From NCBI GenBank assembly GCA_965235115.1, contig OZ249436.1, forward strand, positions 14,014,001-14,078,000: a stretch of 64,000 bases of DNA. Reading direction: 5' to 3'. The stretch comes from Laetmonice hystrix. Its lineage: Eukaryota. Made by a program: the position numbers and the translations under genes. Positions within the stretch are counted from its first letter, which is position 1; each line of letters starts with the position of its first letter. This document shows, piece after piece, positions 1 through 64,000 of this stretch. The notes below the pieces were generated by a model, which was not told the DNA's origin, did not search any database, and saw only the letters and a list, made by a program, of their open reading frames with translations.

Positions 1-702
1 ACGGCTCTGTTGTTAGCCGAATCGACATGACCCATCTTTGTATTAATACGGCTCTGCTGTTAGCCGAATCGACATGATCCATCTTTGTATTAATTATACG
101 GCTCTGCTGTTAGCCGAATCGACATGACCCATCTTTGTATTAATTATACGGCTCTGCTGTTAGCCGAATCGACATGATCCATCTTTGTATTAATAAGGCT
201 CTGCTGTTAGCCGAATCGACATGATCCATCTTTGTATTAATACGGCTCTGCTGTTAGCCGAATCGACATGACCCATCTTTGTATTAATACGGCTCTGCTG
301 TTAGCCGAATCGACATGACCCGTCTTTGTATTAATACGGCTCTGCTGTTAGCCGAATCGACATGACCCATCTTTGTATTAATACGGCTCTGCTGTTAGCC
401 GAATCGACATGACCCATCTTTGTATTAATACGGCTCTGCTGTTAGCCGAATCGACATGATCCATCTTTGTATTAATTATACGGCTCGGCTGTTAGCCGAA
501 TCGACATGACCCATCTTTGTATTAATAAGGCTCTGTTGTTAGCCGAATCGACATGACCCGTCTTTGTATTAATACGGCTCTGCTGTTAGCCGAATCGACA
601 TGACCCATCTTTGTATTAATAGGGCTCTGCTGTTAGCCGAATCGACATGACCCATCTTTGTATTAATAAAGCTCTGCTGTTAGCCGAATCGACATGACCC
701 AT
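1..702. repeat. 47-bp minisatellite, about 15 copies, running off the window edge
   Basis: ACGGCTCTGCTGTTAGCCGAATCGACATGACCCATCTTTGTATTAAT; some units are 50 bp. Confidence 0.97.
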
Positions 703-1414
703 GGGGCAAAGATTTAGATTGTCCATACCTCGTGAAAATAATCTCATTACGTTATTTCCCTCTATCTTTCTATTTGTCAGCCTTGAATATCAAGTGGTCA
801 TCTGTTCAACGTCTGACAAATTATGCCTTGAAACTCAAACATCAAAATGTTTCAGGTATCAATTTTTCTATGGGTGGAACGGCAAATTATTTGGATAACA
901 ATGATTAGGTTGTGATTGATGGCCAGAGAGGCGGAAATTGGTACAAATGCCTGCCTGACTCCACAGATAATGTGCCGCTGTGAGCCAGCACCTGGCAGTC
1001 ATTTCAGGCCAGTTTGAACTGCCCAACTGAAACAGCCTGGACCATTTCAAAATAAATACATTTCTAAGAACGAAGGCCTTTAATGAAAGGCGTAATGCCG
1101 CTAGGGAGAGCTTAATTAATATTACATAACTGTAGTAAAAATCCGTCCCCGGCTCTGGTACGTGGCGCTACCTGGTGTACATGGACACTATGAAACACCC
1201 CGACAATCTGCAGGGTCTTCTCACGCCTGCTTCAGGCACGAGAAGTGGGGTCAAAAGAAGGGAGTACAGGTAATTGATTCAACTATAGGTGAGACTGCAC
1301 TACTGCGACATCTTAATCGTTATAATTATATATCCATTTATAACATAATAATCATTAATACCAACACCACTAATAGTGAAACTGGTATACGTCTGAATCC
1401 GATTATATACGTAC

Positions 1415-4400
1415 CCTTTGTGGAGGGTGGAGCTTTCGTCAGTTTAGCGTAGACGATGACGTGACGTTTGACAGAAGGACTGTCACACAAGTGCTGCAGG
1501 AACAACTCCATGCCGGGCCGTTCATCACCGCCGCTCTGAAACATGGAAAATCACAGTCCATTTGGACACAGCCGACTGTGGAGTAACGAAGATAGATCAT
1601 ATCCAGACACCTGACCCTGAGGCACCGCACAGATCCTCCCACGGTTACCCAGAGAGAAACATCCATCAGACCGAGTTTACGAGATCAACGCTTCATCTGG
1701 GCCGCGCATTTCCATATTATTGCAGAGGGAATGCCTTTCGGTTAAGAGAAAAAACTGGTCTCATCGTTATATTTACTTAAAATAGATATCATACCTGATG
1801 GCAATATGACTTTATCAAGAACTTTAAATGAAACACATGATATATTGATTCAATATGAATCTTCCATGCTCCCGAGAACCATAATACTGTTCAGTGTGAC
1901 GGTAATATCAATGTAGTTGCTAACTGCCTATTTCCCAACGTTCAACTGAAACAGCGATGGAGAGAATGCTCTGAAAAATAATATTTTTTTGGTCTAGAAG
2001 TTAACTTTCCGCTGAAATGTTTTCATAAAAACTATGAACAGCCTTCAATAATACCTTCTTGTCTGGCATTCATTCGCAGTGCAGCCTTCAATAATACCTT
2101 CTTGACTGACATCCATTCTCAGTGCAGCCTTCAACAATACCTTCTTGTCTGACATTCATTCTCAGTTCAGCCTTCAATAATACCTTGTCTGGCATACATT
2201 CTCAGTTCAGCCTTCAATAATACCTTCTTGACTGACATTCATTCTCAGTGCAGCCTTCAATAATACCTTCTTGACTGACATCCACTCGCAGTGCAGCCTT
2301 CAATAATACCTTCTTGACTGACATCCATTCTCAGTGCAGCTTTCAATAATACCTTGTCGGGCATTCATTCTCAGTTCAGCCTTCAATAATACCTTCTTGT
2401 CTGACTTTCATTCTCAGTTCTAGAGAAAATCCTTTGGCAAAATTCCATAACTTCCATCCGACTGAACAATTCATGGCAATCCACCAATTTAATATAAATC
2501 GAGACATATTCAAGTTAACCGATACTTCAAATATCCCTTGCATGTGCAGGGTGCGGGATAGGCTTGCGTTAGCCAATGATATTTCCCTATCAGGACTGTA
2601 CAAAACATGTTCCTTTGATCCAAGATTATCCGTTAATATGTGAGGGGTTGTCCCCTGGGAGGGTGAAGTCGATGGCTCCATTAAATCAGCGACTGGCACT
2701 TGGGGACTGACAGTTAGGATGACATTAAAATGTCGTCCGTGCGGGGTGTGTGCCACTGAGACTGTCCGCATGCCAGGCGCTGTTCATCACTTCACCAGGA
2801 CCACACAAACCAATGAGAAAATCTCGTTCAGAATTTCCCTCTGGTCACTCAAAGAGGTGCTTTGTAATTGGTTTAATTGTTAATGCGGGGTTACATGCAA
2901 TAGTATCACTGTTATCTGCAGCGCACGTAAGGTTCTGGAGCAATAGCTGCCACTCAAATACACAATTAAATATATTGCTAATGACACGTATAAATAAATA
3001 CAAATTACCAAAGTAAATATTCCGTTAACCCAGGCATGCTCTTTAGCGATAGCGACGATTAGAGATATAATTTAAAGACAGTCATCATGCAAAGCAGAAT
3101 GAGCGGCCGAAGGCATACCATCCTGTAGACTAGTCACCTGGGAGGGTTACCAAGTCATCCATCAATTCATATCGGAATACTAATAGCACAAACTCCCGCC
3201 TCTCCCGCACAAGCGGATTATCACCTGTTTTCACCCCATTGAAAGTAATTTATCAGTACTGCAATATTGTTTGCCTTTGAGACCCATTCTTCAAAACCCG
3301 TAATTCTGACATTCAATAGATTTCACCTCGGAATTGGTAAAGCGCTGACTTCTCTGCAGACCTAGTTACTAATATTACGAGAAGGGATTAGAAAATGACG
3401 GAGAGTTGAGGATGCAGAAAGCATCTTAAATAGCGACGTGGACGTTTTCCTCACAATACAACCATACTAGAATGTATAAAATGGTTACATATGGCAAGCA
3501 GTGCCGACCGTGTGAAACCTTTGTTCTCCTGGAACTCTTGATTCACGACATGTCTGAATGATTCAGACCCTCGTCGACCAAAGCACGGATCTCTACTCTA
3601 AAACCAACGACATCAAATGCGTCCTCTAGTTATACTTTTATGACATGAGAAATGAGGAGACAAAGAAGCCAGAATCAATCACTGGTGACGCCCTGGCTTT
3701 GCCGACTGCCACTTTTGGCCCAAACGACCACAAAAAATATGAAAACCGGAACTTCGTTTTCGCAAACCAGTTTGGAAAATATCGGGTTAACCAAGAGTTT
3801 CAAAGTGCACCCATTCCAAGCATCTCAACTGATTATTTCCGTAGGCGAAGCGGACCAAAAAGGTCTTGACGACGACCAGGAGTGCCTGCCTATCTGTGCC
3901 CTTATTCGGTATACTACACATCGAGCAAGCCTGCCACATAAATATGTCAATTACATACCCGGAGACCATTACCTGTCTTCCCATCCATCACTTCTCCATG
4001 AGACAGGGAAAAAATGCACTTGTCCTTGGTTTTGGAGGGTGGCCTACTTCCGACGGCTCAGTAACTTAGTAGGGTTTGCTACTGTCAGCCTCCATCTTAA
4101 AGACGCAGACGAGGTTCTCTGGGGGTTCAGAGCGAGTCAGTAGTGAGCAGTTGGTGCTTAACGCCCAACCAGCAGTATTTCAGCTATATCAGGGCATTGT
4201 GTGATAATGATGAGATGATAGGAAGAACCCCGCGCACCGGGCGACCCCCTCCTCTTTTCGATCCATGCCAAGGGATCTTTAACGTGCCCACATAGATGTA
4301 TCGTAAGACGGCCGGTTTTTAATAAAGCAGTCGGCAGTACTGGTATGCAGGAAAGTCCGGCGAGGCCGTTTGCCGAACTCAGAACCTTTGGATCAAAGAT

Positions 4401-7400
4401 CTCTCACCACTGCGCCACCCGGATTGTTTCTTACCATTACCTGGACCAGAAACGTGTGGCCAATACAACATTAGAAGTTTTCACAGAATTCTAATGTGTA
4501 CGAGTACTAAACCTTAGCTGGATGGCAAGTCTAGTGAGATGTGTTGTTGTGTCATTAATTACCGACCCGACTGGTCGGTACCAAGTCGTATATAACCAGC
4601 TCGGTAGATTGGCAAATAGTCCCGTCTTGTGGGAAGTGTGCGCGCGTGGCCGTCATGTGGGCCACCAAGTCTTCACTGCCACCTCGGTCGTGCTGATAGT
4701 GTGTCAATGCCCATTACTGCCGTATATACCTGTGCTGGTTGGCAGATGAGAAGTCGCACGACGTTTCACGTTCATTATTCGCCGCCTTTCCCTTCTGGTT
4801 GTCACATGACAGCGCGTTCGTATACCATTAATCAGGCTAAGCTGGCCTTGACAGGCTGCTGCCATGTAATCAATGTTAATGCTAGCTGAAGATGACGTGC
4901 TCACAGCGAAAACAGCAAATACAAACATGGACCCAACACTTCATCTCTGCATGCCTGTCAGCTTCAAAGTTCAACGACAACATTGTGAATTCTAGAGCTG
5001 CAGCTGCCAGTATTCATAATTATAATCGCAATGTATATGACACTCTTGACATATTGTTAGGCATTAATATATCTAAATGGATTTATAGATGAAGGCCATC
5101 AACTGAATTTCATTTTTTGTTCTTGCAGATCAGGATGTTTTCCTTCATGATTACAAAAATTTACAATGTATAAAGGTTCAACACAACCTGTCGGTAGGTC
5201 ATATCGACATCCTTCTGCACGACACACTTTTTGCATTCAATTATATTTCCGAATTCCTACAATAATAAGAGTTATAAGAAGAAATATGGAGATGAAAATC
5301 GCCAAGAAATTGGTCCAAAAAGTATCATTTAAAACTAAATCTCGTTCGATTACGCCCCAGTCGATCGTGGGATCCAATAAAGGTGGCCCTGTAATCCGCA
5401 GGGAGAGGGTCCCCAAGATAACTAGATCCTTATTACCCCGGTATTTAAAACTGCATCAACTCTTGTACGAGCAATGCCACACACATTACACAAGTGTAAA
5501 CGTACATGGATCAGGAATCCCAGCATGGGGGAAATGATAACCGAGTCAAACTAAGTATCAGATCGGATGAAAACAATATTATTTACAGTACCCATAAAAC
5601 TGTCTAGCGATCAAACGGGGCTGTAAGCTCGGCATATACTTTTGCTTAACTTGACCAATTAATAGTGGTTTATTTAAGCAGCTGAACTTTCGTTTCTGAC
5701 ATAAAGTGCCTTTTGTTTAAAAAAAATTCAAAGAATACTGCTAGAATATAGCATCCTGCCCCCCCCCCCCCCCCCAATCATTCCAAGGATACACGACCAA
5801 GCCATCGCGTAGATTAGAGCGAAGGTAGGTGTGGCAAGCTCCGAGCAGTAACCTATTGGCATCCGGCAACGATGCTAACAGATGGCGAATACATAACTAC
5901 TATTTCTGTCCGCAATTCATGAAGTTTAAAAAACAATTTAGGAAACATCCTTTAACTTCTGCTTCCACTCAGGAACTACCCATGTTACTGCCATCTTTGT
6001 CACACTAATTAGCTCCTCATTAATTAGCCCCCAATTAATTATTAACGCGACAGAGAAGGATGCAGCACCAGTGCCAGTGTCAAATTTTTACTGTCATACA
6101 TTCTTCCTAGGGAAATCCTAACCCTACCAGACTGCACCTTATTTTATAGGAGTATTTCTTTATAATTCAGTGAATATCAGATAATGTTCAAATGGTCGGA
6201 TACATAACTATTTGTTGTTCTGCACCTTTCTACGGCCGTGAACACATTGGATCCAGTTGCATATTGAAAACCTCCAGAGTTGACCTCAATTAAACACATG
6301 GTAGATATCAATAGCCTTTCTCTGTCGCTGAGGCTGTGATGTAAAGTAAATGCCAATTACCAATGATCCTACTGCAGTGAGCTCAAGTTATCTTTTCGTG
6401 CATTAAAATCCCCATTGAAAATACACCGGTGTTGCCGACACGACTGAAACGGCCCCCCGGTATTTATGTCTTTCCTCGACCCTACTAAAACTGAAACATT
6501 TTTGGGGATTACGAAACTCCTCAATAAGCATTCATATTAAGTAATGAATGACCTCAGACAATGAACATCGTCTCACTGTAATGTAAACTCCTTACAGGTA
6601 TGTAAAGAATACAAGTCCCGTATGTAAGAATACAAGTATAACACTTCACCTGCCCGTATAGCAGCCTGCTGTCTAACCAATCTAAGATGGTGGACGCCCC
6701 AGGCACAGAACTGACATCCTCACCATTCACATGTATGCCCCCTCCCCCGTCTATAGTACAGGAGACACACACCCAATTCTATCTCTGTTCTTTCGACATA
6801 TCACTACTCCTAATGATCATCGAGCAGACGGACCACATGTAATATTCAACATTTTTTCCCACGACCAAAAACGAAGTAAAGGCTCCTTATCTTGTGAGAA
6901 TCCTGTTTTAAATTTGAGTTTATAGCAGAGGTATCATGCCTGTAATCTCTGACACACTAAGTTAGGGTTTAACAGATTGGGCCGCCGCCACGAAAATCTC
7001 TGCAATTCAACCAAAGTCGTCTGATTAATCAAAGGGAAATCAATCGATCCCCCCCCCTTCTTTTTTTAATCATTCGAGAAAGGAGTTTTTAATCATAATT
7101 GCATTGTTTTGGTTGCCAAGGTATTAGTGTAATCGTTGTGTCAGAGAATAATCCTCCCAATCTTAGGCGTTTATATCATCCTGACTCCTTCAAACCACAT
7201 AATCATTGACTCTACACAACTCGTTCCTCAACTCACACGTGTACACTTCACGTCCTTCAAACCACATAATCACTGACTCTACACAACTCGTTCCTCAACT
7301 CACACGTGTACACTTCACGTCCTTCAAACCACATAATCATTGACTCTACACAACTCGTTCCTCAACTCACACGTGTACACTTCACGTCCTTCAAACCACA

Positions 7401-10400
7401 TAATCATTGACTCTACACAACTCGTTCCTCAACTCACACGTGTACACTTCACGTCCTTCAAACCACATAATCATTGACTCTACACAACTCGTTCCTCAAC
7501 TCACACGTGTACACTTCACGTCCTTCAAACCACATAATCATTGACTCTACACAACTCGTTCCTCAACTCACACGTGTACACTTCACGTCCTTCAAACCAC
7601 ATAATCATTGACTCTACACAACTCGTTCCTCAACTCACACGTGTACACTTCACGTCCTTCAAACCACATAATCACTGACTCTACACAACTCGTTCCTCAA
7701 CTCACACGTGTACACTTTACGTCCTTCAAACCACATAATCATTGACTCTACACAACTCGTTCCTCAACTCACACGTGTACACTTCACGTCCTTCAAACCA
7801 CATAATCATTGACTCTACACAACTCGTTCCTCAACTCACACGTGTACACTTCACGTCCTTCAAACCACATAATCATTGACTCTACACAACTCGTTCCTCA
7901 ACTCACACGTGTACACTTCACGTCCTTCAAACCACATAATCATTGACTCTACACAACTCGTTCCTCAACTCACACGTGTACACTTCACGTCCTTCAAACC
8001 ACATAATCATTGACTCTACACAACTCGTTCCTCAACTCACACGTGTACACTTCACGTCCTTCAAACCACATAATCATTGACTCTACACAACTCGTTCCTC
8101 AACTCACACGTGTACACTTCACGTCCTTCAAACCACATAATCATTGATCCTACACAACTCGTTCCTCAACTCACAGTCACGTGTACACTTCACGTCCTTC
8201 AAACCACATAATCATTGACTCTACACAACTCGTTCCTCAACTCACACGTGTACACTTCACGTCCTTCAAACCACATAATCATTGACCCTACACAACTCGT
8301 TCCTCAACTCACAGTCACGTGTACACTTCACGTCCTTCAAACCACATAATCATTGACTCTACACAACTCGTTCCTCAACTCACACGTGTACACTTCACGT
8401 TCTTCAAACCACATAATCATTGACTCTACACAACTCGTTCCTCAACTCACACGTGTACACTTCACGTCCTTCAAACCACATAATCATTGACTCTACACAA
8501 CTCGTTCCTCAACTCACACGTGTACACTTCACGTCCTTCAAACCACATAATCATTGACTCTACACAACTCGTTCCTCAACTCACACCTGTACACTTCACG
8601 TCCTTCAAACCACATAATCATTGACTCTACACAACTCGTTCCTCAACTCACACGTGTACACTTCACGTTCTTCAAACCACATAATCAATGACTCTACACA
8701 ACTCGTTCCTCAACTCACACGTGTACACTTCACGTCCTTCAAACCACATAATCATTGACTCTACACAACTCGTTCCTCAACTCACACGTGTACACTTCAC
8801 GTCATAACTCGGTACATCGCCCATGATAACTTAGAACCCACGGAATTTGGTCGAAACTAAGGATTGCCTGATCCCTACACCTCCCAAAAACATATCCCTA
8901 TCCTATCCCTATCCCTGACCTAATCCAAACCCCTGCCCAAAGATTTGGTGGGGAAGTTACCATGGGGGGAATACCCCATAACTCGACAACACACCCCACG
9001 GCACACCCGACACTACCAGTGGTCATGGTGATCATGAGGAGCCCAGGTATATAACACCCGGCACTACCAGTGGTCATGGTGATCATGAGGGCCCAGGTAT
9101 ATAACACCCGACACCACCAGTGGTCATGGTGATCATGAGGAGCCCAGGTATATAACACCCGGCACTACCAGTGGTCATGGTGATCATGAGGAGCCCAGGT
9201 ATATAACACCCGACACTACCAGTGGTCTGGTGATCATGAGGAGCCCAGGTATATAACACCCGACACTACCAGTGGTCATGATGATCATGAGGGCCCAGGT
9301 ATATAACACCCGGCACTACCAGTGGTCATGGTGATCATGAGGGCCCAGGTATATAACACCCGACACCACCAGTGGTCATGGTGATCATGAGGAGCCCAGG
9401 TATATAACACCCGGCACTACCAGTGGTCATGGTGATCATGAGGAGCCCAGGTATATAACACCCGACACTACCAGTGGTCTGGTGATCATGAGGAGCCCAG
9501 GTATATAACACCCGACACTACCAGTGGTCATGATGATCATGAGGAGCCCAGGTATATAACACCCGACACTACCAGTGGTCATGATGATGATGATGATGAG
9601 ATCAGGTATATAACACCCGACACTACCAGTGGTCATGGTGATCATGAGGAGCCCAGGTATATAACACCCGACACTACCAGTGGTCATGGTGATCATGAGG
9701 AGCCCATGTATATAACACCCGACACCACCAGTGGTCATGATGATCATGAGGAGCCCAGGTATATAACATCTGACACTACCAGTGGTCATGGTGATCATGA
9801 GGAGCCCAGGTATATAACACCCGGCACTACCAGTGGTCATGGTGATCATGAGGGCCCAGGTATATAACACCCGACACCACCAGTGGTCATGGTGATCATG
9901 AGGAGCCCAGGTATATAACACCCGGCACTACCAGTGGTCATGGTGATCATGAGGAGCCCAGGTATATAACACCCGACACTACCAGTGGTCTGGTGATCAT
10001 GAGGAGCCCAGGTATATAACACCCGGCACTACCAGTGGTCATGGTGATCATGAGGAGCCCAGGTATATAACACCCGACACTACCAGTGGTCATGGTGATC
10101 ATGAGGGCCCAGGTATATAACACCCAACACTACCAGTGGTCATGGTGATCATGAGGAGCCCAGGTATATAACAGCCGACACTACCAGTGGTAATGGTGAT
10201 CATGAGGAGCCCATGTATATAACACCCGACACTACCAGTGGTCATGGTGATCATGACGGCCCAGGTATATAACATCCGACACTACCAGTGGTCATGGTGA
10301 TCATGAGGAGCCCAGGTATATAACAGCTGACACTACCAGTGGTCATGGTGATCATGAGGAGCCCAGGTATATAACAGCCGACACTACCAGTGGTCATGGT

Positions 10401-13400
10401 GATCATGAGGAGCCCAGGTATATAACAGCCGACACTACCAGTGGTCATGGTGATCATGAGGAGCCCAGGTATATAACACCCGGCACTACCAGTGGTCATG
10501 GTGATCATGAGGAGCCCAGGTATATAACACCCGACACTACCAATAATCACGATGATCATGAGGAGCCCAGGTATATAACACCCGACACTACCAATAATCA
10601 CGATGATCATGAGGAGCCCAGGTATATAACACCCGACACTACCAGTGGTCATGGTGATCGTGAGGGCCCAGGTATATAACACCCGACACTACCAGTGGTC
10701 ATGGTGATCATGAGGAGCCCAGGTATATAACACCCGACACTACCAGTGGTCATGGCGATCATGAGGAGCCCAGGTATATAACACCCGACACTACCAGTGG
10801 TTATGGTGATCATGAGGAGCCCAGGTATATAACACCCGGCACTACCAGTGGTTATGGTGATCATGAGGAGCCCAGGTATATAACACCCGACACTACCAGT
10901 GGTCATGGTGATCATGAGGAGCCCAGGTATATAACACCCGACACTACCAGTGGCCTGGTGATCATGAGGAGCCCAGGTATATAACACCCGACACTACCAG
11001 TGGCCTGGTGATCATGAGGAGCCCAGGTATATAACGCCCGACACTACCAGTGGTCATGGTGATCATGAGGGCCCAGGTATATAACACCCGACACCACCAG
11101 TGGTCATGGTGATCATGAGGAGCCCAGGTATATAACACCCGACACTACCAGTGGTCATGGTGATCATGAGGAGCCCAGGTATATAACACCCGACACTACC
11201 AGTGGTCATGGTGATCATGAGGAGCCCAGGTATATAACACCCGACACTACCAGTGGCCTGGTGATCATGAGGAGCCCAGGTATATAACACCCGACACTAC
11301 CAGTGGCCTGGTGATCATGAGGAGCCCAGGTATATAACGCCCGACACTACCAGTGGTCATGGTGATCATGAGGAGCCCAGGTATATAACACCCGACACTA
11401 CCAGTGGTCATGGTGATCATGAGGAGCCCAGGTATATAACACCCGACACTACCAGTGGTCATGGTGATCATGAGGAGTCCAGGTATATAACACCCGACAC
11501 TACCAGTGGTCATGGTGATCGTGAGGCCCAGGTATATAACACCACGTATGGTTCAGCCCTGAAGATTGAGCGTCATTGAGAAATCTCCTGGGTATCCTAA
11601 TTATTACGATTTACAAATGATACAATAAACAGGCGGAAATGTTTGCTGTTAGCTCATAGCTAAAGTAGAAAATGAGTATATTGTGATCAGAAAACCGGTT
11701 CGTCATTTTGTTTATCATGAAGGATCATTTGGTCTTCACACTATTCAGGACTCTTCCCATACTCTGATAACAATCCTCTTCTAATTGTATTCACAGGAGT
11801 GTTCTCAATAGCCTTTCATAGCTACACCATCAAAGTAGAGAAATACTGTCCACAATATAACGCTTTGTCTTCTTCATAAAACTGGTCGTCTGTATGAGAA
11901 GGCATTGTCTTATACAACGAATTCAAGCCTGGGTTCTGGAAGAATAGTTCGGCATACCCTACCGGTAATAATGTCATTTTGAAACGTATGAGATAACAAA
12001 ACTAATCTGCCTGACTGTATTATCGTCCAAATTCAAAAGATAACTCTACTGCTATACCCAATTAAAGAGAACGCTACATACTGCACGCCAACTACCGGTA
12101 CAAGGTTTAAGGAGGCTATAATCCCCGACTTTTTTACTTTAACACAGTAAGACTACTTCTATCATTTTGACTTTATGGTACTAATTAATTTTCTTAACCC
12201 CCATAGAGGAAATAAAAGGTTCGGAACCTTGATACAAATTTGTAAATAATCTTAAGTCATCGGAAAATTATTGGTTAGAATTTACAGGGAACGTACACAT
12301 TCCATATGAATGCACTTCCTCTGGAAAACTAGTCTCTGATCTATATGAATTACCAAACCATTATAGGAAGCCTTGCGTTTCAGGTCTCAACATTGTAGAA
12401 ATCTCTGTCATGTCTGCGGGATTTACCATAAATACCGCTGCCGTTTGCAGTCCTACTGGTAAATCGTTGTGCAATATTCGGTGGACCTAACCTAATATTG
12501 CAGGACGCGTGTAGAAGGAGAACCAACCGCTGTGATTGTCAGGTTTCACACCGTATCGGCCATCTTGTCTCCCTCAGCTTACTTTTATTGGTGAAGGTCA
12601 CTGGATGACGCCAGGGTCAAGTTAATGCCCTTCATTAATGCAATTGGTTTTGTGCGCATGACTTTACCGCGCCTCATTTCACTTACTTCGATTTATTTAT
12701 TTTTTCATTCCAACTCAAAGTCGATAGGATCTGGGATCTAGCAATTTTTGTCGGGGTAATTCTTATCTTCAGCCCGCGTAGTACGCCGTCGTGTCACTCC
12801 TGCTGGCTACCAGCTGTACCACTATGTAACACCCATTTCCAGACCAAGTCTTTCTCTCTTTGTCATCCCCATCGCCGTCGGTGTAGCCTGGAGTCCTCAA
12901 CTGACAGATCTGAGACAGCAAGTGTTGCACTACCGTCCAGTTCAAACCTTACCTTGCCACAATCTGGTGCCCAAACAGTGAAGTCTGACAGGTTGAACCT
13001 AGGACACTGCTTCTAATGACACAGACCACTGCCAGTAATAATAGGCCTGACAGGCTCTAGGGCTGGCAGATTACGGCAGGGTAGGCATTGGTTGGGCCAA
13101 CCTGACAGTCGGCAAGGTGTTGGCTGTCAACTGGAACCATTTACGGGCTGGCCAACAAGCCTACAATTACCCGAGTTATTTTCGCTTGGTAAAGTGTGAT
13201 TTGGACCATTTCCATCACAGTACCTGGGACTTCCTCTTCCCCTTCTTTGACATCATGGCTCCGAATCTGCTATAAGAACAGCGCACCCGAGTTCAATATT
13301 GACGGGCTGGGTTTGTGTTGTGTGAATTGTGTTGCATTATTAAAATAAGTCTGTCAAGACGTGAAACTGTCGAAATTTGTCAAAGTAACGCTTTCTCATC

Positions 13401-16400
13401 CCTGTTGATGCATTTGCTGGGGGCCCTAGTTGTGGCGGCCCGGGCCAAGCTGGACTTTTTTCGATAGGAAGTCAGTGGATTTTGATAAGGGGGGGGGGCA
13501 CCTAAAAAAGTTTGGCTTCGCTACGCTCGGCATGATTTGATTGTGACGGGCGGGGTGAGGGGTAGGCCGGTGGGGGGGGGGGATGAGTTGTGCTGCCCCG
13601 GAGCCCGCCCTGGCTCTCGACGCCACTGCCTGGGACAAGAAGACTCAGCCATTTTGTATCTAGACGAGCTGTGCTCCTGCTGCTGCTAACCATTAACACT
13701 GGAGAATAGGCAGTCTGTCTAATATCTTGATTACCTGCATGATCCCCAAAACGGAGGCATTGGTTTTTTTACAGCATGTAGTCTACATAGTTGACTACAT
13801 TGTCCACCTCTCATTATAACTTTCTCCACTAAGAGTCCATAAACCGTGTACGTTCTGAGCAAGGTGAACCCCTCCTCTCTCCATGGTGGTCACCTCGCTC
13901 TAAATTCAATTTTTGTTTGCCCGACAATCCTATCATTTTAGCCAGGCGGACATCTTTAGTGACTGAACAGTGGTGTGTCTGGTGACGGACTTCAGACAGT
14001 ATTGATCTGCCCTCTGGCAAAATGTCCAGATCTTGACCAGTGACGAACGGGTCCGGATAGCCTTTCGTGTCAACTATCCTACATCAATGAATCATACACA
14101 GCTAGTTTTTCTACAATTCCGTTTTTCTTCTACCTCTTTTTAAAGATTTGTACTTTTCTTAACCTTTAAGAGCACTGGGGATTGCTGATGAAATATTACC
14201 TCAGTTAGAGGTGCACGTTCTGAAAGCTTTCTTCATCCGGAAGAAATACATATATCATGATAACCCCAACAGAATATTGCGGCGTGAAATTAAAATGCTG
14301 TCAATGGCCTTCAACCAAGTTGTGCATTTGCTGATGAGCAAAATTGTTTGATGAATTAATCGAAATGATGAGTGAGAGTAGTGTCTATAACTGTAGCTGT
14401 CATTAAGATATTGCTGTCTTTTGTGTGTGTGATTAGCGTCATGTACATGTGTTTTATATCATGTCTTGTTTTACCGTACCTGTTTATGATTAGCGCCATG
14501 TACAAGTAGGTCTTATATCATATCTTGTTTTACCGTACCTGTTTATGATTAGCATCATGGATGTGTCTTATATCATGTCTTGTTTTACTGTACCTGTTTA
14601 TGATTAGCGTCATGTATATGTAGGTTTTATATGTCTTGTTTTACTGTACCTGTTTATGATTAGCGTCATGTATATGTATGTTTTATATCATGTCTTGTTT
14701 TACCGTACCTGTTTATGATTAGCGTCATGTACATGTGTCTTATATCATGTCTTGTTTTACCGTACCTGTTTATGATTAGCGTCATGTACATGTATGTTTT
14801 ATAATGTCTTGTTTTACCGTACCTGTTTATGATTAGCGTCATGTATATGTAGGTTTTATATCATGTCTTGTTTTACCGTACCTGTTTATGATTAGCGTCA
14901 TGTACATGTCATGTATGTTTTATAATGTCTTGTTTTACCGTACCTGTTTATACTGCAGCTCCCCCTGTTCCTGAGCGGTTAGTTCTAACATTTTCCACTG
15001 CGTGGCGCTCAGGTCTAGCAATGCCTGCACGAGTCTGTCCCCGTTACACAACAGAAATGCGTTGCTCGTCCCATCATCAACGATTATACTGAAAGAATAC
15101 CAACAAGACTCTACTTACAGACAATCTGACACGCTTCGTGAACGATGGAAAGCATATAATTTGAAGACAAATTGACTTGCATGTCAGATTCAATGCACAT
15201 GTTGATGCCGTATAGAACAATCTATGTGAAACGGGTCAGGAGAAAGGCGACAACTCTGGGAGGGGCTGACGGCAATAAATATTCTCGGACGACGAGAGGC
15301 AGGACGTTTGGCCATAGCCGTAATGACGTGCCAAGAGCGCCCGCCACTTGGCTAACACGCCATTACAACAGCTAGTGTAATTTCCACACACATTGAGCCG
15401 CACCTTTAACCTTGAAGCTGTTCAATAGCATTAAGTGACCGTTAGCCTACATTATCTTCACATGGGTATTAGCGTTCACTGTGGACGGGGCCTGAGCAAA
15501 ACGGCGCAACTCTCTGAGTGGGCCTCCGTAACGTCCGATCTAGCCGTCTCACACTGAGCGATAACTCACACTTTACTGTTTACATTGACACACGCTGCAA
15601 GCATTGCAATAGAATACGCGTAAATCACATCAAACCAGTGATGCTTTGTGCAAACATTATCATGCAACCTGCTGATGAACACTACACTGGATATCTACAA
15701 ATTAATCCAAATTCATGTCTCAACTCGCACTCTGGTGATAGCGGCTGCAACGCCATTACACTTGCCATATACTACTTTGTATTTGCACAATCTAAAGTGT
15801 ATTTCAAGTGGTTTGCTCACTGTTGATTATGTTTGCCATATAATACAGGCTGGAAACTAAGAGCATCTAAGAATAAATTGAGTGCAGCTCACAACACATG
15901 TGCAGGCTTTGACTGTTTGTCTAGGCTAGATTACATTATTAGAGACACTGGAGAAAAATGCTACCGAAAAACACATTGTTCAGTGCAGAAACGTGAAGCC
16001 TTACGAAAACCATAAAAATTTCTTCACAATAATTCGGAAGTTTCCTGTTCAAATACCATTGTTCACACTTTATTTTGAGAGACTATATGCGTTTATATTA
16101 ACCAATCACGGTATATGAGCTAAAAATATTTGTTTAAACCAGGGCTTGAAAAGTACAAAAATGCAAATGTTCCTTATGTTAATACTTGGCTACAAATGCT
16201 TGCAATTTGCTTCACCAGTAAATGAAATTTGACAATACAAAGAGTGAATCTATGTGAGCATAACAATACCAACGATACCGGTATGATACTTTCGGTTCCG
16301 ATTTCTAACATTTGTTTTACACTTTACATGTATTTGTAGAATGCTTATATATATTGACATCGCTTTATTGTTTATGAAAGACTACAAAGGCAAATCAGGA

Positions 16401-19400
16401 CAAAATGTACTTTATATTGCAGAGTGGCATAAGGACTTCAAAATGATTGTCTGCAATCGGTTTATAGCCCGAGCAATCCTACAAGACATTACAAATGTAG
16501 TCAAATTCTATACAGATCTGCACCAAGTAACAAGATCTGTACGAGCACACTGTTGCTTTGTTCATCGTTTGGTACCGGATCTAAGAGTGGAGAGAACAGA
16601 CCCGCTGACCATTTACACGATCAAACAAAATATCCGGCCCGGCTTAAGCCAAAAAAAGCGAACCTATCATTGGAGGAATATCCAAGCTGGCACATTTTGA
16701 TAACGCATGACGAGGTCCATGATGGGAAAGTTCCCTGACTATACCCACCCAGTCTCTACGGCTATTCTCTATACAAATTGGTGAATACATGGCAGGCTTG
16801 GCCCTCCCACCTCGTTATGATAGCAGTGTCCATCACGTAGTGGGTCTTTATCAGCAGGCCACAGAGGGGTCAGGGCCAGCCGTGACCCTTGCTGACCACG
16901 CCATTTGTCTTACACATAGAGTGGAGGGCCAGTGATAGTGGGATGGACGGGGCTAACGACAATACCGGTCAATGCTATCAGAGCCACTGATCGACCTTGC
17001 ATTCTGTCACGCCCGCACCTAATGGTCAGTGACACGAAACACGTCAAACAAAGGCCACAGGTAACTCGAGGTAAGCTACAAGGTTTCTGTAACAACGGTC
17101 AACTTTCCATCGGTATAATTACCAGAAACCCCCGCGAAAATACTTCAGGTACTCAATCTGAAAACTTTCCACAATATTTCCAACATTAACTCCATGTTTT
17201 ACGGAGAATATTGGAAGAAACCCCTTTGCCATCTGTCCACCCAGTGCTGTCACCTCATATGGATCTTGAAATGATGACGACTCGATCATATGGATCTTGA
17301 AATGATGACGACTCGATCATATGGATCTTGAAATGATGACGACTCGATCATATGGATCTTGAAATGATGACGACTCGATCATATGGATCTTGAAATGATG
17401 ACGACTCGATCATATGGATCTTGAAATGATGACGACTCGATCATATGGATCTTGAAATGATGACGACTCGATCACATTTACCAGACGCCAGTCATTTTAT
17501 TCTACTTTCCAACCTGTAGATCCCGCCACAAATACTGACCTTGCTTTAACCTTGACCCTGGGACTTGACCTTGACCTGCAGGACACGTGTGTGCAGGCGC
17601 CCTGTTTGTGGAGGTGGCCGCAGTCGGTACAGTTGGACCAGATACTCAGCCAGAGCACTTTGTGAACGTGACACACCACCGTGAACAGACGGCCCTCAGT
17701 ACCGTGTCTACCCCACAGGTCAGTCAGGTTGTACCGGGGCACGGATGTCAGATCTGTGGGCAGGCGGTCTTCATTCACACTCATGTGTCTGCAATAAAGA
17801 ACGGCAAGAAAGTGAAGAAACCGGTCGCCAGTCTCAGACAGCACGTTGGCATCGTCTCAAACCAACACATTCACTGAGAACAAGGCCCGCTCAGCGGCAT
17901 GCAGGCAGCAAATTCAATTTCAGTCTTAATAATGTCTGAATGCACACAACTGCCGATCGCCAGATTATCTGTTTGGCGTAAATGGAATGCATAAACAATA
18001 ATGGTATCCTTGCTTAATGAATTTTAATAATAACAGCATCAACACCGTCTTGGAAGAGACTATGTGATGATCAGTTTTCCTGCTCATTTCTAAGGCTTAC
18101 AAAATCACCAGCCCACAATAAGCCAATGATTGTCTAGTAATTCCATCATCAGCCTGACATGGATGTATCAGACATTATTAATTAATCCTTTAAATGCATT
18201 TACTATGTTTAGTTTTACCGTTTGCACTGGATTACTGAGGCATTCTTTCCTATACAATAACTGATAAGCATATTTCTGTATATCAATGATTACGTATATA
18301 TATGCAGGAAGAAAAACATTTTTTTATCATACACAATTTTTAATGCCCAAATTATCATTCGATATTAGCGTTTATGTTCTTTGCTTTTTTCTCTCTCTCT
18401 ATTTAACAAGACCAAGACATACCGCGCTTTGAGACTGGTGCTGCCCTCTGCCAGCACGCGCACACAACAAGACGAGGCAACAAGATACTGGCCGTAGACG
18501 AAATCCTTCTGCGAACGTCTCAGTTGCACTTTATGGAGCTCGACAGTGGCTCCCCCTAGCAGGCCCAGAGGGTATGAGATATTGTGTGGTTTGATGTACA
18601 CTTTGAGCCGTCCAGCTGTGTCTGGATCGCAGAGCACTAGACATATGTGCCGGCCCTGGGGCACTGAGACTCCTAGCGGTGGGAGAAGACGATAACGTAA
18701 CAGCAGTTCACATTTATGTCTTACAACATATTATGTGAAAACAATCAGGGTAACTTCTCCTGGCGATGTATGGCGGCAAGGGAGAAATTGGCCAGTGTAT
18801 TCGAGGTCAAGAGGTCATCATGTGGCACCCACCTCAAAGTGGCTTCCCACGCCCATCCTGCCCCGTGCACATTTATCTCACTTCATTATACAATACGGTA
18901 CACTGACTTCAAGGGCCGACAACAATATACACCAAGGATGAAATACATCTTCACTAAGAGTTCCGTGTCGGGGTAGGGGGGTTGGTCCCGGTACACCCGT
19001 TCTCTGTACCGGTTCCCCTTCCTTGCTGTGACCTGTCATACTGAACACAGTCTGCTTTGAAAAAAAACATGGCAAAGGCAATAATACCCTGACACATCCA
19101 TTTGCCTCTCTATCTCCGGCCTGGGAGATGGGTCTGAAGTATGAAAAAGGTACCGCAGTGTCATGAGGTCAAGTGGTGCACAACGAGGGGCGAGTAGATT
19201 AGAGGCTGTGGCAATTCTTAGTAAAAGGGTACGCTTGGCGCAGAATTCTCCTCTCTGCGTGTGTGTGTCGAGCACCTGGAAAAAAGACGGACGTCCCTCA
19301 GCAGGATTCAATACCCGTAACCCTCGAGTGCACACAGCGCCACAGCGGGCACTTCACGACTGGAACTGTTCCAGTATTTGGCCTCTCCTCTGTGGTGATC

Positions 19401-22400
19401 ATATTAGATAGCTCCTAATGATCCTGGTGTGCGCATGTCCTCCAACGACTGCCACGGACCGGCCCCAACTGTCCATACTCCTGTGTAATTTAAAAGTGGA
19501 GATTTGTGGGAGAAAGGTGTTAAATCCTGTATGATGTGACTGACTGCCTTTCACGCTCGTGGCCTCATCCCCTGGCCCTCCTTCCAGTTAGGCCCGTTTC
19601 TCCACATAATCTTCTCGATGGCCACGAGGTGTGGTGGGATTTGAGGCGAGTTGAGCTACCAGTCCAGTCGGCTGTAAATCTGCCCCACAGTCCAATGACC
19701 GTTGTCTTTTCACTTGATATAAATCACATCCTGGCCACTGGACGGCAGAAGATGGTCTACTTTTATTGTGCCCATAGGGTGACAAGCGATGGTTGAGTAG
19801 TACAGTATGGAAGTATACGGCAGTGATCGTATCACCGGCTCTATGTCCTACTCCCCCCCCCCCGTCAACCTGCTCCAGTCTCCCCCCCCCCCCCACGTCA
19901 ACCTGCTCCAGTCTCTCTCTCCTTACCCCCCCCCCGTCAACCTGCTCCAGTCTCTCTCTCCTTACCCCCCCCCCCCACGTCAACCTGCTCCAGTCTCTCC
20001 CCCCCCACGTCAACCTGCTCCAGTCTCTCTCTCCTTACCCCCCCCCCACGTCAACCTGATCCAGTCTCTCTCTCTCCTTACCCCCCCCCCCCCACGTCAA
20101 CCTGCTCCAGCCTCTCTCTCCTTACCCCCCCCCCCCACGTCAACCTGCTCCAATCTCTCTCTCCTTACCCCCCCCCCCACGTCAACCTGCTCCAGTCTCT
20201 CTCTCTCCTTACCCCCCCCCCCACGTCAACCTGCTCCAGCCTCTCTCTCCTTACCCCCCCCCCCACGTCAACCTGCTCCAATCTCTCTCTCCTTACCCCC
20301 CCCCCCCACGTCAACCTGCTCCAGTCTCTCTCTCCTTACCCCCCCCCCCCACGTCAACCTGCTCCAGTCTCTCTCTCCTTACCCCCCCCCCCCACGTCAA
20401 CCTGCTCCAGTCTCTCTCTCCTTACCCCCCCCACGTCAACCTGCTCCAGTCTCTCTCTCCTTACCCCCCCCCCCCCACGTCAACCTGCTCCAGTCTCTCT
20501 TTCCTTACCCCCCCCCCCCCACGTCAACCTGCTCCAGTCTCTCTCTCCTTATCCCCCCCCCCACGTCAACCTGCTCCAGTCTCTCTCTCCTTGCCCCCCC
20601 ACGTCAACCTGCTCCAGTCTCTCTCTCCTTACCCTCCCCCTCCCCGTCAACCTGCTCCAGTCTCTCTCCTTACCCTCCCCCCCGTCAACCTGCTCCAGTC
20701 TCTCTCTTCTTAACCCCCCCTCCCCCCGTCAACCTGCTCCAGTCTCTCTCTCCTTACCCTCCCCCCGTCAACCTGCTCCAGGCTCTCTCTCCTTACCCCC
20801 CCCCCCCCGTCAACCTGCTCCAGTCTCTCTCTCCTTACCCTCCCCCCCGTCAACCTGCTCCAGTCTCTCTCTCCTTACCCTCCCCCCCGTCAACCTGCTC
20901 CAGTCTCTCTCTCCTTACCCCCCCCCCCCCACACGTCAACCTGCCCCAGTCTCTATTTCTCTCCCCTGTACCCCCCCTCCTCTCTATCGATTATCCTGAT
21001 CCCGAAGTTGACCGACACGGCCTGCTTGAGTCCAGGGCGGATCATTACGAAACGGACCGAACTTGACCACTATGTAAATTGGTCGGCTTACAGCTCAACA
21101 CCAACCTTGTTCTGCTCTATTAGCACCAAATTACTGCTAAGTACCAGCCATTCAGCCCGAATCATCCCCAACCCTTCCGTCGTCAATTGTAACTGATGGC
21201 GTAATTTTACATAGGACCGCACAATGTCTAAAACCAAGCTGGGCTTGTATTACGTATGTGGAGTAAAATGATTGTGTCAGTGCGTGTCATCCTGATTGAC
21301 TGAAGCTGTCCGAACTAGGTCATCACGTATCAATGCTGCATTTATAAATAACACAATGTTGTCCTTTCATAAATCATCTGGCAATATGAACGGGCAAGGA
21401 AGGGTTTACAATGTCAGTTATGTTCGCCTAATAGCACAAAGCACTGGTGAATAAGGCAGATAAGATATGACGGTTAGCCATATTTCAGGGTTGTAGTTCA
21501 ATGATCTCAAATTCCAGGGTGTACCGTCCGTGGCTCGCTCAGAACAAAATCCTGTTTTGGCCGTTTTCACTAGTGATGGAGAACCATTAGAAAGGCTATC
21601 AGTTGTGATTTCCACAATTTTCGTTTTCCTTCCACTTTAGTCAAAATTATCGCTATTATCTAGAATTACTAGAAGATAATATGAAAAATACATTAAACTG
21701 AGACGTTATATGGGTGGGCTGTCGATGTGAAACACTGAGCTGAGCTTGAATATTGCCCACAGCCTGGCCTATCATTAATACCTTGGACAATGAAAATTAA
21801 CATAAAAAACATGCAAATCGTGCGCATTTTGAAGCAATATCCTGTGACATCTGTTGCTAAATGTTCGTAATGGTCGATCAACCTTAAATGTGATCGTTAT
21901 GGGGCGTTCAAGCCTGTTATCCTGTCAGCAGTGCTGCCTTTATATCCCAGTACATAGTACTGGCAGCTCTTATGAATTGCCATTTTCATAGCTACAAACA
22001 AATCAAACGGCGCCTTGATACTTAAAATATGACATTATTGAGAGGAAACTCGGTCACTATGTCTGCCTGACTGGAAGTGAATTTCTAGAATTGATGTTAC
22101 AGGGTTTATGAAACATCCATCTTACCAAACCATTTCAAGCAACCTACTGTTTTCACAAGACAGATGTTCTAATATTCCATACATTCATAGGTAGACTTTA
22201 CAAGTTTCTATTCATAGTGACTGCAGCCATGAAGGATAAGATTGGTGAAGAAATACTGGTAAGACTGACTGAAAGAATATCAGTTAGAAGTAGATATACA
22301 AAGATACTCACGAAGCGTTTCATTCTCTTCCTCTTCAAGCACCCGAACCGCCGCTGGCCTCTGGTCAGTTAAATCAGTGAATTGACGGGAGAGAACTAAA

Positions 22401-25400
22401 CCCGTGAGGCACATCAAGTCTAGTTTGCTATCGAAAAAATGGAAAAACACCGTTGTGATTTTACAGGCATGTTGAATGCAAGTCTGCAGAATTGGGTCAA
22501 TGTTTTGCGTACTACTCCGGTTTAAGATTTTCTTTTACTTGATCTGAACATTAATATCTTGAGGGGGCTGAAAAGTGTACTAGGTCTAAAATCAGGAATG
22601 TGTATCTTCAAACACCTCTACAAGAAACGGTGCTCACCTGCTGTCAAGGACTTGTTGGATACTGAGGACAGGACACAGATGTCCTGTGGACTTCAGACAG
22701 TCAATGACTTCTTGACACAGTGTGCTCTCTGCTGCTGTTAACTGAGGGCATCAAAAGACATCAAGAACCTTTCAACACTTTCCCAGTACTGCATGCTTTC
22801 ATAAATATTTGCTAACTAAAGATTAAGATCCGAAGAGTGTGGGTCTTTTGCTGCACGTTCTGAATACGCTAAAAACTAATGAAATATTTTATAAGTAGTG
22901 ATTAAAAGTTCAATTCATTTATATACGAGTCTCATTCCCCCTATCGTCAGTCTTTTAGAATCTCAGATGAGTTATTTTCAGGACATTTTAACTTAAATGA
23001 AGTTTCAGTTGCATACCTTTGAGAAGGGCGTTTGGTTAGATTCCTCATGGTCATTTACTGCGTGGATGACTGCCTCATTGTTGACGGGCAAACACTGGCG
23101 GACATGGGCCCTTTCTATAACCCTGTGGAGGGTTGGAGGCAGGCCAACCCCACTCCCTGACCACAGACTGTCTTTCTGAACTATCCGGTACACCCGACCT
23201 ACCCGTAACAAATGGTACCATCTCACTGTGGTGTTTTGAAATGCTAGCACCACGTGTTTGACTGGTAGTTTGGACTGATTGCCTGGGACACCTGGTCCGT
23301 CGCTGTCCTTGGGTTTGTCCACGGCCGTCTGTATTGGTTCACCTAATCGGTGGTCGCCAGTCTCTCCAACAAGGCAAGCAGAAACGTAAAACCTGAGCTT
23401 GGCCGAGTTGTCGATTCGTGACTCAACCTGTAAACTGTCCTTGTGAGTGACGACGAAAAGTTGTGAAGTGTACGTTGGTCGTTGGCCCACTCCGATCACA
23501 TCATTTGTAGTATGGATTTGTTCTACATGCAATGGGTCCGTCCTCCTCAGACCTTTAGGTCCGTTAACCGCCTGTCGTTTGACTGACCGACTCTCAGACT
23601 CGGTACCATCTCGTCCTCTTTTCCTGTCAGGTTTCTCACACCTAACCACATGACAACGTCCCCCATTTATCTCATACTCATCTGATGACACGGTTTCTGG
23701 CGGGTATTGATCTTTTTTATACAACAACACAACATCTTTCATTGAGAACTGCAGGTATATGTTTACATGGAGTTTCTTTATGAAGCGGACGTCCCCGACC
23801 TCTTCAACAGATGGGAAATTACTCACAACAAACCGTTCGACAACCACGGCAAAGTGATCCACTCTCACCAAGGCCCCAATGTGGGAGGGACCAATGTGAC
23901 CACAGTGACAGGACGTCTGGCTCCGGTCACACGTGTCACACGTGCTGGGAGGAGCAGCGTCTGACGTCACACTGTCCCTGGCGGCGACCACACAGTTCAC
24001 ACTACCAGTCTTGTCGACTAGCTCCACGTGGCCGGTCTGACCATCCAACTGGAGAACCCCGACTACCACCTAAAGGAACAAACCACCTTCGTCAATTTAC
24101 ATAATATAACAGTACGACGCACGTTAACAATACACACCCAGTTCATTCAACATGACCCCTTGGAAGGACTGCCAGTACATGTGTCGTCAGTGCCTTGGCG
24201 TGAAAGACCATGTGAATATGTGTGATGACATAATCGGCCAATAGTAGCGTGGAACAAAATGGTTCATACCACGTGACAACGCATTGACCAATTACAATGC
24301 AAATATACGAGGTGTGTTATAACAGAGGCTGATCTACAAAACTTCAAAATATCTGGGATACAACCTTATAAAGCTACGATTTGTGAGTTTGATTTTCTCA
24401 AATACAAAAACTGTAGTCAAATAACGAAAGACGTTATAAACTTATTATTTGTCAATCGAGCTTTAAGTTTTAAATTAATAAATTACCTTTTCTTCTATTA
24501 CATGTATTTTGGTGAAAGAACGACATTATGGCCATAAAATGCTTCCCTCACTTGAACGAACTATCAAAAGTTGCCCTACCCATGGCATACTGAAATCTTT
24601 GTGGTCCAAAATCTTGTAATTCCAGTAGAGACTATCATTCAGTGCTTGAGCATTGACAGGATTGACCAATAGATGGCGCACTGATTCACTGAAATCCTGA
24701 GCCTCGGTCCACCCGTGTTCCTTGATGTCTGCCATGCTGGGAAAGGTGCACTTAGCCTTGAACAGCGTCTGATTTAAGGTATTAAACGGGGGGAAACTGA
24801 AATAAGACATTATCTCAGGAGGCTATTCGAGAAATTCAACTAAATCCATTCCTTACTGATGCCTGTAATCTGGCTTTCGTTTCCTTTCTGACATCATTAC
24901 CGGCACTTGGGTTGGTACTCAAAAAATAAGGATGGTCCGTTTTATCCATTTCAATCAATTACTATATAAATACTGAAGTCCATCAAATACCTTCACTTCC
25001 CTTAAAGTCTAGAAAACCGTTTACCTTTGGAGGCACAATATTACAGGATCCATGGTGTTGGTCAAGGAATTCTTGCAACATGTGCCTGACACTAACAGGC
25101 AGTGACCAGCAGGCTGGCCCTACCCCCTGATGGGTAAACAATTTGAAAACTAGTCTCCCCACTGCAGTATCCCTGTAAACAAAAATTGAACAATTTCATT
25201 CCATGCTATCCACTTTTCCTACTTTTATGAATTCATTCAATGAACAGGAAATTTAAGATCGACATATCGAAAAACAATGTGTACAATCAGTGACCACATA
25301 CAGGTAGATGCTCCGCTACAATCTTTCACTACAACACGTTACAGTGTAGAGATAACATGTACATTTAGCCCTTGAAATTCCCCGAATATACACGTTATAA

Positions 25401-28400
25401 GATACTTCACTTCATGTATCTTGGAGCAAGTCTCTCCATCAGCTGACTCTGTATACGGATGAACCAATCAAATTGTGCCAGGTTTAGGTTTAACATGTTC
25501 AGCAGATGAATCAACATGCAGTCATAATGCTTGAACAGCTGAAATCATAAATAAAAGATGGAATCGTCCGTCAGCGTCTTCAGGACGGAAGTATATCATT
25601 AGAGTTTGACCCATGCAGAAGGTCATTCATGTATACATTGTACTCTCCATAAAGTTTTTTCCCGCCCTTTTTGAAGTTGTGTTGTGCGAAACCCATTCAA
25701 TGTTCTTAAATAAAAAATTAAATAAAATGTTCTTAAATAAAAATAACGTGCTGTTCTAAGTACAATACATAGATCTTTCTCAACATAGACTACAGGGGTG
25801 GGGGAAAACATTTTGTGCAGAAGGGCATGAAAAAACATTTTATGCAGAGTATATACATGTATTGCAGATTCTGGTGAAAATCTTTGTGAAAGATCTACAC
25901 AAGACCCATTCTCTGTGAAGACGTCAATGCAACAAACATGAAATCACCAGAGGTGAAATCCCTAGGATATTTATGGATAGAAATTTGGCCACTACCAACA
26001 ATCACTACATTCTGTTTATCAATCAATCCATGTTTTATATATATACTACATGTTTCTAACTCATTATATATGTACACTACTGTATATTATAACGTTCGAC
26101 GTAAAACATCCAGAAGGCTCCAGGAACATATCAAAAATGGACTGAACGACCCTTTCATCTGCAAATCTACTTTTAAACACTCAAAGCCAGCTCCGTTTGA
26201 GGAACTGCTTAGTTTGTAATCCTCTCCAGTTCGACACCAGGACAGCTGTTCTCACAAACCACTTTTATTTATCCAATCGTTTCCTAACACCTTTATTCTT
26301 CCTCAAGGCAGGATTTGGGCCCAGGGTTTATTATTCAATTACTGTAAATAACTGAAATGCACATGAATAAGACCAAGCCATACTTTCCGGGAGAAGATGC
26401 TTTATTTCCATATTATCTCTTTTTATTATATTTAGGCATCATGACACTACAATTTTCAATACCTTTTATTCACGACAAATTACTTGTTTCATAAATCGTG
26501 AATGTTTCAATAATAACGTGGTGAAGGTTGGCATGGTTGACACTGAGCAACAGTTATCATGGATACACAGAGAATTACACGATACACAATTTCCCATTAC
26601 GTGAATCAAACCAATGTAATCCATCCAATAATGTCCTTAGAACTGAACTAGAGAACACTTACCTTGATTGATGAATCCAGAGGTGAGAATGTGGTTACTT
26701 TGATACAACCATACAAGCAACAACACAACCGGATTTTGGGCGGCTTGTGAAAAGAAAAAAAAACCGTGTATGTGTTTTTGCTATGTCTTTATGGTATGTA
26801 CCCACTGATACAACGATCTAAAGAGAAAATTGATTCAGTATGCCCCCTGGTGCCAAACACAGACATTAGCTTGAGGAACTCTGACAATGAAACACCACCA
26901 ATCTACATCCCTTCTGCAAACATATGTTGATAAACACAATGTCATATTGGTCAACTGGCAGGCATGAATAACATCCAACTTTTACAAGATATACAAAACA
27001 AACGATGTTAATAGCAGTATAGCCTCGATAACGGTAGTACCTTTGGCGCCCCCGTGTGGTGTGCATTGTAAACAACTACCCTGGTGCCTGGTCGGAGATA
27101 ATAGAATTTGTGCATGGCAGGCACATAACTCGTATACAGCCTGAAAATATCAAATTAGAAACAGCTCTCAACTGAAGGGTCTACATCACCATTAGTTAGT
27201 AAACGCAATATCATTCAATCAACACCACACCTCATGTGCACATGTATTTATAGAACACAAATTAACAGATATTAGACAAAGATATACAGAATAGTAAGTC
27301 CCTCCTCAATAAGTTATTGTTTCAAGGATATCATATGTACAGATGATGCCATTTCTGTAAGTGGACTCAGTTACATAATAACCGAGTTAGTGATGATCAA
27401 TACATAATAACCGAGTTAGTGATGATCAATACATAATAACCGAGGTAGTGATGATCAATACATAATAACCGAGGTAGTGATGATCAATAGAAAACTCTAC
27501 CTTATTTTCCCATCAAGTTCATAAATGCCCTTCTCAGCCTCCGTGTTTGACGTCACAATACCCTGGAGAAACCATAGGAATATTGTACAATGATTCCTTC
27601 TACAAGACGATTTCTACCAGATAATTGTCTTTATTTCTATATCAAATATGCCTCTACATGTATTACTCATCTTTATATTTGATATTTACACACTATGGAT
27701 GAGCCTCGCTTTTATTCTGTGACCTACTCAAATGTTTACAACTGCATTATGTTAGCCAATTTTAAACAATTTCACCAAATTTACAATTACATATGAGGAA
27801 CTAAATCTCCAGATTCTAAACAATTAATGCCACGTTCCTTCCATGTAAGTATTAAAAACTTCCTTATTTCATGTTGTTTCTTACCTGATAAGAAAACAAT
27901 TTTTGTTGCTTTGTCTCAGCCTCAGCAGTTGTGCTGTGACCACTTGGGATCAGTAAATTCTCTCTGTTCTCCTCAAGCCAATCCTATATTTTGGAATTAT
28001 TGTACTCTGTTTAAACTTGATAAATCTTTGAATTCTGGAACATTTTCTACCATTTCCCAATATAAACAAATCAGATTTGAATTATTATACATTATGACAT
28101 TTGATATAATGTAAGCTCAATGCATACACAAACTTATTGAGTTTCATTAAATAATAATTTAATAATTTTCTTCAATACATGTACCAAGGAATAATCTTAA
28201 CGAATTCCCAATGGGAAGTGTTAAACTTGTATCAAGTGTCAAGATCGAGCAATAGCGCTAATGCCTCACTTGTAGGGTCAGAATCCTGTAACTTGCAAGG
28301 TCTGTACGGTAGATCCTACAGTTATCCCATGGGACAAATATTCGGTGCTCCTGCTTAGTGCCCTGTAAAAACAACAGGAATTTATTTTAACCCAAACATT

Positions 28401-30426
28401 GGTGTGTAAAAATCAAACCAAAGCGCACCAATTTTCTTAAACTAAAAGTCACCACTTTTTGCATTTATTTCCTTATATTATTAATATTTTCAAGAAAAGA
28501 CACCTAATACTGAATGGACTAGATGGAGATGTACAGAGATACTCTAGACCATAGCTCAATATGGAGTTTCAAGTCCATGTACTGTGTACCTACAGTATAT
28601 TCCATGTATTGGTGTCCCTACTGAGCTGATAAATAATTAGGACTTTTCACCTTAAATAGAGTGGTGGGTCTCAGTCCAGAAAGGATGTACTCCCTCTCAG
28701 GTTCCAACAGTTTCTGCCAGTGTAAACAGCTAACTTTCTGAAATAAACCAATAAAAAACATTCTTATAGCACCTTTAGATCATTCGTTTCCAATTTTTCT
28801 GGTTTCTACATCCGTGTTATCCAGCCTTTATTATAAAGTACAGTAAAAACTGACTTTAGAACAGAACCAACGGTCATACTTTTGGTTGATAAAGGCATCA
28901 TTTTATAAATGTCACTGCTACATTACTGCTAGATCTTTGTGCTGAATAATGAGAGTAAAGAATTTAAGGAATTGACTGGGAAAGCCTGGAATCAAATTGT
29001 ATAGTGTTGTTATGTAACTCTTACTTTCACTAGAATATTTATCGTTACACCAGGGTCTTCTTCAAGCTGCACTATGAAAAGTGGTTCTCCCTTTATCCTT
29101 CAACATGAAAATAATCAGCAAAAATTCTGTTTAAAAAGGTAAATAAAAAAACTAAGCTTCAGAACTTCATCTTAAGGCATTAATGAACGGACAATGTGTC
29201 ACTCTAATAGCAGTGAAAACCTAAATGTATTTCATATCCATAATAAATCATATTGTAATACACCTTATTATTTCACTGAGGCCTTTCACAGTACCAATGA
29301 TATCCACAGTTTTCCTCTTTAATTTGTCTCTGTAAGAAATAAAAATAATTCAGATGAAAAACAGGACAAATTTAGTATTACTAGTTCACTGAATTCACTA
29401 CATCACTTACTTACATTATAACCACTGGTAGGACAGAGACAGTTGCCATACAAGATAATAAAATCTTTTGTTGTCCATCCTCAAGAATGGAAGCTATTTA
29501 AAGATTTCCATGGTAGCTCATCCTATCAGTAAAAGAGTATAACTAGGATTTGTACACCCTCATATACTGTACATACTTATTTTTCAGGAGGACGTCTGCA
29601 GAGGATACGGATACAACCCTAAGGACACTGTGCCGTACATCTCCCGCGATCTGACCCTCCATGATGTGTAGCTCGTCCACCTCCAGGAAGCCATTCTCAC
29701 TGTCACCCTCCCATCCATAATACCACCTCGTGCAAGCAACCCAACATCCTACCACGGCAAACTTGGAGGCGAGGCTTGAAACCTGAAATGTCAAAGTCTT
29801 TAGTTTTTTCCTTAAAATGATATCAGCTAGACAAAATGTGACTAAATGAGGCTGTATACTATGGTTTTCAATATCCATCATTTGGAGCATTCATACCCAG
29901 TCAAACCTGGAAGGTAGACATTAACTATAGCTTGAAATCTGTTTTACAATTATAAATTTTAATCTTACTTCACATGGTATGGTTCCAGTTTCATCCTCAA
30001 GGTAGAGGAGTCCAAACCACTTGTTTCTTGGTACTCGACGCGGGGCTGATGTTAGCCGACCACATAACACTAGAGTAGATCTCCTCAGCTCAGAGTAACC
30101 ATCCAGGCCTTATCAAAAACAAGACATGCAGAACATTAGTGGTTGTTCTTAAACCTTTGAACAGATTGAATCATTTTTTCCTTGTCAAGTACAGTGAAAA
30201 TCACGGGTGTAAGAGACATACCATTTCCTGTGAAATCCGTCGTTGAAGATTCCCCTTTAGCTGGGACAGCAGAAGACACAGACTCTTGGCACTGTAGCAG
30301 AGTCTGAACTTTAATCATTTTACATGTTTGGACCGTCTCTGAGTCCAGGCCCAGTGCTGTAGCCACACGCCCTGGGAGAGCATCTGTAGGTAGGCTGGGT
30401 AACTGGGGTCCCTTACAGTCCGACAT
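1415..30426 (-). CDS. CTC1: CST complex subunit CTC1 (multi-exon; final exon not found, probably left of the window)
   Basis: 21 phase-consistent GT-AG exons, 5'->3': 30426-30222, 30108-29969, 29782-29577, 29329-29264, 29097-29025, 28737-28651, 28362-28270, 27983-27885, 27562-27501, 27140-27041, 26743-26663, 25538-25411, 25172-25025, 24768-24580, 24069-23017, 22741-22638, 22427-22312, 18672-18423, 17788-17540, 15088-14944, 1535-1415 (3715 nt, about 1238 codons). Peptides are colinear with vertebrate CTC1 as I recall it: LLYLEDETGTIPCE, KLFSYQGIVT...GIYELDGK, LNDSLYWNY, ELVDKTGSVNCVV, VYIKPHNISYPLGLLGGA, Zn-ribbon CTDCGH...CTHVSC, IVDDGTSNA...QWKML, LFLQHLCDSPSV. The start codon is uncertain; an upstream exon at 31556-31468 is possible. 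Confidence 0.88.
2039..2420. repeat. 43-bp minisatellite, about 9 copies
   Basis: CAGCCTTCAATAATACCTTCTTGACTGACATTCATTCTCAGTG. Confidence 0.95.
4130..4424 (-). mobile_element. tRNA-derived SINE, degenerate (Meta-SINE-like core)
   Basis: On minus: A box TGGCGCAGTGG (4417-4407), degenerate B box GAGTTCGGC, core GCACGTTAAAGATCCCTTG, and tail GATATAGCTGAAATACTGCTG...GGCGTTAAGCACCAA followed by CTCA-like repeats. Confidence 0.7.
7186..8803. repeat. 67-bp minisatellite, about 24 highly homogeneous copies
   Basis: TCCTTCAAACCACATAATCATTGACTCTACACAACTCGTTCCTCAACTCACACGTGTACACTTCACG. Confidence 0.97.
9003..11543. repeat. 51-bp minisatellite, about 50 copies
   Basis: CACCCGACACTACCAGTGGTCATGGTGATCATGAGGAGCCCAGGTATATAA, with 50-bp variants. 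Confidence 0.97.
14431..14952. repeat. 57-62-bp minisatellite, about 9 copies, overlapping a CTC1 splice donor
   Basis: GATTAGCGTCATGTACATGT...GTCTTGTTTTACCGTACCTGTTTAT. Confidence 0.93.
17256..17474. repeat. 31-bp minisatellite, 7 copies
   Basis: CATATGGATCTTGAAATGATGACGACTCGAT. Confidence 0.97.
19850..20955. repeat. C-rich minisatellite of about 40 bp with variable poly-C and (CT)n
   Basis: CGTCAACCTGCTCCAGTCTCTCTCTCCTTAC(C)n(A). Confidence 0.95.
23017..24069 (-). CDS. CTC1: Largest CTC1 coding exon (351 codons, OB-fold region)
   Basis: Corresponds to ORF 23005..24069, bounded by tttag|GTG and AAG|gtatgc. VVVGVLQLDGQTGHVELVDKTGSVNCVV resembles CTC1 [27 protein letters not shown]. Confidence 0.85.
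27372..27489. repeat. 29-bp minisatellite, 4 copies
   Basis: TACATAATAACCGAG(T/G)TAGTGATGATCAA. Confidence 0.93.
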
Positions 30427-31248
30427 TCTCCTGGTGTGGACTTGTCAGTGAAAATGAAGCCAACCTGAAGGCAAAAACAGGTGCAATGTGTCATTTGGCC
30501 ACTGTCTACAAACCATAAACTTTCTTCAAACTTAGAATTTACTTTTAAGACCTGATTGTAGTGTGTGTAGAACTGAAAAGTCTGATAATCCCTATTTGTT
30601 ACTGTCAAATACTGAGCCGCAGTCATAGGCCAATGCGCCTTAACCTCAGCTCCCGTTGGATCACAGAACTTGAGCATTCCTGCACACTCATGCCTGAACA
30701 GGCATCTTTTTTTTTATTTCAGGTTGGAAGCATGGGTTATAATATGTTCACTTTCTTTTAAATAGTTGAAGTCATCAGACAATAGAAAGCATACAGCCAG
30801 GGGCAGATGAAAGTGACTGAGATGATGTTAATTTAAAACGGAAGTGAGAGGGTCCAAAGTAAGTTATGGTGTATTTATAGATTACAATAAGATATTTCTT
30901 TCCTTCCAGAAAGTTTAAAAATGTTATTGCAGTCTAAAATTATTGCAATATATTCATTAATTATTACATTGGAATTTGGGTGGACAAAACTCAAGGTCAA
31001 CAAGGATAGAGCTTCCCCCCCCCCCTCCCCCCAATCATGAGCCCCCCCCCCCCCTTTCTACTGGGTGGCACGTCACTTTTTGTTTTCTTTTTACATCAGT
31101 GATCACCAACTTTTGCTGGCTGGTGTACTGTGTGGATATCATGGACAGTACGGACGGCAACAGCAGTTACAGAACTGCACTGGCAGTGCCAGTGGCACTG
31201 GCCACGGTCACCCTGGCCACTGCCACTGGAGCAGAAGTCAGCACGCTG

Positions 31249-31361
31249 CCGAATAGTCCGGTGGAAGGAGTTCGTTTTCGTAACGCTATGGTGTGGGAGT
31301 GATACGGCCGTGGGGGATTCTATAATTCTTACCCGTGACGTCACTTCACTGACTTGAGCCG
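31249..31361 (+). repeat. Dispersed repeat, second copy at 54477-54607
   Basis: CCGAATAGTCCGGTGGAAGGA...TTTTCGTAACGCTATGGTGTGGGAGTGATACGGCC...TTCTTACCCGTGACGTCAC is shared by both loci. Confidence 0.85.
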
Positions 31362-31556
31362 CCACTGGCACTGGCCGGGGGAGTGGGCCACTGGCCAGCC
31401 AGGCAGCTGGGCCTTTGCCTTGGCCCCGCGGTGGTAGGCCTTGCCCTAGGTCTAACCCCACACTGACCAGTATACAGACTCTAGCATACTTTTAAACTTC
31501 ACATCCCCTTCTACTGATGGACTTAGACATCGATTTTCTGTATTCACAAACGGCAT

Positions 31557-31914
31557 TGCTGTGCCTGTCACTGTGTAGGACCACGCAGCATGCCGTTTCT
31601 TCTCACTTTCCTCAGTTCGTTTCCCCCGCCATGGTCGGTGTGTCACATGAAAGTTGTCACCCAGCAGAACAAATATCTGTGTCCCTGATGGAAAGCTTGC
31701 ATGCTTGTAACATGTCAAAATCTTACAAATGGCAATTATTTCTATATTCATATCTAACCAATGTAGCTACATTGTATTTGTCAAACTTGGTGATATTGGC
31801 AGAAATATTTTTAGATTTTACTTTGATATTTGAGGTGGCGCCACCTATCGCTATGTGACGAACTCGTTCATAAACATTCGTGGGACCATCATTCATTCGG
31901 TCGGGGCAGCGAAG
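31557..31914. promoter_or_regulatory. Probable bidirectional promoter between CTC1 and SLC25A46
   Basis: Divergent genes; candidate CTC1 first exon with donor TG|gtcagt at 31468; 14-bp palindrome AGGTGGCGCCACCT at 31833-31846. Confidence 0.5.
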
Positions 31915-34900
31915 ATGTCGGGGATCAAACCGATGGGGACAGAGATGATGCACAAACAGTCCCGTTCACCACGGGATCATGGAGATTTTTCTTCTCCTTA
32001 TCCGCTACAGGGACCTTCTGTGGTACATGCGGGTCACATATCTGAGCAGGAGGGTGGCCCGTTCATCACCGTGAGACCACAGACAGGTAGGCTACCAGCG
32101 CAGCGCAGTTTCTCAACTAAAATTTACTATTCTAAAATCTCCGTCCTTGAATGAATGATCCCTTTGGCGGGGGCCTAGGCTTGGGCTTGGCTGTCATTAA
32201 TTGTCAGAGGTTCAGAGCCTCAAGGTGGCGACAAAAAAAACTGTTTATGAATTCAAGAGGAATGAATGACACAACTAATACGACCGGTTGAGACCAAGTT
32301 TAGCTATCAAACGGGAGGTGATATTTATCCATAACCCACCAGGGGGCGTTGGGCCATAACCTACCAGGGGGCGTGTTAGTAGGCCCCGGTTTCAGAAAAA
32401 AAAACACTACATGTTGATGCCAAGTTCACTTAATAGATGATTTATAGAAACCTCTGTCTCTTTCAGAGCAAGTTCACAAATTTGCTGGACTTGGAGTTGG
32501 CCTTGCTGGGTAAGGCATTGACCTCTTAAGTGATAAGTTATTTCCAGTGCATATAGTCTAGTTAGGCTACTGATCAATTGCTTATCAGGACATAGAGGGT
32601 CTAGACATAGTCTAACGTTATAGAGCAAAATTCTCATATTTTTTTCATATTTAAAATATAGTTGATTAGTTGGCTCAAATCTACTCTGGATCAAAGTTAA
32701 ATGGTGATTGATTAAAAATAAGAATGATATCAGTTCCACAGAACACAAAAGAAGACAAGAATGTCATAATGTTAAATCAGTATTTCATACTAAGTTTATT
32801 TATGCAAATTTCAGTGTTTGTGCTGAGCATATCCTCTCCCATCCGTGCATCGTTTTGAGACGCCAGTGTCAGGTTCATCACAATGCTGCCTGGTTCCATG
32901 TCACACCATTCACACTCTTCCCTGTCATATTCAACATCCAGAGAAATCAGGTAATACATCAGAGGCATCAATATGCAATTTCAGTTTGTTCTATGCAAGT
33001 TTATTCTACTGAAAAGCATTAGTGCATTTGTAAACTAGTGCTCTTTAACCAAGGGGGTCTACTCTTAATTCTCCATTATGACTATGAAATTACTTACTCT
33101 CTCTGGTTATGGAGTTGACATAAGAGTTGCAGGTTGAACAAAATCTTGCGATGCATGTTCAGTAAGAAAACTAAATTTGTACAACTCCACATTAGGTGGA
33201 AGTTACTTACCCCGGTACAGTATAGCACATAGAACTTTATGTTGGCATAAAAAGAGATGTCAAAAATAAAATAACTGGGTGAGGCTGAAGGAAGCATTTA
33301 TAATAAGGAAGTGCGTCCTTCTATGTTTAAAAGGAAACATGTTCTCATTTATAAACAGTTTAAGAATGGCAAAAAGGCAAGTTTTATCTATAGCTTATTG
33401 TTCAGATTTTCCTTTGTATCATTACCTTAGCATTGGGTTTTATTTTGTATTTGCATGTTTTCAGATATATTTTATGTTAAGTTTTTCTCTTTTAGGAATT
33501 ATTTAGCTTTCACTCAAAAGATGATTGTTTAAATATGTGGTAAAAGTGTGCATGTTTATGTCCAACTTTAGTTTCATGCTGTATTATTCTGGGCTTTCAC
33601 AAACTAAGTCATCTGCTATGAAATTCACCTGAGAAAACACCTCCGAAAACATACCAAAAGATACTAAAGTGGTTTAATTATTTAAAGCTTACATTAGTTA
33701 CCATACATTACAAATGCAAAGGAAAGTAGTACCATTATTTAAACCTAAAAGGCATTTCAGTACCTAGGCATTCGAAAAAAAGGGTAAGATGTAAGCCTGA
33801 CTTATGGCAGATAAAATTTAGGTTAAAGCGTCACACATAATCTTTTATATGTGGAATTTAATTGGTGCTCAGAAACCTAAATGAACCTGTCTCGTTATGG
33901 TTGGAGATTTTGTTTGTGAATGTGATGTTGCTAAGCGTCATGACTTCTGTTACTGAGTGATTTATGTACATTTTTACTTTGTGTTAGAGTCTGACAACCA
34001 TGTGGAAAGGCATTGGAAGTACACTGACAGTGAAGGGTCTAGCCGTGGCCAGTGAAGCAGCCATAAGTGAGTTCACACCACTCCCAAAGTAAGTATGAAT
34101 ATTTGTTTCAAGGTTATGCCCAGGAATGCAATAAAATACCTATCTTTCTCAAGTTTCTTAATTCTAAAAAAGGCAAACTAGATTATGATCAAATAAAATT
34201 CAAGTTTTCGAACCATTTTGTGGAAAGCTGCCAGCCCCTCCAAATAGAAATATTTAAATCCTTTCCTTTTCATCATGTTCATAATATGAACTAATCTTAT
34301 TGATCCAAATTTTTTTCATGTATCAGCCTTTCTCCAGACTGTAGAAGGAACCGTTTGTAAAGTGTAGTCAGGATAGTTTATTGTTCATCATGCATTGATT
34401 GGTTTTTATTGGCAGGGAGGTAAATCGTCACAGCTCAATGAAGAAACTCGTTGAACATCTTCTTCTCAAGGGGTACGTCAGATTTATTTAAAGGCTGACT
34501 GGAAATTAACTTATACATGTAGATCCAATATCTGTCTTTTTGCTAAAATCAATAATCGCGCTTTACATCATGATTGATATGCAGAAGAAAACTTTATAAT
34601 AATAAAACATTTCCCAGTTAATTCTCAAACATTTTGTTTACCAGCTCTGCATACTGGAATTTACTTCCCAGTTATTTGCTAATATTTTTCTGCTTTTGCA
34701 GGCTGGGACTGGTAATCATCACACCATTCTATGCAGCAAGTCTTGTAGAGACAGTACAGGTAATATTGTGTTTACCAGTCGATGAAATATGTATATTTTC
34801 CAGCATTATCAATAATTATCAAGTATTATAAAGTATTATCAAGTATTTTCAGAACCAACTACACGTATGTATACATGTATAATGATGTCGTCATGTTTAG

Positions 34901-36435
34901 TTGATTCTGTTTAAGTCAGCGAAGTCTGCTTTCTTTGAATAGAGCGAGATAGCGAGTGAACGGCCTGGAGTGTTTGACTGTCTGCGGGAGGGGGCAAACC
35001 GTCTGCTGGGATGGAGTAGTTCTCACACTAACCGCCTGCTGCCAGTTTATAGACTGTTTGCACCGACCCTCCTCCATGGTCTATCCCATTACATCATCAC
35101 ATCCTTGGCCCATTACACAGTTCTTGTCTCTATACGCACCGAGATGCAAGAAAATAAGGTACATTGTCAAGGTCTTATACCCTTTACTGTAGTTGGCCAG
35201 GCAGTAGTTGTCCCTCCCCCTTTACTGGAGTAGTTGGCCAGACAATAGTAGTCCCTCCCCCTTTACTGGAGTAGTTGGCCAGACAATAGTAGTCCCTCCC
35301 CCTTTACTGGAGTAGTTGGCCAGGCAATAGTAGTCCCTCCCCCTTTACTGGAGTAGTTGGCCAGGCAAGAGTAGTCCCTCCCCCTTTACTGGAGTAGTTG
35401 GCCAGACAATAGTAGTCCCTGGGAACATTCCTCTTGAGCTTGTATGTTAACTGGATCTCCCAATCACATTGTGTATGAAGGGGTCTAAGATGTATTCAAG
35501 TAAGTCAGACGAAAGTCATCATTAGTAGTCACAGTCCTTGTACTTGTAGTTGTACTGAATGAAATTGGTAGTATTGTGTTTGACTTACTAGATACTTATT
35601 ATTGTGCCATGGCAGCAGATCGGAGTCCACAGTGCCATGCTTTTCATTACTCAATTCAGTAGGAGAATACACTAGAGTCAGTTATCATGACCTTGAGATA
35701 TGCTTATCAAACTAGGTTGAACTTTCCATTGTCTTAACGTGGAATATACAATAACATATAATTAAGTAATTAGTGAACCTTGAGAAACTATACTTGTAAA
35801 CAATTGAAACAGCAGCAGTAGAAGAAAAGGCATGACCTCATACTAACCTATGTCATTCTGGTTGATTTTTCCCCCCCTAGGACCATCAGAATCTGTCTGA
35901 CTCGCAAGACAAGGTACAATACGATGCTCATTATGCTGAGCTTATTGCCACGTTTACTGGCAACCTCCTGGCAGACACCATGCTGTATCCACTGGAGACG
36001 GTCCTCCATCGTCTCTGCCTGCAAGGAACACGTACCATCATTGATAACACCGACACTGGGGTCGGAGTGATGCCCATTATCACCCGCTATGAAAGCATGA
36101 CCGACTGCTTCTTGTCTATTATCCGTGAAGAAGGCCTGCTGGGACTTTACAAAGGTTTCGGTGCTCTGGTGTTACAGTATGGCCTTCACGTTGCCATCAT
36201 CAAGTTAACCAAGTTTATCTTTGAACATTTGTCACATAATCTACCGAAGGGTTCCGCAGCAAGAGCTGCTGAGGAGAGAGCGAGGCGGGTCCAGCCGCGA
36301 CCGTCAACCTCAAGGATGGAAGTCGTGCCACCTGTTCCACAGTCTTATCAACCCCAAGGGTACACACAGTATGGGTACCCTGAGGTACAGCCCTATGTCC
36401 CTGCCCATGGTAGGAACGAGTACCCCGATTTCTGA
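31915..36435 (+). CDS. SLC25A46: Mitochondrial outer-membrane carrier-like protein SLC25A46 (Ugo1-like), 445 aa
   Basis: 8 phase-consistent exons: 31915-32086, 32467-32509, 32815-32950, 33988-34088, 34416-34472, 34702-34759, 34943-35158, 35881-36435 (1338 nt). Family-typical peptides: KFAGLGVGLA, LSHPCIVLRRQCQV, MWKGIGS, PFYAASLVETVQSEIASE, LYPLETVLHRLCLQGTRTIIDNTDTG, GLYKGFGALVLQY. Confidence 0.95.
35180..35420. repeat. 41-bp minisatellite, about 6 copies
   Basis: CTTTACTGGAGTAGTTGGCCAG(A/G)CAATAGTAGTCCCTCCCC. Confidence 0.93.
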
Positions 36436-38048
36436 GCACTTCCATCCCTCACACTCGCATGTATGGTGATGTGTGTAGAAATGTGATATAAAAAATCAGT
36501 TTTTACTTGGTACATCAAGTTCGGTTAACATAAAAATGTTCACACGCTGGGCACAGCCAGGCCAGGTTCATATTATTTTTCGATGGCGTTATAAACCTAG
36601 TTGGTTTCTATTACGCACTAATTGATTGTTACTAAATGCACGTACAATCGCTTCTCCCTGTTCTGATATTCCGTATTTATGGAACACTTTGTAAGAAATG
36701 CTGATCATCAAACTCTGGCCAGATCTCAGGACAGATGACCATTCAGATTTTGTATAGGAAGGTAAAGGCCACGACATCTTCAGACTTCTCCTCTATTACC
36801 TCTCTGGGCTCAGAACGCCAGGCCTTAACTTATTAATAATTGCTTGTTAGGTGAAGTATTTTCTGATGCTTCAACAAAACGTACATGTACTGGGAATGTG
36901 CACCCCTTATTTCATCCAGGCCGTGGTTATTTTTCATTAAATAAACATACAAACAACAAAGTTCTGTCCTTGAATTAGCATTTAGTCATTTATAAAAAAG
37001 AAAAGAAAAAAGAACGACCTCTTTATACTACTAGTCCGTGGAAAATGGTTCAAGGTTTATGTTGTGAAGAATGCAGCAGTTTGGACAGTCTGAATATATC
37101 GGGGTGTCTAGGTTGTTTTGACTCTGTGTACATTATGTAATTATTGTGCAGTAATACTAATAGTAAGTTTTGTACAAAGCACATTCATGAGGTAAAAAGA
37201 AATGACCAATGTGCAGTGCCGCTTGTACAGGTAGCAGAGGCCTTTATAATGCAGATAATCTCGTTTGCCCTGGAAGCACTATGATTTCGATATACCGGTA
37301 CATTGTACAATGTGAATGTATGTAATTGTAAATGTCAAGTTATTAAATTATATGTATGTTGCGTTATAGCTGTGTGATAACAAAAGTCAATACGCGTTTT
37401 TATTTATTTAGGAGCCATTGTTTAAATACATCAGCACTTTAGTCGGAAAGTAATTGTTAAACATGCAGGTCAGAATATAGATCTATGTATATGTCTAGTT
37501 CAGTGGCATGTTTTGAGAGAAGGTTGTCGCTGGACAGGGAAAACTGTGGAGGCACTGGTACCACCGCATAGCTTCGAACAGGTTCACGGACTGTTTAATA
37601 GTGAACATAATGTTCGTCATGTTTAGGCGAATTCCTAGTGAAAGTGCCTCCAAAAATTCAGTTTTAGAATGGCTGATGTTTAGGTATCTTCCAATTTACA
37701 AAAGTTTGATCAGCTGATTATGACAAAAAGATGATAAATAAATGGACAACCCAAAGTACCATAGGTTGTTATGTTGAATTCTTGATTTTTCAAATTTTGC
37801 ACACATTTGACATATATTTTTTTTTCTATATGCTGTTTCTCTTACCGTATTATTTCTGTGTTCAGAACAAAATTGCCAGTATAATTTTATTAACCTCCCA
37901 CCCACACCTATTCAGCTATTATGTACACCACCCACACCTATTCAGCTATGGGCCTACTATCCGGCTTCTGAAAAACTCGCCCAATGCGCCGAGGTCGGTA
38001 TAGTAAAGGTGAGAATTGATAATGTACGATTTCACCAATGTATAAGTC

Positions 38049-39180
38049 GGGTGGCAGCGGTAGCCGTGGTGAATTTGTTGGGTGGCAGCGGTAGGCGGGA
38101 TGAATTTGTTGGGTGGCAGCGGTAGGTGGGATGAATTTGTTGGGTGGCAGCGGTAGGTGGGATGAATTTGTTGGGTGGCAGCGGTAGCCGTGGTGAATTT
38201 GTTGGGTGGCAGCGGTTGGTGGGATGAATTTGTTGGGTGGCAGCGGTAGCCGTGGTGAATTTGTTGGGTGGCAGCGGTTGGTGGGATGAATTTGTTGGGT
38301 GGCAGCGGTAGCCGTGGTGAATTTGTTGGGTGGCAGCGGTTGGTGGGATGAATTTGTTGGGTGGCAGCGGTAGCCGTGGTGAATTTGTTGGGTGGCAGCG
38401 GTAGGTGGGATGAATTTGTTGAGTGGCAGCGATGGTGGGATGAATTTGTTGGGTGGCAGCGGTAGGTGGGATGAATTTGTTGGGTGGCAGCGGTAGCCAT
38501 AGTGAATTTGTTGAGTGGCAGCGGTAGGCGTAGTGAATTTGTTGGGTGGCAGCGGTAGGTGGGATGAATTTGTTGGGTGGCAGCGGTAGGCGGGATGAAT
38601 TTGTTGGGTGGCAGCGGTAGCCGTAGTGAATTTGTTGGGTGGCAGCGGTAGGTGGGATGAATTTGTTGGGTGGCAGCGGTAGGCGTAGTGAATTTGTTGG
38701 GTGGCAGCGGTAGCCGTAGTGAATTTGTTGGGTGGCAGCGGTATAGGTGGGATGAATTTGTTGGGTGGCAGCGGTAGGCGTAGTGAATTTGTTGGGTGGC
38801 AGCGGTAGCCGTAGTGATTTTGTTGGGTGGCAGCGGTAGACTTTTCTAGGCGTAGTGAATTTGTTGGGTGGCAGCGGTAAGCGTAGTCACTAGTGAATTT
38901 GTTGGGTGGCAGCGGTAGGCGTAGTGAATGTGGCAGCGATAAGCGTTGTCACTAGTGAATTTGTTGGGTGGCAGCGGTAAGCGTAGTCACTAATGAATTT
39001 GTTGGGTGACAGCGGTAAGCGTAGTCACTAGTGAATTTGTTGGGTGGCAGCGGTAGGCGTAGTGAATTTGTTGAGTGGCAGCGGTAAGCGTTGTCACTAG
39101 TGAATTTGTTGGGTGACAGCGGTAAGCGTAGTGAATTTGTTGGGTGACAGCGGTAGCCGTAGTGAATTTGTTGATTGGCA
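38049..39180. repeat. 31-bp minisatellite, about 35 copies, directly 3' of the BBOX1-like stop codon
   Basis: TGAATTTGTTGGGTGGCAGCGGTAG(CCGTGG/GTGGGA/GCGTAG); longer variants toward the right end. Confidence 0.95.
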
Positions 39181-39188
39181 ATAGTAGC

Positions 39189-41925
39189 TTAGATTTTGTG
39201 GATGCCCAGCCTGTCCATGAGCAGGCGACGGCGGGAGTGGAGGTCGTCCCAGTCTAGGTAACAGCCCTCCAGATGGCGCGGCGGTCCGCCCCGGGTGATG
39301 GTGAACCCTGTCCTGCCGTGGAGCACTCGGTCGTTATGGGTGAGCACGATATCACCTGTATAAGGGCAGAAATTGGGGTCATTTGGGGCTTAACGGGTTC
39401 ATAGAGCCGAGATACTCGTAAGAAAATCCGGCCACGGAATGGCTGCTCATAGGTCCATTGACGGCCACTGAAAGCAGGGAGAAGTCCTACAGTTTTTCCG
39501 AGTCAAGAAAGAGATAGGCTATTAGTCTAGTAATTAAGCCTATAAAATGATCGCGGAACCCTTCTCTAGGCTTCAGACAGATATACGTGTATTTTACATT
39601 GCTACAAGCGATGTTGTGTTTAATTAATTCTCGATTTTCCGCCTCCTCTAGCATGACGGCTACCGCAGTATACGGGTGCTCACAGGTGCCACCTGTCGGT
39701 AAAGTCGTCAGGACGGAACACCATATTCGTGAGGTTACTGTACAAAAGATGCATTGCTGTTGCAAATTCTGGAAAATGGAAACAATATTATATTGAGGAA
39801 AGAATTTATTCTCAAATATCCGTTTTCTTACCTGGACTCAAACAGAAGGCGATTTTGTTTTCCGGCCGATAGAGGAAGTCGTTCATTTTTTTCAGGGCGT
39901 TGTAGAAGGGTCTGACGACCTCTAGCGGCACTCGCAGGAAGGAATCTCTCGTCTGGTTGCTATACTTGACTGTCTGCAGTTCTCCATCAAATCCATGACT
40001 GTAGATACATGTATCAGAGATCGCATTAGTTAAAGGTCCAACCCGAATATAATAACGACGAAATTGCCCCCTACCAGTATGAATCAGCCTTAGGGGGCCT
40101 ATGCCCATTATCTGTACCTAATCTGTTATGCTTTTAAAAACAGACACCAGTGGCATCTCAAGAGCCCCACTTCGCCACTAATCTTAGACATGACCTTATC
40201 AACAACGCCATTCAACGAGGGAATTCCCTCCGATGCGCACGCATCATCATTAAAGCAAAGGTCTTCTTCAGATTTATGGTGCCGTCATATTATTGGCATC
40301 ATCTGCCTGAGCCCAGGCCGAGAGCAGTGAGGCTGGGTTCAATTAGTCTAATTAGTCCTTGATGCTAGCTCGTTTATGTGTAATGCTCCGTTACTTGACA
40401 GAGACCCCGCCTGTTAGTGTTACTTTGAACACCTGGGACCCGGTTTGTGATAGGGAGCTAGGGTAGCCTGGGATTGTGACGGCGCGCTGTGTGACGCTGA
40501 CGTCATACGGCGAGCTGTGTGACGCTGACGTCATACGGCGAGCTGTGTGACGCTGACGTCATACGGCGAGCTGTGTGACGCTGACGTCATACGGCGAGCC
40601 GTGTGACGCTGACGTCATACGGCGAGCCGTGTGACGCTGACGTCATACGGCGAGCTGTGTGACGCTGACGTCATACGGCGAGCTGTTTCGAAATGTAAAC
40701 TCTGACGGCTGTAGAGTCCTATATGAGAGTCCTACTAGGCCCCTATTTCATTTTTCTCAAAAACAGGCGAGTGTATGATCATCAGATTTATACATCATAG
40801 AGCTAGGGGTAAAAGGTATGTTATATCTCGTTATATATTCGAGGTGGACCTTTAATGGCATTACGTGACGATTATATCGGGTGAGCAAAAAAACTGGAAC
40901 ACGTGAAAGTTTCTGATAAAATGTCTCAAATCTGATCGACCACCAGATGTCACGTCATTCAGACACAGACGCACCAACCTTGCCTAACACGTGTGGTACC
41001 ACGTTAACTACACTGATGTGCGTTTCTCATCTGTCGTTATCCTGTCGTGCGTTAAAATCCCCATTGAAAATACATTGGAGTTAACGATACGACAAGCTAA
41101 CGGCATGATGAGTTCGGCACTACAATTTTTGACATGCAGTTTATAAAATGATATTATTTAGACGTCTGACCTATTTATCTGATATTTGTAACACATGCCC
41201 CAATTAACCAAATGATATCTTGTGCCAAATACTATGACATGCACATTCCAGTCAAGTCTTTTTATTTTTTTTTTGCTCACCTGATATATATGTATAACAC
41301 CAATTACACGTTTAATTAATTTCTCAGAAAATAAATGTCCTTTTCTCGCTTCGCTCCATGGCATAGATATATTTACCTGAAAGTTGTGTGTCTGGCCAAG
41401 TAATGGAAGGGATAAAGATCTGAGCCAACATCTGTGAAGTCAACGGGGACCTCACAGAGCAGTTTGTAGTAGAACGGGTACTCCTCCTTCAACTGCTTGG
41501 CCACTCGGAAGGCGTCGACCAACTCGGTCATTCCCCCACCGCCCGTAGCCTGGACGATACAGTGCAGCAAGCCAACCTACAAGAAGAATCTCGCTACAAT
41601 TAACTCTATCCCAGTATGAATTTAATTTGTTGCTTTAAAACACCAACACGCATATTGCAACGGTCACTAACTATACAGTAGCCTATCATACTGGTATATC
41701 AGCAGTCGGTGCATGGTAGTGTATGCTTTAAAATATATCCGTTTGCAAGTGATACAGTGTCTATGAATTATACTGAATAATTGCACAGACCCTAAATAAA
41801 TATTCAGCTTAAATATGTAGGCCATGTAGGCCCCTATACTTTTAGATCTAAGGCTCGGCCCATAGCCTACGGGATCTCTCTCTCTCTCTCGATCTCTCTC
41901 TCTCTCTCTCTCTCCCTCCACCTTC

Positions 41926-41956
<31 letters not shown>

Positions 41957-44900
41957 TTCATTCTAACAGGTTGCCCTCTGCCCCTGCATGATGACGGTTT
42001 TAAGTTATATTTAGATACTGACCCCTGGCATGTACTTAAGGTAGGGAAAGTCAGCATGAAGACCGAGTGGGTCGGAGGTCCAGGCTAGGTTTGGTGGGTC
42101 CTCACGGGCCTTCACCGAGTATATAAAGCTACAACAGAATGTAAGTGCAAATACATACAGGTGGACATTTTGATCTAAGTGTTGTAAATAAAATTTAATT
42201 GATGCAATTTATCCCAAATGTTGCTTACAGTAAGCAACGAGTTGCAGTAAGCAACGAGTTGCAGTAAGCCATTATTCTGTAAGCGTGATTAGAAAAGTTG
42301 TTTGTTCTATTTGTACATTATACTAAACAGCATTGACAATCGTTTTCGTCTTTATAATCCCCCCTGCATAGGATAGAGAAAAATGAAATCACGCGACGCC
42401 TTGCTCTACTTTTGACATAGCAGTAAGGCTGAGTTCACATAGGAGTATACGGCACGGTGTAAGGGATAAACTAATATTATGGTTATAGACGGATGGAAAT
42501 ATTATGAATGCATAGGATAGGGGAATGAGTACAAGCGGGAAGGGGGCCTGTATAATAAAGTGATTATATTTTGTCTAGTCACGTAGATCACGTCATGCTT
42601 TTATCCAGTTAAAAGTGTACACGCTTCCCTCACGATAGAGCATGATTTAGGACGCATGCGCAATTAAAATAGGAGGCGGGGACATGAGAAGAATTGGGAT
42701 ATAAATATATGTATTGGATTGATAATAAAAGAGAGAAGAGTAGAGTGGAGAGATTGTCGACTACTGTCACTGGGAGTTTTGCGTTGTTCCATCCCCAACG
42801 ACTGGGAGGCCGGCCGCTGAGCTAGGAATATGGCAGTCTTGGCTTAGCTGGCCGGCACCTCAAACTTTAAACATTATACACTTTACACTGGCGCCCGAGG
42901 AGTGTGGCTGACGGGCGGCCACACTGGCCTGAACCCGGGAGGAGAATGGCCGACGCGGCCCATCACCGTGAGCGTCACCTGGCCGGATTCCTCCGTGATG
43001 TGGCCTCCATGGATTATTTTGACTGATCAAGGTATCGAGTTTAAAGGTGTCGAAATGACGGCATATATGAGGTCGATGGGGATCGACCACAGGAGGTCTA
43101 CACCATTTCACCCCCAAACCAACGGCCGGTTGGAGCGGGCCCATCGTTCATTAAAGGGGATTCTGCGGAAACTTACTAACACCAGAGCTGAGGAATGGGA
43201 GGACTGTCTGGCGGGTGCTCTCATGGCGTATCGTTGCACGCCCGGTGTCAATGGGTTCACCCCCTATTTTTTGTTGTACGGCAGGACTCCTGAAGCTCCT
43301 ACCCAGCGGTTGCTGCGCCCACCCCCTGATGCGGTGCGGGACGCGGTGTTGCGCTTTGACCATCTCGCCACGGCGTTTCAGCAAGCTGCGCGGGACACGA
43401 GGGAGTCGAGGACTCACAACTATGCGCGGCTGACACGTCAGGCGAATGCCGCCCCTTTATCAGTGGGAGATTTTGTTGTATTGAAGGTGTCTGAGCGGGT
43501 GTCACTCGACCCCCGCTGGGATCATCTGTACCTGGTGACAGCATCGCGGGGCCCCGTTATCTCTATCACGGACCAACGTACCGGTCATCGGCGAGTGGTG
43601 AATAGGGACAAGCTGCTCCTTGTGGATGCCGATGACTGGGAGGGTGTACGGCCGAGGGTCAAGCGGGGCAGTCGCCCTCCACGCCGTACTGTGCCCCCTC
43701 CCCCTGATCAAGGATTGGCTCCTCGGGAACGTCCAAATATCAACTTGGACCGGGTGGCTCCGGGTGTTTTTGCGCGCCAGGGTACAACATTGGATCACTC
43801 TGCCCCCCGACCGTCAACATCGCGGGCTCGAGCCGGGCCCCAGCCGTCAACATCAGATACCGCTGCACCTTCTGTCGGGGTGCGTCCGGTGCCCATGGCC
43901 ACGGGGGAGGGTGCGCCGTCAGAGACGCCCATGGATACCGAACCGATTGGTATGCGCACGCGTAAACGGTTACGTCAGCGGTTCAATGAGGGGGATCCCC
44001 GTTTAGTTAAGAGGCGTTGTTCTGAAGCGTTTCTTTCTGTCATAGCTGCCTTGTCACCATGGAATGCTCATTTTGTTTAGCTGCGCTGCTGCTTTGTCAG
44101 TTTTGTTTCACGGATGTGTCGGGCCAACTTCGCCATCCTATACCGAACGGAGTTTTGTTGTCCCGCGACGCGGACGTGTGGGTGCTCAACGCCAGGTGGA
44201 CGGTGGTTACTTCCATCTCCAGGCCCGAGGAGCCTCCCATGCTGGCATGGATCGCATTCGCCTTGGGCCGTCTTTCGGACGCTGCAGCGGTGGTCCCACC
44301 TGGTCATCGTGCAGTGATGGAGGCTAGGCTTCGTAGCCTGCAATTGTTATATACGGATCATGATGTCTCCCCACCGTCATCACCCTCGCGTCTGAGGCGG
44401 GGATTGCTGGACAGTCTGGACTTCGTCGGCGAGCTGTCATCAGCACTGTTTGGTACCGCCACGACGGGGCAGGTTGAGGCTGTTAGGCGACAACTTGCTT
44501 TGGCTGTCCGCCGGCAGGAGGTTTTATTTCATGACCATGTTAAGTTTGTATCGGTTTTGAACGCTACGAGGTGGCAGGCGGTGCGTAACCATGGTGACAT
44601 TGTTGTTTTGGCGGCGAATATTTCACGGCTTTTGGAGCAGGAAGATGTGCTGGCTTTTCGCCTGGATCAGCTGGAGGTGTTGCATGGATTTCTGCATATT
44701 TTGGAGCAGCTGGATCAACTTAATATGATCGTCCAGCTACGTCGCCGGGCCTATGTTGCGGCCTGTGAAGCCATGAGGTCGGGCCACCTTTCCAGGGATG
44801 TAATAGAGGACGACCCTCTACAGGATATTTTGAATATTTTGTCGCGTCACGGTTTCATCATGCGATTAGACTGGTACAGAGCCTATACTCCTGTTCGCAC

Positions 44901-47900
44901 CTTGTGGGATACTGCGGATTCCTTGACGTGTGTATTTACCTTGTGGTCTGCTGATGGGAAGCAGTATGTGTTATGGTCTTTGAGACCCCTGTGGTTCCGG
45001 AGTGGTGGTCTAGTGATTCGATATAGGACCCGCTCCCCTGTGATTACCGACGGAGTTTTTTCTACCCAGCTTGTGCCGGACCATTGCCAAGGTAATACTA
45101 ACAAGATTTGTTTTGTTTCACAATCAGACTATGATACTTGTGAACTTGAACTTATCCAAGGCCGTCCTGTGACTTGTCCGTTTGAAGTGTCCGCGACCGA
45201 GCGGCCCCACCTTGACTTTCTGGCGACTGGGGCATGGCTTGTTTCGGTGGCGCGGTGTGTGAACTTTACCGTTCGTTGCCCAGATCGTGCGCCGCGGGAC
45301 TTTGCTGTGTGTGAGCCGGAGAGGTGGAATATCTCCACTGAATGTGTTATTGACTGGCCTTTTGGCAGATCTATCCGTACTAGCCATTTGTTCTTGACTG
45401 TGGAATCAAGGTATTATGCGCCGTTGAAGTGGCATAACTTTTCAATTCCGTCGGTGAAGCGTAGGCAGATTTCAGCCGCTTTGGCCGTGCATGCCCGTCT
45501 CATTGTTGATCCTCGAGCGGACTTATCAATCTCGTCACCCAGTGATGTTGCGGGTGGAATTGTTTTGGATAGTTTGCCTTTGACTTTATCTGCGGTGTCA
45601 CTTTTTGTTGCTGTAGTAGCGAGTGTTGTCGCCTGTTATTGTTATATCCGATGTAACTTTGCTTCTGTGTGCTCCCGGGGAGGGCGGGGACAGCAGGCGG
45701 AGGCACGTCCGCCCCACCTGGGCGATGTCGCCGCTGGTCTCGCTCTGCCATTGCCGGGGCCAGAGCAGTGATCCATTACCGGGTCGCCGGGATATCTAGT
45801 AGTGGGGTTTCTTTTGCTTGTTTTAATGGGGTTGTTTATGGTTTATGCTGGTTAAGTTGATGTATTACGGGGGTATTTCTATGTATCTGGAGTTAGCTTT
45901 TGCTTTGGGGTCTAAATGGTATTGCGTGTCCTTGTTTAAGTGGCTAATTTTCGGTTTAGTTGTTTTGGGTTCTGTGACAAATACTGCGTTTTTGTCAAGA
46001 AAAGAGGGGGGAGTAATGTAAGGGATAAACTAATATTATGGTTATAGACGGATGGAAATATTATGAATGCATAGGATAGGGGAATGAGTACAAGCGGGAA
46101 GGGGGCCTGTATAATAAAGTGATTATATTTTGTCTAGTCACGTAGATCACGTCATGCTTTTATCCAGTTAAAAGTGTACACGCTTCCCTCACGATAGAGC
46201 ATGATTTAGGACGCATGCGCAATTAAAATAGGAGGCGGGGACATGAGAAGAATTGGGATATAAATATATGTATTGGATTGATAATAAAAGAGAGAAGAGT
46301 AGAGTGGAGAGATTGTCGACTACTGTCACTGGGAGTTTTGCGTTGTTCCATCCCCAACGACTGGGAGGCCGGCCGCTGAGCTAGGAATATGGCAGTCTTG
46401 GCTTAGCTGGCCGGCACCTCAAACTTTAAACATTATACACTTTACACTGGCGCCCGAGGAGTGTGGCTGACGGGCGGCCACACTGGCCTGAACCCGGGAG
46501 GAGAATGGCCGACGCGGCCCATCACCGTGAGCGTCACCTGGCCGGATTCCTCCGTGATGTGGCCTCCATGGATTATTTTGACTGATCAAGGTATCGAGTT
46601 TAAAGGTGTCGAAATGACGGCATATATGAGGTCGATGGGGATCGACCACAGGAGGTCTACACCATTTCACCCCCAAACCAACGGCCGGTTGGAGCGGGCC
46701 CATCGTTCATTAAAGGGGATTCTGCGGAAACTTACTAACACCAGAGCTGAGGAATGGGAGGACTGTCTGGCGGGTGCTCTCATGGCGTATCGTTGCACGC
46801 CCGGTGTCAATGGGTTCACCCCCTATTTTTTGTTGTACGGCAGGACTCCTGAAGCTCCTACCCAGCGGTTGCTGCGCCCACCCCCTGATGCGGTGCGGGA
46901 CGCGGTGTTGCGCTTTGACCATCTCGCCACGGCGTTTCAGCAAGCTGCGCGGGACACGAGGGAGTCGAGGACTCACAACTATGCGCGGCTGACACGTCAG
47001 GCGAATGCCGCCCCTTTATCAGTGGGAGATTTTGTTGTATTGAAGGTGTCTGAGCGGGTGTCACTCGACCCCCGCTGGGATCATCTGTACCTGGTGACAG
47101 CATCGCGGGGCCCCGTTATCTCTATCACGGACCAACGTACCGGTCATCGGCGAGTGGTGAATAGGGACAAGCTGCTCCTTGTGGATGCCGATGACTGGGA
47201 GGGTGTACGGCCGAGGGTCAAGCGGGGCAGTCGCCCTCCACGCCGTACTGTGCCCCCTCCCCCTGATCAAGGATTGGCTCCTCGGGAACGTCCAAATATC
47301 AACTTGGACCGGGTGGCTCCGGGTGTTTTTGCGCGCCAGGGTACAACATTGGATCACTCTGCCCCCCGACCGTCAACATCGCGGGCTCGAGCCGGGCCCC
47401 AGCCGTCAACATCAGATACCGCTGCACCTTCTGTCGGGGTGCGTCCGGTGCCCATGGCCACGGGGGAGGGTGCGCCGTCAGAGACGCCCATGGATACCGA
47501 ACCGATTGGTATGCGCACGCGTAAACGGTTACGTCAGCGGTTCAATGAGGGGGATCCCCGTTTAGTTAAGAGGCGTTGTTCTGAAGCGTTTCTTTCTGTC
47601 ATAGCTGCCTTGTCACCATGGAATGCTCATTTTGTTTAGCTGCGCTGCTGCTTTGTCAGTTTTGTTTCACGGATGTGTCGGGCCAACTTCGCCATCCTAT
47701 ACCGAACGGAGTTTTGTTGTCCCGCGACGCGGACGTGTGGGTGCTCAACGCCAGGTGGACGGTGGTTACTTCCATCTCCAGGCCCGAGGAGCCTCCCATG
47801 CTGGCATGGATCGCATTCGCCTTGGGCCGTCTTTCGGACGCTGCAGCGGTGGTCCCACCTGGTCATCGTGCAGTGATGGAGGCTAGGCTTCGTAGCCTGC

Positions 47901-50900
47901 AATTGTTATATACGGATCATGATGTCTCCCCACCGTCATCACCCTCGCGTCTGAGGCGGGGATTGCTGGACTCATAGGCGCCAGAAGCGGGGGGGGCAGG
48001 GGGGGCAACCGCCCCCTCAATAATCTGGTTGGGGGGGCATCGCCCCCCCAATAATCTGTGATCATGAATGAAAAAAGGCAGGTTTTTCCACATACAGTAG
48101 GCCTGTACACGCTTCCCTCACGATAGAGCATGATTTAGGACGCATGCGCAATTAAAATAGGAGGCGGGGACATGAGAAGAATTGGGATATAAATATATGT
48201 ATTGGATTGATAATAAAAGAGTGAAGAGTAGAGTGGAGAGATTGTCGACTACTGTCACTGGGAGTTTTGCGTTGTTCCATCCCCAACGACTGGGAGGCCG
48301 GCCGCTGAGCTAGGAATATGGCAGTCTTGGCTTAGCTGGCCGGCACCTCAAACTTTAAACATTATACACTTTACAACGGGTATACGGTGCACGTTTTGCA
48401 GGGCACGCGAATAGCTTAAATCGTACAATAGGATCTTATAATACCGGGTCACATCAGAGGGCACTATTCGAAAAGGCGTATAGTATAGTATTGTGGGAAT
48501 CGTGCGTGTTCGATTTTAGTGCAGCGTATACCTTGGGGTGCCTGTGTTTAAAAGTTCAGCATTTACACAGTTCTTGATATTTTTTAACTAAATTTTCAGA
48601 TCTAAGGGCCGATATATAGGGGTATTGACTCTGAAAATTTCAGAGAAATCAGTTCAAGGGGAGGGGCAGGGGGGCACCTTTCAATTCATGTCGGGAATTA
48701 AGACACTGGCGGGCGTGACTCGCCGTGCCCGTATAGCGTATAGCGAATAGCGAATAGCGAATACCGTATACCGTATACCGTATACTCCTATGTGAACTCA
48801 GCCTAAAAGCCCTGCACCGAGTATAGTCATGCCGATATCTCACCCAAAGGGCGTCATACGCATGAAGGAGACCCTAGAGGCAACCTTCTGAACTTGTCCA
48901 ACCTCCACGGCTGCATTCTGGATCATGACCACTCCATATTCCTCCATCCGTGTTAGCAGGTCATACAGGGTCACATCGTCAGCAAGCAGCTTCAAAACAA
49001 CACAAAACAATTTTGTATACATGTATATTAAATTTTAGGATGGCTATATGTTTCCATGCCCTTTTAATGTTTTCCAAAATTGTATACAGATACTGTCTGT
49101 TCCAAATGCATGCCAATATCTTGTAAGCTTGGGATCTTATTATTATCTTATTGGGATAAAGTTTTTATATGAATGTGGACATTAGGCCCCCCAAAAATAG
49201 TTTCGTTTCTTGTCCTTTCATATAAAACATTTGGTGCGGTGACGCGGTTCTTTTTTTCATCTTTCTTTTTTTGGATGCAACCAGACAATGGCCGATTTTC
49301 GAATGCAATTGCTGTTGGGCACATGAAGAAATCTTGAAGAAAAAAAACTATTGCAATTATGTTCAATGTTTTCATTGAAGAATGAAGAATGTGTAAAACT
49401 CACATAAAAAGCAATAAGACTAACAGAAAAACGCAAACGCCAAAGAACCGTTGCAACGTTCTGTCACAGCGCTACACTGCCCATCATATGAAGCAGTCGG
49501 ATTTTTAAAAAAAGAATTGACGCAGGGGATTTTAGGTGACGCGCGCGAGGACAAGAAACGAATATCTTTTTTTGGCTTTAAGTTTATTTCTCTCAGATTA
49601 ACGAGAAACTATAGGCTACCACAGAGCAAGCTAACCTGTTGGAAGTCGTAGGTAGGGATTTTACCCTGCATCTCCGATCCCCAGAGTATGGGCGGTTTAC
49701 GGAACATGAGGTCGCGCTTGGTGTGGAGGTCCGGGTTAAAGGCTCGCTTCTGCAGCCAGGAGAACGGGTAAGGGCTCTGGTGACCGTCCGACCATGTTAT
49801 CCACACCGTCTTGGTTGTAGCATCCAACTGGAACCACACAGCTCTTCATATTAAACAGTGGCAATTCATGTCAAGTGGTCTTCACTGCTATTCGCGCACT
49901 GAGTTAGTGAGTGAGTTATAGGAGTCTATATGTTACGCGCCATCGGTCGATCTGACCCATCGGCCGATGGGTCAGACCCATCGGTGGATCGGCCAACGGG
50001 TCGCCCATCGACCGATGGGCGACCCATCGGTGGATGCGCGGCGCGCGCCAGGGTCGTGGCCCATCGGCCGACGGGTCTGACCCATCGGTGGATGGGTGGT
50101 TGGTAAACCAGGAGACATGAAATGACATGAAAACCTGGAGGAGACAATTACCTCTCAACCCGAGCCGCATGCCTCCCTTCAGTCAAGAACTCAGATCCCC
50201 CAGCCACCTCCGCCCCAGACCACCCAGCCACCTCTTGCCCAGACCCCACACACACCTCCTGTCCAGACCCCACACCCACCTCCTGTCCAGACCTCACACC
50301 CACCTCCTGCCAGACCCCACACCCACCTCATGTCCAGACCTCACACCCACCTCCTGTCCAGACCTCACACCCACCTCCTGTCCAGACCTCACATCCACCT
50401 CCTGTCCAGACCCCACACCCACCTCCTGTCCAGACCTCACACCCACCTCATGTCCAGACCTCACACCCACCTCCTGTCCAGACCCCACACCCACCTCCTG
50501 TCCAGACCTCACACCCATCTCCTGTCCAGACCCCACACCCACCTCCTGTCCAGACCTCACACCCACCTCATGTCCAGACCTCACACCCACCTCCTGTCCA
50601 GACCCCACACCCACCTCCTGTCCAGACCTCACACCCATCTCCTGTCCAGGCTCCACACCCACCTCCTGTCCAGACCTCACACCCATCTCCTGTCCAGACC
50701 CCACACCCACCTCCTGTCCAGGCTCCACACCCACCTCCTGTCCAGACCCCACACCCACCTCCTGTCCAGACCCCACACCCAGCCCCTGTCCAGGCTCCAC
50801 ACCCACCTCCTGTCCAGACCCCACACCCACCTCCTGTCCAGACCCCACACCCACCTCCTGTCCAGGCTCCACACCCACCTCCTGTCCAGACCTCACACCC

Positions 50901-52360
50901 ACCTCCTGTTCAGACCCCACACCCACCTCCTGTCCAGACCCCACACCCACCTCCTGTCCAGACCTCACACCCACCTCCTGTCCAGACCTCACACCCACCT
51001 CCTGTCCAGACCCCACACCCACCTCCTGTCCAGACCTCACACCCACCTCCTGTCCAGACCCCACACCCACCTCCTGTCCAGACCCCACACCCACCCCCTT
51101 TCATTAAATCGGTCACCATTGTTGCCATGTTTGATTACCCCCGGATTTACCCGCTGTTAACACTACTCAACTTTTTTTCACACACATTTCAAGTTCTGTT
51201 AAAGTTAAAGTTACGGTGCCTACGGCTAAACGTTTTTTTCTTCATGATAACTAGAGTATAGTTCGTTTTATGTATTGCATCCATGTGTTCTGTTTACCAA
51301 CCACCCATCCACCGATGGGTCAGACCCGTCGGCCGATGGGCCGCGACCCTGGCGCGCCGCGCATCCACCGATGGGTCGCCCATCGGTCGATGGGCGACCC
51401 GTTGGCCGATCCACCGATGGGTCTGACCCATCGGCCGATGGGTCAGATCGACCGATGGCGCGTAACATATATACGCCATGTCGACAATATTTCAACCATC
51501 TTCAGTCCGAGAAGAAGAAGACCTATTTCTCCCGAGTCGCAGGAAAATGATTATGAAGATGAAATGGAAAGGAACCCTGCCAATAAACTAGCCTATAGAG
51601 AACAAAGATGCGAATACCAAAGGCCTGCACAGATAAAATCACTTAGGGCAACTTTTGATGGATTTTTTATTTTTATGGTGGCCATTTTCCCCAGAATTGT
51701 TTTCAGGAACGCCAAAAGACCTGTTTGCCGAACATTATAGAGTATATTCCTCCCAAACCTTTCAACGAAATTCCATTATTTTTATACATGAATCATAGAA
51801 AATAGGCAAGAGTTTGGAAAATAGGGGGCCGGGTGCCCCCCCCCCCCGAATCCGCCACTGATTGTAGTAAAGGTAGGCCTAAGCTCAGATCTAAGGGCCC
51901 CCCGTGTTTGGACCCTGCCCGAATAATATTGACCAACCTGCACTTCACTGGGCCTGATGTGGACATCTAAATCAGCCATTAGCAGCAGTCTTGCGTTGGT
52001 GAATTCATGAAAACACTTGGGACATTGGCAATTGTCCTTGAGCCAGACGTATGGGTATTGGCTGACCTGACCGTCTTCCCAGGTCACCTCCACCATACGT
52101 TCGTCCTCCAGGGTGGCCGTCCTTGAGACGACCTTGGGTGGGCTGCTCACCAACTCGGCGTCCTCCTGGAAGTTGACTGTGGAGGTGGATGTCTGAAGAG
52201 CCTGACTCGAAATGGAGCGGTTCAGTTTAGTCGTCGGTGTTTTACTTGACATCCACTTTGACGTGAGGCAGAAACGATGGAGATCATTTCTTGGCCGGAG
52301 CTTCCCAGACGGAGATCTAAAGATCATTCGATACACTTGCCTACCTGCCTGAAATGCCAT
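39189..52360 (-). CDS. BBOX1: Gamma-butyrobetaine dioxygenase-like Fe(II)/2-oxoglutarate oxygenase (BBOX1/TauD family), 466 aa
   Basis: 7 phase-consistent exons: 52360-51938, 49827-49636, 48989-48844, 42128-42023, 41576-41377, 39998-39832, 39355-39189 (1401 nt). N-terminal Zn site WLKDNCQCPKC...WSDGH, iron ligands H-A-D (LGLHADFPY) and distal H in NDRVLHGRTGF, C-terminal RHLEGCYLDWD. May be a paralogue rather than the orthologue. Confidence 0.88.
40034..40851. mobile_element. TTAA-specific non-autonomous DNA transposon (Kolobok-like), 818 bp
   Basis: TTAA|AGGTCCAACCCGAATATAATAACGA ... TCGTTATATATTCGAGGTGGACCT|TTAA; imperfect TIR with AGG termini. Confidence 0.75.
40486..40686. repeat. 28-bp tandem repeat, 7 copies, each containing TGACGTCA
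   Basis: GCTGTGTGACGCTGACGTCATACGGCGA. Confidence 0.95.
41876..41957. repeat. Interrupted (CT)n microsatellite
   Basis: Directly visible. Confidence 0.9.
42458..42887 (+). repeat. LTR1 (430 bp)
   Basis: TGTAAG...TTTACA; GC box near 42673, TATAAA at 42700, AATAAA at 42724; appears identical to LTR2. Confidence 0.95.
42889..42898 (+). promoter_or_regulatory. Primer-binding site, tRNA-Lys-like (second copy at 46448-46457)
   Basis: TGGCGCCCGA, 1 nt after the LTR, matches the first 10 nt of the tRNA-Lys PBS TGGCGCCCGAACAGGGAC. Confidence 0.8.
42998..44080 (+). pseudogene. N-terminally deleted retroelement integrase (copy 1)
   Basis: IILTDQGIEF...STPFHPQTNGRLER gives D-x35-E, followed by TPYFLLYGR and a C-terminal domain. 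The HHCC zinc finger and first catalytic Asp are absent. First in-frame ATG is at 42998; the ORF track start at 42902 is a GTG. Confidence 0.9.
44059..45771 (+). CDS. env: Envelope fusion glycoprotein, F-type (baculovirus F/errantivirus Env-like), 570 aa, intact
   Basis: Start context accATGG; signal peptide MECSFCLAALLLCQFCFTDVSG; furin site RLRR (aa 111-114) followed by fusion-peptide-like GLLDSLDFVGELSSALFGTA; heptad-like helical region; Cys-rich domain; sequons NAT, NIS, NFT, NIS, NFS; C-terminal TM (LTLSAVSLFVAVVASVVACYCYI) and short tail. Lies between integrase and the PPT. Confidence 0.88.
   Translation: MECSFCLAALLLCQFCFTDVSGQLRHPIPNGVLLSRDADVWVLNARWTVVTSISRPEEPPMLAWIAFALGRLSDAAAVVPPGHRAVMEARLRSLQLLYTDHDVSPPSSPSRLRRGLLDSLDFVGELSSALFGTATTGQVEAVRRQLALAVRRQEVLFHDHVKFVSVLNATRWQAVRNHGDIVVLAANISRLLEQEDVLAFRLDQLEVLHGFLHILEQLDQLNMIVQLRRRAYVAACEAMRSGHLSRDVIEDDPLQDILNILSRHGFIMRLDWYRAYTPVRTLWDTADSLTCVFTLWSADGKQYVLWSLRPLWFRSGGLVIRYRTRSPVITDGVFSTQLVPDHCQGNTNKICFVSQSDYDTCELELIQGRPVTCPFEVSATERPHLDFLATGAWLVSVARCVNFTVRCPDRAPRDFAVCEPERWNISTECVIDWPFGRSIRTSHLFLTVESRYYAPLKWHNFSIPSVKRRQISAALAVHARLIVDPRADLSISSPSDVAGGIVLDSLPLTLSAVSLFVAVVASVVACYCYIRCNFASVCSRGGRGQQAEARPPHLGDVAAGLALPLPGPEQ
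45997..46013 (+). promoter_or_regulatory. Polypurine tract
   Basis: AAGAAAAGAGGGGGGAG, 3 nt before LTR2. Confidence 0.9.
46017..46446 (+). repeat. LTR2 (430 bp, shared central LTR)
   Basis: Copy of 42458-42887 at offset 3559; preceded by the PPT and followed by a PBS. Confidence 0.95.
46557..47639 (+). pseudogene. N-terminally deleted integrase (copy 2)
   Basis: Translation identical to copy 1, at offset 3559. Confidence 0.9.
47618..47977 (+). pseudogene. env: Truncated env (copy 2, 119 aa)
   Basis: Matches env copy 1 up to 47971 (RLRRGLLD), then runs into foreign sequence and stops. Confidence 0.88.
47972..48103. mobile_element. 132-bp foreign fragment, probably one end of a DNA transposon, at the deletion junction
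   Basis: Begins (T)CATAGGCGCCAG followed by G/C runs, like the CAGGGGCG/CAGGCCCG-type MITE ends elsewhere in the window; replaces 1762 bp of env, PPT and LTR. Confidence 0.5.
48104..48375 (+). repeat. LTR3, 5'-truncated (272 bp)
   Basis: Matches LTR1 42616-42887 with one difference seen (aaagagtgaag vs aaagagagaag); followed by the TSD ACGG. Confidence 0.93.
49931..51467. mobile_element. Foldback element with about 180-bp TIRs, TGT...ACA ends and TATA flanks (Ginger-like)
   Basis: 49931-~50110 is a near-perfect inverted copy of ~51290-51467; TATA at 49927-49930 and 51468-51471; interior is mostly a 24-bp minisatellite. Confidence 0.8.
50200..51098. repeat. 24-bp minisatellite, about 37 copies, inside the foldback element
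   Basis: ACCTCCTGTCCAGACC(C/T)CACACCC. Confidence 0.96.
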
Positions 52361-53938
52361 GCCTTAGGTTAGCAAAGACCCCAAATTAAGGATACTCCTT
52401 TGTAGACTGCAGATTCTAGCGTACAGCTGATCCGGCCTTCATACATAGGGTCAGTGCACCGTTTCGTTATCCACTGAGATAGATAGGTAGGCCGACAGTA
52501 CTGGTCGACGAATTGCTGCTTATCCCAACACTATATAGTACGATACATGTAGCCTATAAGATTTCGTGCAAGCCTTTCTGCGCATGTGCTAATGTGCATT
52601 CGTGCCAAGTGGGCTGGGCAGAGATAGCGTGATATTCTCAGAAGACGTCCAATAATCGACTCCCAAGCCCGACATGTCATAGGCCTGTAGGCCTATAGAC
52701 TTGCATTAATCAGTATTCATTATCCCCATCTTTCTGTCAGGGAAATGGGATCTTGCTTATTCTATATTTATAGGCCTATTTTCATAGTATGCCCAGGTTC
52801 TGTTATTGTTGTCCCTTTTTACACAAATATCGTGACTTGAAACTTTTGAAAGAGATACCGGTCTATTCATCCACCGTTAACAATGTTAGGCCAATTAGTG
52901 TACGCAGTGGATGGTTCCTTGAGCCTATTTCATCATCACCTGTGCGGAAAGGTGGCCGTCATAATTGGCTTAAGGTCATGTTTCGCTAGGATACTGCGCT
53001 TACAAGTTCTTAATACTGGAGACAAGTTCGTGAATAACGACTGTAGGCCTAATGTTTCGATAGTAGGGTGCCAGTCCGACCCAAACTGACACAAGCCTTC
53101 GCTAATCGCCAGCGATAATCCTCAGAAAAACGTCGGGCTTAACCCCATAGTGGAATTGTTAGCATTGTATTGACTAGACCATGCACCTATTTGACCTTGG
53201 CACACAATCAGAGTGTGACTACCAAGAATGACAGCTGCCCTTAATAATTCAGTGGACTCTGAACGGTTGCCACTCATTTTCACATTTTGACCCCCTTTTT
53301 ATTTTGATCACAATTGGGAAACGGGAGGGGGGGGGGTTCATGTCCCCAACCCTCACCCATGCACCTCGACCCCGGCTACCACCCCCATGATCCCAACACA
53401 CATACACATTTTGGGTGATTTCCCTGGATATTGTCGACAGACACCCCCCCTATTGAAAATTACTCGTGCATCAATATATCGTTAGGGAGAGGCTGGATAG
53501 TGATAGACCTAGTGATACATTATCATCTGGAAATATCTCATTAATGGGAAATGAACAGCTGTTCAATGTGTTAGCCCCTGCAGTTTCTCTCCTAGACGTG
53601 TGTGAACAGTTGCATATATTCCCAAGGAGATCGCGTACAAAACATGGGCTCTATACAATCGAAATCCATGCATGTCTAAGTACCTTCGAATGGTAGAGGT
53701 CACGCATGATAAACAAGTTCACATTCAGCCATACCGGGACTGTCATTAGTGGGAAAGCAAACAAACGCTGTTAATCGGAACCCACTGGTGCCTACTAAAA
53801 AATGTTCGGACCGTGAAACATACGGAATATAATAGGGGCCTACTAGTTCATTTAAATATAGAATGCTAAAGCATGTAACCGAGATTGTATTCGGACAGCG
53901 AGGTACGCGGATTAGCGAAGTATGGATTAGCGAGGTAA

Positions 53939-54914
53939 AGGCCGGGAGACATCTAGCGACACCGAATCGCCGGAACCCACGACTCAAGTCGCTGGCGACC
54001 ACAGTCGTGAATCGGTCGTGAATCCACTTACCCAGACACACCTAGCGAACGATCACATGACAGTCGGCCATGAAAGTGACCGTTGGTGGAGGAAACAGAT
54101 AAAACCACTGATACAAGAATGACAGGGGCGGATCCAGGATTTTGCAACGGCGGGGGGGGGGGGGGGCTACATCCAGGATTTTGTATAAAACCTCTTAGGT
54201 GCGCCGTAGACAAAGGCCTACTGCAATGTCTGACGCAGCACTGGGAATTGCTCTCCTATAACCAGATGGCACGCGATTTGATGATTTTGCCCTTTTTTTG
54301 CCTGTCCGAATACTCCACGCAGCGCATGGTAAAGGCTTTCATTCTGCTCGAATAAAGCGATCAACTTGTCTTCTTGTTTTATGCTCCACATAAACTTTTT
54401 CCCTTTCGTGGGAGCGACAACTTTTCTTGGAGGCCATGCTGAGGTGATGGTTACATCGGCACAGGTCAGTAGGCTACCGAATAGTCCGGTGGAAGGACTT
54501 CCGTTTTCGTAACGCTATGGTGTGGGAGTGATACGGCCATGGGGGATTCTATATCTAGGGCCTATATTCTTACCCGTGACGTCACAGCAGTTCACTAACT
54601 TGAGCCGTTACATCCCGTGTGGTGGATCCGATGAGACCGTCTCCGATTGTTTGAAATTTCTACCTAGCTGTTGTGGGGGGAACTTGCGCACTTGGACCAA
54701 CTCGCCGGGAGTCGGTGAGCTCGGCGACTCGAAAATATCAAACATGTTTCATTCAAGTCGCCGCCCCAATCGCCGGGCCGAGATCGCCGGAGTCAGTGGG
54801 GTCGGTTACAATCGCTGCATGGTCCTGCTACCCCTACCGATTTTCACTGCTGACTCGGGGTCGGCTCCAATCGCTGGGAATCGCTGGTAGAAATCGCCAG
54901 ATGTGACCAGGCCT
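53939..54914. mobile_element. Older Harbinger-like MITE with nested fragments
   Basis: Imperfect TIRs AGGCCGGGAGACATCTAGCGA and reverse complement AGGCCTGGTCACATCTGGCGA; flanks TAA and TTA (not identical). Confidence 0.45.
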
Positions 54915-56806
54915 TTAGAAGCTTTAATTTGTTGGTTGGGGGGGGGGGGGGGGGGGCTGAGAGTGGCTGGTGTGCGGTGTCCCGCGAGCACTGAAGGCGC
55001 GAGCCGTCAACGGGGGCCCAGGGGGCCTCCCCGTGCAATGAAAAAATGCATAATTTGGCTCCCCAGCAAAATCTTTCATTAGAGAGGACCAAAACGACAT
55101 TTTCCGGTATCTAGAGATCAAATTCGGACTGAAAATAATGAAGAGCTCTGCTGTGGTCTGGCCGTCCCAGGGAGGCCTAGGCTTATAATGATTTAAGGAG
55201 CATGGTGTGGGCGGGGGAGATATATTTCAGCCCCCTTCCGTTTTTGATACCCCCCCCCCCCGCTCCCAGTTCCTATGCCTATAGTTGATGCTACCACAAT
55301 GCCTTCAGTTGAGATAGTGCGTAATGTGCAGCACATTTGTTTGATCTCAGCAGATAGTTCTAGAGCCTCTCGTACAACATGGGCCCTTCGTTTCACCAGT
55401 CCTTTCAACAAATTCAGTACCACGGGCGCGTCGAAGATACGTGCCGATGAACCCTGCTCACTTTATTCAGGTGTAGCGAGTTTATCATGGTACGTGAATG
55501 CAGAGTCGGCCCTTGACGTATAGCCTTGTGACAGGCGCGTTGTCGCCGCAGGTTCGTCAAGTTTTATGGAGGAGTACTCGGTAATTCTAATGTAAGCCGA
55601 AAGGGGCGCTACTTTTCTGGATAACCTAAATTCCTCAACCTCCGCCAGGGGAACATGTGACATCCTGTTGTTTAAATTGTCAGTTAAATATGTGTCACGC
55701 ATTCAACAATACATACCACGGGTAGCCATAGGGCACCGTTTTGCAGCCAAATTATGACCACGGTTGAGCGATCAGCGAGCTCTAGCACAACGGCTAAGCG
55801 GTCACGGAGCACCACAGTGCGCCACCGTTGACCACCTATCGCTCAATGACGTAACCTCTACGTTAGAAGTCATTTTTCGGCCGGCTGAACCTGGACTATA
55901 GTTATACACGGCGGCATTAGTCAGTGGTGTTTTGCTCGGGTTGCTATCTATAAAACCCATCACTTCGCTTGGGGTTTTATAGATAGCACCCCCCGGTTGT
56001 TCTTTTTTTCTCTCGAAAAAAATCCTCGATTTCATCTCGTGTTTTTTTCTCGAAAATATCAGTCGATATCGTATATTAGGCGCAAAATATTATTTTCAGA
56101 GAAGGTACTGATCTGTTTACCTACAGTATAGGGGGCGCTCGTGTGATCGTCACCCATTGTACGGTAGCCCAGAAGTACGAGTATAGCTAGGCATTTTAGT
56201 GAGCGTATATTATAGTGGTTATGCTAATTTCTTTTGGCCATGGGACGAACAGTAAAACGAGAATAAGTTAATCATTTATTTTGCCAACTCGAGCAATATT
56301 AAGTGCGGCGGCCAGCGTCGACAGTAATGTTGAAGGTGCAGTGTTGATATACAGTTCCTGATGGGGCCACTGTGGATGTGTCCGTTGAGGTCGCAGCAGC
56401 AGATGGAACGCGGTTTGCATGGGAAGGCCTCACTCGTCTCAGAAGGGTCAACAAAATTGATCAGACTGCTAATGGCGACCTTTTGAGGATCGGTTGCCCC
56501 GACGGACATTGCGACGTTGCGACGCGTTTGCGAATACCGTTCCGGTAAAATTGCGGTCGTTAAATTAAATATGTTGGACTTTAAGTCAAGTTTTTATTAG
56601 TGTACTTCTGGGCCACCGTACAGTCATAGGCAGAGCATGGACTGACAGAATCACGTGATCGCGTGATCATCATGGTTCAATGGAAGCGGTCGAGGCCGCA
56701 CCACTATACCACCACTGTCCCATATATCGTGGTCTGTACATGCATATGGTGGTTGTGCTCACTCAACTGTGCATTTATCAGTTGGGGACCCTTGGCATGT
56801 ATGCTT

Positions 56807-56911
56807 GATAGCTACCTGGTCAGCTCAGGGCCTAGAGCACTATATTCAGTCTCGCTTCGCTCGACTGAATAGGTATAGTGCTCCAGGCCCTTCGCTGACC
56901 AGGTAGCTATC
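56807..56911. mobile_element. 105-bp hairpin (miniature inverted-repeat element)
   Basis: GATAGCTACCTGGTCAGC...GCTGACCAGGTAGCTATC, with pairing continuing inwards to a CGCTTCGCTCG loop region. Confidence 0.7.
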
Positions 56912-57735
56912 TAAAACACAATCATAATGTTTCCGAGTTCTGCCTGCATAAATACAAATAATTAAAATGTGCATGTGTAACGAATAATACATATTTAGTT
57001 CCATTGACCTATCGAATAGTCCTTTATATTGGCAATAGACCCCGCTTTATGTCTCGGTGGGTGCACTTTTTGTATCTACAGGCCTAGGCGGCCGATTCAG
57101 CTCTGGTGCTTCGTATTGTAGTGGCTAAGATGTCCCACCCATAATGTGATGTTTGTGGGTTCGAGACGAAGTTTTCCCTCAATTTTTTTTTTAAAAGATA
57201 GAGTTAGGGATAAGGATAGGCCTAGATATCACGAAACTTAAAACTCTTTAAGGGATTTAGCAACGGGTATAGGGATGGGTGCTCGACATTTTACCCTGGT
57301 ATACGCAAGGCCTCCTATAGTTCCACCTGGAAAAAGTTTAATGAACAAATTATCGGTAGATTTATACTGGCTATTAAAAGTCCTATTTCGTATAAGCTCA
57401 GCATGCGCAAAAGGTCGGCACAACGATAAATGGCTGGGGGACTATTGTCCAGAGACGCAATTAAATTAGGCCTATGACTTTTTGTCAATTTTATACATGC
57501 AGTGATACTTGCGACCTGTTCCTTCACCACAACAAGCGCACGAAGGCCGACGTCTATGAACCGGGCTCCCGTCTCCAGTCACAGTGGACTAAGGTTGCGT
57601 ACCTCTCCGTGGACTCCCAGAGTTCGGTTTACAGCGTCAACATAACGACAAGGGTCGATCAGGGGCGGATCCAGGGACGAAAGGGGCCACTGAGTGAGTG
57701 ATCTTCTTTTAGATGCAAAGGCATTAGGCGTACCT

Positions 57736-59766
57736 ACAAGTCAAATAGATTGAGGCCAAAATATGTTTTCTCTTTCACGGCAGATATCCGACTATATATT
57801 ATATATAGTATATATATTATTTCTTTTTATGAAAATCCTGATAAAAAAGAACCTGTAGTAAAAAAATTTGGTGTTTGGGAAGGTATCTAAATATTATAAT
57901 TTTTCTTTTAAATGTCAAATTTCACCCTTTTTTGGCCATGTCAAAGGTAACATTTCAAACATATGCAGTTTAGGATTAATATCACACTGTTACAATAAAG
58001 GCATTTCAAAAGTTTGTTATTTAGATCTATATTGCAATATGTAATGTTTATTTTAATGTAAAACCTTACCATCTACAATTTAATTAACCATTTTATTTTT
58101 TTTAGTATAAAAAACGATCATGTACGTTATAATATCCGTCAAAAAATTACTGACACTGTGTCACTCCTTAATTGTTTCCCAATGTATAAATTGATTAATA
58201 TCAACTTTTAATTATAACTTATGAAATTACAATTTTGGAATATATGAGACATAACAGCTTTAAACTGACCTTTATTATTAATAAAATGGGTAAATATATA
58301 GTCTGGTTCCATTCCGTCAAAAAAACGTACGCTGATCACAGGTTTTTAATGTTCTCTGTGTAATTTGCCATTTGAATTTCCCGCCAAGTTGCACAACAAT
58401 TATTATCTAGGACACAGGTCACATGATCGCCAACACTTTTGAGTGGAAAATTCCGAGAACATGGAGGCTGATGGAAGGAGAGTTATTGTTGGGCTATAAA
58501 AAGTTGTGATTTAACATACATGATAGGTTTAACGTACATGATCTATATAATAGAAAATATTAATACATTGAAGTGAATGTAATGGAAAGAAACTTTTTTC
58601 CATCAAGTTTGTTTAAAAGCCTGTAAGAACTAATATTTTGTGGTCCAAGTGAGGGATAATAGGGCATCAACATGGCACATGTTTCTGCCAAGGTCAAATG
58701 GGCCTTATCATGTATGCTATTTTGACAGTTACATTAAGGTGTCCAATATGACATACATGACAGATAGTGCTGGAAGTCGAAATTTGATTTTTGTTTACTT
58801 ACAAAATATATATTTAAAAAACAAAAAATGAAAGCAAAACTATCTTAATATCATAAATTAACAAAAGTACATCAGTTTTTCTTTGCAGTGAAATAAATCT
58901 GATCATGTACATGATATTGACCAATATTTAAAATAACGTACATGATAATCCACGAATTATGTCCAACAAAGCAGCTTTTAACTAAGAAAAATATCTGGTA
59001 TTTCTAATAACACAAATTATTTTAATACTGCAATACATTCATGCAATGATCATACTGCAGATCTGTTTCTCTGGCTAAACAACTATCCATCATGTATGTG
59101 ATGTTGACCGTTTTATGTCCAAGTTAAACTTTGCCCCAATATATAAATTTGTGACACATCTCATTTCATTTAAAAACAAATAAATAAGTAGACTTGAATA
59201 ACATCATCATAACATCATGTAATCAACAGAAACAATATTGTGGTTTTCCCCCATTTCCTATCATGTATGTGATATTGACCCTAATATGTTGGTTAAGTGA
59301 TATCATATCTATTTCTGTTAATGTCCATGATAATGTCCAACAAACGTACATGATTTATTTCCCGTCATATTATTGATTTAAAACTAAAATAAAAGCTTTA
59401 TGAGGTGTTAAAATATTACAAAATGGGTAAAGTGATAGATAAAGGTAGCATTTTGTGAAAAAACAAATCATATTATTAATGTATAAAAAAAATATCAACC
59501 AAGAAATTTCCCCTATAAATTTCTATGTCAAAGACTGTAAAATTTAAAAACTAGCATATTTATTGTCAAACTAACGTACATGATACGTTCAGAGTTTCTT
59601 GACATTTTTGTTTACTTACACTTTAAATACTCTGCAAACAGCTCTGAAAATTTGACATTATCAACCTAAGATTATGGGGAAAAAACAATATATATTTCAT
59701 ACTGATTTGAAGAAGGTTAATTTTGAGATCAATGTTACCCTTTTGGCCTCAATCTATTTGACTTGT
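57736..59766. mobile_element. AT-rich non-autonomous DNA transposon, about 2.0 kb, 26-bp perfect TIR
   Basis: ACAAGTCAAATAGATTGAGGCCAAAA at 57736-57761 and its reverse complement at 59741-59766; recurring internal AACGTACATGAT motif; no TSD recognised. Confidence 0.75.
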
Positions 59767-60599
59767 CATAATAGGCCTATTCATAACCCAGTTAATTTCA
59801 GAATATCCGGAAAGTACGAAAGCTCAGAAGGATCATTCGAGATTCAAGATTCGAAATTCGAGATTCAATATCTGAATAATTTCGAGATTCGAGATTCATT
59901 AGCTGAATTTCGAGATTCGAGATTCAATATCCAAAGTAACCAGTCAGAGGACAGCTCTCAAAATCAGGTGCCTCGTGACCAATGAAAGGCTGCGTCTATA
60001 CGCACAAGATCGTGGACATATCAGTCAATCTACACAAGGTCGTGCTCACCGTTTCGTGTACGCGCGACTGTGTGCGTATGCCCGTGTATACACACGATGT
60101 CGTGGATATAAACTTAGGGGGGCCTATATCCACAATAATGTGTGTATATTATTACAGGCAATATACACATCTTGTGCGTGTTGTGTGTTATACGCATGTG
60201 GCCTGTTTCCCAGGGGACGCATTTTATTAAACTGCTATTAGTCATATAGTATCAGGCGCGTGTCCAGGATTTTCAGCAGGGGGGGGGGGGGGTCTGAGAA
60301 CATTTTTTAAACTCCAAGACGCGATTTCCCGCGATTTAGGGGCCATTTAGGGCATTAGGCCTATATATTTGTGGATTCATCGCTCAACGGGTTCAAAACG
60401 GCGGGAATGCTTAGAAAAAAAATCTATGCTCTGTGGGAGCGGGGGGGGGGGGGGTCGGGACCCCCCCCCCCGGACTAACCCTGAATCCCACAAACAGTTT
60501 TTAAAAGTTTTGTAATAGGCCTATTCACTGTCCCTATTAAGTCTAAGGTTAACCCTTTCTGAAGAATGAGGGGGGGGGGGAACGCCAACTTATAGTAAG

Positions 60600-60667
60600 T
60601 TGGGCTCGAACCCACGAGGGACGACCCTCGTATCATTAGCCGGACACGCTACCCAATACGCTACGGA
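60600..60667 (-). mobile_element. tRNA-derived SINE head fragment (not a functional tRNA)
   Basis: On minus: A box TAGCGTATTGG and B box GGTTCGAGCCC; no proper acceptor stem. Confidence 0.45.
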
Positions 60668-60888
60668 AGAATATGGATAAAGGTGACACCAAATATAACT
60701 AACCCAAAACCTAACCTTAACTCTAACCCATAGGGGATTGTCCCCTCCCCGCCACCCTTTCCGTTTGCCATTTGCCAGAGTGATTAATATGTCACACGAC
60801 ATTTCATTGGCCGTGTTATAATATAGAAGCATACTCCCGAAAATAGAAGAAACTTTGGCGGTATCTTCCGAAATGAGGGTGGTGGGGT

Positions 60889-61020
60889 GGGGAGGGAGGG
60901 AGGGAGGGAGGGAGGGAGGGAGGGAGGGAGGGAGGGAGGGAGGGAGGGAGGGAGGGAGGGAGGGAGGGAGGGAGGGAGGGAGGGAGGGAGGGAGGGAGGG
61001 AGGGAGGGAGGGAGGGGGGG
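60889..61020. repeat. (GGAG)n microsatellite, about 31 copies
   Basis: Pure polypurine tract about 110 bp upstream of the transporter splice acceptor. Confidence 0.95.
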
Positions 61021-61182
61021 TCAGGCATAACCCAGTTACTGTGAGTGAGGGTGGCAGTGAGTGAGTAATGGAGGTTTTACCCTGTCTTGGTATTTCACGG
61101 AGAGTATTGATTATTACCGTATTTTTTCAGGTGACCGTTTGACTGATCATGAACACTGATAAATCCTGAGGGAACTGATGCC

Positions 61183-62247
61183 ATGTCACGCTCCAGGATT
61201 GTATTTGGCTATATCTCGGGTTTGGTGTCAATGCTGGCTAACATCAGCAGTATGACCTGCGTTCAATCCCTACGACGTCTCGTGCCGGACTTTGAACTTG
61301 CAGCAGCTAGATTTTTATTACAACTTATTACAACATATACTGTTTCAAAAATGACAGGTAATTCTCTGAGTATTCCTTATAAATGGCACCACTGGATGGC
61401 TATATCAGTCGCAGGAAATATTGTGTACAACGTTGGATTTTTCTTTGGAACCTCCATTATTTCCTTGACGGAGACAATTGTATGTTACAATTTAGTAATG
61501 ATGTTGTCTACTGCGGTCATCCAATGGGTGTTTTTGAAGTTAAAAGTCGAGAAGATTCGGATTGCAGCTATCGTAATTTCAACTGTGGGAATCGTTGCAG
61601 TTTGCCAGCCATGGGACACTTTAAACTATTCCATCCTAAGTTCTACAAACACAACACAACTTCCTTCAATATCTGGAACTGATCCCATGTGCCAGTCGAC
61701 CAACCAGACTCATTGTATCAGAGCTCTCGTCAATGAAACACAAATCATTGACATTTATCCATGGTACTGGAGACTTATGGGATATTTGCTGGTTATTGTG
61801 GCCGGAATATCTGATGCTCTATTTGTCATAATTGCCGGCAATATTATTGAGGACATAAGTCCTGTAGTTCAGGTTATGTGGTTTTCAATTTTTGGATTCC
61901 CCATATCAGTAGTTGTATCTACCTTTTTTGAAGAGCAGGTCATTCCAAATCACTGTTCGGATATTCTACTCGTTTTGGGACACTGCGTTTTAGCAACTCT
62001 TTCAATTATTACTATGATATATTCGGCTACTCTCATTGGGCCTCTGGTGGCGTCCCTACTGGACGGCCTAGGACCCGTATTCATGTTGTTACCCCAATAC
62101 ACTGTTGCGGCTGATATTGTGCCTTCTCACAAAAACTGGACTGTGATATTGGGAGCAATCCTGGCCACATTTGGTGTGTCATTAGTACCAGTGTTTGAAC
62201 TTGTATTGCATTATACCACAACGACAACAACGCCAGATAAAATGTAA
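61183..62247 (+). CDS. EamA/DMT-superfamily (SLC35G-like) multi-pass membrane transporter, 354 aa, single coding exon
   Basis: Uninterrupted ORF with about 10 hydrophobic helices in two halves. Contains VPDFELAAARF and GIVAVCQPW, a glycosylatable central loop (NYS, NTT, NQT, NET) and TVILGAILATFG. A splice acceptor (attttttcag, ending 61130) lies just upstream. Confidence 0.8.
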   Translation: MSRSRIVFGYISGLVSMLANISSMTCVQSLRRLVPDFELAAARFLLQLITTYTVSKMTGNSLSIPYKWHHWMAISVAGNIVYNVGFFFGTSIISLTETIVCYNLVMMLSTAVIQWVFLKLKVEKIRIAAIVISTVGIVAVCQPWDTLNYSILSSTNTTQLPSISGTDPMCQSTNQTHCIRALVNETQIIDIYPWYWRLMGYLLVIVAGISDALFVIIAGNIIEDISPVVQVMWFSIFGFPISVVVSTFFEEQVIPNHCSDILLVLGHCVLATLSIITMIYSATLIGPLVASLLDGLGPVFMLLPQYTVAADIVPSHKNWTVILGAILATFGVSLVPVFELVLHYTTTTTTPDKM

Positions 62248-63459
62248 AATAGAAGAACGGACCTGTTGTGTGCCGGGTCCCACGGGATCCAGCCTCAGCC
62301 AGGGGGTGTTTCAATAAGCGCGTCGGATCGTCCGACCGGCGACGGACCAAAAATTAAATATATGGGTCTATACAAGTCAAAGTAACAGCATTGTAGAGCT
62401 AAGATCATGGTCTTCATTGCTACAGCAGGTGCAACTGTCGTTATCGTTTATGGTCACCATCGTTTTATTAGCGCTTGGTATATCCACCAGGGCGACTGAC
62501 GCTATATCGTCGGTTTAGTTTAGCGATGCCACTACAACGTCGGTTTCGGGTAAAATCGATTATGCAATAAAGTAGGCCCTAAAAGGAAACTGAGTTTGAG
62601 CATGAACATGTCCAATGGACACTCCTTTAGTAGCATTCCTTATGTGAGAATTAGAGTTTATATATTAACTGTCATGCTAATATGAACTTGATTCTGCTCG
62701 CTGTAAAATTGTCTCGTGTGTGTTTGTATAGAATGTGAGATATGATATATAGTAATAAACTACTACTACTATACTACTACTACTAGCGATGATTCTCGGT
62801 AATATTCAAGTAACATTGCGCATGGTCCTTTGGCATAGTTCAGCAGGACTATACCTTGTCGTAGAATTATACCAGATTAGATGCAACTACTGCATGTAGA
62901 GCTGTTTTGTTAAAGAAATACCAGTCTGAACCACGATTATTCTACATCCGCACACCCGCACCCGCACACCCCCACACCCCCCCCCCCACACTCACGCACA
63001 CATACCCCAATCTTTCAACCTTCACACAATGCGTGTACGAATGATGGAATTAATCGCTTGGAAAATAGTACGGTACAGATGAAAGTTAGGCCTACCTCAG
63101 CGATGCTGAGATAAGTTGGCCTGCTTAACCGCTCTTAAATATATTGACTATTTGCAATCAATTTAGAGTAACTATAGGGCCTATGGCGCAGCTCTGACGA
63201 CACCACATTACAACCAAACACATAACGGGATGAGGGACCTTTACGGCGGAAAGTATGGAACGAGATCCCTGGCGCATGAATACGGCCACGAAGGTGAATG
63301 CATGCATTAATGAAAGAACATAGAGGTCTACAATATACGGAATATGTTGGCCTAATAGTAGTACTTTATAACGGCCCCAGTACTACTCCTAATTCATGGT
63401 GGATCTTGATATGTAACGAGGTTAGGTTAATGCGTATGTAACGATTGACTATATCGATA

Positions 63460-63664
63460 CAGGCCCGTAGCCAGGGGGGGGGGGGGTCGGGGGGGGGGGT
63501 CGGACGACCCCCCCCCCCCCCCCAGTTGCCCATCCCTAAGATTTTATTCCATATATGAATAGGCTCTGGAAAACCTTGGATTTATTTCCCAGATGCCAGG
63601 AAAACGCGTATTTGGCCCTGTAATTCCCCCCCCCCCCCCACCTGTAAGGCTGGCTACGGGCCTG
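63460..63664. mobile_element. 205-bp MITE with 15-bp TIR and 5-bp TSD
   Basis: CAGGCCCGTAGCCAG...CTGGCTACGGGCCTG, flanked by CGATA at 63455-63459 and 63665-63669. Confidence 0.8.
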
Positions 63665-64000
63665 CGATATATCACATAGTTACACGCTCATCCTAATGCA
63701 CCTGACAGTTGAATCTGTAAAATATCCTCAATAATTTATATTCTGACATGTAGACTACTCTAGTAAATCAGGAATTCTTTCTTGTATTGATATGATCGTT
63801 ATAAACGTGTTTGCTGTAACATAGGACCGTTAAGTTTGGGTATTTCCATCCCCGAGATCAGCGATCAGTTAACTATATAAGGTGATACCAAAACACGTGA
63901 TAAAGCTGTCCGAGTTGCGCGGACTTGAGTGTCGCCACCTGGTGACTGTTCGCTAGTCATCTTTAAGTCGATCACACTACCATCTGGTGGCAAATGAAGA

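Follow-up and report, generated by a model that had tools for sequence, protein, structure and literature searches.

A tandem insertion with an open env

The window (the whole 64,000-nucleotide stretch of Laetmonice hystrix DNA analysed here) contains a retroelement insertion within a very high-copy repeat, where read depth is ~52,000 at 42402-42535 compared with ~50-57 in the unique flank. A CTC1 exon also lies within the window and marks the host as an animal. The whole insertion is a 5,918-bp tandem (42458-48375), and its features are the following, all on the + strand:

42454..42457, +, 5′ TSD ACGG, directly before the first LTR
42458..42887, +, LTR 1, 430 bp, with TGT...ACA ends and internal TATA-like and AATAAA-like motifs
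42889..42900, +, PBS, TGGCGCCC... / TGGCGCCCGAGG..., starting ~1-2 nt past LTR 1, as read from the sequence
42946..43014, +, gag start, the first ~22 codons up to the deletion junction, identical to full-length copies
42968..42973, +, candidate donor-like GTGAGC (motif only)
42998..44080, +, integrase remnant ORF, 360 aa, with an ATG created across the junction
44030..44045, +, putative acceptor-like polypyrimidine-AG, 13 nt 5′ of the env ATG, as read from the sequence
44059..45771, +, env ORF, 570 aa, uninterrupted
44413..44421, +, 9 extra bp (Ser-Leu-Asp) private to this copy, inside the env fusion peptide and interpreted as a footprint of hAT-type excision
45998..46014, +, polypurine tract, just upstream of LTR 2, as read from the sequence
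46017..46446, +, LTR 2, common to both tandem units
46447..47971, +, unit 2 interior: PBS, gag start, junction, integrase remnant and env codons 1-118, ending inside the fusion peptide
47972..48103, +, partial hAT-like MITE, the first 132 bp of a ~390-bp element
48104..48375, +, LTR 3, LTR positions 159-430 with the first 158 bp missing, 99.6% identical (1 substitution)
48376..48379, +, 3′ TSD ACGG, directly after the last LTR

The first unit has the hallmarks of an LTR retroelement: TG...CA LTR ends, a PBS (putatively Lys-like in its tRNA assignment), a polypurine tract and a 4-bp TSD. LTR 1 and LTR 2 are identical at 430 of 430 positions. The unit of LTR plus interior has a period of 3,559 bp and repeats at 100% identity for 1,955 bp more (46017-47971). 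Because the repeat runs past LTR 2, the layout is LTR, interior, LTR, a second interior cut in env (which ends at aa 119), 132 bp of foreign repeat and a partial LTR, and ACGG is found at the outer ends of this tandem only. An earlier note on this DNA had described a 3,989-bp unit with identical LTRs, PBS and polypurine tract and a perfect TSD for the whole insertion: all of these features are present, but the unit is the first repeat of the tandem and not a whole element.

Protease, RT and RNase H were searched for in the unit interior and none was found; there were just weak rve matches (E 0.011). In the integrase remnant the catalytic core is reduced to its second half, which is followed by the C-terminal domain and a tail rich in Pro and Ser; the gag start of the window unit is out of frame with this remnant. 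The interior had been said to hold only an integrase remnant and env; the absence of protease, RT and RNase H stands and the “only” does not, as ~22 gag codons are also kept.

Full-length partners and the spread of the deleted form

The same genome carries a 7.27-kb gag-pol-env Ty3/gypsy (errantivirus-like) element with the same LTR as the window unit. Five young full-length copies were found, with 99% identity to the unit over all common parts, and their LTR pairs lie ~6.84 kb apart at four loci and 6.48 kb apart at one. These copy counts are lower bounds, as the best 40 of 49 candidates in the genome LTR search were scored. The full-length copies encode gag with a CCHC knuckle (zf-CCHC), a DTG protease, RVT_1, RT_RNaseH, Integrase_H2C2, rve and a 567-aa env. 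In four of the five, gag, pol and env are all open; the fifth has lost 362 bp of pol, and env is open in every one (5/5). In these copies the env ORF opens 22 nt upstream of the pol stop codon, an arrangement that is the same in the window unit. Since gag-pol is deleted in the unit and present in copies with the same LTR, the unit is a derivative and not an autonomous member of the family. The gypsy-type origin and full-length partner anticipated in the earlier note are thus borne out; the env-less same-LTR partner that it also envisaged did not appear, there being no env-less LTR pair among the 40 scored LTR matches.

Full-length copies align to the window unit as 1-557 plus 554-3989, and the integrase remnant is collinear with the last ~355 aa of the full-length pol product. 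Relative to the full-length element 3,285 bp are missing: the junction unites full-length positions 557 and 3843, and the deletion endpoints are two CGGAT repeats. The resulting microhomology (43010-43014) reads TGGAT in the window and CGGAT in full-length copies. This C>T inside the junction is common to the four young deleted loci and absent from the full-length copies and from an older deleted copy, which points to a single origin of the four. Deletion through splicing was considered and rejected, as no placement within the microhomology yields GT...AG ends.

A junction probe gave 20 matches in the genome: 6 span the junction (at five loci, the window contributing two), 8 match the 5′ half only and 6 the 3′ half only. 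The flanks differ at every one of the five deleted-form loci, which argues against segmental duplicates of one locus. The TSDs of the four young deleted loci are ACGG, ACGG, ACCT and AACG/CACG (a 3/4 match). The same junction at five loci with different flanks and TSDs implies that the deleted form moved in trans, probably mobilised by the machinery of its full-length relatives, and it decides in favour of a mobile deleted family, as had been proposed, over a deletion confined to one locus. Movement has also been recent, again as proposed: the two LTRs of a deleted copy differ at no more than one base, and those of a full-length copy at 0-4. The tip branch of the older deleted copy measures 0.019 (≤0.0035 for the others), so the deleted lineage has persisted. 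Deleted and full-length copies also have conflicting parsimony-informative sites in common (for example, columns 544, 647 and 2689-2711), and these mosaic sites are as expected from recombination after co-packaging, which they suggest.

The Env protein and its interrupted fusion peptide

The env product begins with a hydrophobic, signal-like N-terminus and has RLRR at aa 111-114, followed by the fusion peptide GLLD(SLD)FVGELSSALFGT. An AF2 model (mean pLDDT 79.6) predicts a long helix at aa 160-240 and a beta-rich head, with a TM helix near the C-terminus at aa 506-532. The window Env itself has no match to Baculo_F at E≤1 and reaches no Pfam threshold, so its membership is shown through homologues: 49 of 61 aligned Env homologues match PF12259 (Baculo_F) at E≤0.001. 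The profile of the alignment matches the PDB entry 9w4d (“fusion protein”) at E 1e-12. In Foldseek searches the Env model matches baculovirus F models (E 8e-18 to 3e-15) and RSV, hPIV3 and NDV F (E 7e-12), and VIA-align places it on RSV F with Z 12.2 over 282 residues (rmsd 5.1). On these homologue matches and the predicted fold, Env is a class I fusion protein of the baculovirus-F / paramyxovirus-F type, in agreement with the F-type call made earlier.

In Env, as in baculovirus F (PF12259; PDB 9w4c/9w4d/9w4e) and pneumo/paramyxovirus F, a fusion peptide of the G-L-x-D-F-V-G-x5-L-F-G type comes after a basic cleavage site, and the modelled long central helix, beta-rich head and C-terminal TM helix are shared as well; identity to these proteins is just 9-14%, and the window motif has three extra residues. 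The 570-aa glycoprotein ORF, signal, RLRR and TM segment of the original description are therefore all there, and the fusion motif is present with a private 9-bp insertion in it.

This insertion changes the spacing of the fusion motif by three residues in the window copy only, and it sits in the most conserved motif of Env. It is absent from nine of nine other env copies examined, and the main read contigs also lack it. The MITE of unit 2 sits exactly at the scar point of unit 1. It belongs to a hAT-like MITE of ~390 bp with ends CATAGGCGCC...GGCGCCCCTG and 8-bp TSDs; length, ends and TSDs are alike at three other loci (the best 40 of 369 candidates in the genome search were scored). The scar fits a target GCTGGACT converted to GCTGGAC+AGT+CTGGACT, and can be read as left by excision of a hAT-like transposon. 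The env-to-MITE junction is carried by a read contig of run X4, the read contigs being from the same sample as the assembly.

Origin of the element and the role of env

We consider it about 80% probable that the unit arose from the 7.27-kb element by internal deletion, is non-autonomous and was moved by helpers, and that its retention of env is incidental. One deletion between the CGGAT repeats would have started at gag codon ~23 and ended midway through the integrase core, taking with it protease, RT and RNase H as well as half of integrase and all later gag codons; it looks like a template jump in reverse transcription. Nothing that is needed in cis would have been lost: the two LTRs, PBS and polypurine tract are all there, and so is the leader with its start of gag, presumably the region for packaging. 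Env would be retained because it lies 3′ of the deletion. The deleted RNA would then have been packaged, reverse-transcribed and integrated by Gag-Pol of full-length copies, giving 4-bp TSDs that start with A, as for the helpers. At the window locus four steps may have followed: insertion of a hAT-like MITE into the env fusion peptide, unequal LTR-LTR exchange that produced the tandem, excision of the MITE from unit 1 with an in-frame 9-bp scar, and in unit 2 a deletion that took what remained of the MITE and of env together with 158 bp of the last LTR.

Env-carrying Ty3/gypsy errantiviruses with a glycoprotein-F-type Env are described from many metazoan phyla, non-insect animals included (Chary & Hayashi, eLife 2026, PMC13524379). 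The full-length partner resembles the elements of that paper in having LTRs, PBS, gag, pol (PR-RT-RH-IN) and a 3′ F-type env, and in having several near-identical intact copies; the paper's text makes no mention of deletions or of non-autonomous, solo, env-only or gag-lacking forms. Unlike the elements described there, the window unit has no gag-pol.

Non-autonomous LTR elements moved by autonomous partners include mouse ETn/MusD, IAP I-delta-1 and plant LARD, TRIM and BARE2. The window unit shares with them a partner's LTRs, PBS and polypurine tract, the lack of RT and integrase, and independent TSD-flanked insertions; unlike these systems, which have either no ORF at all or gag-side remnants, it has a complete env ORF. 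A vertebrate alpharetrovirus-like LTR provirus reportedly lacks pol, keeps env-side sequence and part of gag and has made recent new insertions, so it would rely on the enzymes of other elements. The window unit is like it in being pol-less, in keeping env and in its recent insertions, but the Env types are unrelated.

That provirus is closer to a second family in the L. hystrix genome than to the window unit, because part of gag is kept. The second family is pol-less (LTR-gag remnant-env-LTR, ~3.5 kb) and occurs at at least 15 loci and in large tandem arrays, with perfect TSDs at 9 of 10 checked loci. Its env has no start codon and no signal peptide, and one frameshift is common to two copies, so env-dead lineages went on moving. 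Env variants in this family number N 57 : S 43 compared with N 60 : S 25 in the gag remnant (Fisher p 0.067), and env sequences in pol-less elements may be under some constraint. In the family of the window unit, env is open in three of six deleted copies and broken or cut in the other three, and ~8 open env copies exist in total. Variants private to deleted copies (N 12 : S 7) and those of full-length copies (N 9 : S 3) do not differ (Fisher p 0.70), with little power in 19 and 12 variants; among those deleted copies whose env is open, the N 6 : S 5 count leans towards constraint (p 0.11). Overall the counts appear to fit neutrality and give no sign that env is kept by selection.

The alternative that survives best is a sub-case of the preferred reading, tentative as it stands: the deleted form may be a defective-interfering parasite that competes for Gag-Pol and damps the family. 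It is half the length of its helpers with all cis signals kept, it is nearly as abundant as they are among young copies (four deleted and five full-length loci), and its mosaic sites suggest that its RNA is packaged together with full-length RNA. However, the genome still contains full-length copies whose LTRs are identical, so any interference is incomplete.

We are doubtful that the element persists through the use of its Env, as an env-supplying satellite that forms a two-component infectious system with its helper, either by providing more Env for helper particles or by arming env-less or env-defective relatives. The open env in half of the deleted copies would suit such a role, as would the retained donor-like and acceptor-like motifs (which could give a spliced env mRNA), a deleted form older than any extant intact full-length insertion and about as common as its helper, and the weak N:S skews in open-env deleted copies and in second-family env. 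Against this, every young full-length copy owns an open env and the scored LTR matches include no env-less pair, and for these two reasons the earlier note's half of a two-component system is not supported. Broken-env copies still have identical or near-identical LTRs, the frameshifted copies and the missing start codon and signal peptide of the second family tell the same way, and the scar of the window env lies in the motif that is most conserved.

Co-option by the host, in which the window env would be turning into a gene of the animal itself, with a role such as cell fusogen or receptor interference against related viruses, is very improbable. The open 570-aa ORF has a promoter-bearing LTR upstream, and Drosophila Iris, mammalian syncytins and mouse Fv-4 are precedents for an env ORF without functional adjoining gag-pol. 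These domesticated genes are single, old, selected host loci, unlike the window element, which is one of ~8 open family copies, LTR-flanked and recently mobile. Its identical LTRs mark it as a very young insertion, the repeat around it has a very high copy number, it has a private 3-aa, transposon-left insertion in its fusion peptide and its tandem twin is truncated in env. The family as a whole is multi-copy with intact LTRs, half of the deleted copies have a broken env and the 12:7 ratio is neutral-like, so the early co-option raised previously is not supported. Least probable of all is a local artefact (a post-insertion deletion at the window locus only, or a misassembled tandem): two units 100% identical can arise from repeat mis-assembly, but the junction at four other loci with different flanks already refutes the deletion part, the X4 read contig holds a junction found in the second unit only, and ACGG lies at the outer ends only.

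Central deletions recur, in the family of the window unit and in the second family: two separate families in one genome have mobile derivatives without replication genes and with env sequence. It is conceivable, though improbable on present evidence, that pol-less elements which keep env are favoured and not accidental, as retroviral “satellites” that carry a structural gene. If so, the Env protein or an RNA signal in env would raise the transmission of the particles that carry it, or would arm env-less relatives. This would amount to an infectious retroelement system of two components in an invertebrate.

The tandem insertion and its full-length relatives

The 3,989-bp element (42458..46446) that the earlier note described is the first member, unit 1, of a tandem insertion. 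The description held for the LTRs, the primer-binding site, the interior content and the 570-aa open reading frame; it was incomplete in that, by self-comparison, the repeat runs past the second LTR. The two LTRs of unit 1 (42458-42887 and 46017-46446) are identical at 430 of 430 positions and have TGT...ACA ends, a candidate primer-binding site (TGGCGCCC...) begins at 42889, and a purine tract ends 2 nt upstream of the second LTR. No protease, reverse transcriptase or RNase H was found between these LTRs, and the integrase-core signal is weak (rve, E 0.011). The unit of LTR plus interior (3,559 bp) then runs a second time at 100% identity for 1,955 bp more (46017-47971); this second copy, unit 2, breaks off within env, after which come 132 bp of foreign sequence and a third, cut LTR. 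Since the repeat continues beyond the LTR and ACGG occurs at the outer ends only, the whole insertion is a tandem of 5,918 bp with the layout LTR-int-LTR-int'-LTR'.

Features of the insertion and of the surrounding window
44059-45771: env open reading frame, 570 aa, uninterrupted
48104-48375: third LTR, first 158 bp missing, 1 substitution
23008-24069, minus strand: CTC1-like exon
61153-62244, plus strand: EamA-type transporter open reading frame
41857-41978: (TC)n microsatellite, shortly upstream of the insertion

The insertion lies within a very high-copy repeat (42426-42457 and 48376 onward). Read contigs (DNA, four runs from one sample) have a depth of about 52,000 in the bin 42402-42535 and about 570-620 over the interior, versus about 50-57 in unique flank; the interior value agrees with about a dozen copies in the assembly. 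Some read contigs link both flanks of the insertion directly, and their source is most likely other copies of the high-copy repeat, not an empty allele.

A full-length partner with the same LTR, which the earlier note had envisaged, is present in the 627-Mb animal assembly (35 contigs). Among the best 40 of 49 candidate matches to the LTR, nine LTR pairs were found: four about 6.84 kb apart, one 6.48 kb apart and four (the window included) about 3.55 kb apart. The long pairs bound 7.27-kb gag-pol-env elements that match the unit at its positions 1-557 and 554-3989, with 3,285 additional bases between. Their Gag has 315 aa and a CCHC knuckle; Pol lies in the -1 frame relative to gag and carries a DTG protease, RVT_1, RNase H, Integrase_H2C2 and rve; and the 567-aa Env starts 22 nt upstream of the pol stop. 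All three frames are open in four of five young full-length copies, the fifth having a 362-bp deletion in pol.

Compared with the full-length element, the window's unit lacks positions 558-3842. Two CGGAT repeats bound the missing stretch, one in gag (...CCACGGAT|GGAGC...) and one in the integrase (...CCCTCGGAT|TATTTT...), with the junction at 43010-43014 in the window, and the deletion looks like a microhomology jump. A copied splice was rejected because no placement of the break yields GT...AG ends. Upstream of env, gag is reduced to its first ~22 codons, out of frame with the downstream sequence, and pol to its last ~355 (half the integrase core, the C-terminal domain and a Pro/Ser-rich tail). 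A donor-like GTGAGC (42968) and an acceptor-like tract (44030-44045) might, as a guess, serve as a splice pair for env; the pairing is kept at that level because the gag ATG would precede and overlap the env ATG in the spliced RNA, an awkward arrangement for translation.

Spread, age and ancestry of the deleted form

The deletion is not unique to the window, and the mobile deleted family suspected in the earlier note is borne out: the junction occurs at five loci whose flanks are unrelated to one another. A 200-bp junction probe had 20 matches in the assembly, all scored. Six cross the junction, of which two lie in the window and the others on contigs C7, C21, C4 and C1 (one each, the last at 24.03 Mb). 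Eight match the 5' half only and six the 3' half only; the half-only matches are full-length or rearranged copies. Four young deleted loci have 4-bp target-site duplications (ACGG, ACGG, ACCT and AACG/CACG, the last matching at 3 of 4 bases), full-length copies have AAGT, ACCT, ATGT, ATGC and AGGT, and the 5' copy starts with A in all nine duplication-bearing elements, deleted and full-length together. A C>T change within the junction is common to the four young deleted loci and absent from the full-length copies and from a fifth, older deleted copy. This shared change argues that the deletion arose once and that its product was then copied to new sites.

Two lines of evidence bear on age. First, the two LTRs of one element show 0-1 base differences in deleted copies and 0-4 in full-length ones. 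Second, in a tree built on the 1.45 kb common to the copies, with two old full-length copies as outgroup, the older deleted copy falls among the young copies on a tip of 0.019, versus 0.0035 or less for the rest. The long tip and the near-identical LTR pairs indicate that the deleted lineage predates every extant intact full-length insertion and has still been active recently. The alignment has 22 parsimony-informative sites, and several of these (e.g. columns 544, 647 and 2689-2711) conflict by grouping deleted with full-length copies. Such conflicts would be expected from recombination following co-packaging, with gene conversion as a possible alternative.

The window's family also includes two rearranged copies with internal deletions other than the window's. 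In one (L042, on contig C9) positions 1-1872 of the full-length element are fused to 4464-5914, and in the other (contig C5, 36.65 Mb) a piece of env is located 2.1 kb away from an LTR.

The envelope protein and the scar in its gene

The earlier note's reading of the 570-aa protein as an F-type class I fusion protein is confirmed, as far as homologue profiles and a predicted fold can tell. Env itself reached no Pfam family threshold. Of its homologues (5 close, 287 distant), 61 were aligned, and 49 of these matched Baculo_F; a profile of the alignment found PDB entries 9w4d, 9w4e and 9w4c ("fusion protein") at E 1e-12, with the cleavage-site and fusion-peptide blocks in register. In an AlphaFold2 model (mean pLDDT 79.6), the protein combines a helix of 81 residues with a beta-rich head and a helix at the C-terminus. 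Among viral proteins the model matches baculovirus envelope fusion proteins best (E 8e-18 to 3e-15), and among solved structures the F proteins of RSV, hPIV3 and NDV (E 7e-12; Z 12.2 over 282 residues). A protein-atlas look-up returned Baculo_F clusters, mostly arthropod, with no bearing on this host.

The open env of the window carries 9 extra bases (44413-44421; Ser-Leu-Asp) in the fusion peptide, where the family consensus is G-L-x-D-F-V-G; all nine other copies lack them. The filler of unit 2 (132 bp, 47972-48103) is the beginning of a dispersed repeat of about 390 bp, which had 40 scored matches among at least 369 candidates; its copies are 94-99% alike. The repeat, with ends CATAGGCGCC...GGCGCCCCTG and with 8-bp target-site duplications at three loci examined (L059-L061), is a hAT-like MITE; it appears to have been recently active. 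Its start in unit 2 coincides exactly with the start of the 9 extra bases in unit 1, where the scar reads GCTGGAC+AGT+CTGGACT on the target GCTGGACT and has the form of an excision footprint. The env-to-MITE junction is present in one contig of read run X4. In the likely order of events, the MITE would have landed in env, unequal LTR-LTR exchange would have created the tandem, the MITE would then have left unit 1 with a scar that is in frame by chance, and a deletion in unit 2 would have taken what was left of the MITE and of env along with the first 158 bp of the final LTR.

Retention of env, related families and what they imply

In a search of the assembly with Env (best 78 of 398 candidates), many matches fell in a second family, its env sharing 43-44% identity with that of the window. 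The LTR of this family (544 bp) has the same terminal 7 and 8 bases as the window's LTR, and the family's LTR pairs lie 2.7-3.2 kb apart at no fewer than 15 dispersed loci (L048-L057 and others); no pair about 7 kb apart occurs among the best 40 of 188 candidates. Of the copies at these loci and in tandem arrays, eleven were analysed, and all 11 have one layout of about 3.5 kb: LTR, a primer-binding site of the TGGCGCCC type, gag remnant, env and LTR. Target-site duplications are perfect 4-bp repeats in 9 of 10 copies, with A first in 10 of 10, and the LTR pairs are identical in 8 of 10. The shared LTR end bases and A-first 4-bp duplications suggest that the two families use the same or a related integrase. 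The env frame of the second family begins near residue 35 of the window's Env, with neither start codon nor signal peptide; it is open in 6 of 11 copies, and one frameshift is common to two. Over the whole frame, env has nonsynonymous to synonymous counts (N:S) of 57:43, and the gag remnant has 60:25 (Fisher p 0.067). The scored matches include no full-length partner, and the closest gag outside the family (best 138 of 396 candidates) is 67% identical, in another full-length element.

Second-family arrays occupy about 0.4 Mb of contig 12 (about 27.54-27.94 Mb; L044-L047), in which the repeat period is 12,957 bp (about 20 units) or 2,904 bp (at least 5 units with common LTRs); the units are 99.9-100% identical and env is open in most. 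A third env family (C20, 9.168-9.174 Mb; C30, 8.948-8.954 Mb; env 48-49% identical to the window's) has a 644-aa open env frame on C20, has a 363-aa gag about 5 kb upstream, and is probably full-length.

Central deletions that spare env-side sequence thus recur in this assembly, and the env of the second family, untranslatable as such, is kept equally well. Together these favour incidental or cis-acting retention of env over use of the Env protein. For the window's family no evidence was found that env is kept for a reason. Private variants are N 12 : S 7 in deleted copies versus N 9 : S 3 in full-length ones (Fisher p 0.70), and the N fraction in deleted copies does not fall below the neutral value of 0.75 (p 0.17; 6:5, p 0.11, in open-env copies only), all comparisons of low power. 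The earlier note had proposed, as a possibility, a satellite that supplies Env to a gag-pol helper. This is unsupported: env is open in all five young helpers, and no env-less LTR pair occurs among the best 40 of 49 LTR matches. Early co-option of env, its other proposal, fares no better, since three of the six deleted copies have an open env and the others a stop, a frameshift or a truncation, the N:S counts fit neutrality, and the window's own env is scarred.

LTR elements that depend on helpers are well known. Non-autonomous errantivirus derivatives that keep env were not encountered in full-text literature searches. Across animal phyla, Ty3/gypsy elements that carry an F-type Env and occur in multiple intact copies are reported in a study whose main text does not mention deletion derivatives (PMC13524379). 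Chicken EAV-HP is a provirus without pol that still makes new insertions (PMC3554524), and in this it resembles the window's deleted element. The locus is a clean, datable case of an infectious-type retroelement family breeding its own parasites: one apparent microhomology deletion gave a half-length element, now about as common as its helper, with a complete class I fusion-protein gene. An intact env beside a deleted gag-pol thus need not signal co-option. Because a second pol-less gag-env family and large arrays are also present, this genome suits a test of whether env is retained through selection, a cis-acting need or chance. The locus extends the published picture of animal elements with F-type env by non-autonomous derivatives.
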